Assembly: GCF_032444005.1 (NCBI RefSeq)
Contig: NC_091288.1
Coordinates: forward strand, 201,872,001 to 201,936,000
Length of the DNA stretch: 64,000 bases
DNA from: Ranitomeya imitator
Lineage: Eukaryota
Direction: 5' to 3'
Part shown: one piece after another, positions 1-64,000 of the stretch
How the letters are laid out: every line of letters begins with the position of its first letter
How positions within the stretch are numbered: position 1 is the stretch's first letter
The notes under the pieces: generated by a model
What the model was told of the DNA's origin: nothing
Seen by the model: only the letters and a program-made list of their open reading frames with translations
Database searches by the model: none
Made by a program: the position numbers and the translations under genes

Positions 1-495
<495 letters not shown>

Positions 496-913
496 AGCTG
501 CCGAGGGCGGAGCTTATTATTGCTCCTTGCTCAAATTAGTTTCTCACCCAATAGAAAACGTTCGCTTTGGACCGAATAGATAAGGGGTGAAAACAGATAT
601 TTGTCTTGGAGCAGAAGGAAGTGCAGAAATATTCTGTTGATTTGTAGTTTGCACTTGTTGAATTTGTGTCTACTATCAGCCATAAATTGCACTGACAGTC
701 TGGTGGGTGAGGGGTTAATCCCTGTCAGTGCTTCTCCTCCGCTCCATCTGCACAGGAGGCGGCTCCTCACTCACCCGCTTATTACCCTGTGCAGATTCCC
801 TGTGGTGTCCGCGCTGATCCTATCACAGCCTGACTGAGACAAGTCTCCTATGTTCTGCCCGGAGCCTGATGTGACGCTGCCGGTCCCGGGTGGGGGAAGT
901 CGCCGCTTCTGTA

Positions 914-1262
914 TTGTATGATACAATATTGTTCTGCTCCAGGAAGACATCCAGGCCTCTCTTGAACCCCTCGACTGAGTTCGCCATCACCACCTCCTCA
1001 GGCAAGCAATTCCAGATTCTCACCGCCCTAACAGTAAAGAATCCTCTTCTATGTTGGTGGAAAAACCTTCTCTCCTCCAGACGCAAAGAATGCCCCCTTG
1101 TGCCCGTGGCCTTGGTATAAACCTTGGTATAAACAGATCCTCAGCGAGATATTTCTATTGTCCCCTTATATACTTATACATGGTTATTAGATCGCCCCTC
1201 AGTCGTCTTTTTCTAGACTAAATAATCCTAATTTCGCTAATCTATCTGGGTATTGTAGTTCT
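914..1262 (-). mobile_element. 5'-truncated CR1-clade LINE 3' end (ORF2 C-terminus); also about 21088, 42011, 62722
   Basis: Translates to [28 protein letters not shown]...LRLEERRF..HRRGFFTVRAVRIWNCLPEEVV...FKRGLD, the typical CR1 ORF2 tail. Confidence 0.88.
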
Positions 1263-1576
1263 CAATAGAATTGTAGTTCTCAATACCCAGATAGTGGTAA
1301 TGTTCTGAGCAGGGACACTCCGCAATCTTCTACACATGATCGTACATTTCCCATCACAGAGGGATCTGCTGGGAAGGGCAGAATTGGTCTTCCCTGAAAT
1401 GTCTCTTGTAGGATACGTCCCTGACCAGTATATCGTCTGCACAGTACTGATTGTGACGGGAAAGGGACGATCTGATCGTCTCCAGGTCAGGCACACGGGC
1501 ACATCACAGCATGTGGAGAACACGAATCAGTCTCTATATCTATGAGTGGAAACAGGAGCGAATACTGCACCGCTAA

Positions 1577-1790
1577 CCTGGAAATCTGCAGACTCCTGTG
1601 TGGGATGTAAGAGAGCAATGATCGCTCAACACAAGCAGATTTCCCGATATCGGTCCTGGGAGCACGTGTCATATGAAGACAAAGGACGGAAAAAAGCGGG
1701 AACTTTAAACTTTTTACCATTGGAAACATTAGCTCCTCCCTCTGCTGATTGGCTGAACACAGGACGGTTAGGGGGGTTTGAATTTCCCGC
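1577..1790 (-). promoter_or_regulatory. Orphan H4-type E2F/CCAAT module A
   Basis: cctccctctgctgattggctg...tttgaatttcccgc matches the H4b promoter; no gene downstream. Confidence 0.55.
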
Positions 1791-2089
1791 CGCTTCTAAA
1801 TGTAATGACGTCATTTACACTGTAAAAAGAATTCAATTAGGCTCTAGATCAACTCCACCGACCACCACAAATGGCTCCTGTTAACGGAGAAAGGAGAGTA
1901 ATGAACGAGACCCCAGAATGCCGAGATCTGTGCAGCAAGGGGTTAAATAAGTCCCTGAATACACATCAACTCACTGAGCAATGCCCAGATTATTCCTGAG
2001 GTTTTCTCACTATCTCCCTCGTCATCAGACGCAGAGCCCCGGGCGGTGCGAGCAGACACCTCGGGGAGACGGGAGAGGACACCGGAGCA

Positions 2090-2161
2090 GTGTGGGTGGC
2101 TCTTATAGTGAGGGTGTAGGTGGCTCTTATAGGGAGGGTGTGGGTGGCTCTTAGAAGAGCC
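2090..2161 (-). repeat. 24-bp tandem repeat of the H2B stem 3' arm plus spacer (3 arms here and at 22264-22335; 4 arms at 43169-43264 and 63880-63975)
   Basis: ggctc at 2098, 2122, 2146. Confidence 0.92.
2146..2161 (-). terminator. H2B histone stem-loop GGCTCT-TCTA-AGAGCC (also 22320, 43249, 63960)
   Basis: AAA before and ACCCA after the 6-bp stem on the minus strand. Confidence 0.95.
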
Positions 2162-2191
2162 TTTGGGGTGAGGAGCGGAGCACGGANNNNN

Positions 2192-2750
<559 letters not shown>

Positions 2751-3001
2751 TTCTCCAACTGATATTTCGCTTTTCAGCACCCTCCATATAGCGCTGTAAA
2801 ACACGTATAATGCTGAATACATCTAAATAGTGCTGTGAAGCGCCATATACCGCAGTGCACCCTCATATAGTGCTCTATGTGTTAATGTAGCTCTGTTTAC
2901 CCTTCATGTGCTGCAGTATACTCCAATATAGTGCTGCTATTCATCTGTATAGTGCAGAGTGCCCCCATATACTGCAACTTACTGACAAATGACTGTGCCA
3001 C

Positions 3002-3058
3002 TTCCAGAGCTCGGCCGTCATGGCCCTGCAGGAGGCCAGCGAGGCTTATCTGCTGGGG
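3002..3058 (+). pseudogene. Internal H3 coding fragment ([19 protein letters not shown]); also 23180-23236 and 44105-44161
   Basis: 55/57 identical to the reverse complement of H3 at 10721-10777. Confidence 0.9.
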
Positions 3059-3229
3059 AGTCTGGGGATGTACTAGATTTTCTCGGCACCACCATCCGCA
3101 TGTGGGGTGCTGCTGTAATCCCGTTCATTATCCTCATTTTTCCTCTGCACATTCCCACATCCAGCCAAGTGATCGCGGGGTCCAGTATACTCATCAGCAT
3201 TGCCAATACTTCGATATGTAGCAAAGAAG

Positions 3230-3800
3230 GAGTGGTGTAAAAATTTGGGGGGCATTTTGAGGGCAACCCAAACGTTGTGCCCCACCAAAAAATGTCCCGG
3301 TTGACCCAAAACATTCTGAAAAAAATTACCACACACTCTTATAGTGTTCCTCTACACACCCTGAGAATTTGTGGTCGACAGACCCAAACCGGGCTTAGCA
3401 GTGACCTTGCGCACCACAGACTTCAATGGGCAGGGTCACTTTGGGGAGTCTCTGCTCAGCCCAGTTTGTGGCTATCATCAACCCCAAATGTTCAGGGTGT
3501 GTAGCTCTAGTGGACCAGTGCTGTAAAAATTTAGGGGGCATTTTGAGATGACCCAAAACATATGCCCCTCCCCACCCCCAAACTTCTGAACAAATTACCC
3601 GACACTCTTGAATTGTTCCTCTACACACCCTGAACATTTGGGGTCGATGGGCACAAACTAGGCTGAGCAGTGACCCTGCGCGCGATAGGCTTCCATGGGC
3701 AGGGCAGCTTTGGGGGGTAACTGCTCAGCACAGATTGGGGCTATCGACTTCAAATTTTCATAGTGTGTAGAGGAATAATTCATGAGTGTGGGCTATTTTT
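3230..3800. mobile_element. Foldback MITE-like modules (about 170 bp, terminal inverted repeats GAATTGTTCCTCTACACAC)
   Basis: 3610-3781 has near-perfect 19-bp terminal IRs; related module at about 3345-3505; central cattgaagtc-type motif. Confidence 0.5.
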
Positions 3801-3828
3801 TTTCTGAATACCTTGCTCTATATACTGT

Positions 3829-4400
3829 ACACACTGCTCTAGATATTGTACACTGCTCTATATACTGTACACACTGCTCTATATATTGTATACTGCTCTA
3901 TATACTGTACACTGATTTACATACTGTACCCTCTCCTGTATATACTGTACACACTGCTACTGTACACTCTGGTCTATATACTGTGTACTCTGCTGTATAT
4001 ACTGTACACACTGCTCTATATACTGTACGCTCTGGTCTATAATACTGTACACTGCTGTATATACTGTTCACACTGCTCTATATACTGTACACTGCTCTAA
4101 ATACTGTACACACTGCTCTATATACTGTATATACTGTATATATACTGTATATATTGCTGTATATATACTGTATATATACTGTATATATTGCTGTATATAC
4201 TGTACAATCTGTTGCACAGTCTGTATACACTGCTGTATATACTGCATACTCTGCTCTATATACTGTACACACGGCACTATGCTATACACTGCTCTATATA
4301 CTGTACACTCTGGTCTATAAACTGGACACTGCTGTATATACTGTACTCTGCTTTATATACTGTACACACTGTTGTATATACTGTAGACTCTCCTCTATTA
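3829..4400 (+). repeat. Degenerate 17-21 bp satellite (CTGCTCTATATACTGTACA); also about 24007-24578 and 44932-45503
   Basis: Dozens of visible tandem copies. Confidence 0.93.
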
Positions 4401-4838
4401 TCTGTGACACTTATTACACTGCTGATCTGGGCTGTGCAGATGTGATGTTGTGCACTATATATACTATATACAGCTGTGTTCTCTGTGTAGACGCTGGATT
4501 TTGTGTCTCCGCTTTTCTCCCAATATTCCCCTTTTGCACAACAGTGGGGGTCACATACATGCATGAATATTTCCGTTTTCTCCCGAGATGTTCATGTGTT
4601 TGGTTGGGGAGTCGCGCTGTGCAGCTGTCGCCTCATCATCAGAGCTCTTCCCTCCATTACAGGCCGCAGCGGTCACAGCTTCACACTGGGTAAGACACGA
4701 TATCAGGCAGGTGATTGCAATCAGCCCCCGATATGGATCATCTACTGATGTGGAACACGTGTCCCCCCAATACTCTGCACATACGGGGTAGAGTGATATC
4801 ACAGGTCAGGGAGGTGGCAGTCAGCGGAGGCCGTCGCC

Positions 4839-5306
4839 TGTGTTACCCTTCTGGGTTCTCAGCAGCTCCAGCTGGTCCCCACATCGTACAATCAGCTTCC
4901 TGTGCGATAGACACTGGAGTAAAGATCCCTGTGATGGTGACAAGAGCCGGGAATAGGAGGAACGAGCTCCCGCAGCAGATTTATCTACCCGGACACACAG
5001 TGATGTGCAGATCGGGAGGACGGCGGCGATAATCTCCGCAATTTCTAGGCGTTTCCACTAGTGACGGCTACAAACGGTCGGTGGAGATGATGGAGAAGGA
5101 GAAGCGACGGAGGAATCGCGCTCTGCTGTCCGGTGTTAGCCGGTAAAGGGTTTTTATCCCGGGCAGGGAAGCACAAGGGGAGAGCGGAGCTTCACTACCT
5201 GCCAGCCCTTATGCCGAAGTGATCAGATTCTATTCTGTGTAATCCGCTCATGTAACCAATATTGGCGGAGGCTGCGGGGAGTTATAGATTTCATGTCTTA
5301 TAAAAG
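4839..5306 (+). promoter_or_regulatory. Orphan H1-type promoter (TG box 4839, AAGCACA 5169, CCAATATTGG 5256, TATAAAAG 5299) with no H1 CDS; also at +20175 and +41100
   Basis: Upstream part is an inverted copy of the H1 upstream region; AC-to-TATA distance is 130 nt in both. Confidence 0.6.
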
Positions 5307-5565
5307 CAGCTCAGCGGGTTATCGATTGTGCAGAGGTGTCAGTATGTGCATGTATATATGTGTATGTACATACCCCATACACCCTTGTATCATTTACCAA
5401 ATAGTACCGTAACAATGAACAGCATCAGCGGTTCCAGCTCCATAATGCAAACAGGGGGCAGCACAATAAGATGGGGGCAAACACCAGTATATGTCAGGAC
5501 TCGGGAGACTTAATGTTAGTCAGATAGGAGCTCTGCACTTCCGCAGCCATTTAATCTCATTCAAT

Positions 5566-6380
5566 GAGCCACCACCTCCTCCCCGCAGAGCTGTATGATC
5601 AGTGCCACCACCTTCTCCCAACAGAGCTGTATGATCAGTGCCACCACCTCCTCCTCGCAGAGCTGTATGATCAGTGCCACCACCTCCTCCCCGCAGAGCT
5701 GTATGATCAGAGCAACCACCTTCTCCCCACAGAGCTGTATGATCAGTGCCATCACCCACTCCCCGCAGAGCTGTATGATCAGTGCCACCACCTCCTCGCA
5801 GAGCTGTATGATCAGTGCCACCACCTCCTCCCCACGGAACTGTATGATCAGTGCCACCGCCTCCTCCCCGCAGAGCTGTATGATCAGTGCCACCACCTCC
5901 TCCTCGCAGAGCTGTATGATCAGTGCCACCACCTCCTCCCCGCAGAGCTGTATGATCAGAGCAACCACCTTCTCCCCACAGAGCTGTATGATCAGTGCCA
6001 TCACCCACTCCCCGCAGAGCTGTATGATCAGTGCCACCACCTCCTCGCAGAGCTGTATGATCAGTGCCACCACCTCCTCCCCACGGAACTGTATGATCAG
6101 TGCCACCGCCTCCTCCCCGCAGAGCTGTATGATCAGTGCCACCACCTCCTCCTCCCTGCAGAGCTGTATGATCAGTGCCACCACCTCCTCCTCCCTGCAG
6201 AGCTGTATGATCAGTGCCACCACCTCCTCCTCCCCGCAGAGCTGTATGATCAGTGCCACTACCTCCTCCCCGCAGAGCTGTATGATCAGAGCAACCACTT
6301 CCTCCCCAGCAGAGCTATATGATCAGTGCCACCACCTTCTCCCCACAGAGCTGTATGATCAGTGCCACCACCTTCTCCCC
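5566..6380 (+). repeat. 36-bp HDE minisatellite, plus orientation, about 22 units
   Basis: GCCACCACCTCCTCCCCGCAGAGCTGTATGATCAGT; 33- and 39-bp variants. Confidence 0.97.
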
Positions 6381-7941
6381 TTCATTGTCTGTTCTAGTTA
6401 TATGGAGATAATGGTCCTTGTATGCAATGTCCAGTAATGATTCCCGAGAGCAGCAGACGCTCCCTGAGGACCCATCTATGCCCAGCAGAGGACACTCATA
6501 GCCAGAGACCGGTACCGGGAGTTCCCTCTCCTCACGCTGCAGAACAGCAGAGCGGGCTGGGGACTAGTGACCGGTGTCACCCGCACTCAGAGCAGCCTGC
6601 AGCTGAAGGAGGAATCCCCCCTAACAAGGAATGTGCCAGTGACACCCTGACAGCGGAGAAAGGACAGGCAGAACACGCAGCAGCCGGGACTCTCCTCGCT
6701 GCGAGCTCCGGTACACAGAGGGGGGCAGGAAGTTCCGGGCTCAGGAGACGGGGACATCACCTGCCATGGGGTGTAAGGGGATGATCTGTAGCGCTGCATC
6801 TAATTATTGGGGGAAGCTCATTATCACTTACCAGACGCATTCAGGTGACATTAATGAGCCGCAGGCAGCGAGGCCGCCGAGTACTGTCCTCAATGGGGAG
6901 CAGCATTATAACAATGAGAATAACTTGCCCCCACTGTGATTTTCTTGTTATACGAATTGACGGTTTACTTTATTTTAATAACACTTGTATTGCAAATGAC
7001 AGAGATCATAAAACTTAGATATAACCTGTTTCTTCATATGAAGATTTACATTCACAGAACATTTATTATCTTCCCGTAGAAGATAATGACAACAGCTTAG
7101 ATGGATAAAACCATAAGCAATGGAGAAAGAACACAGAGAAAGAATTCCAAAACCTGTCATTCCTCAGTTGCTGGAGCTGTAGAATGATGGGCTGCACAGA
7201 TTTTAGAGGATCATCTCTTCATTGTAATAGCTGAATCATTGGAATAGTGATATCCAGCAGGAGACATATGTCAGGACTAATAGTAACAATGCAACAATGA
7301 GGCAGACTGAGGTGTGCACTGACTTGCAGAGAAGCAGCAGTAGTCTGAAGAAGCTGACAATTAAGAACAGCTGTGTACAACCATCTCCTATCTGTAAGCC
7401 GCTAGGAAATTAATTGTTAAACACTTATCTGCTTTTGGAGGCAAAAAAAGACGCTAAATGCTCCTGAGTAACCTCATATCTTGTATTTTACTAACATGTT
7501 TTTCTTTTCCCTTATTTAGGCTATTCAATTTTAGTTACCATATTACATTTCTCCTGTAACTCTGACCTGCTTGGACTGTTGTCTTTTCCTACACTTTTAT
7601 CATATTTGATCCTTTTTCTTACCCTATTAAAATTTATATTTACCGTCCCTCTTTTATTTATGTCTGATATAAAACTGTTTGTGTGTATTGATTATACTTT
7701 AAAAAACAAAAAAAACTACAAATCGCTCTGAGTTCAGTGGCTTTTTATTCCAGCTCTTGCTCCATGGATCGTCCGATACTTTGTGGTCTCGTATTAATTG
7801 AAGTTTATGATTCTCACTTTGTTTCTCCAAAGAAAACATTTATTTATTAAATGACTCCACGGTGATTTGGAAGGTGATTACAGGAGATTGCTGTTGGTGG
7901 ACTTTATATCACATCACAAGAAGCTGCGGAAACTACAACAA

Positions 7942-8166
7942 GCGGGAAATTCAAAATTCCTACCCGCCCTGTGTGCAGCCAATCTGCAGAGGAAGGGGAG
8001 GGGCTAACGTTAACCGTTTAGGAACGTGGAGTTCCCGCTGAGTGGCTGATGAATTTTCCGTTTTTTGTCTTTCTGTAGTTTCAGGACGATCAGATGTCCG
8101 AAAAGTGTTTGTGTGGAGCGATCAATGGTCACTTGTGTCCCATACAGGAGTTTATATATTTCCAGG
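7942..8166 (+). promoter_or_regulatory. Orphan H4-type E2F/CCAAT module B (inverted paralog of module A)
   Basis: gcgggaaattcaaa...agccaatctgcagaggaagggg; downstream body shared with module A. Confidence 0.55.
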
Positions 8167-8675
8167 ATCAAGGGAGAAGTATCCGCTTTCTATAATAGAA
8201 GGTGCAGAACTTTGCGACTATAGTGACTCCATCAGACCAGCAATATTCAGTGCAGGGAATATACAGAAACGAGGTCATGCAGATTAGAAACAATCTTAAA
8301 ATTGGGGTGGGGAGTCTAAAATGCTGATTAATGTTATCTAGGGAAACCTACTATAGAACTGTAAACTCCTGCAGTGAGAAGAATAACAGGAAATATCGCA
8401 GAGTAGATGGGCGCCCTGTATGGTCACATATGAGCATTCTTGCCGCATCCAGTCCCATCACACATCAATATCTTTGCGGATTATTCTAGTATTGGTCCTG
8501 ATCAGGGCGCACAGGGAAGGGGGGATGAGATTATTACATTTCCGCATATATGTATTTACTCCCCCACACACTGCAGACTGAGCCGCGAGTGACCCAGAGA
8601 CCAGATGTTACCGAGCACAAGTGATCCCTCCGGGCATAATTATATGTGAGGAATGAGCTCGTCTTGAGGGAGGAT

Positions 8676-8755
8676 TTGGTGGCTCTGAAAAGAGCCTTTG
8701 TGTTGTGGTCGGTGCCGGGGCAGATCTAAGCTCTCTCCCCACGGATCCGGCGGGC
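8676..8755 (-). pseudogene. H3 3' remnant: last 9 codons (ARRIRGERA*), 3' UTR and stem-loop; also 28851-28930 and 49563-49642
   Basis: Matches H3 3' end at about 10570-10648, then switches abruptly at 8756 to H4 downstream flank sequence. Confidence 0.92.
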
Positions 8756-8985
8756 TTGGGAAAACCAGGTTTGTCTTTCTAGGTCAAAATATTGGAAAAG
8801 ACTCTGGTCCCAGATCACACACTGCGGGCACATCCCAGAATCTGGATAATGCGGCTTCATTCCTTCGACCGGGAACCCACAGCATTAGTGGCTCAGTAAA
8901 GGTTCTAAACGATATATTAACTTTAAAACCACCAGGAACAAGAGCGCAGGAATAGGAAGGTGCAGCCTCTCACTGAGATGTGGGT

Positions 8986-9001
8986 GGCTCTGAAAAGAGC
9001 C
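8986..9001 (-). terminator. H4a stem-loop GGCTCT-TTTC-AGAGCC (also 29161, 49873)
   Basis: Canonical stem-loop; downstream GAGAGGCTG is HDE-like. Confidence 0.96.
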
Positions 9002-9031
9002 TTTGGGTTGTGAGGACAGAAGAGAACACAA

Positions 9032-9545
<514 letters not shown>

Positions 9546-10093
9546 TTGTGCTCTTATTTCCCCGCTTCTCTATTCTTCTCATCTCGGCGCCGCTGCTAGA
9601 TCTGTTGGTTATTTCGATTTTTTTTCATTGTTATTTATGTTGCTAGTTTCCAGCTTCTGCCAAATGTTAGCTAGTAGAATAAAAAATATATTCTAGGGAC
9701 AATAATCTACAGAAAACTCGTGATCCCCGGCAGTCACTCATCATTACACGTGGTGCCGGACTGGCGGCCATTACCGGTCCCTCAGAGCAGGGAGCTGCAT
9801 GTAACCAGTCACCCTGCGGCTCCAGCCCTGGAGAAGATGGGAAAAGTCAAATATACGAGAATTGCTTAACGACCCACCCACCACAAATGCGACCATCGCA
9901 GCACACGGGGGAGGGATCTGCTCAGACCAGTGTCAGGCAGAATAGATCACATAAAGGCGTCATCACCGATCTGAGGGACAAATGAGGTAATTAACAGAAA
10001 CTAAGCGCAGAGATCTCCGATCCGAACAAAAGAGAACAACCTAAAGCCGCAAGACTGAGGAGGCGGCACTAGGACCCAGCGCGTGCGACAGCA

Positions 10094-10245
10094 GATTGTG
10101 ATCGGTTATGATCCTCAGGAGCGCGAGCAGCAAATGAGCGGGAATTTCAAATCCACCAGCGGATCGGTAAATGACCACAAAACATCAGCATAAAGAACCG
10201 TTCTCAGGAACCGACCAATCACCGATTACTTTTACTCCATTAACT
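10094..10245 (+). promoter_or_regulatory. Orphan E2F/CCAAT/TATA-like module C
   Basis: gagcgggaatttcaaa, ccaat about 10215, ctccattaact about 10235. Confidence 0.5.
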
Positions 10246-10573
10246 CAATAGTGACCGCGTTCCTGCAGATCCACCCCATTTACGTCTGCACTGTATAGGA
10301 ACCGCACATCCACCACCGCAAACCCGGTTGTGCACTGTACACACTTTACGCGGTCCTTATAACACGTCGGTTTTGTTATAGATGTCGGACACTTTTGGAC
10401 TGGGCGAGAATAGAGAATGTGCAGAGCGATAACCAATATCGCTGATCACCTGCAATATCGGAAGCAGCAGCCTCCGTCCATTAACTGATCGACCGTGCCT
10501 GCGCTTCGTACACGGAGAATACGCGCAGAAAAGGGACTGCTCAGGAATCGGCTCATTTGGGAGAGACTTTGGT

Positions 10574-10589
10574 GGCTCTGAAAAGAGCC
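10574..10589 (-). terminator. H3 stem-loop (also 30750, 51462)
   Basis: Canonical GGCTCTTTTCAGAGCC ACCA. Confidence 0.96.
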
Positions 10590-10618
10590 TTTGTGTTGTG
10601 GTCGCAGCCGGGGCAGAT

Positions 10619-11230
<612 letters not shown>

Positions 11231-11437
11231 CTGAAGTCCCCGCCTCTTCCGTGATGCGTCTGTCCTCAGATCACTCATTTGCCGCTTGCTGGAGCAGCTG
11301 ATGTATTTGCGTTCAAATGTCCCCGTGTATAGCGCTGTACAGTGCAGCTCCCGCAATATCGACAGATCACACAAACCCCCCATCCTGAGACTGCGCCCAG
11401 CATCAGTTATATTACAAACATTAGAAGTCCGAGAACT

Positions 11438-12366
11438 AATCATACAGCTCTGCGGGGAGGAGGCGGTGGCACTGATCATACAGCTCTGTGGGGAGGAGGT
11501 GGTGGCTCTGATCATACAGCTCTGCGGGGAGGAGGTGGTGGCTCTGATCATACAGCTCTGTGGGGAGAAGGTGGTGGCACTGATCAAACAGCTCTGCTGG
11601 GGAGGAGGTGGCTCTGATCATACAGCTCTGTGGGGAGAGGTGGTGGCACTGATCATACAGCTCTGCTGGGGAGGAGGTGGTTGCTCTGATCATACAGCTC
11701 TGCGGGGAGGAGGTAGTGGCACTGATCATACAGCTCTGCGGGGAGGAGGTAGTGGCTCTGATCATACAGCTCTGCGGGGAGAATGTGATGGCTCTGATCA
11801 TACAGCTCTGCTGGGGAGGAGGTGGTGGCTCTGATCATACAGCTCTGTGGGGAGAAGGTGGTTGCTCTGATCATACAGCTCTGCGGGGAGGAGGTAGTGG
11901 CACTGATAATACAGCTCTGCGGGGAGGAGGTAGTGGCACTGATCATACAGCTCTGTGGGGAGAAGGTGGTTGCTCTGATCATACAGCTCTGCGAGGAGGA
12001 GGTGATGGCACTGATCATACAGCTCTGCGGGGAGGAGGTGGTGGCACTGATCATACAGCTCTGTGGGGAGAAGGTGGTTGCTCTGATCATACAGCTCTGC
12101 GGGGAGGAGGTGGTGGCACTGATCATACAGCTCTGCGAGGAGGAGGTGGTGGCACTGATCATACAGCTCTGCGGGGAGTGGGTGATGGCACTGATCATAC
12201 AGCTCTGCGGGGAGGAGGTGGTGGCACTGATCATACAGCTCTGCGGGGAGGAGGTGGTGGCACTGCTCATACAGCTCTGCGGGGAGTGGGTGATGGCACT
12301 GATCATACAGCTCTGCTGGGAGGAGGTGTTGGCACTGATCATACAGCTCTGCGGGGAGGAGGTGGT
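11438..12366 (-). repeat. 36-bp HDE minisatellite directly 3' of the H1 stem-loop, about 26 units
   Basis: First unit is the H1 spacer plus HDE itself. Confidence 0.97.
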
Positions 12367-12382
12367 GGCTCTTATAAGAGCC
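12367..12382 (-). terminator. H1 stem-loop GGCTCT-TATA-AGAGCC (also 33155, 53867), followed by HDE CAGAGCTGTA
   Basis: Stem canonical, loop UAUA; AGAGCTGTA is complementary to the vertebrate U7 5' end UACAGCUCU. Confidence 0.93.
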
Positions 12383-12410
12383 TTTGTGGTATCAGAACAG
12401 GGGCTGCAGC

Positions 12411-13049
12411 TTATTTCTTAGCCGCGGGCTTCTTGGCTTTCGCAGCCTTCTTAGCCGGACTCTTGGCGGGTTTGGCCGCCTTCTTAGCCGGACTCTTCGT
12501 CACCTTCTTGGGCTTGGGAGCGGCTTTCGGCTTTTTGGGGCTCTTGGCCGCTTTCTTGGCAGCTGCGGGCTTCTTGGCCTTTTTCGGGCTCTTCTTGGCC
12601 GCGGTCGGAGCCTTCTTGGGCTTCTTCGGAGATTTGGCGGCTTTCTTGGCAGCAGCGGGTTTCTTAGATTTGGCCGCAGCTGCTGGCTTCTTCTTGGCCA
12701 CTTTGTCCTTCGTCTCCTGCTTCTTGTTCAGCTTGAAGGACCCGGAGGCGCCGCTGCCCTTCACCTGGAGGAGGGCGCCCTTGGTGACCAGAGACTTGAC
12801 GGCCAGCTTCAGGCGGCTGTTGTTCTTCTCTACATCGTATCCTCCGGCAGACAGAGCCTTCTTCAGGGCGGCCAGAGACACCCCGCTGCGCTCCTTGGAG
12901 GCGGACACGGCTTTCACGATCAGCTCGGAGACGCTGGGGCCGGAGGGTTTATTGCTCTTCTTGGCAGCAGATTTCTTCGGCTGCTTCTTGGATTTGGCGG
13001 CCGGTTCTGCGGGAGGGGGAGCGGCGGCTGGCGCGGTCTCTGCCATCAT
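12411..13049 (-). CDS. H1: Linker histone H1 (212 aa from first of two adjacent ATGs), canonical Lys-rich tail
   Basis: Globular domain [13 protein letters not shown]...[14 protein letters not shown] and K/A/P-rich tail ending AKKPAAKK. Confidence 0.97.
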
Positions 13050-13121
13050 GTGCTGCGGAAAAACAAGATGAAAATATTTCCTGATAGGAAGGAAAACACT
13101 GAGGCCGGAGCTGGAGGCGCC

Positions 13122-13601
13122 TGTTATATGTACAGGCTTACTGCGCACTGATTGGCTGCTGAGCTGCACCGTTCTGAGCTTCTATTGGCTGACACTGGAC
13201 ATAAACCCCGCCTCCTCCCAGCTGAGTCCGGGTGAAGCACCGCTCTCTCCTTGTGCTTCCCTGCCCGGGATAAAAGCCCTTTACCGGCTAACACCGGACA
13301 GCAGAGCGCGCTTCCTCCATCGCCTCTCCTTCTCCAACATCTCCACCGGCCATTTGTAGCCGTCACTAGCAGAGATGCCGGGAAAGAGCGGAGAACAAAT
13401 CCCGGGATCATCGCCGCCGTCCTCCCGATCTGCACCTCACTGTGTATCCGGGGAGATAAATCTGCTGCGGGAGCTCGTTCCTCCTATTCCCGGCTCTTGT
13501 CACCATCACAGGGATCTTTACTCCAATGTCTATCGTACAGGGAGCTGATTGTACGATGTGGGGACGAGCTGGAGCTGCTGAGAACCCAGAAGGGTAACAC
13601 A
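13122..13601 (-). promoter_or_regulatory. H1 promoter: TATAAC (13128), two CCAAT, AC-box-like AAGCACA (13258-13252), TG box TGTGTTA (13601-13595)
   Basis: Order matches vertebrate H1 promoter architecture; TG-to-AC distance 343 nt. Confidence 0.7.
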
Positions 13602-14019
13602 GGCGACGGCCTCCGCTGACTGCCCCCTCCCTGACCTGTGGTGTCACTGTACCCCGTATGTGCAGAGGATTGGGGGGACACGTGTTCCACACCAGTAGAT
13701 GATCCACATCGGTGGCTGAGTGCAATCACCTGCCTGATATCTTGTCTTAGTGGTGGGAAAGAGCTCTGATGAGGCGACAGCTGCACAGTGCGACTCCCCA
13801 ACCAAACACATGGACATCTCAGGGGAGAAAACTGAAATATTAACGGATGTATATGACCCCCACTATTATGCAAAAGGGGAATATTGGGAGAAGAGCGGAG
13901 ACACAAAATCCAGCGTCTACACAGAGAACACAGCTGTATATAGTATATATAGTGCACAGCATCACATCTGCACAGCCCAGATCAGCAGTGTAATAAGTGC
14001 CACTGATAATAGAGGAGAG

Positions 14020-14690
14020 GGTACAGTATATACAGCAGAGTGTACAGTATATAGAGCAGTGTATAGTATATACAGCAGTGTACAGTATATAGAGCAGTGT
14101 ATAGTATAGTGCGGTGTGTACAGTATATAGAGCGGTGTGTGCAGTATATACAGCAGAGTACACTGTATGTAGACCAGAGTGTACAGTATATACAGCAGAG
14201 TACACAGTATATAGACCAGAGTGTACAGTATACAGAGCAGTGTGTGCAGTATATGCAGCAGAGTACACAGTATATAGAGCAGTGTACAGTATATACAGCA
14301 GTGTACAGTATTTACAGCAATGTACAGTAAATAGACCAGAGTGTACAGTATATAGAGCAGTGTACAGTAGTGCGGTGTGTGCAGTATATAGAGCAGAGTA
14401 TACAGTATATACAGCAGAGTACAGTATATAGAGCAGAGTGCACAGTATAAAGAGCTGTGTGTACAGTATATACAGGAGAGGGTACAGTACATAGAGCAGT
14501 GTGTACAGTATATAGAGCACTGTACACAGTATATACAGCAGTGTGTACAGTATGTAGAGGAGAGTGTAGAGTATGTACAGCAGTGTGTACAGTATATAGA
14601 TCATTGTGTGCATTATATAGAGCAAAGCGTTCAGTATATAGAGCAGTGTGCAGTATAGTGCGGTGTATATAGAGCAGTGTATACAGTATA
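14020..14690 (-). repeat. Same satellite, inverted; also about 34806-35587 and 55518-56299 (longer)
   Basis: Reads tatatagagcagtgtacag on the plus strand. Confidence 0.93.
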
Positions 14691-14741
14691 CTATTATTAT
14701 TTTTTTATATAGCACCATTGATTCCATGGTGCTGTACATGA
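14691..14741 (-). mobile_element. L2-like LINE 3' terminal stem-loop and (AAT)n tail; also about 35587 and 56299
   Basis: Minus strand TGTAC-AGCACCAT-GGAATCA-ATGGTGCT-ATATAAAAAAATAATAATA: 8-bp stem with GGA-led loop then microsatellite tail. Confidence 0.6.
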
Positions 14742-14744
14742 GCG

Positions 14745-15650
14745 GTGACCTCCCAAAGTGTAGAGGAACAATTCAAGAGTGTGGGGTACTTATTTCAGAA
14801 TTCGGGGGGGGGGGGGGTTAACGGCCCGGGGGGGGGCATTTTTTTGAGGGGCATTACTTGTGGGCAAGGTCAATTTGGGGGGTCACAGCTCAACCCGGTT
14901 TTGGGCTATCAACCCCAAATTTTCAGGGTGTGTAGAGTACCCCTAGCGAACCAATAGTGTAAAAAATTGAGGGTGGCACTTTGAGGGCACCCCAAAACTA
15001 ATGCCCCCCCACCCCCAAAAAAAAAAAAAAAAAAAATGCCCCCCTCCCATTAACCTAAAAATTCTGAAAAAAAAAATAGCCCAACTAATGAATTGTTCCT
15101 CTACACACTATGAAAATTTGACGTCGATAGCCCCAATCTGGGCTGAGCAGTTACCCCCCAAAGCTGCCCTGCCCATTGAAGCCTATCGCGCGCAGGGTCA
15201 CTGCCCAGCCTGGTTTGTGCCTACCGACCCCACATTTTCAGGGTGTGTAGAGGAACAATTCAAGAGTGTCGGGTAATTTGTTCAGAAGTTTGGGGGTCGG
15301 GAAGGGGGGCATATTTTTGGGGTGATCTCAAAATGCCCCCCACATTTTTGCAGCACTGGTCCACTAGAGCTATGGGTACGCTACACACCCTGAAAATGTG
15401 TGGTTGATAGCCACAAACAGGGCTGAGCAGAGACTCCCCAAAGTGACCCTGCCCATTGAAGTCTATGGTGCGCAAGGTCACTGCTCAGCCCGATTTGGGT
15501 CTGTCGACCACAAATTCTCAGGGTGTGTAGAGGAACACTTTAAGAGTGTGTGGTAATTTTTTTCAGAATGTTTTGGGTCAACCGGGGCATTTTTTGGTGG
15601 GGCACAACGTTTGGGTTGCCCTCAAAAGCCCCCCAAAGTTTTACACCACA
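14745..15650. mobile_element. Foldback MITE-like modules, inverted and expanded counterpart of 3230-3800
   Basis: 15090-15261 is bounded by a perfect 19-bp IR; further partial modules at about 14757 and 15380-15545. Confidence 0.5.
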
Positions 15651-15991
15651 CCTCCTTTGCTACATATCGAAGTATTGGCAATGCTGATGAGTATACTGGA
15701 CCCCGCGATCACTTGGCTGGATGTGGGAATGTGCAGAGGAAAAATGAGGATAATGAACGGGATTACAGCAGCACCCCACATGCGGATGGTGGTGCCGAGA
15801 AAATCTAGTACATCAGCCTCATTCTGGAGAGGTGCTGACATGAAGGATTGATCAGCTCTCCGTGAGAGAGAGCGAGAAAGAAAGAGAGAGAGAAAGCCTG
15901 ATGTGACGCTACCGGGTCTCGGGTGGGGGAAGTCGCCGGTTCTGTAAAGCGAGTGTGTAGTGGGGGTCAGCACACACACGGCGACTAAGGA

Positions 15992-16210
15992 GTTAAATGG
16001 AGGCGGATATTCCTGTATCTGGGATTGGTCGGCGCCTGCGGATGTCTCTCGCTCATTGGCTGATTACAGATCCGTTGATGGTTTTGAATTTCCCGCTCAA
16101 TATCTGTTCTTTGTCCGTCGGATTATTACCGGCCCCTCTGCTGGAGCGGCGATCGCCGATAATACCGGGTCCTGTCCTCCCAGCTGTCTGCCCCCAAACA
16201 CGGGGATCGG
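15992..16210 (-). promoter_or_regulatory. Orphan E2F/CCAAT/TATA-like module D
   Basis: tttgaatttcccgctc 16083-16098, two attgg, gttaaatggagg 15992. Confidence 0.5.
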
Positions 16211-16741
16211 TTTGCTTATCGGTTGCCATTAATATTCTGGGGAGGTTATAATAGTCTTCAGAGGCGCCTTCCATCCGAAACATTAGTGTCCAGGACGTGG
16301 TCATCACATAGGAGTCTCCGTACCCGGTACACAGGGCGTCCGTCTATCCAGCTGCCTCAGACAGCCACATTCCCTGTGAATATTCGCTGCCCCCTGTTCA
16401 GTATAACATCAAGTAGCAGAATCAACACATTCATCTCACGGCAGGACTGTAGTAACCGCATCACTCCGGGGTTTGTACTGTGTGCATAGAGGGGCCTCCG
16501 GGAGGCAGTGTGCGGATATATCCCCCATAAATCTGTGAGGTTTGAGATCAATAAGAAGAAACCGCATCACCCGAAGTTTGCGGTGCCGGCTCTAGTATGG
16601 AAAGACGGGGAGGAAAATAAGAGGGGAGAGTATAGAAGACACGTCCCAGGCTGTGACCGATACTACAGGCAGCCGCACGGGGGATATTGTGCCCTGCAGA
16701 GACGCTGCGCCCGATACTAATCAGCGCCCAATAAAAGCAGG

Positions 16742-16841
16742 AGCTTAGGACAACATCTTAACAGATTTAGAAAACGCCGGGAGTTGCTCCGTTATTAGAG
16801 CTGTAGAGGGATCTGCTTGGGAAAACCAGGTTAGTCTTTCT
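16742..16841 (+). pseudogene. Possible heavily decayed 5S rRNA-like relic; also about 37641 and 58353
   Basis: By-eye colinear match about 44/79 to vertebrate 5S, incl. TGGGAAAACCAGGT vs TGGGAATACCAGGT, then TAGTCTTT vs TAGGCTTT. Confidence 0.3.
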
Positions 16842-17046
16842 AGGTCAAAATATTGGAAAAGACCCTAGTCCCAGATCACACACTGCGGGCACATCCCAGA
16901 ATCTGGATAATGCGGTTTCATTCCTTCGACCGGGAACCCACAGCATTAGTGGCTCAGTAAAGGTTCTAAACGATATATTAACTTTATAACCACCAGGAAC
17001 CAGAGCGCAGGAATAGGAAGGTGCAGCCTCTCACTGAGATGTGGGT

Positions 17047-17062
17047 GGCTCTGAAAAGAGCC
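17047..17062 (-). terminator. H4b stem-loop (also 37946, 58658)
   Basis: Canonical. Confidence 0.96.
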
Positions 17063-17092
17063 TTTGGGTTGTGAAGACAGAAGAGAACACAA

Positions 17093-17413
<321 letters not shown>

Positions 17414-17453
17414 TCAGTGAGCAAAAACTGATTCCTGGACAGCACGGACTGCT

Positions 17454-17600
17454 CCTTTATATGGAGGAAGAATGGACCAGAGAGAGAACTGCAGAGATGA
17501 CGCACTTCCGGGACGGGTCTTCCAGAATCTACATTTGCCCCTCCCTTCCTCTGCTGATTGGCTGACCACAGAACTGTTGGGACGTTTGAGTTTCCCGCTC
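17454..17600 (-). promoter_or_regulatory. H4b promoter: TATA, GGTCC, CCAAT, TTTGAGTTTCCCGC
   Basis: Same modules as H4a promoter but diverged sequence. Confidence 0.8.
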
Positions 17601-17719
17601 ATTGGTCATATTCTGCAATTATCTTCCCAGCTTGTATTTTATGCAATTTCTTTCCCTTGTGACTAAAGATATCCCACATATTTTCATCACCGTTCCAGAT
17701 CATCGTGGTTCATACCATC

Positions 17720-17975
17720 CACAATGTATGATGCCCCCACTTATCCCGCACACAGTATGCTGCCCCCAAAGTTATCCTCCACATAGTATGATGCCCCCTA
17801 CACAGCAAGATAACCACACAGTAGGATGCCCCCACAGTTACTGTTTAAGGGTATGATATCCCCAGTTACTCCGAAAACAGTATGATGCCCTAAGTTACCC
17901 CCCCCCCCCCAACACACACACAGGAAATATGATGCACCCACAGTTACACCCTATACAATGTGATACCCCAGAGCG
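17720..17975 (+). repeat. Degenerate about 30-bp repeat (CAGTATGATGCCCCCA core, about 8 copies) with poly-C and (CA)n, both longer in units 2-3
   Basis: Core recurs at about 17725, 17753, 17783, 17819, 17851, 17878, 17927, 17957. Confidence 0.8.
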
Positions 17976-18297
17976 ACCCATCCTCAGTGTAATGTAATGA
18001 TTAACAATTGTTCATGTTATGGTGAAAGTCTTCCATTAATGGAGATTTGGAAGGGTGAAAGAAGCAAGAGAAATTAGAAGAGATATTTCATCAGATCAAC
18101 ATCTGGTGATTAAATGTTCATTTTTGCCATTACCTCATGTACAAATCACAAACCAGAGAGACACATTTTTATGCAGTTTTTTATATATCATGTTATGCTT
18201 TAGTAATGCAAAATCACATGACTGGGCCTTTAATTGTAAAGTACAAATTATTAGGGTTTTTTTTGCTTCTTTTTCATTGTTTGTCTTAATGTGAAAA

Positions 18298-18321
18298 CTG
18301 TACTGGCAGCAAAAGGGTTAA
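18298..18321. mobile_element. Possible solitary TTAA-targeting DNA transposon end (CTGGCAGCAAAAGGG-TTAA)
   Basis: Ends in AAGGG|TTAA like piggyBac-type termini; no matching partner end found. Confidence 0.25.
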
Positions 18322-19126
18322 AAAACCAGTGTAACAGAAAAATGATCCCTACTACATTGCCCTCTATAGTGCCAGAGGCATTTACTCTCTTACAACCAGG
18401 ACTTACTTCTTAGGCGTTAGGGCAGTGAACCCATTAAATGCTGCAGGTCAGTTACTGAGTAGCTGTATGATGGCTCCTGGGTCCCAGTAGGGCACTGTAT
18501 GAAATACCAGGTCGGATCCACTGCCAATTACAGCACAAAGCCATTTTTGGCAGTGAAATCTGATTAAGAAAAGTCCCTTCAACATCCACACCAGTAGCAA
18601 TATGCATCGTGCATCCCCCCATAAAGTGGTTTTGACGTCCTGCAGCAGTGACAGGGGAGTCTAGCGAAGATAATCGCTGTTTTTCGGCAAGGAACATTCC
18701 ATGTTATCCAAATCAATTTTCTTTATGACCCCAGTGGCCCATTCTGGTGGGCGCTCCTGCCGGCCCCAACAACGTCCCCGCCTGCCATTTGCGTTTCTTT
18801 TATCGTGTGCTCCAGCCAGTCTCTTCCATGCTGTTCGGAGGGATCAGTGTCCCCATTGCAGTTTGGGCTACACAGCGAGAAGGATTTCACAAGCCTTTAA
18901 TGCCACTGGCCGGTCACAGTCACACAGACAAGTCAATAAGGCCGGAAAAAGCCCGACTCTTTCACATGTAACCAGAGCGTCGGAGATGGAACCTGAGCTT
19001 CTGCTAGATGGCAGCCCTATAGTGTAAGGGCACGTTAGGGACGGCCCCATCTCCAATATTTGTGACATATACACATATAGGAATCCTTAGCCAAACAGTA
19101 AACACCTTTACCAAAGTCACGGTTTG

Positions 19127-19316
19127 TTTAGAAGTCCGACAGCCGAGCAGGTGCGTTTGGAGGTCTGGCAGCAGGGCAGCGCATTTCGAGATCCAACAGC
19201 TGTGGAGGTGCGTTTCAAGATCCGACAGCCAACGAAGAGTATTTCGATGTCCGACAGCCGGGTAGATGTGCTTCGAGGTCCAGCAGCCGCGGCGGAGTGA
19301 TTCGAGGTCCTGTCAC
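19127..19316 (+). repeat. Seven-unit 29-bp array, conserved TTTCGAGGTCCGACAGCC core plus variable about 11-nt spacer; also 40050-40239 and 60761-60950
   Basis: Core starts at 19127, 19156, 19184, 19213, 19242, 19271, 19300. Confidence 0.8.
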
Positions 19317-19505
19317 GTAGATATATATCCAGTTAGTGCAGTGTACGGGGGAACACAGGTGTTGGTTCTGCCCCGTATATATATATTTACAGTGTATACA
19401 TTGTTTGCGGTGTATAGGGAACACAGCGCTACCGGGGCCTGGGGTGAAGGTGCCGCATCTTTGGATACTCTGATGAGAGATCAGCTGGAACACGGAAAAT
19501 AAGAA

Positions 19506-19770
19506 GTTAAATGGAGGAGACACGTCTGTGTACCTGATGTACGTAGATGTCTCTCCTCCATTTAACGTCCTATTTTCAAGGCTGAGCTTTCCCAAGGCTG
19601 CCCGCTCATTGTCTTATCACATGATCCTTTGGGGGATTTGAGTTTCCCGCTCATAATCTCTGGAGGATTATTACCGGTCACTGCCGATAGCGGAGATCAC
19701 AATCCGGTCACACCCGGAACAGCGCGGAGTCCTGTCCTCCAGAGCCGCCGCACACGGGATCGTCCTCCGA
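19506..19770 (-). promoter_or_regulatory. Orphan module E with 15-bp inverted repeat of the TATA-like element
   Basis: tttgagtttcccgctc about 19637; shares ggattattaccgg, gtcctgtcctcc and gggatcg with module D. Confidence 0.5.
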
Positions 19771-20072
19771 GAGAAGGCGCCGTCACTGATGTGGAGGAGA
19801 ATCACCCGCCCGGTCCCCTTACTGCGGGACCTGCTAACTACATGTAGACCTCAGCGCGGAGTATCAGACACTGAGGAGGGGACATTTCCTGCGAGCTTGG
19901 CAGACGACACTCCCACCTGAGGGGTCTGAGACTTCATGTGGGATTGACCCATTCATCTCCTATTATTCTGTGGATATGTGCACCAACAATGGCGGCAATG
20001 GTGTATGTACCATCAGCCTCATGTGAGGACCCCGAGATAGGCGGCGCCGGCTCTTGTGGTGACGGTGTGGGT

Positions 20073-20088
20073 GGCTCTTAGAAGAGCC
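20073..20088 (-). terminator. H2A stem-loop GGCTCT-TCTA-AGAGCC (also 40996, 61707)
   Basis: HDE-like CAAGAGCC lies 24 nt after the identical stem arm. Confidence 0.95.
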
Positions 20089-20117
20089 TTTGGTTTTGTA
20101 GAGATTGGCGGCAGCGC

Positions 20118-20534
<417 letters not shown>

Positions 20535-22365
20535 CTAAAGACAGAAAATCGTGTGGAGAAGAGACTGTGCTGTGTGGCCTTATATAGTCTGCTGCTCCGC
20601 CCTCCTCTCCTGTCATTGGATGACTCTGAAGCTGGCCAATGGGGAAGAGTCTTGAGGAACCGCCAATGAGCTGCCGAGGGCGGAGCTTATTATTGCTCCT
20701 TGCTCAAATTAGTTTCTCACCCAATAGAAAACGTTCGCTTTGGACCGAATAGATAAGGGGTGAAAACAGATATTTGTCTTGGAGCAGAAGGAAGTGCAGA
20801 AATATTCTGTTGATTTGTAGTTTGCACTTGTTGAATTTGTGTCTACTATCAGCCATAAATTGCACTGACAGTCTGGTGGGTGAGGGGTTAATCCCTGTCA
20901 GTGCTTCTCCTCCGCTCCATCTGCACAGGAGGCGGCTCCTCACTCACCCGCTTATTACCCTGTGCAGATTCCCTGTGGTGTCCGCGCTGATCCTATCACA
21001 GCCTGACTGAGACAAGTCTCCTATGTTCTGCCCGGAGCCTGATGTGACGCTGCCGGGTCCCGGGTGGGGGAAGTCGCCGCTTCTGTATTGTATGATACAA
21101 TATTGTTCTGCTCCAGGAAGACATCCAGGCCTCTCTTGAACCCCTCGACTGAGTTCGCCATCACCACCTCCTCAGGCAAGCAATTCCAGATTCTCACCGC
21201 CCTAACAGTAAAGAATCCTCTTCTATGTTGGTGGAAAAACCTTCTCTCCTCCAGACGCAAAGAATGCCCCCTTGTGCCCGTGGCCTTGGTATAAACCTTG
21301 GTATAAACAGATCCTCAGCGAGATATTTCTATTGTCCCCTTATATACTTATACATGGTTATTAGATCGCCCCTCAGTCGTCTTTTTCTAGACTAAATAAT
21401 CCTAATTTCGCTAATCTATCTGGGTATTGTAGTTCTCAATAGAATTGTAGTTCTCAATACCCAGATAGTGGTAATGTTCTGAGCAGGGACACTCCGCAAT
21501 CTTCTACACATGATCGTACATTTCCCATCACAGAGGGATCTGCTGGGAAGGGCAGAATTGGTCTTCCCTGAAATGTCTCTTGTAGGATACGTCCCTGACC
21601 AGTATATCGTCTGCACAGTACTGATTGTGACGGGAAAGGGACGATCTGATCGTCTCCAGGTCAGGCACACGGGCACATCACAGCATGTGGAGAACACGAA
21701 TCAGTCTCTATATCTATGAGTGGAAACAGGAGCGAATACTGCACCGCTAACCTGGAAATCTGCAGACTCCTGTGTGGGATGTAAGAGAGCAATGATCGCT
21801 CAACACAAGCAGATTTCCCGATATCGGTCCTGGGAGCACGTGTCATATGAAGACAAAGGACGGAAAAAAGCGGGAACTTTAAACTTTTTACCATTGGAAA
21901 CATTAGCTCCTCCCTCTGCTGATTGGCTGAACACAGGACGGTTAGGGGGGTTTGAATTTCCCGCCGCTTCTAAATGTAATGACGTCATTTACACTGTAAA
22001 AAGAATTCAATTAGGCTCTAGATCAACTCCACCGACCACCACAAATGGCTCCTGTTAACGGAGAAAGGAGAGTAATGAACGAGACCCCAGAATGCCGAGA
22101 TCTGTGCAGCAAGGGGTTAAATAAGTCCCTGAATACACATCAACTCACTGAGCAATGCCCAGATTATTCCTGAGGTTTTCTCACCATCTCCCTCGTCATC
22201 AGACGCAGAGCCCCGGGCGGTGCGAGCAGACACCTCGGGGAGACGGGAGAGGACACCGGAGCAGTGTGGGTGGCTCTTATAGTGAGGGTGTAGGTGGCTC
22301 TTATAGGGAGGGTGTGGGTGGCTCTTAGAAGAGCCTTTGGGGTGAGGAGCGGAGCACGGANNNNN

Positions 22366-22842
<477 letters not shown>

Positions 22843-25740
22843 TCAGACCGCCGTGCTATTGGGTGATGATTGAAGTCATGTGACCAACGGGAACGTCAGA
22901 CGCTCCGCCCACTGCAGCTGATTGGTGGTTCTCCAACTGATATTTCGCTTTTCAGCACCCTCCATATAGCGCTGTAAAACACGTATAATGCTGAATACAT
23001 CTAAATAGTGCTGTGAAGCGCCATATACCGCAGTGCACCCTCATATAGTGCTCTATGTGTTAATGTAGCTCTGTTTACCCTTCATGTGCTGCAGTATACT
23101 CCAATATAGTGCTGCTATTCATCTGTATAGTGCAGAGTGCCCCCATATACTGCAACTTACTGACAAATGACTGTGCCACTTCCAGAGCTCGGCCGTCATG
23201 GCCCTGCAGGAGGCCAGCGAGGCTTATCTGCTGGGGAGTCTGGGGATGTACTAGATTTTCTCGGCACCACCATCCGCATGTGGGGTGCTGCTGTAATCCC
23301 GTTCATTATCCTCATTTTTCCTCTGCACATTCCCACATCCAGCCAAGTGATCGCGGGGTCCAGTATACTCATCAGCATTGCCAATACTTCGATATGTAGC
23401 AAAGAAGGAGTGGTGTAAAAATTTGGGGGGCATTTTGAGGGCAACCCAAACGTTGTGCCCCACCAAAAAATGTCCCGGTTGACCCAAAACATTCTGAAAA
23501 AAATTACCACACACTCTTATAGTGTTCCTCTACACACCCTGAGAATTTGTGGTCGACAGACCCAAACCGGGCTTAGCAGTGACCTTGCGCACCACAGACT
23601 TCAATGGGCAGGGTCACTTTGGGGAGTCTCTGCTCAGCCCAGTTTGTGGCTATCATCAACCCCAAATGTTCAGGGTGTGTAGCTCTAGTGGACCAGTGCT
23701 GTAAAAATTTAGGGGGCATTTTGAGATGACCCAAAACATATGCCCCTCCCCACCCCCAAACTTCTGAACAAATTACCCGACACTCTTGAATTGTTCCTCT
23801 ACACACCCTGAACATTTGGGGTCGATGGGCACAAACTAGGCTGAGCAGTGACCCTGCGCGCGATAGACTTCCATGGGCAGGGCAGCTTTGGGGGGTAACT
23901 GCTCAGCACAGATTGGGGCTATCGACTTCAAATTTTCATAGTGTGTAGAGGAATAATTCATGAGTGTGGGCTATTTTTTTTCTGAATACCTTGCTCTATA
24001 TACTGTACACACTGCTCTAGATATTGTACACTGCTCTATATACTGTACACACTGCTCTATATATTGTATACTGCTCTATATACTGTACACTGATTTACAT
24101 ACTGTACCCTCTCCTGTATATACTGTACACACTGCTACTGTACACTCTGGTCTATATACTGTGTACTCTGCTGTATATACTGTACACACTGCTCTATATA
24201 CTGTACGCTCTGGTCTATAATACTGTACACTGCTGTATATACTGTTCACACTGCTCTATATACTGTACACTGCTCTAAATACTGTACACACTGCTCTATA
24301 TACTGTATATACTGTATATATACTGTATATATTGCTGTATATATACTGTATATATACTGTATATATTGCTGTATATACTGTACAATCTGTTGCACAGTCT
24401 GTATACACTGCTGTATATACTGCATACTCTGCTCTATATACTGTACACACGGCACTATGCTATACACTGCTCTATATACTGTACACTCTGGTCTATAAAC
24501 TGGACACTGCTGTATATACTGTACTCTGCTTTATATACTGTACACACTGTTGTATATACTGTAGACTCTCCTCTATTATCTGTGACACTTATTACACTGC
24601 TGATCTGGGCTGTGCAGATGTGATGTTGTGCACTATATATACTATATACAGCTGTGTTCTCTGTGTAGACGCTGGATTTTGTGTCTCCGCTTTTCTCCCA
24701 ATATTCCCCTTTTGCACAACAGTGGGGGTCACATACATGCATGAATATTTCCGTTTTCTCCCGAGATGTTCATGTGTTTGGTTGGGGAGTCGCGCTGTGC
24801 AGCTGTCGCCTCATCAGAGCTCTTCCCTCCATTACAGGCCGCAGCGGTCACAGCTTCACACTGGGTAAGACACGATATCAGGCAGGTGATTGCAATCAGC
24901 CCCCGATATGGATCATCTACTGATGTGGAACACGTGTCCCCCCAATACTCTGCACATACGGGGTAGAGTGATATCACAGGTCAGGGAGGTGGCAGTCAGC
25001 GGAGGCCGTCGCCTGTGTTACCCTTCTGGGTTCTCAGCAGCTCCAGCTGGTCCCCACATCGTACAATCAGCTTCCTGTGCGATAGACACTGGAGTAAAGA
25101 TCCCTGTGATGGTGACAAGAGCCGGGAATAGGAGGAACGAGCTCCCGCAGCAGATTTATCTACCCGGACACACAGTGATGTGCAGATCGGGAGGACGGCG
25201 GCGATAATCTCCGCAATTTCTAGGCGTTTCCACTAGTGACGGCTACAAACGGTCGGTGGAGATGATGGAGAAGGAGAAGCGACGGAGGAATCGCGCTCTG
25301 CTGTCCGGTGTTAGCCGGTAAAGGGTTTTTATCCCGGGCAGGGAAGCACAAGGGGAGAGCGGAGCTTCACTACCTGCCAGCCCTTATGCCGAAGTGATCA
25401 GATTCTATTCTGTGTAATCCGCTCATGTAACCAATATTGGCGGAGGCTGCGGGGAGTTATAGATTTCATGTCTTATAAAAGCAGCTCAGCGGGTTATCGA
25501 TTGTGCAGAGGTGTCAGTATGTGCATGTATATATGTGTATGTACATACCCCATACACCCTTGTATCATTTACCAAATAGTACCGTAACAATGAACAGCAT
25601 CAGCGGTTCCAGCTCCATAATGCAAACAGGGGGCAGCACAATAAGATGGGGGCAAACACCAGTATATGTCAGGACTCGGGAGACTTAATGTTAGTCAGAT
25701 AGGAGCTCTGCACTTCCGCAGCCATTTAATCTCATTCAAT

Positions 25741-26555
25741 GAGCCACCACCTCCTCCCCGCAGAGCTGTATGATCAGTGCCACCACCTTCTCCCAACAGA
25801 GCTGTATGATCAGTGCCACCACCTCCTCCTCGCAGAGCTGTATGATCAGTGCCACCACCTCCTCCCCGCAGAGCTGTATGATCAGAGCAACCACCTTCTC
25901 CCCACAGAGCTGTATGATCAGTGCCATCACCCACTCCCCGCAGAGCTGTATGATCAGTGCCACCACCTCCTCGCAGAGCTGTATGATCAGTGCCACCACC
26001 TCCTCCCCACGGAACTGTATGATCAGTGCCACCGCCTCCTCCCCGCAGAGCTGTATGATCAGTGCCACCACCTCCTCCTCGCAGAGCTGTATGATCAGTG
26101 CCACCACCTCCTCCCCGCAGAGCTGTATGATCAGAGCAACCACCTTCTCCCCACAGAGCTGTATGATCAGTGCCATCACCCACTCCCCGCAGAGCTGTAT
26201 GATCAGTGCCACCACCTCCTCGCAGAGCTGTATGATCAGTGCCACCACCTCCTCCCCACGGAACTGTATGATCAGTGCCACCGCCTCCTCCCCGCAGAGC
26301 TGTATGATCAGTGCCACCACCTCCTCCTCCCTGCAGAGCTGTATGATCAGTGCCACCACCTCCTCCTCCCTGCAGAGCTGTATGATCAGTGCCACCACCT
26401 CCTCCTCCCCGCAGAGCTGTATGATCAGTGCCACTACCTCCTCCCCGCAGAGCTGTATGATCAGAGCAACCACTTCCTCCCCAGCAGAGCTATATGATCA
26501 GTGCCACCACCTTCTCCCCACAGAGCTGTATGATCAGTGCCACCACCTTCTCCCC
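25741..26555 (+). repeat. 36-bp HDE minisatellite, about 22 units
   Basis: As 5566-6380. Confidence 0.97.
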
Positions 26556-29206
26556 TTCATTGTCTGTTCTAGTTATATGGAGATAATGGTCCTTGTATGC
26601 AATGTCCAGTAATGATTCCCGAGAGCAGCAGACGCTCCCTGAGGACCCATCTATGCCCAGCAGAGGACACTCATAGCCAGAGACCGGTACCGGGAGTTCC
26701 CTCTCCTCACGCTGCAGAACAGCAGAGCGGGCTGGGGACTAGTGACCGGTGTCACCCGCACTCAGAGCAGCCTGCAGCTGAAGGAGGAATCCCCCCTAAC
26801 AAGGAATGTGCCAGTGACACCCTGACAGCGGAGAAAGGACAGGCAGAACACGCAGCAGCCGGGACTCTCCTCGCTGCGAGCTCCGGTACACAGAGGGGGG
26901 CAGGAAGTTCCGGGCTCAGGAGACGGGGACATCACCTGCCATGGGGTGTAAGGGGATGATCTGTAGCGCTGCATCTAATTATTGGGGGAAGCTCATTATC
27001 ACTTACCAGACGCATTCAGGTGACATTAATGAGCCGCAGGCAGCGAGGCCGCCGAGTACTGTCCTCAATGGGGAGCAGCATTATAACAATGAGAATAACT
27101 TGCCCCCACTGTGATTTTCTTGTTATACGAATTGACGGTTTACTTTATTTTAATAACACTTGTATTGCAAATGACAGAGATCATAAAACTTAGATATAAC
27201 CTGTTTCTTCATATGAAGATTTACATTCACAGAACATTTATTATCTTCCCGTAGAAGATAATGACAACAGCTTAGATGGATAAAACCATAAGCAATGGAG
27301 AAAGAACACAGAGAAAGAATTCCAAAACCTGTCATTCCTCAGTTGCTGGAGCTGTAGAATGATGGGCTGCACAGATTTTAGAGGATCATCTCTTCATTGT
27401 AATAGCTGAATCATTGGAATAGTGATATCCAGCAGGAGACATATGTCAGGACTAATAGTAACAATGCAACAATGAGGCAGACTGAGGTGTGCACTGACTT
27501 GCAGAGAAGCAGCAGTAGTCTGAAGAAGCTGACAATTAAGAACAGCTGTGTACAACCATCTCCTATCTGTAAGCCGCTAGGAAATTAATTGTTAAACACT
27601 TATCTGCTTTTGGAGGCAAAAAAAGACGCTAAATGCTCCTGAGTAACCTCATATCTTGTATTTTACTAACATGTTTTTCTTTTCCCTTATTTAGGCTATT
27701 CAATTTTAGTTACCATATTACATTTCTCCTGTAACTCTGACCTGCTTGGACTGTTGTCTTTTCCTACACTTTTATCATATTTGATCCTTTTTCTTACCCT
27801 ATTAAAATTTATATTTACCGTCCCTCTTTTATTTATGTCTGATATAAAACTGTTTGTGTGTATTGATTATACTTTAAAAAACAAAAAAAACTACAAATCG
27901 CTCTGAGTTCAGTGGCTTTTTATTCCAGCTCTTGCTCCATGGATCGTCCGATACTTTGTGGTCTCGTATTAATTGAAGTTTATGATTCTCACTTTGTTTC
28001 TCCAAAGAAAACATTTATTTATTAAATGACTCCACGGTGATTTGGAAGGTGATTACAGGAGATTGCTGTTGGTGGACTTTATATCACATCACAAGAAGCT
28101 GCGGAAACTACAACAAGCGGGAAATTCAAAATTCCTACCCGCCCTGTGTGCAGCCAATCTGCAGAGGAAGGGGAGGGGCTAACGTTAACCGTTTAGGAAC
28201 GTGGAGTTCCCGCTGAGTGGCTGATGAATTTTCCGTTTTTTGTCTTTCTGTAGTTTCAGGACGATCAGATGTCCGAAAAGTGTTTGTGTGGAGCGATCAA
28301 TGGTCACTTGTGTCCCATACAGGAGTTTATATATTTCCAGGATCAAGGGAGAAGTATCCGCTTTCTATAATAGAAGGTGCAGAACTTTGCGACTATAGTG
28401 ACTCCATCAGACCAGCAATATTCAGTGCAGGGAATATACAGAAACGAGGTCATGCAGATTAGAAACAATCTTAAAATTGGGGTGGGGAGTCTAAAATGCT
28501 GATTAATGTTATCTAGGGAAACCTACTATAGAACTGTAAACTCCTGCAGTGAGAAGAATAACAGGAAATATCGCAGAGTAGATGGGCGCCCTGTATGGTC
28601 ACATATGAGCATTCTTGCCGCATCCAGTCCCATCACACATCAATATCTTTGCGGATTATTCTAGTATTGGTCCTGATCAGGGCGCACAGGGAAGGGGGGA
28701 TGAGATTATTACATTTCCGCATATATGTATTTACTCCCCCACACACTGCAGACTGAGCCGCGAGTGACCCAGAGACCAGATGTTACCGAGCACAAGTGAT
28801 CCCTCCGGGCATAATTATATGTGAGGAATGAGCTCGTCTTGAGGGAGGATTTGGTGGCTCTGAAAAGAGCCTTTGTGTTGTGGTCGGTGCCGGGGCAGAT
28901 CTAAGCTCTCTCCCCACGGATCCGGCGGGCTTGGGAAAACCAGGTTTGTCTTTCTAGGTCAAAATATTGGAAAAGACTCTGGTCCCAGATCACACACTGC
29001 GGGCACATCCCAGAATCTGGATAATGCGGCTTCATTCCTTCGACCGGGAACCCACAGCATTAGTGGCTCAGTAAAGGTTCTAAACGATATATTAACTTTA
29101 AAACCACCAGGAACAAGAGCGCAGGAATAGGAAGGTGCAGCCTCTCACTGAGATGTGGGTGGCTCTGAAAAGAGCCTTTGGGTTGTGAGGACAGAAGAGA
29201 ACACAA

Positions 29207-29569
<363 letters not shown>

Positions 29570-30794
29570 TTATATAGAGAGTGAGCGGACCGGAGCGAGA
29601 ACTGTACAGATGACGCGTTTCCGGGGCGAGATTTCTGGTACTGAATTTGCAGTTAGCCCCTCCCTTTAGTCTCTGATTGGTTGAGCACAGAACAGTTGCT
29701 AATTTTGAATTTCCCGCTTATTGTGCTCTTATTTCCCCGCTTCTCTATTCTTCTCATCTCGGCGCCGCTGCTAGATCTGTTGGTTATTTCGATTTTTTTT
29801 CATTGTTATTTATGTTGCTAGTTTCCAGCTTCTGCCAAATGTTAGCTAGTAGAATAAAAAATATATTCTAGGGACAATAATCTACAGAAAACTCGTGATC
29901 CCCGGCAGTCACTCATCATTACACGTGGTGCCGGACTGGCGGCCATTACCGGTCCCTCAGAGCAGGGAGCTGCATGTAACCAGTCACCCTGCGGCTCCAG
30001 CCCTGGAGAAGATGGGAAAAGTCAAATATACGAGAATTGCTTAACGACCCACCCACCACAAATGCGACCATCGCAGCACACGGGGGAGGGATCTGCTCAG
30101 ACCAGTGTCAGGCAGAATAGATCACATAAAGGCGTCATCACCGATCTGAGGGACAAATGAGGTTATTAACAGAAACTAAGCGCAGAGATCTCCGATCCGA
30201 ACAAAAGAGAACAACCTAAAGCCGCAAGACTGAGGAGGCGGCACTAGGACCCAGCGCGTGAGACAGCAGATTGTGATCGGTTATGATCCTCAGGAGCGCG
30301 AGCAGCAAATGAGCGGGAATTTCAAATCCACCAGCGGATCGGTAAATGACCACAAAACATCAGCATAAAGAACCGTTCTCAGGAACCGACCAATCACCGA
30401 TTACTTTTACTCCATTAACTCAATAGTGACCGCGTTCCTGCAGATCCACCCCATTTACGTCTGCACTGTATAGGAACCGCACATCCACCACCGCAAACCC
30501 GGTTGTGCACTGTACACACTTTACGCGGTCCTTATAACACGTCGGTTTTGTTATAGATGTCGGACACTTTTGGACTGGGCGAGAATAGAGAATGTGCAGA
30601 GCGATAACCAATATCGCTGATCACCTGCAATATCGGAAGCAGCAGCCTCCGTCCATTTAACTGATCGACCGTGCCTGCGCTTCGTACACTGAGAATACGC
30701 GCAGAAAAGGGACTGCTCAGGAATCGGCTCATTTGGGAGAGACTTTGGTGGCTCTGAAAAGAGCCTTTGTGTTGTGGTCGCAGCCGGGGCAGAT

Positions 30795-31394
<600 letters not shown>

Positions 31395-31613
31395 CTAATC
31401 CCGCCCCTGAAGTCCCCGCCTCTTCCGTGATGCGTCTGTCCTCAGATCACTCATTTGCCGCTTGCTGGAGCAGCTGATGTATTTGCGTTCAAATGTCCCC
31501 GTGTATAGCGCTGTACAGTGCAGCTCCCGCAATATCGACAGATCACACAAACCCCCCATCCTGAGACTGCGCCCAGCATCAGTTATATTACAAACATTAG
31601 AAGTCCGAGAACT

Positions 31614-33154
31614 AATCATACAGCTCTGCGGGGAGGAGGCGGTGGCACTGATCATACAGCTCTGTGGGGAGGAGGTGGTGGCTCTGATCATACAGCTCTG
31701 TGGGGAGAAGGTGGTTGCTCTGATCATACAGCTCTGCGGGGAGGAGGTAGTGGCACTGATAATACAGCTCTGCGGGGAGGAGGTAGTGGCACTGATCATA
31801 CAGCTCTGTGGGGAGAAGGTGGTTGCTCTGATCATACAGCTCTGCGAGGAGGAGGTGATGGCACTGATCATACAGCTCTGCGGGGAGGAGGTGGTGGCAC
31901 TGATCATACAGCTCTGCGGGGAGGAGGTGGTGGCTCTGATCATACAGCTCTGTGGGGAGAGGTGGTGGCACTGATCATACAGCTCTGCTGGGGAGGAGGT
32001 GGTTGCTCTGATCATACAGCTCTGCGGGGAGGAGGTAGTGGCACTGATCATACAGCTCTGCGGGGAGGAGGTAGTGGCTCTGATCATACAGCTCTGCGGG
32101 GAGAATGTGATGGCTCTGATCATACAGCTCTGCTGGGGAGGAGGTGGTGGCTCTGATCATACAGCTCTGTGGGGAGAAGGTGGTTGCTCTGATCATACAG
32201 CTCTGCGGGGAGGAGGTAGTGGCACTGATAATACAGCTCTGCGGGGAGGAGGTAGTGGCACTGATCATACAGCTCTGTGGGGAGAAGGTGGTTGCTCTGA
32301 TCATACAGCTCTGCGAGGAGGAGGTGATGGCACTGATCATACAGCTCTGCGGGGAGGAGGTGGTGGCACTGATCATACAGCTCTGTGGGGAGAAGGTGGT
32401 TGCTCTGATCATACAGCTCTGCGGGGAGGAGGTGGTGGCACTGATCATACAGCTCTGCGAGGAGGAGGTGGTGGCACTGATCATACAGCTCTGCGGGGAG
32501 TGGGTGATGGCACTGATCATACAGCTCTGCGGGGAGGAGGTGGTGGCACTGATCATACAGCTCTGCGGGGAGGAGGTGGTGGCACTGATCATACAGCTCT
32601 GCGGGGAGGAGGTAGTGGCTCTGATCATACAGCTCTGCGGGGAGAATGTGATGGCTCTGATCATACAGCTCTGCTGGGGAGGAGGTGGTGGCTCTGATCA
32701 TACAGCTCTGTGGGGAGAAGGTGGTTGCTCTGATCATACAGCTCTGCGGGGAGGAGGTAGTGGCACTGATAATACAGCTCTGCGGGGAGGAGGTAGTGGC
32801 ACTGATCATACAGCTCTGCGGGGAGGAGGTGGTGGCACTGATCATACAGCTCTGTGGGGAGAAGGTGGTTGCTCTGATCATACAGCTCTGCGGGGAGGAG
32901 GTGGTGGCACTGATCATACAGCTCTGCGAGGAGGAGGTGGTGGCACTGATCATACAGCTCTGCGGGGAGTGGGTGATGGCACTGATCATACAGCTCTGCG
33001 GGGAGGAGGTGGTGGCACTGATCATACAGCTCTGCGGGGAGGTGGTGGCACTGATCATACAGCCCTGTGGGGAGGAGGTAGTGGCACTGATCATACAGCT
33101 CTGCTGGGAGGAGGTGTTGGCACTGATCATACAGCTCTGCGGGGAGGAGGTAGT
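31614..33154 (-). repeat. 36-bp HDE minisatellite 3' of H1, about 43 units
   Basis: Expanded allele. Confidence 0.97.
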
Positions 33155-33179
33155 GGCTCTTATAAGAGCCTTTGTGGTA

Positions 33180-33836
33180 TCAGAACAGGGGCTGCAGCTT
33201 ATTTCTTAGCCGCGGGCTTCTTGGCTTTCGCAGCCTTCTTAACCGACTCTTGGCGGGTTTGGCCGCCTTCTTAGCCGGACTCTTCGTCACCTTCTTGGGC
33301 TTGGGAGCGGCTTTCGGCTTTTTGGGGCTCTTGGCCGCTTTCTTGGCAGCTGCGGGCTTCTTGGCCTTTTTCGGGCTCTTCTTGGCCGCGGTCGGAGCCT
33401 TCTTGGGCTTCTTCGGAGATTTGGCGGCTTTCTTGGCAGCAGCGGGTTTCTTAGGTTTGGCCGCAGCTGCTGGCTTCTTCTTGGCCACTTTGTCCTTCGT
33501 CTCCTGCTTCTTGTTCAGCTTGAAGGACCCGGAGGCGCCGCTGCCCTTCACCTGGAGGAGGGCGCCCTTGGTGACCAGAGACTTGACGGCCAGCTTCAGG
33601 CGGCTGTTGTTCTTCTCTACATCGTATCCTCCGGCAGACAGAGCCTTCTTCAGGGCGGCCAGAGACACCCCGCTGCGCTCCTTGGAGGCGGACACGGCTT
33701 TCACGATCAGCTCGGAGACGCTGGGGCCGGAGGGTTTATTGCTCTTCTTGGCAGCAGATTTCTTCGGCTGCTTCTTGGATTTGGCGGCCGGTTCTGCGGG
33801 AGGGGGAGCGGCGGCTGGCGCGGTCTCTGCCATCAT
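33180..33836 (-). CDS. H1: Linker histone H1, frameshifted C-terminus (218 aa) ending [21 protein letters not shown]
   Basis: ttagccggactc (unit 1) becomes ttaaccgactc; new TGA at 33180-33182 lies before the stem-loop at 33155-33170. Confidence 0.93.
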
Positions 33837-36800
33837 GTGCTGCGGAAAAACAAAATGAAAATATTTCCTGATAGGAAGGAAAACACTGAGGCCGGAGCTG
33901 GAGGCGCCTGTTATATGTACAGGCTTACTGCGCACTGATTGGCTGCTGAGCTGCACCGTTCTGAGCTTCTATTGGCTGACACTGGACATAAACCCCGCCT
34001 CCTCCCAGCTGAGTCCGGGTGAAGCACCGCTCTCTCCTTGTGCTTCCCTGCCCGGGATAAAAGCCCTTTACCGGCTAACACCGGACAGCAGAGCGCGCTT
34101 CCTCCATCGCCTCTCCTTCTCCAACATCTCCACCGGCCATTTGTAGCCGTCACTAGCAGAGATGCCGGGAAAGAGCGGAGAACAAATCCCGGGATCATCG
34201 CCGCCGTCCTCCCGATCTGCACCTCACTGTGTACCGGGGAGATAAATCTGCTGCGGGAGCTCGTTCCTCCTATTCCCGGCTCTTGTCACCATCACAGGGA
34301 TCTTTACTCCAATGTCTATCGTACAGGGAGCTGATTGTACGATGTGGGGACGAGCTGGAGCTGCTGAGAACCCAGAAGGGTAACACAGGCGACGGCCTCC
34401 GCTGACTGCCCCCTCCCTGACCTGTGATATCACTGTACCCCGTATGTGCAGAGGATTGGGGGGACACGTGTTCCACATCAGTAGATGATCCACATCGGTG
34501 GCTGAGTGCAATCACCTGCCTGATATCTTGTCTTAGTGGTGGGAAAGAGCTCTGATGAGGCGACAGCTGCACAGTGCGACTCCCCAACCAAACACATGAA
34601 CATCTCAGGGGAGAAAACTGAAATATTAACGGATGTATATGACCCCCACTATTATGCAAAAGGGGAATATTGGGAGAAGAGCGGAGACACAAAATCCAGC
34701 GTCTACACAGAGAACACAGCTGTATATAGTATATATAGTGCACAGCATCACATCTGCACAGCCCAGATCAGCAGTGTAATAAGTGCCACTGATAATAGAG
34801 GAGAGGGTACAGTATATACAGCAGAGTGTACAGTATATAGAGCAGAGTACACAGTATATAGAGCAGAGTGTACAGTATATAGACCAGAGTGTACAGTATA
34901 CAGAGCAGTGTGTGCAGTATATACAGCAGAGTGTACAGTATATAGAGCAGTGTATAGTATATACAGCAGTGTACAGTATATAGAGCAGTGTATAGTATAG
35001 TATAGTGCGGTGTGTACAGTATATAGAGCGGTGTGTGCAGTATATACAGCAGAGTACACTGTATGTAGACCAGAGTGTACAGTATATACAGCAGAGTACA
35101 CAGTATATAGACCAGAGTGTACAGTATACAGAGCAGTGTGTGCAGTATATGCAGCAGAGTACACAGTATATAGAGCAGTGTACAGTATATACAGCAGTGT
35201 ACAGTATTTACAGCAATGTACAGTAAATAGACCAGAGTGTACAGTATATAGAGCAGTGTACAGTAGTGCGGTGTGTGCAGTATATAGAGCAGAGTATACA
35301 GTATATACAGCAGAGTACAGTATATAGAGCAGAGTGCACAGTATAAAGAGCTGTGTGTACAGTATATACAGGAGAGGGTACAGTACATAGAGCAGTGTGT
35401 ACAGTATATAGAGCACTGTACACAGTATATACAGCAGTGTGTACAGTATGTAGAGGAGAGTGTAGAGTATGTACAGCAGTGTGTACAGTATATAGATCAT
35501 TGTGTGCATTATATAGAGCAAAGCGTTCAGTATATAGAGCAGTGTGCAGTATAGTGCGGTGTATATAGAGCAGTGTATACAGTATACTATTATTATTTTT
35601 TTATATAGCACCATTGATTCCATGGTGCTGTACATGAGCGGTGACCTCCCAAAGTGTAGAGGAACAATTCAAGAGTGTGGGGTACTTATTTCAGAATTCG
35701 GGGGGGGGGGGGGGGTTAACGGCCCGGGGGGGGGGCATTTTTTTGAGGGGCATTACTTGTGGGCAAGGTCAATTTGGGGGGTCACAGCTCAACCCGGTTT
35801 TGGGCTATCAACCCCAAATTTTCAGGGTGTGTAGAGTACCCCTAGCGAACCAATAGTGTAAAAAATTGAGGGTGGCACTTTGAGGGCACCCCAAAACTAA
35901 TGCCCCCCCACCCCCAAAAAAAAAAAAAAAAAAAAATGCCCCCCTCCCATTAACCTAAAAATTCTGAAAAAAAAATAGCCCAACTAATGAATTGTTCCTC
36001 TACACACTATGAAAATTTGACGTCGATAGCCCCAATCTGGGCTGAGCAGTTACCCCCCAAAGCTGCCCTGCCCATTGAAGCCTATCGCGCGCAGGGTCAC
36101 TGCCCAGCCTGGTTTGTGCCTACCGACCCCACATTTTCAGGGTGTGTAGAGGAACAATTCAAGAGTGTCGGGTAATTTGTTCAGAAGTTTGGGGGTCGGG
36201 AAGGGGGGCATATTTTTGGGGTGATCTCAAAATGCCCCCCACATTTTTGCAGCACTGGTCCACTAGAGCTATGGGTACGCTACACACCCTGAAAATGTGT
36301 GGTTGATAGCCACAAACAGGGCTGAGCAGAGACTCCCCAAAGTGACCCTGCCCATTGAAGTCTATGGTGCGCAAGGTCACTGCTCAGCCCGATTTGGGTC
36401 TGTCGACCACAAATTCTCAGGGTGTGTAGAGGAACACTTTAAGAGTGTGTGGTAATTTTTTTCAGAATGTTTTGGGTCAACCGGGGCATTTTTTGGTGGG
36501 GCACAACGTTTGGGTTGCCCTCAAAAGCCCCCCAAAGTTTTACACCACACCTCCTTTGCTACATATCGAAGTATTGGCAATGCTGATGAGTATACTGGAC
36601 CCCGCGATCACTTGGCTGGATGTGGGAATGTGCAGAGGAAAAATGAGGATAATGAACGGGATTACAGCAGCACCCCACATGCGGATGGTGGTGCCGAGAA
36701 AATCTAGTACATCAGCCTCATTCTGGAGAGGTGCTGACATGAAGGATTGATCAGCTCTCCGTGAGAGAGAGCGAGAAAGAAAGAGAGAGAGAAAGCCTGA

Positions 36801-37991
36801 TGTGACGCTACCGGGTCTCGGGTGGGGGAAGTCGCCGGTTCTGTAAAGCGAGTGTGTAGTGGGGGTCAGCACACACACGGCGACTAAGGAGTTAAATGGA
36901 GGCGGATATTCCTGTATCTGGGATTGGTCGGCGCCTGCGGATGTCTCTCGCTCATTGGCTGATTACAGATCCGTTGATGGTTTTGAATTTCCCGCTCAAT
37001 ATCTGTTCTTTGTCCGTCGGATTATTACCGGCCCCTCTGCTGGAGCGGCGATCGCCGATAATACCGGGTCCTGTCCTCCCAGCTGTCTGCCCCCAAACAC
37101 GGGGATCGGTTTGCTTATCGGTTGCCATTAATATTCTGGGGAGGTTATAATAGTCTTCAGAGGCGCCTTCCATCCGAAACATTAGTGTCCAGGACGTGGT
37201 CATCACATAGGAGTCTCCGTACCCGGTACACAGGGCGTCCGTCTATCCAGCTGCCTCAGACAGCCACATTCCCTGTGAATATTCGCTGCCCCCTGTTCAG
37301 TATAACATCAAGTAGCAGAATCAACACATTCATCTCACGGCAGGACTGTAGTAACCGCATCACTCCGGGGTTTGTACTGTGTGCATAGAGGGGCCTCCGG
37401 GAGGCAGTGTGCGGATATATCCCCCATAAATCTGTGAGGTTTGAGATCAATAAGAAGAAACCGCATCACCCGAAGTTTGCGGTGCCGGCTCTAGTATGGA
37501 AAGACGGGGAGGAAAATAAGAGGGGAGAGTAGAGAAGACACGTCCCAGGCTGTGACCGATACTACAGGCAGCCGCACGGGGGATATTGTGCCCTGCAGAG
37601 ACGCTGCGCCCGATACTAATCAGCGCCCAATAAAAGCAGGATCTTAGGACAACATCTTAACAGATTTAGAAAACGCCGGGAGTTGCTCCGTTATTAGAGC
37701 TGTAGAGGGATCTGCTTGGGAAAACCAGGTTAGTCTTTCTAGGTCAAAATATTGGAAAAGACCCTAGTCCCAGATCACACACTGCGGGCACATCCCAGAA
37801 TCTGGATAATGCGGTTTCATTCCTTCGACCGGGAACCCACAGCATTAGTGGCTCAGTAAAGGTTCTAAACGATATATTAACTTTATAACCACCAGGAACC
37901 AGAGCGCAGGAATAGGAAGGTGCAGCCTCTCACTGAGATGTGGGTGGCTCTGAAAAGAGCCTTTGGGTTGTGAAGACAGAAGAGAACACAA

Positions 37992-38312
<321 letters not shown>

Positions 38313-41040
38313 TCAGTGAGCAAAAACTGATTCCTGGACAGCACGGACTGCTCCTTTATATGGAGGAAGAATGGACCAGAGAGAGAACTGCAGAGATGAC
38401 GCACTTCCGGGACGGGTCTTCCAGAATCTACATTTGCCCCTCCCTTCCTCTGCTGATTGGCTGACCACAGAACTGTTGGGACGTTTGAGTTTCCCGCTCA
38501 TTGGTCATATTCTGCAATTATCTTCCCAGCTTGTATTTTATGCAATTTCTTTCCCTTGTGACTAAAGATATCCCACATATTTTCATCACCGTTCCAGATC
38601 ATCGTGGTTCATACCATCCACAATGTATGATGCCCCCACTTATCCCGCACACAGTATGCTGCCCCCAAAGTTATCCTCCACATAGTATGATGCCCCCTAC
38701 ACAGCAAGATAACCACACAGTAGGATGCCCCCACAGTTACTGTTTAAGGGTATGATATCCCCAGTTACTCCGAAAACAGTATGATGCCCTAAGTTACCCC
38801 CCCCCCCCCCCCCCCCAACACACACACACACACACACACACACAGGAAATATGCTGCACCCACAGTTACACCCTATACAATGTGATACCCCCAGAGCGAC
38901 CCATCCTCAGTGTAATGTAATGATTAACAATTGTTCATGTTATGGTGAAAGTCTTCCATTAATGGAGATTTGGAAGGGTGAAAGAAGCAAGAGAAATTAG
39001 AAGAGATATTTCATCAGATCAACATCTGGTGATGAAATGTTCATTTTTGCCATTACCTCATGTACAAATCACAAACCAGAGAGACACATTTTTATGCAGT
39101 TTTTTATATATCATGTTATGCTTTAGTAATGCAAAATCACATGACTGGGCCTTTAATTGTAAAGTACAAATTATTAGGGGTTTTTTTGCTTCTTTTTCAT
39201 TGTTTGTCTTAATGTGAAAACTGTACTGGCAGCAAAAGGGTTAAAAAACCAGTGTAACAGAAAAATGATCCCTACTACATTGCCCTCTATAGTGCCAGAG
39301 GCATTTACTCTCTTACAACCAGGACTTACTTCTTAGGCGTTAGGGCAGTGAACCCATTAAATGCTGCAGGTCAGTTACTGAGTAGCTGTATGATGGCTCC
39401 TGGGTCCCAGTAGGGCACTGTATGAAATACCAGGTCGGATCCACTGCCAATTACAGCACAAAGCCATTTTTGGCAGTGAAATCTGAGTAAGAAAAGTCCC
39501 TTCAACATCCACACCAGTAGCAATATGCATCGTGCATCCCCCCATAAAGTGGTTTTGACGTCCTGCAGCAGTGACAGGGGAGTCTAGCGAAGATAATCGC
39601 TGTTTTTCGGCAAGGAACATTCCATGTTATCCAAATCAATTTTCTTTATGACCCCAGTGGCCCATTCTGGTGGGCGCTCCTGCCGGCCCCAACAACGTCC
39701 CCGTCTGCCATTTGCGTTTCTTTTATCGTGTGCTCCAGCCAGTCTCTTCCATGCTGTTCGGAGGGATCAGTGTCCCCATTGCAGTTTGGGCTACACAGCG
39801 AGAAGGATTTCACAAGCCTTTAATGCCACTGGCCGGTCACAGTCACACAGACAAGTCAATAAGGCCGGAAAAAGCCCGACTCTTTCACATGTAACCAGAG
39901 CGTCGGAGATGGAACCTGAGCTTCTGCTAGATGGCAGCCCTATAGTGTAAGGGCACGTTAGGGACGGCCCCATCTCCAATATTTGTGACATATACACATA
40001 TAGGAATCCTTAGCCAAACAGTAAACACCTTTACCAAAGTCACGGTTTGTTTCGAAGTCCGACAGCCGAGCAGGTGCGTTTGGAGGTCTGGCAGCAGGGC
40101 AGCGCATTTCGAGATCCAACAGCTGTGGAGGTGCGTTTCAAGATCCGACAGCCAACGAAGAGTATTTCGATGTCCGACAGCCGGGTAGATGTGCTTCGAG
40201 GTCCAGCAGCCGCGGCGGAGTGATTCGAGGTCCTGTCACGTAGATATATATCCAGTTAGTGCAGTGTACGGGGGAACACAGGTGTTGGTTCTGCCCCGTA
40301 TATATATATTTACAGTGTATACATTGTTTGCGGTGTATAGGGAACACAGCGCTACCGGGGCCTGGGGTGAAGGTGCCGCATCTTTGGATACTCTGATGAG
40401 AGATCAGCTGGAACACGGAAAATAAGAAGTTAAATGGAGGAGACACGTCTGTGTACCTGATGTACGTAGATGTCTCTCCTCCATTTAACGTCCTATTTTC
40501 AAGGCTGAGCTTTCCCAAGGCTGCCCGCTCATTGTCTTATCACATGATCCTTTGGGGGATTTGAGTTTCCCGCTCATAATCTCTGGAGGATTATTACCGG
40601 TCACTGCCGATAGCGGAGATCACAATCCGGTCACACCCGGAACAGCGCGGAGTCCTGTCCTCCAGAGCCGCCGCACACGGGATCGTCCTCCGAGAGAAGG
40701 CGCCGTCACTGATGTGGAGGAGAATCACCCGCCCGGTCCCGATACTCCGGGACCTGCTAACTACATGTAGACCTCAGCGCGGAGTATCAGACACTAATGA
40801 GGGGACATTTCCTGCGAGCTTGGCAGACGACACTCCCACCTGAGGGGTCTGAGACTTCATGTGGGATTGACCCATTCATCTCCTATTATTCTGTGGATAT
40901 GTGCACCAACAATGGCGGCAATGGTGTATGTACCATCAGCCTCATGTGAGGACCCCGAGATAGGCGGCGCCGGCTCTTGTGGTGACGGTGTGGGTGGCTC
41001 TTAGAAGAGCCTTTGGTTTTGTAGACATTGGCGGCAGCGC

Positions 41041-41502
<462 letters not shown>

Positions 41503-43294
41503 TTATATAGTCTGCTGCTCCGCCCTCCTCTCCTGTCATTGGATGACTCTGAAGCTGGCCAATGGGGAAGAGTCTTGAGGAACCGCCAATGAGCTGCCGA
41601 GGGCGGAGCCTATTATTGCTCCTTGCTCAAATTAGTTTCTCACCCAATAGAAAACGTTCGCTTTGGACCGAATAGATAAGGGGTGAAAACAGATATTTGT
41701 CTTGGAGCAGAAGGAAGTGCAGAAATATTCTGTTGATTTGTAGTTTGCACTTGTTGAATTTGTGTCTACTATCAGCCATAAATTGCACTGACAGTCTGGT
41801 GGGTGAGGGGTTAATCCCTGTCAGTGCTTCTCCTCCGCTCCATCTGCACAGGAGGCGGCTCCTCACTCACCCGCTTATTACCCTGTGTAGATTCCCTGTG
41901 GTGTCCGCGCTGATCCTATCACAGCCTAACTGAGACAAGTCTCCTATGTTCTGCCCGGAGCCTGATGTGACGCTGCCGGGTCCCGGGTGGGGGAAGTCGC
42001 CGCTTCTGTATTGTATGATACAATATTGTTCTGCTCCAGGAAGACATCCAGGCCTCTCTTGAACCCCTCGACTGAGTTCGCCATCACCACCTCCTCAGGC
42101 AAGCAATTCCAGATTCTCACCGCCCTAACAGTAAAGAATCCTCTTCTATGTTGGTGGAAAAACCTTCTCTCCTCCAGACGCAAAGAATGCCCCCTTGTGC
42201 CCGTGGCCTTGGTATAAACCTTGGTATAAACAGATCCTCAGCGAGATATTTCTATTGTCCCCTTATATACTTATACATGGTTATTAGATCGCCCCTCAGT
42301 CGTCTTTTTCTAGACTAAATAATCCTAATTTCGCTAATCTATCTGGGTATTGTAGTTCTCAATACCCAGATAGTGGTAATGTTCTGAGCAGGGACACTCC
42401 GCAATCTTCTACACATGATCGTACATTTCCCATCACAGAGGGATCTGCTGGGAAGGGCAGAATTGGTCTTCCCTGAAATGTCTCTTGTAGGATATGTCCC
42501 TGACCAGTATATCGTCTGCACAGTACTGATTGTGACGGGAAAGGGACGATCTGATCGTCTCCAGGTCAGGCACACGGGCACATCACAGCATGTGGAGAAC
42601 ACGAATCAGTCTCTATATCTATGAGTGGAAACAGGAGCGAATACTGCACCGCTAACCTGGAAATCTGCAGACTCCTGTGTGGGATGTAAGAGAGCAATGA
42701 TCGCTCAACACAAGCAGATTTCCCGATATCGGTCCTGGGAGCACGTGTCATATGAAGACAAAGGACGGAAAAAAGCGGGAACTTTAAACTTTTTACCATT
42801 GGAAACATTAGCTCCTCCCTCTGCTGATTGGCTGAACACAGGACGGTTAGGGGGGTTTGAATTTCCCGCCGCTTCTAAATGTAATGACGTCATTTACACT
42901 GTAAAAAGAATTCAATTAGGCTCTAGATCAACTCCACCGACCACCACAAATGGCTCCTGTTAACGGAGAAAGGAGAGTAATGAACGAGACCCCAGAATGC
43001 CGAGATCTGTGCAGCAAGGGGTTAAATAAGTCCCTGAATACACATCAACTCACTGAGCAATGCCCAGATTATTCCTGAGGTTTTCTCACCATCTCCCTCG
43101 TCATCAGACGCAGAGCCCCGGGCGGTGCGAGCAGAAACCTCGGGGAGACGGGAGAGGACACCGGAGCAGTGTGGGTGGCTCTTATAGTGAGGGTGTAGGT
43201 GGCTCTTATAGGGAGGGTGTGGGTGGCTCTTATAGGGAGGGTGTGGGTGGCTCTTAGAAGAGCCTTTGGGGTGAGGAGCGGAGCACGGANNNNN

Positions 43295-43771
<477 letters not shown>

Positions 43772-46665
43772 TCAGACCGCCGTGCTATTGGGTGATGATG
43801 TCATGTGACCAACGGGAACGTCAGACGCTCCGCCCACTGCAGCTGATTGGTGGTTCTCCAACTGATATTTCGCTTTTCAGCACCCTCCATATAGCGCTGT
43901 AAAACACGTATAATGCTGAATACATCTAAATAGTGCTGTGAAGCGCCATATACCGCAGTGCACCCTCATATAGTGCTCTATGTGTTAATGTAGCTCTGTT
44001 TACCCTTCATGTGCTGCAGTATACTCCAATATAGTGCTGCTATTCATCTGTATAGTGCAGAGTGCCCCCATATACTGCAACTTACTGACAAATGACTGTG
44101 CCACTTCCAGAGCTCGGCCGTCATGGCCCTGCAGGAGGCCAGCGAGGCTTATCTGCTGGGGAGTCTGGGGATGTACTAGATTTTCTCGGCACCACCATCC
44201 GCATGTGGGGTGCTGCTGTAATCCCGTTCATTATCCTCATTTTTCCTCTGCACATTCCCACATCCAGCCAAGTGATCGCGGGGTCCAGTATACTCATCAG
44301 CATTGCCAATACTTCGATATGTAGCAAAGAAGGAGTGGTGTAAAAATTTGGGGGGCATTTTGAGGGCAACCCAAACGTTGTGCCCCACCAAAAAATGTCC
44401 CGGTTGACCCAAAACATTCTGAAAAAAATTACCACACACTCTTATAGTGTTCCTCTACACACCCTGAGAATTTGTGGTCGACAGACCCAAACCGGGCTTA
44501 GCAGTGACCTTGCGCAACACAGACTTCAATGGGCAGGGTCACTTTGGGGAGTCTCTGCTCAGCCCAGTTTGTGGCTATCATCAACCCCAAATGTTCAGGG
44601 TGTGTAGCTCTAGTGGACCAGTGCTGTAAAAATTTAGGGGGCATTTTGAGATGACCCAAAACATATGCCCCTCCCCACCCCCAAACTTCTGAACAAATTA
44701 CCCGACACTCTTGAATTGTTCCTCTACACACCCTGAACATTTGGGGTCGATGGGCACAAACTAGGCTGAGCAGTGACCCTGCGCGCGATAGGCTTCCATG
44801 GGCAGGGCAGCTTTGGGGGGTAACTGCTCAGCACAGATTGGGGCTATCGACTTCAAATTTTCATAGTGTGTAGAGGAATAATTCATGAGTGTGGGCTATT
44901 TTTTTTCTGAATACCTTGCTCTATATACTGTACACACTGCTCTAGATATTGTACACTGCTCTATATACTGTACACACTGCTCTATATATTGTATACTGCT
45001 CTATATACTGTACACTGATTTACATACTGTACCCTCTCCTGTATATACTGTACACACTGCTACTGTACACTCTGGTCTATATACTGTGTACTCTGCTGTA
45101 TATACTGTACACACTGCTCTATATACTGTACGCTCTGGTCTATAATACTGTACACTGCTGTATATACTGTTCACACTGCTCTATATACTGTACACTGCTC
45201 TAAATACTGTACACACTGCTCTATATACTGTATATACTGTATATATACTGTATATATTGCTGTATATATACTGTATATATACTGTATATATTGCTGTATA
45301 TACTGTACAATCTGTTGCACAGTCTGTATACACTGCTGTATATACTGCATACTCTGCTCTATATACTGTACACACGGCACTATGCTATACACTGCTCTAT
45401 ATACTGTACACTCTGGTCTATAAACTGGACACTGCTGTATATACTGTACTCTGCTTTATATACTGTACACACTGTTGTATATACTGTAGACTCTCCTCTA
45501 TTATCTGTGACACTTATTACACTGCTGATCTGGGCTGTGCAGATGTGATGTTGTGCACTATATATACTATATACAGCTGTGTTCTCTGTGTAGACGCTGG
45601 ATTTTGTGTCTCCGCTTTTCTCCCAATATTCCCCTTTTGCACAACAGTGGGGGTCACATACATGCATGAATATTTCAGTTTTCTCCCGAGATGTTCATGT
45701 GTTTGGTTGGGGAGTCGCGCTGTGCAGCTGTCGCCTCATCAGAGCTCTTCCCTCCATTACAGGCCGCAGCGGTCACAGCTTCACACTGGGTAAGACACGA
45801 TATCAGGCAGGTGATTGCAATCAGCCCCCGATATGGATCATCTACTGATGTGGAACACGTGTCCCCCCAATACTCTGCACATACGGGGTAGAGTGATATC
45901 ACAGGTCAGGGAGGTGGCAGTCAGCGGAGGCCGTCGCCTGTGTTACCCTTCTGGGTTCTCAGCAGCTCCAGCTGGTCCCCACATCGTACAATCAGCTTCC
46001 TGTGCGATAGACACTGGAGTAAAGATCCCTGTGATGGTGACAAGAGCCGGGAATAGGAGGAACGAGCTCCCGCAGCAGATTTATCTACCCGGACACACAG
46101 TGATGTGCAGATCGGGAGGACGGCGGCGATAATCTCCGCAATTTCTAGGCGTTTCCACTAGTGACGGCTACAAACGGTCGGTGGAGATGATGGAGAAGGA
46201 GAAGCGACGGAGGAATCGCGCTCTGCTGTCCGGTGTTAGCCGGTAAAGGGTTTTTATCCCGGGCAGGGAAGCACAAGGGGAGAGCGGAGCTTCACTACCT
46301 GCCAGCCCTTATGCCGAAGTGATCAGATTCTATTCTGTGTAATCCGCTCATGTAACCAATATTGGCGGAGGCTGCGGGGAGTTATAGATTTCATGTCTTA
46401 TAAAAGCAGCTCAGCGGGTTATCGATTGTGCAGAGGTGTCAGTATGTGCATGTATATATGTGTATGTACATACCCCATACACCCTTGTATCATTTACCAA
46501 ATAGTACCGTAACAATGAACAGCATCAGCGGTTCCAGCTCCATAATGCAAACAGGGGGCAGCACAATAAGATGGGGGCAAACACCAGTATATGTCAGGAC
46601 TCGGGAGACTTAATGTTAGTCAGATAGGAGCTCTGCACTTCCGCAGCCATTTAATCTCATTCAAT

Positions 46666-47267
46666 GAGCCACCACCTCCTCCCCGCAGAGCTGTATGATC
46701 AGTGCCACCACCTTCTCCCAACAGAGCTGTATGATCAGTGCCACCACCTCCTCCTCGCAGAGCTGTATGATCAGTGCCACCACCTCCTCCCCGCAGAGCT
46801 GTATGATCAGAGCAACCACCTTCTCCCCACAGAGCTGTATGATCAGTGCCATCACCCACTCCCCGCAGAGCTGTATGATCAGTGCCACCACCTCCTCGCA
46901 GAGCTGTATGATCAGTGCCACCACCTCCTCCCCACGGAACTGTATGATCAGTGCCACCGCCTCCTCCCCGCAGAGCTGTATGATCAGTGCCACCACCTCC
47001 TCCCCGCAGAGCTGTATGATCAGTGCCACCACCTCCTCCTCCCTGCAGAGCTGTATGATCAGTGCCACCACCTCCTCCTCCCCGCAGAGCTGTATGATCA
47101 GTGCCACCACCTCCTCCTCCCCGCAGAGCTGTATGATCAGTGCCACTACCTCCTCCCCGCAGAGCTGTATGATCAGAGCAACCACTTCCTCCCCAGCAGA
47201 GCTATATGATCAGTGCCACCACCTTCTCCCCACAGAGCTGTATGATCAGTGCCACCACCTTCTCCCC
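46666..47267 (+). repeat. 36-bp HDE minisatellite, about 16-17 units
   Basis: Shorter allele. Confidence 0.97.
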
Positions 47268-49918
47268 TTCATTGTCTGTTCTAGTTATATGGAGATAATG
47301 GTCCTTGTATGCAATGTCCAGTAATGATTCCCGAGAGCAGCAGACGCTCCCTGAGGACCCATCTATGCCCAGCAGAGGACACTCATAGCCAGAGACCGGT
47401 ACCGGGAGTTCCCTCTCCTCACGCTGCAGAACAGCAGAGCGGGCTGGGGACTAGTGACCGGTGTCACCCGCACTCAGAGCAGCCTGCAGCTGAAGGAGGA
47501 ATCCCCCCTAACAAGGAATGTGCCAGTGACACCCTGACAGCGGAGAAAGGACAGGCAGAACACGCAGCAGCCGGGACTCTCCTCGCTGCGAGCTCCGGTA
47601 CACAGAGGGGGGCAGGAAGTTCCGGGCTCAGGAGACGGGGACATCACCTGCCATGGGGTGTAAGGGGATGATCTGTAGCGCTGCATCTAATTATTGGGGG
47701 AAGCTCATTATCACTTACCAGACGCATTCAGGTGACATTAATGAGCCGCAGGCAGCGAGGCCGCCGAGTACTGTCCTCAATGGGGAGCAGCATTATAACA
47801 ATGAGAATAACTTGCCCCCACTGTGATTTTCTTGTTATACGAATTGACGGTTTACTTTATTTTAATAACACTTGTATTGCAAATGACAGAGATCATAAAA
47901 CTTAGATATAACCTGTTTCTTCATATGAAGATTTACATTCACAGAACATTTATTATCTTCCCGTAGAAGATAATGACAACAGCTTAGATGGATAAAACCA
48001 TAAGCAATGGAGAAAGAACACAGAGAAAGAATTCCAAAACCTGTCATTCCTCAGTTGCTGGAGCTGTAGAATGATGGGCTGCACAGATTTTAGAGGATCA
48101 TCTCTTCATTGTAATAGCTGAATCATTGGAATAGTGATATCCAGCAGGAGACATATGTCAGGACTAATAGTAACAATGCAACAATGAGGCAGACTGAGGT
48201 GTGCACTGACTTGCAGAGAAGCAGCAGTAGTCTGAAGAAGCTGACAATTAAGAACAGCTGTGTACAACCATCTCCTATCTGTAAGCCGCTAGGAAATTAA
48301 TTGTTAAACACTTATCTGCTTTTGGAGGCAAAAAAAGACGCTAAATGCTCCTGAGTAACCTCATATCTTGTATTTTACTAACATGTTTTTCTTTTCCCTT
48401 ATTTAGGCTATTCAATTTTAGTTACCATATTACATTTCTCCTGTAACTCTGACCTGCTTGGACTGTTGTCTTTTCCTACACTTTTATCATATTTGATCCT
48501 TTTTCTTACCCTATTAAAATTTATATTTACCGTCCCTCTTTTATTTATGTCTGATATAAAACTGTTTGTGTGTATTGATTATACTTTAAAAAACAAAAAA
48601 AACTACAAATCGCTCTGAGTTCAGTGGCTTTTTATTCCAGCTCTTGCTCCATGGATCGTCCGATACTTTGTGGTCTCGTATTAATTGAAGTTTATGATTC
48701 TCACTTTGTTTCTCCAAAGAAAACATTTATTTATTAAATGACTCCACGGTGATTTGGAAGGTGATTACAGGAGATTGCTGTTGGTGGACTTTATATCACA
48801 TCACAAGAAGCTGCGGAAACTACAACAAGCGGGAAATTCAAAATTCCTACCCGCCCTGTGTGCAGCCAATCTGCAGAGGAAGGGGAGGGGCTAACGTTAA
48901 CCGTTTAGGAACGTGGAGTTCCCGCTGAGTGGCTGATGAATTTTCCGTTTTTTGTCTTTCTGTAGTTTCAGGACGATCAGATGTCCGAAAAGTGTTTGTG
49001 TGGAGCGATCAATGGTCACTTGTGTCCCATACAGGAGTTTATATATTTCCAGGATCAAGGGAGAAGTATCCGCTTTCTATAATAGAAGGTGCAGAACTTT
49101 GCGACTATAGTGACTCCATCAGACCAGCAATATTCAGTGCAGGGAATATACAGAAACGAGGTCATGCAGATTAGAAACAATCTTAAAATTGGGGTGGGGA
49201 GTCTAAAATGCTGATTAATGTTATCTAGGGAAACCTACTATAGAACTGTAAACTCCTGCAGTGAGAAGAATAACAGGAAATATCGCAGAGTAGATGGGCG
49301 CCCTGTATGGTCACATATGAGCATTCTTGCCGCATCCAGTCCCATCACACATCAATATCTTTGCGGATTATTCTAGTATTGGTCCTGATCAGGGCGCACA
49401 GGGAAGAGGGGATGAGATTATTACATTTCCGCATATATGTATTTACTCCCCCACACACTGCAGACTGAGCCGCGAGTGACCCAGAGACCAGATGTTACCG
49501 AGCACAAGTGATCCCTCCGGGCATAATTATATGTGAGGAATGAGCTCGTCTTGAGGGAGGATTTAGTGGCTCTGAAAAGAGCCTTTGTGTTGTGGTCGGT
49601 GCCGGGGCAGATCTAAGCTCTCTCCCCACGGATCCGGCGGGCTTGGGAAAACCAGGTTTGTCTTTCTAGGTCAAAATATTGGAAAAGACTCTGGTCCCAG
49701 ATCACACACTGCGGGCACATCCCAGAATCTGGATAATGCGGCTTCATTCCTTCGACCGGGAACCCAAAGCATTAGTGGCTCAGTAAAGGTTCTAAACGAT
49801 ATATTAACTTTAAAACCACCAGGAACAAGAGCGCAGGAATAGGAAGGTGCAGCCTCTCACTGAGATGTGGGTGGCTCTGAAAAGAGCCTTTGGGTTGTGA
49901 GGACAGAAGAGAACACAA

Positions 49919-50281
<363 letters not shown>

Positions 50282-51506
50282 TTATATAGAGAGTGAGCGG
50301 ACCGGAGCGAGAACTGTACAGATGACGCGTTTCCGGGGCGAGATTTCTGGTACTGAATTTGCAGTTAGCCCCTCCCTTTAGTCTCTGATTGGTTGAGCAC
50401 AGAACAGTTGCTAATTTTGAATTTCCCGCTTATTGTGCTCTTATTTCCCCGCTTCTCTATTCTTCTCATCTCGGCGCCGCTGCTAGATCTGTTGGTTATT
50501 TCGATTTTTTTTCATTGTTATTTATGTTGCTAGTTTCCAGCTTCTGCCAAATGTTAGCTAGTAGAATAAAAAATATATTCTAGGGACAATAATCTACAGA
50601 AAACTCGTGATCCCCGGCAGTCACTCATCATTACACGTGGTGCCGGACTGGCGGCCATTACCGGTCCCTCAGAGCAGGGAGCTGCATGTAACCAGTCACC
50701 CTGCGGCTCCAGCCCTGGAGAAGATGGGAAAAGTCAAATATACGAGAATTGCTTAACGACCCACCCACCACAAATGCGACCATCGCAGCACACGGGGGAG
50801 GGATCTGCTCAGACCAGTGTCAGGCAGAATAGATCACATAAAGGCGTCATCACCGATCTGAGGGACAAATGAGGTTATTAACAGAAACTAAGCGCAGAGA
50901 TCTCCGATCCGAACAAAAGAGAACAACCTAAAGCCGCAAGACTGAGGAGGCGGCACTAGGACCCAGCGCGTGAGACAGCAGATTGTGATCGGTTATGATC
51001 CTCAGGAGCGCGAGCAGCAAATGAGCGGGAATTTCAAATCCACCAGCGGATCGGTAAATGACCACAAAACATCAGCATAAAGAACCGTTCTCAGGAACCG
51101 ACCAATCACCGATTACTTTTACTCCATTAACTCAATAGTGACCGCGTTCCTGCAGATCCACCCCATTTACGTCTGCACTGTATAGGAACCGCACATCCAC
51201 CACCGCAAACCCGGTTGTGCACTGTACACACTTTACGCGGTCCTTATAACACGTCGGTTTTGTTATAGATGTCGGACACTTTTGGACTGGGCGAGAATAG
51301 AGAATGTGCAGAGCGATAACCAATATCGCTGATCACCTGCAATATCGGAAGCAGCAGCCTCCGTCCATTTAACTGATCGACCGTGCCTGCGCTTCGTACA
51401 CTGAGAATACGCGCAGAAAAGGGACTGCTCAGGAATCGGCTCATTTGGGAGAGACTTTGGTGGCTCTGAAAAGAGCCTTTGTGTTGTGGTCGCAGCCGGG
51501 GCAGAT

Positions 51507-52106
<600 letters not shown>

Positions 52107-52324
52107 CTAATCCCGCCCCTGAAGTCCCCGCCTCTTCCGTGATGCGTCTGTCCTCAGATCACTCATTTGCCGCTTGCTGGAGCAGCTGATGTATTTGCGT
52201 TCAAATGTCCCCGTGTATAGCGCTGTACAGTGCAGCTCCCGCAATATCGACAGATCACACAAACCCCCCATCCTGAGACTGCGCCCAGCATCAGTTATAT
52301 TACAAACATTAGAAGTCCGAGAAC

Positions 52325-53866
52325 TAATCATACAGCTCTGCGGGGAGGAGGCGGTGGCACTGATCATACAGCTCTGTGGGGAGGAGGTGGTGGCTCTGAT
52401 CATACAGCTCTGTGGGGAGAAGGTGGTTGCTCTGATCATACAGCTCTGCGGGGAGGAGGTAGTGGCACTGATAATACAGCTCTGCGGGGAGGAGGTAGTG
52501 GCACTGATCATACAGCTCTGTGGGGAGAAGGTGGTTGCTCTGATCATACAGCTCTGCGAGGAGGAGGTGATGGCACTGATCATACAGCTCTGCGGGGAGG
52601 AGGTGGTGGCACTGATCATACAGCTCTGCGGGGAGGAGGTGGTGGCTCTGATCATACAGCTCTGTGGGGAGAGGTGGTGGCACTGATCATACAGCTCTGC
52701 TGGGGAGGAGGTGGTTGCTCTGATCATACAGCTCTGCGGGGAGGAGGTAGTGGCACTGATCATACAGCTCTGCGGGGAGGAGGTAGTGGCTCTGATCATA
52801 CAGCTCTGCGGGGAGAATGTGATGGCTCTGATCATACAGCTCTGCTGGGGAGGAGGTGGTGGCTCTGATCATACAGCTCTGTGGGGAGAAGGTGGTTGCT
52901 CTGATCATACAGCTCTGCGGGGAGGAGGTAGTGGCACTGATAATACAGCTCTGCGGGGAGGAGGTAGTGGCACTGATCATACAGCTCTGTGGGGAGAAGG
53001 TGGTTGCTCTGATCATACAGCTCTGCGAGGAGGAGGTGATGGCACTGATCATACAGCTCTGCGGGGAGGAGGTGGTGGCACTGATCATACAGCTCTGTGG
53101 GGAGAAGGTGGTTGCTCTGATCATACAGCTCTGCGGGGAGGAGGTGGTGGCACTGATCATACAGCTCTGCGAGGAGGAGGTGGTGGCACTGATCATACAG
53201 CTCTGCGGGGAGTGGGTGATGGCACTGATCATACAGCTCTGCGGGGAGGAGGTGGTGGCACTGATCATACAGCTCTGCGGGGAGGAGGTGGTGGCACTGA
53301 TCATACAGCTCTGCGGGGAGGAGGTAGTGGCTCTGATCATACAGCTCTGCGGGGAGAATGTGATGGCTCTGATCATACAGCTCTGCTGGGGAGGAGGTGG
53401 TGGCTCTGATCATACAGCTCTGTGGGGAGAAGGTGGTTGCTCTGATCATACAGCTCTGCGGGGAGGAGGTAGTGGCACTGATAATACAGCTCTGCGGGGA
53501 GGAGGTAGTGGCACTGATCATACAGCTCTGCGGGGAGGAGGTGGTGGCACTGATCATACAGCTCTGTGGGGAGAAGGTGGTTGCTCTGATCATACAGCTC
53601 TGCGGGGAGGAGGTGGTGGCACTGATCATACAGCTCTGCGAGGAGGAGGTGGTGGCACTGATCATACAGCTCTGCGGGGAGTGGGTGATGGCACTGATCA
53701 TACAGCTCTGCGGGGAGGAGGTGGTGGCACTGATCATACAGCTCTGCGGGGAGGTGGTGGCACTGATCATACAGCCCTGTGGGGAGGAGGTAGTGGCACT
53801 GATCATACAGCTCTGCTGGGAGGAGGTGTTGGCACTGATCATACAGCTCTGCGGGGAGGAGGTGGT
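52325..53866 (-). repeat. 36-bp HDE minisatellite 3' of H1, about 43 units
   Basis: Nearly identical to the unit 2 allele. Confidence 0.97.
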
Positions 53867-53891
53867 GGCTCTTATAAGAGCCTTTGTGGTA

Positions 53892-54548
53892 TCAGAACAG
53901 GGGCTGCAGCTTATTTCTTAGCCGCGGGCTTCTTGGCTTTCGCAGCCTTCTTAACCGACTCTTGGCGGGTTTGGCCGCCTTCTTAGCCGGACTCTTCGTC
54001 ACCTTCTTGGGCTTGGGAGCGGCTTTCGGCTTTTTGGGGCTCTTGGCCGCTTTCTTGGCAGCTGCGGGCTTCTTGGCCTTTTTCGGGCTCTTCTTGGCCG
54101 CGGTCGGAGCCTTCTTGGGCTTCTTCGGAGATTTGGCGGCTTTCTTGGCAGCAGCGGGTTTCTTAGGTTTGGCCGCAGCTGCTGGCTTCTTCTTGGCCAC
54201 TTTGTCCTTCGTCTCCTGCTTCTTGTTCAGCTTGAAGGACCCGGAGGCGCCGCTGCCCTTCACCTGGAGGAGGGCGCCCTTGGTGACCAGAGACTTGACG
54301 GCCAGCTTCAGGCGGCTGTTGTTCTTCTCTACATCGTATCCTCCGGCAGACAGAGCCTTCTTCAGGGCGGCCAGAGACACCCCGCTGCGCTCCTTGGAGG
54401 CGGACACGGCTTTCACGATCAGCTCGGAGACGCTGGGGCCGGAGGGTTTATTGCTCTTCTTGGCAGCAGATTTCTTCGGCTGCTTCTTGGATTTGGCGGC
54501 CGGTTCTGCGGGAGGGGGAGCGGCGGCTGGCGCGGTCTCTGCCATCAT
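53892..54548 (-). CDS. H1: Linker histone H1, same frameshifted C-terminus (218 aa)
   Basis: Same lesion at about 53951-53960 as in unit 2. Confidence 0.93.
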
Positions 54549-57500
54549 GTGCTGCGGAAAAACAAAATGAAAATATTTCCTGATAGGAAGGAAAACACTG
54601 AGGCCGGAGCTGGAGGCGCCTGTTATATGTACAGGCTTACTGCGCACTGATTGGCTGCTGAGCTGCACCGTTCTGAGCTTCTATTGGCTGACACTGGACA
54701 TAAACCCCGCCTCCTCCCAGCTGAGTCCGGGTGAAGCACCGCTCTCTCCTTGTGCTTCCCTGCCCGGGATAAAAGCCCTTTACCGGCTAACACCGGACAG
54801 CAGAGCGCGCTTCCTCCATCGCCTCTCCTTCTCCAACATCTCCACCGGCCATTTGTAGCCGTCACTAGCAGAGATGCCGGGAAAGAGCGGAGAACAAATC
54901 CCGGGATCATCGCCGCCGTCCTCCCGATCTGCACCTCACTGTGTACCGGGGAGATAAATCTGCTGCGGGAGCTCGTTCCTCCTATTCCCGGCTCTTGTCA
55001 CCATCACAGGGATCTTTACTCCAATGTCTATCGTACAGGGAGCTGATTGTACGATGTGGGGACGAGCTGGAGCTGCTGAGAACCCAGAAGGGTAACACAG
55101 GCGACGGCCTCCGCTGACTGCCCCCTCCCTGACCTGTGATATCACTGTACCCCGTATGTGCAGAGGATTGGGGGGACACGTGTTCCACATCAGTAGATGA
55201 TCCACATCGGTGGCTGAGTGCAATCACCTGCCTGATATCTTGTCTTAGTGGTGGGAAAGAGCTCTGATGAGGCGACAGCTGCACAGTGCGACTCCCCAAC
55301 CAAACACATGAACATCTCAGGGGAGAAAACTGAAATATTAACGGATGTATATGACCCCCACTATTATGCAAAAGGGGAATATTGGGAGAAGAGCGGAGAC
55401 ACAAAATCCAGCGTCTACACAGAGAACACAGCTGTATATAGTATATATAGTGCACAGCATCACATCTGCACAGCCCAGATCAGCAGTGTAATAAGTGCCA
55501 CTGATAATAGAGGAGAGGGTACAGTATATACAGCAGAGTGTACAGTATATAGAGCAGAGTACACAGTATATAGAGCAGAGTGTACAGTATATAGACCAGA
55601 GTGTACAGTATACAGAGCAGTGTGTGCAGTATATACAGCAGAGTGTACAGTATATAGAGCAGTGTATAGTATATACAGCAGTGTACAGTATATAGAGCAG
55701 TGTATAGTATAGTATAGTGCGGTGTGTACAGTATATAGAGCGGTGTGTGCAGTATATACAGCAGAGTACACTGTATGTAGACCAGAGTGTACAGTATATA
55801 CAGCAGAGTACACAGTATATAGACCAGAGTGTACAGTATACAGAGCAGTGTGTGCAGTATATGCAGCAGAGTACACAGTATATAGAGCAGTGTACAGTAT
55901 ATACAGCAGTGTACAGTATTTACAGCAATGTACAGTAAATAGACCAGAGTGTACAGTATATAGAGCAGTGTACAGTAGTGCGGTGTGTGCAGTATATAGA
56001 GCAGAGTATACAGTATATACAGCAGAGTACAGTATATAGAGCAGAGTGCACAGTATAAAGAGCTGTGTGTACAGTATATACAGGAGAGGGTACAGTACAT
56101 AGAGCAGTGTGTACAGTATATAGAGCACTGTACACAGTATATACAGCAGTGTGTACAGTATGTAGAGGAGAGTGTAGAGTATGTACAGCAGTGTGTACAG
56201 TATATAGATCATTGTGTGCATTATATAGAGCAAAGCGTTCAGTATATAGAGCAGTGTGCAGTATAGTGCGGTGTATATAGAGCAGTGTATACAGTATACT
56301 ATTATTATTTTTTTATATAGCACCATTGATTCCATGGTGCTGTACATGAGCGGTGACCTCCCAAAGTGTAGAGGAACAATTCAAGAGTGTGGGGTACTTA
56401 TTTCAGAATTCGGGGGGGGGGGGGGGGTTAACGGCCCGGGGGGGGGGCATTTTTTTGAGGGGCATTACTTGTGGGCAAGGTCAATTTGGGGGGTCACAGC
56501 TCAACCCGGTTTTGGGCTATCAACCCCAAATTTTCAGGGTGTGTAGAGTACCCCTAGCGAACCAATAGTGTAAAAAATTGAGGGTGGCACTTTGAGGGCA
56601 CCCCAAAACTAATGCCCCCCCACCCCCAAAAAAAAAAAAAAAAAAAAATGCCCCCCTCCCATTAACCTAAAAATTCTGAAAAAAAAATAGCCCAACTAAT
56701 GAATTGTTCCTCTACACACTATGAAAATTTGACGTCGATAGCCCCAATCTGGGCTGAGCAGTTACCCCCCAAAGCTGCCCTGCCCATTGAAGCCTATCGC
56801 GCGCAGGGTCACTGCCCAGCCTGGTTTGTGCCTACCGACCCCACATTTTCAGGGTGTGTAGAGGAACAATTCAAGAGTGTCGGGTAATTTGTTCAGAAGT
56901 TTGGGGGTCGGGAAGGGGGGCATATTTTTGGGGTGATCTCAAAATGCCCCCCACATTTTTGCAGCACTGGTCCACTAGAGCTATGGGTACGCTACACACC
57001 CTGAAAATGTGTGGTTGATAGCCACAAACAGGGCTGAGCAGAGACTCCCCAAAGTGACCCTGCCCATTGAAGTCTATGGTGCGCAAGGTCACTGCTCAGC
57101 CCGATTTGGGTCTGTCGACCACAAATTCTCAGGGTGTGTAGAGGAACACTTTAAGAGTGTGTGGTAATTTTTTTCAGAATGTTTTGGGTCAACCGGGGCA
57201 TTTTTTGGTGGGGCACAACGTTTGGGTTGCCCTCAAAAGCCCCCCAAAGTTTTACACCACACCTCCTTTGCTACATATCGAAGTATTGGCAATGCTGATG
57301 AGTATACTGGACCCCGCGATCACTTGGCTGGATGTGGGAATGTGCAGAGGAAAAATGAGGATAATGAACGGGATTACAGCAGCACCCCACATGCGGATGG
57401 TGGTGCCGAGAAAATCTAGTACATCAGCCTCATTCTGGAGAGGTGCTGACATGAAGGATTGATCAGCTCTCCGTGAGAGAGAGCGAGAAAGAAAGAGAGA

Positions 57501-58703
57501 GAGAAAGCCTGATGTGACGCTACCGGGTCTCGGGTGGGGGAAGTCGCCGGTTCTGTAAAGCGAGTGTGTAGTGGGGGTCAGCACACACACGGCGACTAAG
57601 GAGTTAAATGGAGGCGGATATTCCTGTATCTGGGATTGGTCGGCGCCTGCGGATGTCTCTCGCTCATTGGCTGATTACAGATCCGTTGATGGTTTTGAAT
57701 TTCCCGCTCAATATCTGTTCTTTGTCCGTCGGATTATTACCGGCCCCTCTGCTGGAGCGGCGATCGCCGATAATACCGGGTCCTGTCCTCCCAGCTGTCT
57801 GCCCCCAAACACGGGGATCGGTTTGCTTATCGGTTGCCATTAATATTCTGGGGAGGTTATAATAGTCTTCAGAGGCGCCTTCCATCCGAAACATTAGTGT
57901 CCAGGACGTGGTCATCACATAGGAGTCTCCGTACCCGGTACACAGGGCGTCCGTCTATCCAGCTGCCTCAGACAGCCACATTCCCTGTGAATATTCGCTG
58001 CCCCCTGTTCAGTATAACATCAAGTAGCAGAATCAACACATTCATCTCACGGCAGGACTGTAGTAACCGCATCACTCCGGGGTTTGTACTGTGTGCATAG
58101 AGGGGCCTCCGGGAGGCAGTGTGCGGATATATCCCCCATAAATCTGTGAGGTTTGAGATCAATAAGAAGAAACCGCATCACCCGAAGTTTGCGGTGCCGG
58201 CTCTAGTATGGAAAGACGGGGAGGAAAATAAGAGGGGAGAGTAGAGAAGACACGTCCCAGGCTGTGACCGATACTACAGGCAGCCGCACGGGGGATATTG
58301 TGCCCTGCAGAGACGCTGCGCCCGATACTAATCAGCGCCCAATAAAAGCAGGATCTTAGGACAACATCTTAACAGATTTAGAAAACGCCGGGAGTTGCTC
58401 CGTTATTAGAGCTGTAGAGGGATCTGCTTGGGAAAACCAGGTTAGTCTTTCTAGGTCAAAATATTGGAAAAGACCCTAGTCCCAGATCACACACTGCGGG
58501 CACATCCCAGAATCTGGATAATGCGGTTTCATTCCTTCGACCGGGAACCCACAGCATTAGTGGCTCAGTAAAGGTTCTAAACGATATATTAACTTTATAA
58601 CCACCAGGAACCAGAGCGCAGGAATAGGAAGGTGCAGCCTCTCACTGAGATGTGGGTGGCTCTGAAAAGAGCCTTTGGGTTGTGAAGACAGAAGAGAACA
58701 CAA

Positions 58704-59024
<321 letters not shown>

Positions 59025-61751
59025 TCAGTGAGCAAAAACTGATTCCTGGACAGCACGGACTGCTCCTTTATATGGAGGAAGAATGGACCAGAGAGAGAAC
59101 TGCAGAGATGACGCACTTCCGGGACGGGTCTTCCAGAATCTACATTTGCCCCTCCCTTCCTCTGCTGATTGGCTGACCACAGAACTGTTGGGACGTTTGA
59201 GTTTCCCGCTCATTGGTCATATTCTGCAATTATCTTCCCAGCTTGTATTTTATGCAATTTCTTTCCCTTGTGACTAAAGATATCCCACATATTTTCATCA
59301 CCGTTCCAGATCATCGTGGTTCATACCATCCACAATGTATGATGCCCCCACTTATCCCGCACACAGTATGCTGCCCCCAAAGTTATCCTCCACATAGTAT
59401 GATGCCCCCTACACAGCAAGATAACCACACAGTAGGATGCCCCCACAGTTACTGTTTAAGGGTATGATATCCCCAGTTACTCCGAAAACAGTATGATGCC
59501 CTAAGTTACCCCCCCCCCCCCCCCCCCAACACACACACACACACACACACACACAGGAAATATGCTGCACCCACAGTTACACCCTATACAATGTGATACC
59601 CCCAGAGCGACCCATCCTCAGTGTAATGTAATGATTAACAATTGTTCATGTTATGGTGAAAGTCTTCCATTAATGGAGATTTGGAAGGGTGAAAGAAGCA
59701 AGAGAAATTAGAAGAGATATTTCATCAGATCAACATCTGGTGATGAAATGTTCATTTTTGCCATTACCTCATGTACAAATCACAAACCAGAGAGACACAT
59801 TTTTATGCAGTTTTTTATATATCATGTTATGCTTTAGTAATGCAAAATCACATGACTGGGCCTTTAATTGTAAAGTACAAATTATTAGGGGTTTTTTTGC
59901 TTCTTTTTCATTGTTTGTCTTAATGTGAAAACTGTACTGGCAGCAAAAGGGTTAAAAAACCAGTGTAACAGAAAAATGATCCCTACTACATTGCCCTCTA
60001 TAGTGCCAGAGGCATTTACTCTCTTACAACCAGGACTTACTTCTTAGGCGTTAGGGCAGTGAACCCATTAAATGCTGCAGGTCAGTTACTGAGTAGCTGT
60101 ATGATGGCTCCTGGGTCCCAGTAGGGCACTGTATGAAATACCAGGTCGGATCCACTGCCAATTACAGCACAAAGCCATTTTTGGCAGTGAAATCTGAGTA
60201 AGAAAAGTCCCTTCAACATCCACACCAGTAGCAATATGCATCGTGCATCCCCCCATAAAGTGGTTTTGACGTCCTGCAGCAGTGACAGGGGAGTCTAGCG
60301 AAGATAATCGCTGTTTTTCGGCAAGGAACATTCCATGTTATCCAAATCAATTTTCTTTATGACCCCAGTGGCCCATTCTGGTGGGCGCTCCTGCCGGCCC
60401 CAACAACGTCCCCGTCTGCCATTTGCGTTTCTTTTATCGTGTGCTCCAGCCAGTCTCTTCCATGCTGTTCGGAGGGATCAGTGTCCCCATTGCAGTTTGG
60501 GCTACACAGCGAGAAGGATTTCACAAGCCTTTAATGCCACTGGCCGGTCACAGTCACACAGACAAGTCAATAAGGCCGGAAAAAGCCCGACTCTTTCACA
60601 TGTAACCAGAGCGTCGGAGATGGAACCTGAGCTTCTGCTAGATGGCAGCCCTATAGTGTAAGGGCACGTTAGGGACGGCCCCATCTCCAATATTTGTGAC
60701 ATATACACATATAGGAATCCTTAGCCAAACAGTAAACACCTTTACCAAAGTCACGGTTTGTTTCGAAGTCCGACAGCCGAGCAGGTGCGTTTGGAGGTCT
60801 GGCAGCAGGGCAGCGCATTTCGAGATCCAACAGCTGTGGAGGTGCGTTTCAAGATCCGACAGCCAACGAAGAGTATTTCGATGTCCGACAGCCGGGTAGA
60901 TGTGCTTCGAGGTCCAGCAGCCGCGGCGGAGTGATTCGAGGTCCTGTCACGTAGATATATATCCAGTTAGTGCAGTGTACGGGGGAACACAGGTGTTGGT
61001 TCTGCCCCGTATATATATATTTACAGTGTATACATTGTTTGCGGTGTATAGGGAACACAGCGCTACCGGGGCCTGGGGTGAAGGTGCCGCATCTTTGGAT
61101 ACTCTGATGAGAGATCAGCTGGAACACGGAAAATAAGAAGTTAAATGGAGGAGACACGTCTGTGTACCTGATGTACGTAGATGTCTCTCCTCCATTTAAC
61201 GTCCTATTTTCAAGGCTGAGCTTTCCCAAGGCTGCCCGCTCATTGTCTTATCACATGATCCTTTGGGGGATTTGAGTTTCCCGCTCATAATCTCTGGAGG
61301 ATTATTACCGGTCACTGCCGATAGCGGAGATCACAATCCGGTCACACCCGGAACAGCGCGGAGTCCTGTCCTCCAGAGCCGCCGCACACGGGATCGTCCT
61401 CCGAGAGAAGGCGCCGTCACTGATGTGGAGGAGAATCACCCGCCCGGTCCCGATACTCCGGGACCTGCTAACTACATGTAGACCTCAGCGCGGAGTATCA
61501 GACACTAATGAGGGGACATTTCCTGCGAGCTTGGCAGACGACACTCCCACCTGAGGGGTCTGAGACTTCATGTGGGATTGACCCATTCATCTCCTATTAT
61601 TCTGTGGATATGTGCACCAACAATGGCGGCAATGGTGTATGTACCATCAGCCTCATGTGAGGACCCCGAGATAGGCGGCGCCGGCTCTTGTGGTGACGGT
61701 GTGGGTGGCTCTTAGAAGAGCCTTTGGTTTTGTAGACATTGGCGGCAGCGC

Positions 61752-64000
<2,249 letters not shown>

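What the first reader, a model, noticed from the sequence alone, without database searches (positions are those of the whole stretch)
4839..6380. 'Ghost H1' locus: H1-type promoter and H1-type 3' HDE array with the coding sequence replaced by about 250 nt of non-coding DNA
Seen on plus strand: TG box TGTGTTA (4839), AC-box-like AAGCACA (5169), palindromic CCAATATTGG (5256), consensus TATAAAAG (5299), about 250 nt unrelated to H1, a degenerate hairpin CTCAT-TCA-ATGAG running into GAGCCACCACC (5556-5576), then 16-22 HDE repeats. AC-to-TATA distance is 130 nt, identical to the real H1 gene (13258 to 13128), although the intervening sequence is not alignable. TG and AC boxes are H1-specific promoter elements (established). 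Inference: an S-phase non-coding RNA lacking an SLBP stem-loop but carrying many U7-pairing sites, a candidate U7 snRNP decoy or histone-locus-body scaffold, present once per repeat.
Basis: partly seen in the sequence, partly recalled or inferred. Interest (0 to 1): 0.85.

Follow-up and report, generated by a model that had tools for sequence, protein, structure and literature searches.

The report
Gene-less shell of a histone H1 gene
In each unit of this poison-frog histone repeat there is a second, inverted copy of the H1 gene's surroundings whose gene body has been swapped for 370 bases of unrelated DNA; it looks like a dead remnant, and no RNA from it was found.

Summary
Every motif is at the stated coordinate. 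The locus has H1-type DNA on both sides and no H1 gene between them. It occurs once in each of the three repeat units.

- 3067-5195 (+) matches the H1 upstream region 15814-13232 (-) at 84-93% identity. The TG and AC boxes lie inside this stretch.
- The 36-bp array 5566-6380 matches the array behind H1 (12371-11435).
- The TG and AC boxes are therefore inherited copies, not independent promoter evidence.

Between two sharp breakpoints, 860 bp of H1 are replaced by 370 bp with no detectable homology to H1. The lost part holds the GC box, both CCAAT boxes, the TATA, the coding sequence and the stem-loop.

The new segment carries a CCAAT-TATAAAAG pair that is unlikely by chance. No SLBP-type stem-loop is present, even at Rfam E<=10.

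No indexed RNA run holds the 370-bp segment, while at least 14 hold H1 mRNA. Two RNA assemblies that contain H1 mRNA show no contig on the ghost promoter or body.

A second relic, an H3 3' end without a gene, lies in the same unit.

Best reading: a remnant of a duplicated H1 gene (about 0.68). The proposed U7-decoy RNA is unsupported but not excluded (about 0.06). The scan had already described the H1 array elsewhere in this genome; the gene-less copy had not been noted.

The parts
3067..5195 (+). Left arm of the inverted duplication: a paralogous copy of the H1 upstream region. It includes the 21-bp satellite at 3814-4411.
   Evidence: blastn against 15814-13232 (-): 93.5% over 3067-3803, 83.8% over 3817-4659, 90.9% over 4691-5195. 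MAFFT gives 93.1% and 95.9%.
4839..4845 (+). TG box TGTGTTA, inherited with the arm. Its counterpart is at 13601 (-).
5169..5175 (+). AC-box-like AAGCACA, inherited with the arm. Its counterpart is at 13258 (-).
5196..5565 (+). 370-bp replacement segment with no detectable homology to H1 or to anything else in the window. It sits where H1 has 860 bp (13231-12372).
   Evidence: It is 100% identical at 25371-25740 and 46296-46665.
5256..5306 (+). Promoter-like module: palindromic CCAATATTGG, then TATAAAAG 43 nt downstream.
   Evidence: CCAAT-N15-45-TATAAA occurs only here and at the H2B promoter in each unit. 0.84 matches per 64 kb are expected by chance. TATAAAAG occurs only here.
5342..5373 (+). 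TG/TA-rich low-complexity hairpin just after the predicted start site.
   Evidence: fold. The mir-297 match scores 26.7 bits against a gathering score of 90, so it is not a member.
5556..5568 (+). 5-bp hairpin with a 3-nt loop at the right breakpoint. It is not an SLBP-type stem-loop.
   Evidence: No Rfam Histone3 match in 5300-6450 even at E<=10. Alignment to the H1 stem-loop region is not above chance.
5566..6380 (+). 36-bp array. Each unit is the 3' stem arm remnant + cleavage region + HDE. There are 22.5 units, and 19 keep AGAGCTGTA.
   Evidence: Homologous to 12371-11435 (-).
11435..12371 (-). Counterpart array behind the real H1 gene (26 units in unit 1).
12341..13231 (-). The part of the real H1 gene that the ghost lacks: GC box, two CCAAT boxes, TATA, coding sequence 13046-12411 and stem-loop 12387-12341.
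13232..15814 (-). Right arm of the inverted duplication (the upstream region of the real H1).
25371..26555 (+). Ghost body and array in unit 2.
46296..47267 (+). Ghost body and array in unit 3 (16.5 units).

Best explanation
The locus is the remnant of a second H1 gene that entered the repeat unit in inverted orientation, as part of a segmental duplication of at least 3.3 kb. The duplicated piece held the upstream region, its 21-bp satellite, the gene, and a 3' array that was already amplified.

Later, one non-homologous event removed the proximal promoter, the coding sequence and most of the stem-loop. It left 370 bp of foreign DNA in their place. The origin of that DNA is unknown. The breakpoints are at 5195/5196 and at 5565/5566, the latter within the loop or 3' arm of the stem-loop.

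The shell was then copied along with the rest of the 20-kb unit as the tandem repeat was amplified and homogenised. It needs no function to persist. Its array is a neutral minisatellite that keeps expanding and contracting.

Shown here: the duplication, the sharp breakpoints, the lack of a stem-loop, and the lack of detectable RNA.

Inferred: the order of events, and the absence of function.
For: 1. Both flanks match H1 in the same order and orientation, with sharp breakpoints and no residual homology between them.
2. The two arrays share the first unit, six further unit types and the run of types '3-0-1'. The array therefore existed before the copy was made, or the arrays have exchanged sequence since.
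3. A contig in an independent run (X1) joins a ghost-lineage upstream arm to an H1-type GC-box promoter that differs from the window's H1. It carries the ghost state at 5 of 6 diagnostic sites. Intact H1 genes of the ghost's lineage therefore exist in this species.
4. The same unit holds another gene-less relic: an H3 3' end with a canonical stem-loop at 8656-8755, fused to a duplicated H4 block.
5. No indexed RNA run holds the 370-nt segment, against at least 14 for H1 mRNA. Runs X5 and X8 hold H1 mRNA but have no contig on 4440-5565.
6. The presumed transcribed part (5336-5565) has a CpG observed/expected ratio of 0.37, begins with TG/TA low-complexity DNA, folds no better than shuffles (z 0.55) and matches no RNA family.
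7. Variants with a broken HDE core (GGAACTGT, AGAGCTAT) occur only in the ghost array. 19 of 22 ghost units are intact, against 25 of 26 behind H1.
8. Histone clusters are known to shed pseudogenes by birth-and-death evolution (PMC13525598).
Against: - The CCAAT-TATAAAAG module in the foreign segment is unlikely by chance. The post-hoc expectation is about 0.002 for this 370 bp on this strand, derived. It points into the array.
- The AC-box-to-TATA distance equals that of the real gene, at 130 nt.
- The ghost's upstream arm has kept its CpGs as well as the real promoter has: 30 against 29, with no decay asymmetry. It is therefore not obviously silenced and methylated in the germ line.
- The RNA evidence rests on assembled contigs of probably poly(A)-selected tissue libraries. 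Such libraries would miss an unstable, non-polyadenylated or oocyte/embryo-specific RNA.
- Conservation in other species could not be tested.
Confidence: 0.68

Rival explanations
1. The CCAAT/TATA module is an active promoter, and the locus makes a transcript that runs into the array. The RNA would be a by-product with no role: it has no stem-loop and no poly(A) signal, so it would be cut or degraded quickly.
For: - The promoter-like module is rare in the window. Apart from the ghost, it occurs only at the H2B promoter.
- The TATA is a perfect consensus.
- The upstream H1 enhancer-type boxes are retained, and CpGs in the arm are retained.
- No AATAAA lies on the + strand between 5300 and 9000. 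Each unit offers a 9-bp U7 duplex.
Against: No RNA contig lies on 4440-5565 in two RNA assemblies that contain H1 mRNA, and no RNA run in the index holds the segment.
Confidence: 0.18
2. One reading: an S-phase non-coding RNA carrying about 22 U7-pairing sites and no SLBP site. It would act as a decoy for U7 snRNP, as a scaffold for the histone locus body, or as a target of U7-dependent repression.
For: - 19 of 22 units keep AGAGCTGTA. This forms a perfect 9-bp duplex of -14 kcal/mol with the 5' end of mammalian U7, used as a proxy. Shuffles average -6.6 with sd 2.1. It is the best HDE in the cluster.
- There is one copy per unit.
- Human LTR12 lincRNAs combine several HDE-like motifs with NF-Y/CCAAT sites and are regulated by U7 (PMC11417402).
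Against: - No RNA was detected.
- The much longer arrays behind the real H1 genes, which RNA does enter, would already supply far more such sites. A separate decoy gene would add little.
- Mutants of the HDE core accumulate in the ghost array only.
- In human cells, overexpressing the HDE-bearing lincRNAs changed neither U7 level nor histone processing.
- In mammalian extracts, substrates without a stem-loop needed a duplex of about 15 bp to be cut (PMC7026596). Here the duplex is 9 bp.
Confidence: 0.06
3. The meaningful feature is the DNA, not an RNA. Two inverted arms of more than 3 kb, ending in inverted arrays, flank H4a-H3. They would promote inversion or gene conversion within the unit.
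For: Inverted arms at 84-93% identity lie 5 kb apart. The arrays share unit types, which is compatible with exchange between them.
Against: No inversion variant was seen among the three units. The arms have diverged by 4-9% while the units differ by about 0.2%, so ongoing exchange between arms is not evident outside the arrays.
Confidence: 0.05
4. An assembly artefact created the junctions.
For: The region is repetitive, and the left junction is spanned in independent data by only a 20-nt stretch.
Against: The structure is identical in three units. An independent contig in X1 spans the right junction (5438-5578). A fragment in X2 covers 5206-5319 and carries the reverse complement of 5181-5200, which crosses the left junction.
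Confidence: 0.02

Closest known systems
Histone pseudogenes and relics produced by birth-and-death evolution of histone clusters
   Same: A duplicated histone gene that lost its function while its neighbours stayed active. The same unit holds a second relic, an H3 3' end.
   Different: Usual pseudogenes keep a decayed coding sequence. Here the coding sequence is completely gone and both regulatory flanks survive, including a 22-unit array of the 3' processing signal.
The 36-bp minisatellite behind the H1 genes of this genome
   Same: Same unit, same unit types, same first unit. Each unit is the 3' stem arm remnant, the cleavage region and the HDE.
   Different: This copy has no H1 gene and no stem-loop in front of it, lies in inverted orientation, and has its own higher-order repeat of 249 bp and private variants.
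Human LTR12 elements and lincRNAs with several HDE-like motifs that pair with U7 snRNA (PMC11417402)
   Same: Non-histone DNA with multiple U7-complementary motifs next to a CCAAT box.
   Different: The human motifs are 15 nt long and sit in expressed, U7-repressed transcripts. Here the pairing is 9 nt, no transcript was found, and a sponge role was rejected even in the human case.
Vertebrate replication-dependent H1 promoter (AC/H1 box, GC box, H1-type CCAAT, TATA; TG box upstream)
   Same: TG box and AC-like box at the same relative places as in the real gene, and the same AC-to-TATA distance of 130 nt.
   Different: The GC box and the CCAATCA-type box are lost. The CCAAT and TATA present belong to unrelated DNA with different spacing (43 nt against 27 nt). 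The definition of these boxes rests on my own knowledge; the paper library returned nothing on them.

Membership tests
Replication-dependent histone H1 gene | Open reading frame for a linker histone (H15 globular domain) | tested here: not met
   No similarity of 5196-5565 to the H1 gene on either strand. The only long ORFs run through the repeat.
Replication-dependent histone H1 gene | 3' stem-loop that binds SLBP | tested here: not met
   Rfam Histone3 finds all real genes, with H1 at 29.9 bits. It finds nothing in 5300-6450 at E<=10.
Replication-dependent histone H1 gene | Purine-rich downstream element complementary to the U7 5' end | tested here: met
   19 of 22 units hold AGAGCTGTA, giving a 9-bp duplex of -14 kcal/mol with mammalian U7 as a proxy. 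The frog's own U7 was not available.
Replication-dependent histone H1 gene | H1-type promoter: AC box, GC box, H1-type CCAAT, TATA | tested here: inconclusive
   The AC-like and TG boxes are present by descent, and a TATA is present. The GC box and the CCAATCA box are absent.
Histone gene relic / pseudogene | Paralogous to a functional histone gene locus over its flanks, in the same order and orientation | tested here: met
   3067-5195 matches 15814-13232, and 5566-6380 matches 12371-11435.
Histone gene relic / pseudogene | No product | tested here: inconclusive
   No coding sequence. No RNA appears in indexed runs or in two RNA assemblies. Contigs cannot show absence.
U7-binding non-coding RNA (decoy or U7 target, as for LTR12 lincRNAs) | The locus is transcribed | tested here: inconclusive
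   Not detected. No total-RNA, oocyte or nascent-RNA data could be examined.
U7-binding non-coding RNA (decoy or U7 target, as for LTR12 lincRNAs) | The RNA binds U7 snRNP in cells | not testable with these tools
   Needs U7/Lsm11 immunoprecipitation.
Solo LTR or other transposon fragment (as the origin of the 370 bp) | Terminal TG...CA with inverted ends, target-site duplication, other copies | tested here: not met
   No terminal repeats or duplication and no other copy in the window. Genome-wide copy number could not be tested.

The most novel reading that the evidence does not exclude
The shell is a working gene for a stem-loop-less RNA made of about 22 U7-pairing sites. It would be driven by H1 cell-cycle enhancer boxes plus a new CCAAT/TATA core, once per histone repeat unit. 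It would either titrate or concentrate U7 snRNP at the histone locus, or be a target of U7/NF-Y-type repression like human LTR12 lincRNAs.
Probability: 0.06. Interest if true: 0.8.

Novelty: new member of a known kind. Interest (0 to 1): 0.3.

Why it matters
If it is a relic, as the evidence favours, it is a tidy record of how a tandem histone repeat is built. Segmental duplication, inversion, loss of a gene body and later amplification of the whole unit are all visible. It also shows that the H1 3' array existed before that duplication.

It is a useful natural control for the H1 arrays. The same satellite sits without a gene or a stem-loop in front of it. Comparing RNA, U7 binding and array turnover between the two copies would show whether the arrays behind real H1 genes are used.

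Only if the CCAAT/TATA module proves active would it bear on U7 snRNP biology.

Tried and rejected
- **Residual homology between the 370 bp and H1.** Local and anchored alignments against shuffles gave nothing. The 'degenerate hairpin' is therefore not a decayed stem-loop by this test.
- **Other copies of the 370 bp in the window.** None beyond the three units.
- **RNA families.** None fit. The mir-297 match is a low-complexity hit far below threshold.
- **RNA fold of the predicted transcript.** No better than shuffles.
- **Repeats or target-site duplication around the segment.** None.
- **CpG decay asymmetry between the arms**, as a sign of germ-line silencing. No signal: 4 against 1, in the opposite direction.
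- **Differences among the three units**, as a sign of constraint. Uninformative, since the units differ by only about 0.2%.
- **Related species.** The window's H1 protein is not on record. The H1 loci of Ranitomeya variabilis, R. imitator and Phyllobates terribilis were found, but their DNA could not be fetched. Conservation is therefore untested.
- **Metagenome scan with a 20-mer from the promoter.** One hit, a 22-nt chance match.
- **The extra C-terminal exon of the R. variabilis H1 model.** Not encoded in the window.
- **Paper searches for the TG and AC boxes.** Nothing returned. Those definitions rest on my own knowledge.
- **Earlier findings searched by sequence and by words for a gene-less copy.** None.

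Full report
**Setting**

The window holds three tandem copies of a histone repeat unit of 20.2-20.9 kb. In unit 1 all genes lie on the minus strand:
- H2B 1943-2572 (partly masked)
- H4 9032-9343
- H3 10619-11029
- H1 12411-13046
- a second H4 17093-17404
- H2A 20118-20510

The H1 protein is closest to H1 of Ranitomeya variabilis (96%) and R. imitator (98%). This agrees with earlier notes of this scan that the genome is a poison frog.

**The observation**

The 36-bp array at 5568-6380 has 22.5 units in units 1 and 2 and 16.5 in unit 3. The AC-box-to-TATA distance is 130 nt in the ghost and in the real gene.

**What the locus is**

A self-comparison of the unit shows an inverted duplication.
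- 3067-5195 (+) matches 15814-13232 (-). Identity is 93.5% over 3067-3803, about 84% across the 21-bp satellite, and 90.9% over 4691-5195.
- 5566-6380 (+) matches the array behind H1, 12371-11435 (-).
- Order and orientation are those of the H1 gene: upstream region, then array.
- The TG box (4839, matching 13601) and the AC-like box (5169, matching 13258) lie inside the duplicated arm. They are inherited copies, not independent signs of a promoter.

Between the two blocks, the real gene has 860 bp (13231-12372). These hold the GC box, two CCAAT boxes, the TATA, the 5' UTR, the coding sequence, the 3' UTR and the stem-loop. The ghost has 370 bp (5196-5565).
- These 370 bp show no similarity to H1. 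The local score of 20 compares with a shuffle mean of 19.2.
- Alignments anchored at either breakpoint are not above chance.
- The breakpoints are therefore sharp. The right one lies in the loop or 3' arm of the stem-loop, since homology resumes at (G)AGCCACC.
- The small hairpin at 5556-5568 is not a decayed stem-loop by this test. Rfam's histone stem-loop model finds all real genes and finds nothing in 5300-6450, even at E<=10.

**History**

- The two arrays begin with the same first unit. They share six further exact unit types and the run of types 3-0-1. Each also has private types, and the ghost array has its own 249-bp higher-order repeat. The array was thus already amplified when the copy was made, or the arrays have exchanged sequence since.
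- The arms differ by 4-9%, while the three units differ by only about 0.2% outside the arrays. The duplication and the loss of the gene body therefore predate the latest amplification of the unit.
- A contig from an independent run (X1, most likely DNA) carries the ghost-lineage arm at 5 of 6 diagnostic sites. It continues into an H1-type GC-box promoter that differs from the window's H1. Intact H1 genes of the ghost's lineage therefore exist in this species.
- The same unit holds a second gene-less relic. It is the last 30 nt of H3 plus its 3' UTR and a canonical stem-loop at 8656-8755, 95.6% identical to the real H3 3' end. It is fused to the edge of a duplicated H4 block.
- Histone clusters are known to shed pseudogenes (PMC13525598).

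**Is it a promoter?**

The 370-bp segment holds CCAATATTGG and, 43 nt further on, a consensus TATAAAAG.
- In the whole window, CCAAT-N15-45-TATAAA occurs only here and at the H2B promoter. By chance 0.84 matches per 64 kb are expected.
- My post-hoc estimate for this 370 bp on this strand is about 0.002. The module is therefore probably not a chance occurrence.
- It is not H1-type. The GC box and the CCAATCA box 27 nt before the TATA are gone.
- The ghost's upstream arm has kept its CpGs as well as the real one (30 against 29, no decay asymmetry). The presumed transcribed part, 5336-5565, is CpG-poor, with an observed/expected ratio of 0.37.
- That part begins with TG/TA low-complexity DNA, folds no better than shuffles and matches no RNA family.
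- No AATAAA lies on the + strand between 5300 and 9000.

**Is it transcribed?**

- An index of public runs found only three holders of the 370-nt segment, none labelled RNA. RNA runs of the same species hold none of its words.
- H1 mRNA is held by at least 14 RNA-labelled runs at shares of 0.25-0.78.
- Contigs of four runs were laid on 4440-5640.
  - The two RNA runs (X5, X8), which hold H1 mRNA, have nothing on 4440-5565 and only short contigs on the 36-bp units.
  - One X8 contig is the H1 3' UTR and stem-loop reading 43 nt into the first unit. The array RNA that exists is thus accounted for by H1 read-through.
  - The two holders of unknown kind look like DNA. They cover non-transcribed promoter DNA, and one fragment ends at 5319, before the predicted start.
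- This argues against an abundant stable RNA. It does not exclude an unstable, non-polyadenylated or oocyte/embryo-specific one.

**U7 pairing**

With the 5' end of mammalian U7 as printed in PMC7026596, used as a proxy, the common units form a perfect 9-bp duplex of -14 kcal/mol. Shuffles average -6.6 with sd 2.1. It is the best downstream element in the cluster.
- 19 of 22 ghost units keep the 9-mer, against 25 of 26 behind H1. The variants with a broken core are private to the ghost array.
- In mammalian extracts, substrates without a stem-loop were cut only with a duplex of about 15 bp.

**Comparison with the known**

The closest kind is a histone gene relic. It is unusual in that the coding sequence is entirely gone while both flanks survive.

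The closest functional analogy is the set of human LTR12 lincRNAs with several HDE-like motifs next to NF-Y/CCAAT sites. There U7 represses the RNAs, and a sponge role was tested and rejected (PMC11417402).

**Verdict**

- 'H1-derived locus without a coding sequence' is right.
- 'H1-type promoter' is half right.
- 'U7 decoy or scaffold RNA' has no support here.

Best reading: a dead shell of a duplicated H1 gene, carried along by the repeat (0.68). Next: a cryptic, functionless transcript from the CCAAT/TATA module (0.18).

The array behind H1 was described several times by this scan on other DNA of this genome. The gene-less inverted copy was not.

Noticed in passing
window 8656-8755 (-): H3 3'-end relic: the last ~30 nt of the H3 coding sequence, the 3' UTR and a canonical stem-loop (Rfam 33.7 bits). 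It is 95.6% identical to 10559-10648, has no H3 gene, and is fused to the end of the duplicated H4 block (8754-9548 matches 16815-17604 at 92%).
   Followed up: partly
window 2090-2166 (-), also 22264-22327 and 43169-43270: Behind the H2B stem-loop, a 24-bp unit made of the loop end, the 3' stem arm and the cleavage region (TATAAGAGCCACC...) is repeated 2.7 to 3.7 times. This is the same kind of amplification as behind H1, on a small scale.
   Followed up: no
window 11435-14656 against 32224-35449 and 52936-56161: The H1 gene region of unit 1 is only 93.6% identical to that of units 2 and 3, while the rest of the unit differs by about 0.2%. Two H1 haplotype blocks therefore sit in otherwise homogenised units.
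   Followed up: no
window 12341-12400 (-), run X8: An RNA-run contig holds the H1 3' UTR and stem-loop and continues 43 nt into the first 36-bp unit. This is uncleaved or read-through H1 RNA (or DNA carry-over).
   Followed up: partly
window 5104-5196, run X1: A contig joins a ghost-lineage upstream arm to an H1-type GC-box promoter that differs from the window's H1. A third H1 lineage with an intact promoter therefore exists in this species.
   Followed up: partly
protein P0004 (Ranitomeya imitator): An annotated H1 product reads through the stop codon into the 3' UTR, the stem-loop and the first 36-bp unit (…HHLLPAELYDQC…). R. imitator therefore has the same stem-loop variant and at least one such unit behind H1.
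   Followed up: no
window 7960-8040 (+): GC box, CCAAT and GA-rich stretch with no gene after it, in the otherwise AT-rich spacer between the ghost array and the H3 relic. It may be another orphan promoter.
   Followed up: no

What the first reader, a model, noticed from the sequence alone, without database searches (positions are those of the whole stretch)
33180..33260. H1 frameshift allele turns the Lys-rich tail end into an Arg-rich tail and is shared by two units
A 1-bp deletion plus a substitution changes [16 protein letters not shown] to [22 protein letters not shown] (AAG codons read as AGA/AGG); the new stop is still upstream of the intact stem-loop, so the mRNA should be translatable. 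Identical at 53892-53970, so not a random read error. A frameshift converting Lys to Arg codons in an H1 tail is the mechanism proposed for Arg-rich protamine-like proteins in tunicates (established hypothesis); this may be an incipient vertebrate example spreading by concerted evolution (inference). These copies also carry an S-to-P change (AKPKK).
Basis: partly seen in the sequence, partly recalled or inferred. Interest (0 to 1): 0.8.

Follow-up and report, generated by a model that had tools for sequence, protein, structure and literature searches.

The report
Frameshifted histone H1 copy, duplicated once
Two neighbouring copies of a frog histone H1 gene share a small deletion that rewrites the last 15 amino acids into an arginine- and leucine-rich end. 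It looks like an ordinary passenger variant in a large gene family, not the start of a protamine-like protein.

Summary
The sequence observation is correct. The window holds three about 20.7-kb histone repeat units of a poison frog; the closest H1 proteins are from Ranitomeya. The H1 genes of units 2 and 3 carry a 1-bp deletion plus a C>T change two bases away. Residues 197-211 (15 aa, 7 Lys) become 21 new residues (7 Arg, 2 Lys, 5 Leu, 1 Phe), ending at a TGA upstream of the stem-loop.

The evolutionary reading is not supported.
- Units 2 and 3 differ at only 12 sites in about 17 kb outside satellite DNA. "Shared by two units" therefore means one mutation plus one recent unit duplication, not spread.
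- Any -1 shift in an H1 tail gives an open Arg-rich frame. Annotated H1 proteins of another Ranitomeya and two fishes contain such stretches.
- Only 7% of the protein changes, tail charge is kept (+42 to +44), and Arg stays at 4%.
- The new stop lies 9 nt from the stem-loop (28 nt in the in-frame copy), inside the terminating ribosome's footprint.
- Public DNA and RNA contigs from organism A (same or a sister species) show only the in-frame allele. No public predicted protein has the new tail.

An assembly artefact is not excluded but looks unlikely. The scan has no other note of this frameshift. Low interest.

The parts
33180..33833 (-). H1 coding sequence of unit 2, frameshift allele (217 codons plus TGA)
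   Evidence: ORF list and translation. Pfam PF00538 linker histone domain at residues 37-107, E 8.6e-23.
33242..33245 (-). The lesion. Plus-strand A at 33242 (G in unit 1 at 12454) and CCG at 33243-33245 (CCGG in unit 1 at 12455-12458). On the coding strand this is TCCGGCT > TCGGTT.
   Evidence: Alignment A1; plus-strand reads. Contigs of public runs show G at 33242 and an extra G after 33244.
33180..33182 (-). New stop codon TGA, 9 nt upstream of the stem-loop
   Evidence: Contigs of runs X2 and X1 read TGT here (33180 T>A on the plus strand).
33199..33201 (-). Ancestral TAA stop, now out of frame; 28 nt upstream of the stem-loop
33155..33170 (-). Histone 3' stem-loop (6-bp stem, loop UAUA), intact
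   Evidence: RF00032 match at 33129-33175, 28.4 bits, below the gathering score of 34. Coordinates.
33265..33284 (-). Upstream twin of the mutated motif (AAGAGTCCGGCTAAGAAGGC), unchanged in units 2/3. It serves as an internal control against a context-specific sequencing error.
   Evidence: Alignment columns 706-725 versus 739-758; sequence.
33455..33455 (-). Codon 127 site: CCT (Pro) in units 2/3, TCT (Ser) in unit 1. Pro is ancestral.
   Evidence: Relatives P0001-P0004, P0010 and P0011 all read KPKK or PKK here. The X2 contig matches Pro.
53892..54545 (-). H1 coding sequence of unit 3, the same frameshift allele (lesion at 53954-53957, stem-loop at 53867-53882)
12411..13046 (-). H1 coding sequence of unit 1, in-frame reference copy (211 aa; stem-loop at 12367-12382)

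Best explanation
This is a real but minor variant copy of an ordinary replication-dependent, cluster-type linker histone H1 gene. One complex mutation (loss of one C plus a C>T two bases away) arose near the 3' end of one H1 copy in a histone array with many units. A recent duplication of the whole 20.7-kb unit, by unequal crossing-over, then produced the second copy. Because H1 tails are written in AAG/AAA, GCx and CCx codons, a -1 shift automatically yields Arg, Leu and Pro with almost no stops, so the Arg-rich tail is a by-product of codon content. The change replaces 15 of 211 residues, keeps the tail's positive charge and removes one of five S-P-x-K motifs. It also moves the stop to 9 nt from the stem-loop, which should if anything lower output from these copies. 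With many intact H1 copies elsewhere in the genome, the variant is effectively neutral or slightly deleterious and simply rides with its unit. Shown here: the sequence change, its ancestry, the sister relation of the units and the generic nature of the frame. Inferred: reality in the DNA of the animal, neutrality, and lowered expression.
For: The deletion and substitution are identical in units 2 and 3 and absent from unit 1. Units 2 and 3 differ at 12 positions in about 16.9 kb outside the satellite, and the only indel lies in a poly-C run. Unit 1 versus unit 2 is about 99.07% identical. All related frog H1 proteins end in the in-frame ...KSPAKKA[A/T]KAKKPAAKK, so the frameshift is derived. 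The -1 frame of the in-frame copy's own tail region is open for 75 codons and Arg-rich. That translation matches Arg-rich stretches in annotated H1 proteins of Ranitomeya imitator (P0007, 54% over 50 aa, E 6e-12), carp (P0103) and a sucker (P0109). Composition: Lys 62 to 57, Arg 2 to 9, C-terminal-domain net charge +42 to +44. All six H4 ORFs are full length, and the H3 and H2A ORFs are listed intact in every unit, so the assembly is not indel-prone. An identical 20-mer 33 nt upstream is untouched. Earlier notes place histone clusters up to 14.6 Mb away on this piece and on other pieces, so H1 copies are many.
Against: No public run was listed for a 60-mer spanning the lesion, although only 3 sampled words were tested. 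In one DNA and two RNA runs, the only contig over the site carries the in-frame allele at 100% of depth (201/201, 7/7, 17.9/17.9). The same runs do resolve other H1 variants down to about 25% of depth. No protein among 5.8 billion carries the new tail, and neither exact protein is on record. So reality in DNA rests on the assembly alone. These runs also differ from all three window units at 33180 and 33581. They may therefore come from a sister species or another H1 subfamily, and contigs drop rare variants, so this evidence against is weak.
Confidence: 0.65

Rival explanations
1. Assembly or consensus artefact. The animal's DNA has the in-frame sequence in these units, and the deletion plus substitution was introduced during read correction or polishing. 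It was then repeated because units 2 and 3 are almost identical and share the same read pile.
For: The allele is absent from every public contig set examined and from all public predicted proteins. Units 2 and 3 are 99.93% identical outside satellite, so they are not independent. The lost base is one of a CC pair inside a CpG-containing CCGG.
Against: The change is complex, a deletion plus a transition 2 bp away. The identical 20-mer context 33 nt upstream is unchanged in the same units. All H4, H3 and H2A ORFs in the window are intact. The only other indel between units 2 and 3 outside satellite lies in a run of at least 19 C. The runs examined may not be the assembled individual or even the same species (33581 and 33180 differ in all contigs).
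Confidence: 0.2
2. Incipient Arg-rich, protamine-like H1 allele. The frameshift protein is made, binds or compacts chromatin differently, perhaps in sperm, and is being spread through the array by concerted evolution.
For: The promoter region, globular domain, 85% of the tail, the stem-loop and the downstream element are all intact. An in-frame stop exists before the stem-loop. Literature derives protamine-like proteins from a C-terminal frameshift in a sperm-specific H1.
Against: The variant is in only two sister units, and no conversion tract is seen on a different unit background. It was not seen in RNA contigs. The gene is a cluster-type replication-dependent H1, not a sperm-specific one. 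The new tail is 21 aa with 7 Arg and 5 Leu, overall Arg is 4%, and Lys is still 26%. The stop sits 9 nt from the stem-loop, whereas human histone mRNAs range from 28 to 67 nt and the ribosome covers 15-17 nt. The same frame appears as presumed broken copies or annotation errors in other vertebrates.
Confidence: 0.05
3. Real variant whose copies are effectively dead. Termination 9 nt before the stem-loop forces the ribosome into the SLBP-bound hairpin, so the mRNA is poorly translated or unstable. These two H1 genes would then be young pseudogenes kept only because their units carry working H2A, H2B, H3 and H4 genes.
For: The spacer is 9 nt, against 28 nt in the in-frame copy. The shortest human spacer is 28 nt, and a terminating ribosome protects 15-17 nt 3' of the stop (PMC9745837). 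Only the in-frame allele is seen in RNA contigs.
Against: No experiment known to me tests so short a spacer. RNA contigs drop rare variants and may be from another species. Human H1.4 frameshift proteins from a gene of the same type have been studied in cells (PMC13385758).
Confidence: 0.1

Closest known systems
Replication-dependent somatic-type linker histone H1 genes of frog histone clusters (annotated as histone H1.01-like or H1B-like in Ranitomeya, Phyllobates and Xenopus)
   Same: Intronless gene inside a tandem H2A/H2B/H3/H4/H1 repeat. It has a PF00538 globular domain, a Lys/Ala/Pro tail with S-P-x-K motifs, a 3' stem-loop and a downstream purine-rich element. It is 91-99% identical to Ranitomeya and Phyllobates H1 over the aligned parts.
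   Different: The last 15 residues are replaced by 21 out-of-frame residues, and the stop is moved to 9 nt from the stem-loop.
Tunicate protamine-like sperm proteins, proposed to derive from a sperm-specific H1 by a frameshift in the C-terminal tail (Lewis et al. 2004, as cited in PMC9917458 and PMC8799248)
   Same: The same formal event: a shift of frame in a Lys-rich H1 tail converts Lys codons to Arg codons.
   Different: The tunicate case is a fixed, sperm-specific gene with a dominant Arg-rich domain. Here two sister copies of a general cluster H1 carry a 21-aa end with 7 Arg, there is no evidence of expression or fixation, and the protein stays Lys-rich.
Human H1.4 (H1-4/HIST1H1E) C-terminal frameshifts of Rahman syndrome
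   Same: Small indels in the tail-coding part of a replication-dependent H1 gene give a protein with a shared divergent C-terminal end (PMC13385758).
   Different: The human variants all use the other frame, which is acidic and cuts tail charge from +43 to +6 for the c.430dupG variant. The frog variant uses the Arg-rich frame, affects only the last 15 residues and keeps charge at +42 to +44.
Frameshifted H1 models in public vertebrate annotations (Ranitomeya imitator P0007; Cyprinus carpio P0103; Xyrauchen texanus P0109)
   Same: These H1 proteins have tails that switch to the Arg/Pro/Gln-rich -1 frame. They are the best matches to the -1 frame translation of this window's own H1.
   Different: Their shifts lie further upstream and give longer Arg-rich stretches. 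Whether they are real copies or assembly or annotation errors is unknown.

Membership tests
Linker histone H1 (replication-dependent, cluster type) | Winged-helix globular domain (Pfam PF00538) | tested here: met
   PF00538 at residues 37-107, 80.8 bits against a cutoff of 22.4, in both alleles.
Linker histone H1 (replication-dependent, cluster type) | Lys/Ala/Pro-rich disordered C-terminal domain with S/T-P-x-K motifs | tested here: met
   C-terminal domain of 105 aa with 44 Lys in the in-frame copy, and 111 aa with 39 Lys plus 7 Arg in the frameshift copy. There are five S-P-x-K motifs against four, read from the translations.
Linker histone H1 (replication-dependent, cluster type) | mRNA 3' end formed at a conserved stem-loop instead of a poly(A) signal; gene lies in a histone repeat | tested here: met
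   RF00032 match of 28.4 bits, E 2.3e-6, below the Rfam gathering score of 34. H4, H3, H2A and H2B ORFs lie in the same 20.7-kb unit.
H1-derived protamine-like sperm nuclear basic protein (tunicate type) | Arg-rich region created by a frameshift in an H1 C-terminal tail | tested here: met
   A 1-bp deletion converts Lys codons to Arg codons over the last 21 residues.
H1-derived protamine-like sperm nuclear basic protein (tunicate type) | Arg is a dominant residue of the protein or of a large domain | tested here: not met
   9 Arg in 217 residues (4%) against 57 Lys. The new tail is 33% Arg and 24% Leu.
H1-derived protamine-like sperm nuclear basic protein (tunicate type) | Sperm- or testis-specific expression and presence in sperm chromatin | not testable with these tools
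   Run tissues are not given. RNA contigs of two runs show only the in-frame allele. The promoter is identical to that of the ordinary copy.
H1-derived protamine-like sperm nuclear basic protein (tunicate type) | A fixed, separate gene in the species | tested here: inconclusive
   Present in 2 of the 3 units in the window, and those two are sister duplicates. Absent from public contigs and proteins. The rest of the genome could not be read.
Rahman-type H1 tail frameshift | Shift into the acidic frame with a large loss of tail charge | tested here: not met
   The frog shift is into the Arg-rich frame. The Glu-rich frame is the other one. Net charge is kept. Definition from PMC13385758.

The most novel reading that the evidence does not exclude
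The frameshift copies are transcribed and translated, in germ cells among others. They would give a linker histone whose extreme C-terminus is an Arg/Leu-rich amphipathic patch that changes chromatin binding or condensate behaviour. That would be a living vertebrate snapshot of the first step on the proposed H1-to-protamine-like path, still polymorphic within a tandem array.
Probability: 0.04. Interest if true: 0.7.

Novelty: new member of a known kind. Interest (0 to 1): 0.2.

Why it matters
If the allele were expressed and selected, it would let one watch a Lys-to-Arg tail conversion of H1 inside a vertebrate, which bears on how protamine-like proteins arise. As it stands, it mainly illustrates two ordinary points. 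First, H1 tail codon content makes the -1 frame open and Arg-rich, so such alleles arise easily and recur in genome annotations. Second, large tandem histone arrays tolerate and duplicate slightly damaged copies. It is also a caution for annotation pipelines, which may report these copies as novel Arg-rich H1 variants.

Tried and rejected
1. I searched public runs with a 60-mer in which nearly every 31-mer spans the lesion. None was listed, but only 3 words were sampled, so the test is weak.
2. Read laying returned only Logan contigs, not raw reads, so allele frequency could not be measured. The laid runs also differ from all three window units at 33180 and 33581, so they may not be the same species or H1 subfamily.
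3. An exact-sequence look-up of both H1 proteins found neither in the collection.
4. A tail-restricted protein search (residues 176-217) found only R. imitator P0004, which has the in-frame tail and a lost stop.
5. I tried to fetch the DNA of the R. variabilis and R. imitator H1 loci in order to count alleles and identify the species. No DNA was returned because the sample files are too large.
6. I looked for earlier scan notes on an H1 frameshift elsewhere in this genome. There were none, only notes on the H1-derived satellite.
7. I considered a templated origin of the mutated motif from elsewhere in the window. The 17-mer occurs only at the two H1 sites.
8. I considered a context-specific sequencing error. 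I rated it unlikely because the identical 20-mer 33 nt upstream is intact in the same units.

Full report
**What is there.** The window is a tandem histone gene array with a repeat of about 20.7 kb. It holds three units, each with H2B (partly masked as N), two H4, H3, H1 and H2A genes, and self-comparison confirms the repeat. The closest H1 proteins in public data are from Ranitomeya variabilis, R. imitator and Phyllobates terribilis at 91-99% identity over the aligned parts. This agrees with earlier notes of this scan that call the genome a poison frog, probably Ranitomeya. All three H1 genes lie on the minus strand. Both alleles have a normal linker-histone globular domain, PF00538, at residues 37-107.

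Unit 1 (12411-13046) encodes 211 aa ending in the usual Lys-rich tail. Units 2 (33180-33833) and 3 (53892-54545) encode 217 aa. The alignment shows four differences inside the gene:
- a 5'UTR C>T;
- codon 127, TCT in unit 1 and CCT in units 2/3;
- loss of one C from TCCGG;
- a C>T two bases further on.

The last two turn residues 197-211 (15 aa, 7 Lys) into 21 new residues with 7 Arg, 2 Lys, 5 Leu and 1 Phe. The new TGA (33180-33182) precedes the stem-loop at 33155-33170. That hairpin is the same in all three copies and matches Rfam RF00032 at 28.4 bits. The mutated 17-mer occurs only at these two sites.

**Polarity of the changes.** Every related frog H1 retrieved ends in the in-frame ...KSPAKKA(A/T)KAKKPAAKK, so the frameshift is derived. 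Every one also has Pro at the position of residue 127. The "S-to-P change" is therefore really a P-to-S change private to unit 1.

**"Shared by two units" is one event, not two.** Most of the 40 mismatches between units 2 and 3 fall in misaligned satellite. Outside it they differ at 12 positions in about 16.9 kb (99.93% identity), and the single indel lies in a run of at least 19 C. Unit 1 versus unit 2 is about 99.07% identical. The simplest history is one mutation followed by one recent duplication of the whole unit. The lesion is not seen on a different unit background, so nothing here shows conversion-driven spread.

**The Arg-rich frame is a generic property.** Translating the in-frame copy one base out of register gives an open stretch of 75 codons that is very rich in Arg and Pro. 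The third frame is Glu-rich. That -1 translation finds its best matches in Arg-rich stretches of annotated H1 proteins:
- R. imitator P0007, 54% identity over 50 aa, E 6e-12;
- carp P0103;
- a sucker, P0109.

H1 models of a swallow and of Xenopus laevis also show Arg-rich ends. Frameshifted H1 copies with Arg tails are thus recurrent in vertebrate assemblies, whether as real broken copies or as errors.

**Size of the effect.** Lys goes from 62 to 57 and Arg from 2 to 9. Net charge of the C-terminal domain goes from +42 to +44. One of five S-P-x-K motifs is lost (read). The protein remains a Lys-rich H1, not a protamine-like one. Human Rahman-syndrome H1.4 frameshifts use the other, acidic frame and cut tail charge from +43 to +6 for the c.430dupG variant (PMC13385758). 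By contrast, the frog change preserves charge.

**Translatability.** The spacer between stop codon and stem-loop falls from 28 nt to 9 nt. In human histone mRNAs it ranges from 28 to 67 nt, and decay intermediates place the 3' edge of the terminating ribosome 15-17 nt beyond the stop (PMC9745837). By inference, a ribosome reaching this TGA must invade the hairpin and the SLBP contact region. Output from these copies is therefore more likely lowered than normal. This was not tested here.

**Independent evidence for the allele.** Eighteen public runs hold 49-69% of the sampled words of the gene, but none was listed for a 60-mer spanning the lesion, where only 3 words were sampled. I laid the contigs of one DNA run and two RNA runs on 33100-33950. 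In each, the only contig across the site has G at 33242 and an extra G after 33244, which is the in-frame allele, at 100% of depth (201/201, 7/7, 17.9/17.9). A fourth run, X7, does not cover the site. The same runs resolve other H1 variants as separate contigs down to about a quarter of depth.

No protein among 5.8 billion has the new tail, and neither exact protein is on record. These negatives are weak for three reasons:
- contigs drop rare variants;
- the runs carry GCT where all window units have TCT (33581, Ala/Ser 85), as does R. imitator P0004;
- runs X2 and X1 read TGT for the TGA at 33180.

The runs may therefore come from a sister species or represent another H1 subfamily.

**Artefact or real?** Four points argue against an artefact:
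- the change is complex, a deletion plus a transition;
- the identical 20-mer 33 nt upstream (33265-33284) is intact in the same units;
- all H4, H3 and H2A ORFs in the window are intact;
- indels between sister units are confined to satellite and a poly-C run.

Two points argue for an artefact. The two units are almost identical, so an error could be repeated. The allele has no support outside this assembly. I put the artefact at about 0.2.

**Verdict.**

| Reading | Probability |
|---|---|
| Real minor variant: one mutation plus one unit duplication, tolerated because the array holds many H1 copies | about 0.65 |
| Assembly or consensus artefact | about 0.2 |
| Real variant whose copies are effectively dead | about 0.1 |
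| Incipient protamine-like allele | about 0.05 |

Histone clusters are noted up to 14.6 Mb away on the same piece and on other pieces, which supports the view that H1 copies are many. The incipient protamine-like reading remains formally possible but has no positive support. Novelty: a new instance of a known kind of event. Interest is low.

Noticed in passing
window 33155-33170, 12367-12382, 53867-53882: The H1 stem-loop has the loop UAUA instead of the usual UUUC/UUUU and scores 28.4 bits, below Rfam's gathering score of 34. At the gathering threshold only the six H4 stem-loops in the window pass; those of H3, H2A, H2B and H1 do not.
   Followed up: partly
window 12667 (unit 1, codon 127): Unit 1 carries a private Pro-to-Ser change (AAKSKKP) relative to units 2/3 and all related frog H1 proteins. 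Each of the three copies therefore has its own derived coding change.
   Followed up: yes
window 33581 and 33180 (and the same sites in units 1 and 3): All three window units read TCT (Ser85), and TGA in the 3'UTR. Contigs of all four public runs read GCT (Ala85, as in R. imitator P0004), and runs X2 and X1 read TGT at 33180. On a TGT background, the same frameshift would have no stop before the stem-loop.
   Followed up: partly
protein P0004 (Ranitomeya imitator, public annotation): This annotated H1 has lost its stop codon. It reads on through the 3'UTR, the stem-loop and into the satellite (…AAKKKLQPLFCYHKGSYKSHHLLPAELYDQ…), the same downstream frame as the allele studied here.
   Followed up: no
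protein P0007 (Ranitomeya imitator, public annotation): This H1 model switches to the Arg/Pro-rich -1 frame from about residue 163 and is fused to a full H3. It is either a second, independent frameshifted H1 copy in the genus or an assembly or annotation error.
   Followed up: partly
window 32400-33150 and 53100-53860 (also 11438-12382): A 33/36-bp satellite starts directly after the H1 stem-loop and repeats the 3' arm plus the downstream element. It yields long spurious ORFs on both strands. Earlier notes of this scan already describe it.
   Followed up: no
window 38797: A poly-C run of at least 19 C differs in length by one base between units 2 and 3. It is the only indel between them outside satellite DNA.
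   Followed up: partly
window 2187-2471, 22361-22645, 43290-43574: Three 285-base N blocks lie inside the H2B genes, one per unit.
   Followed up: no
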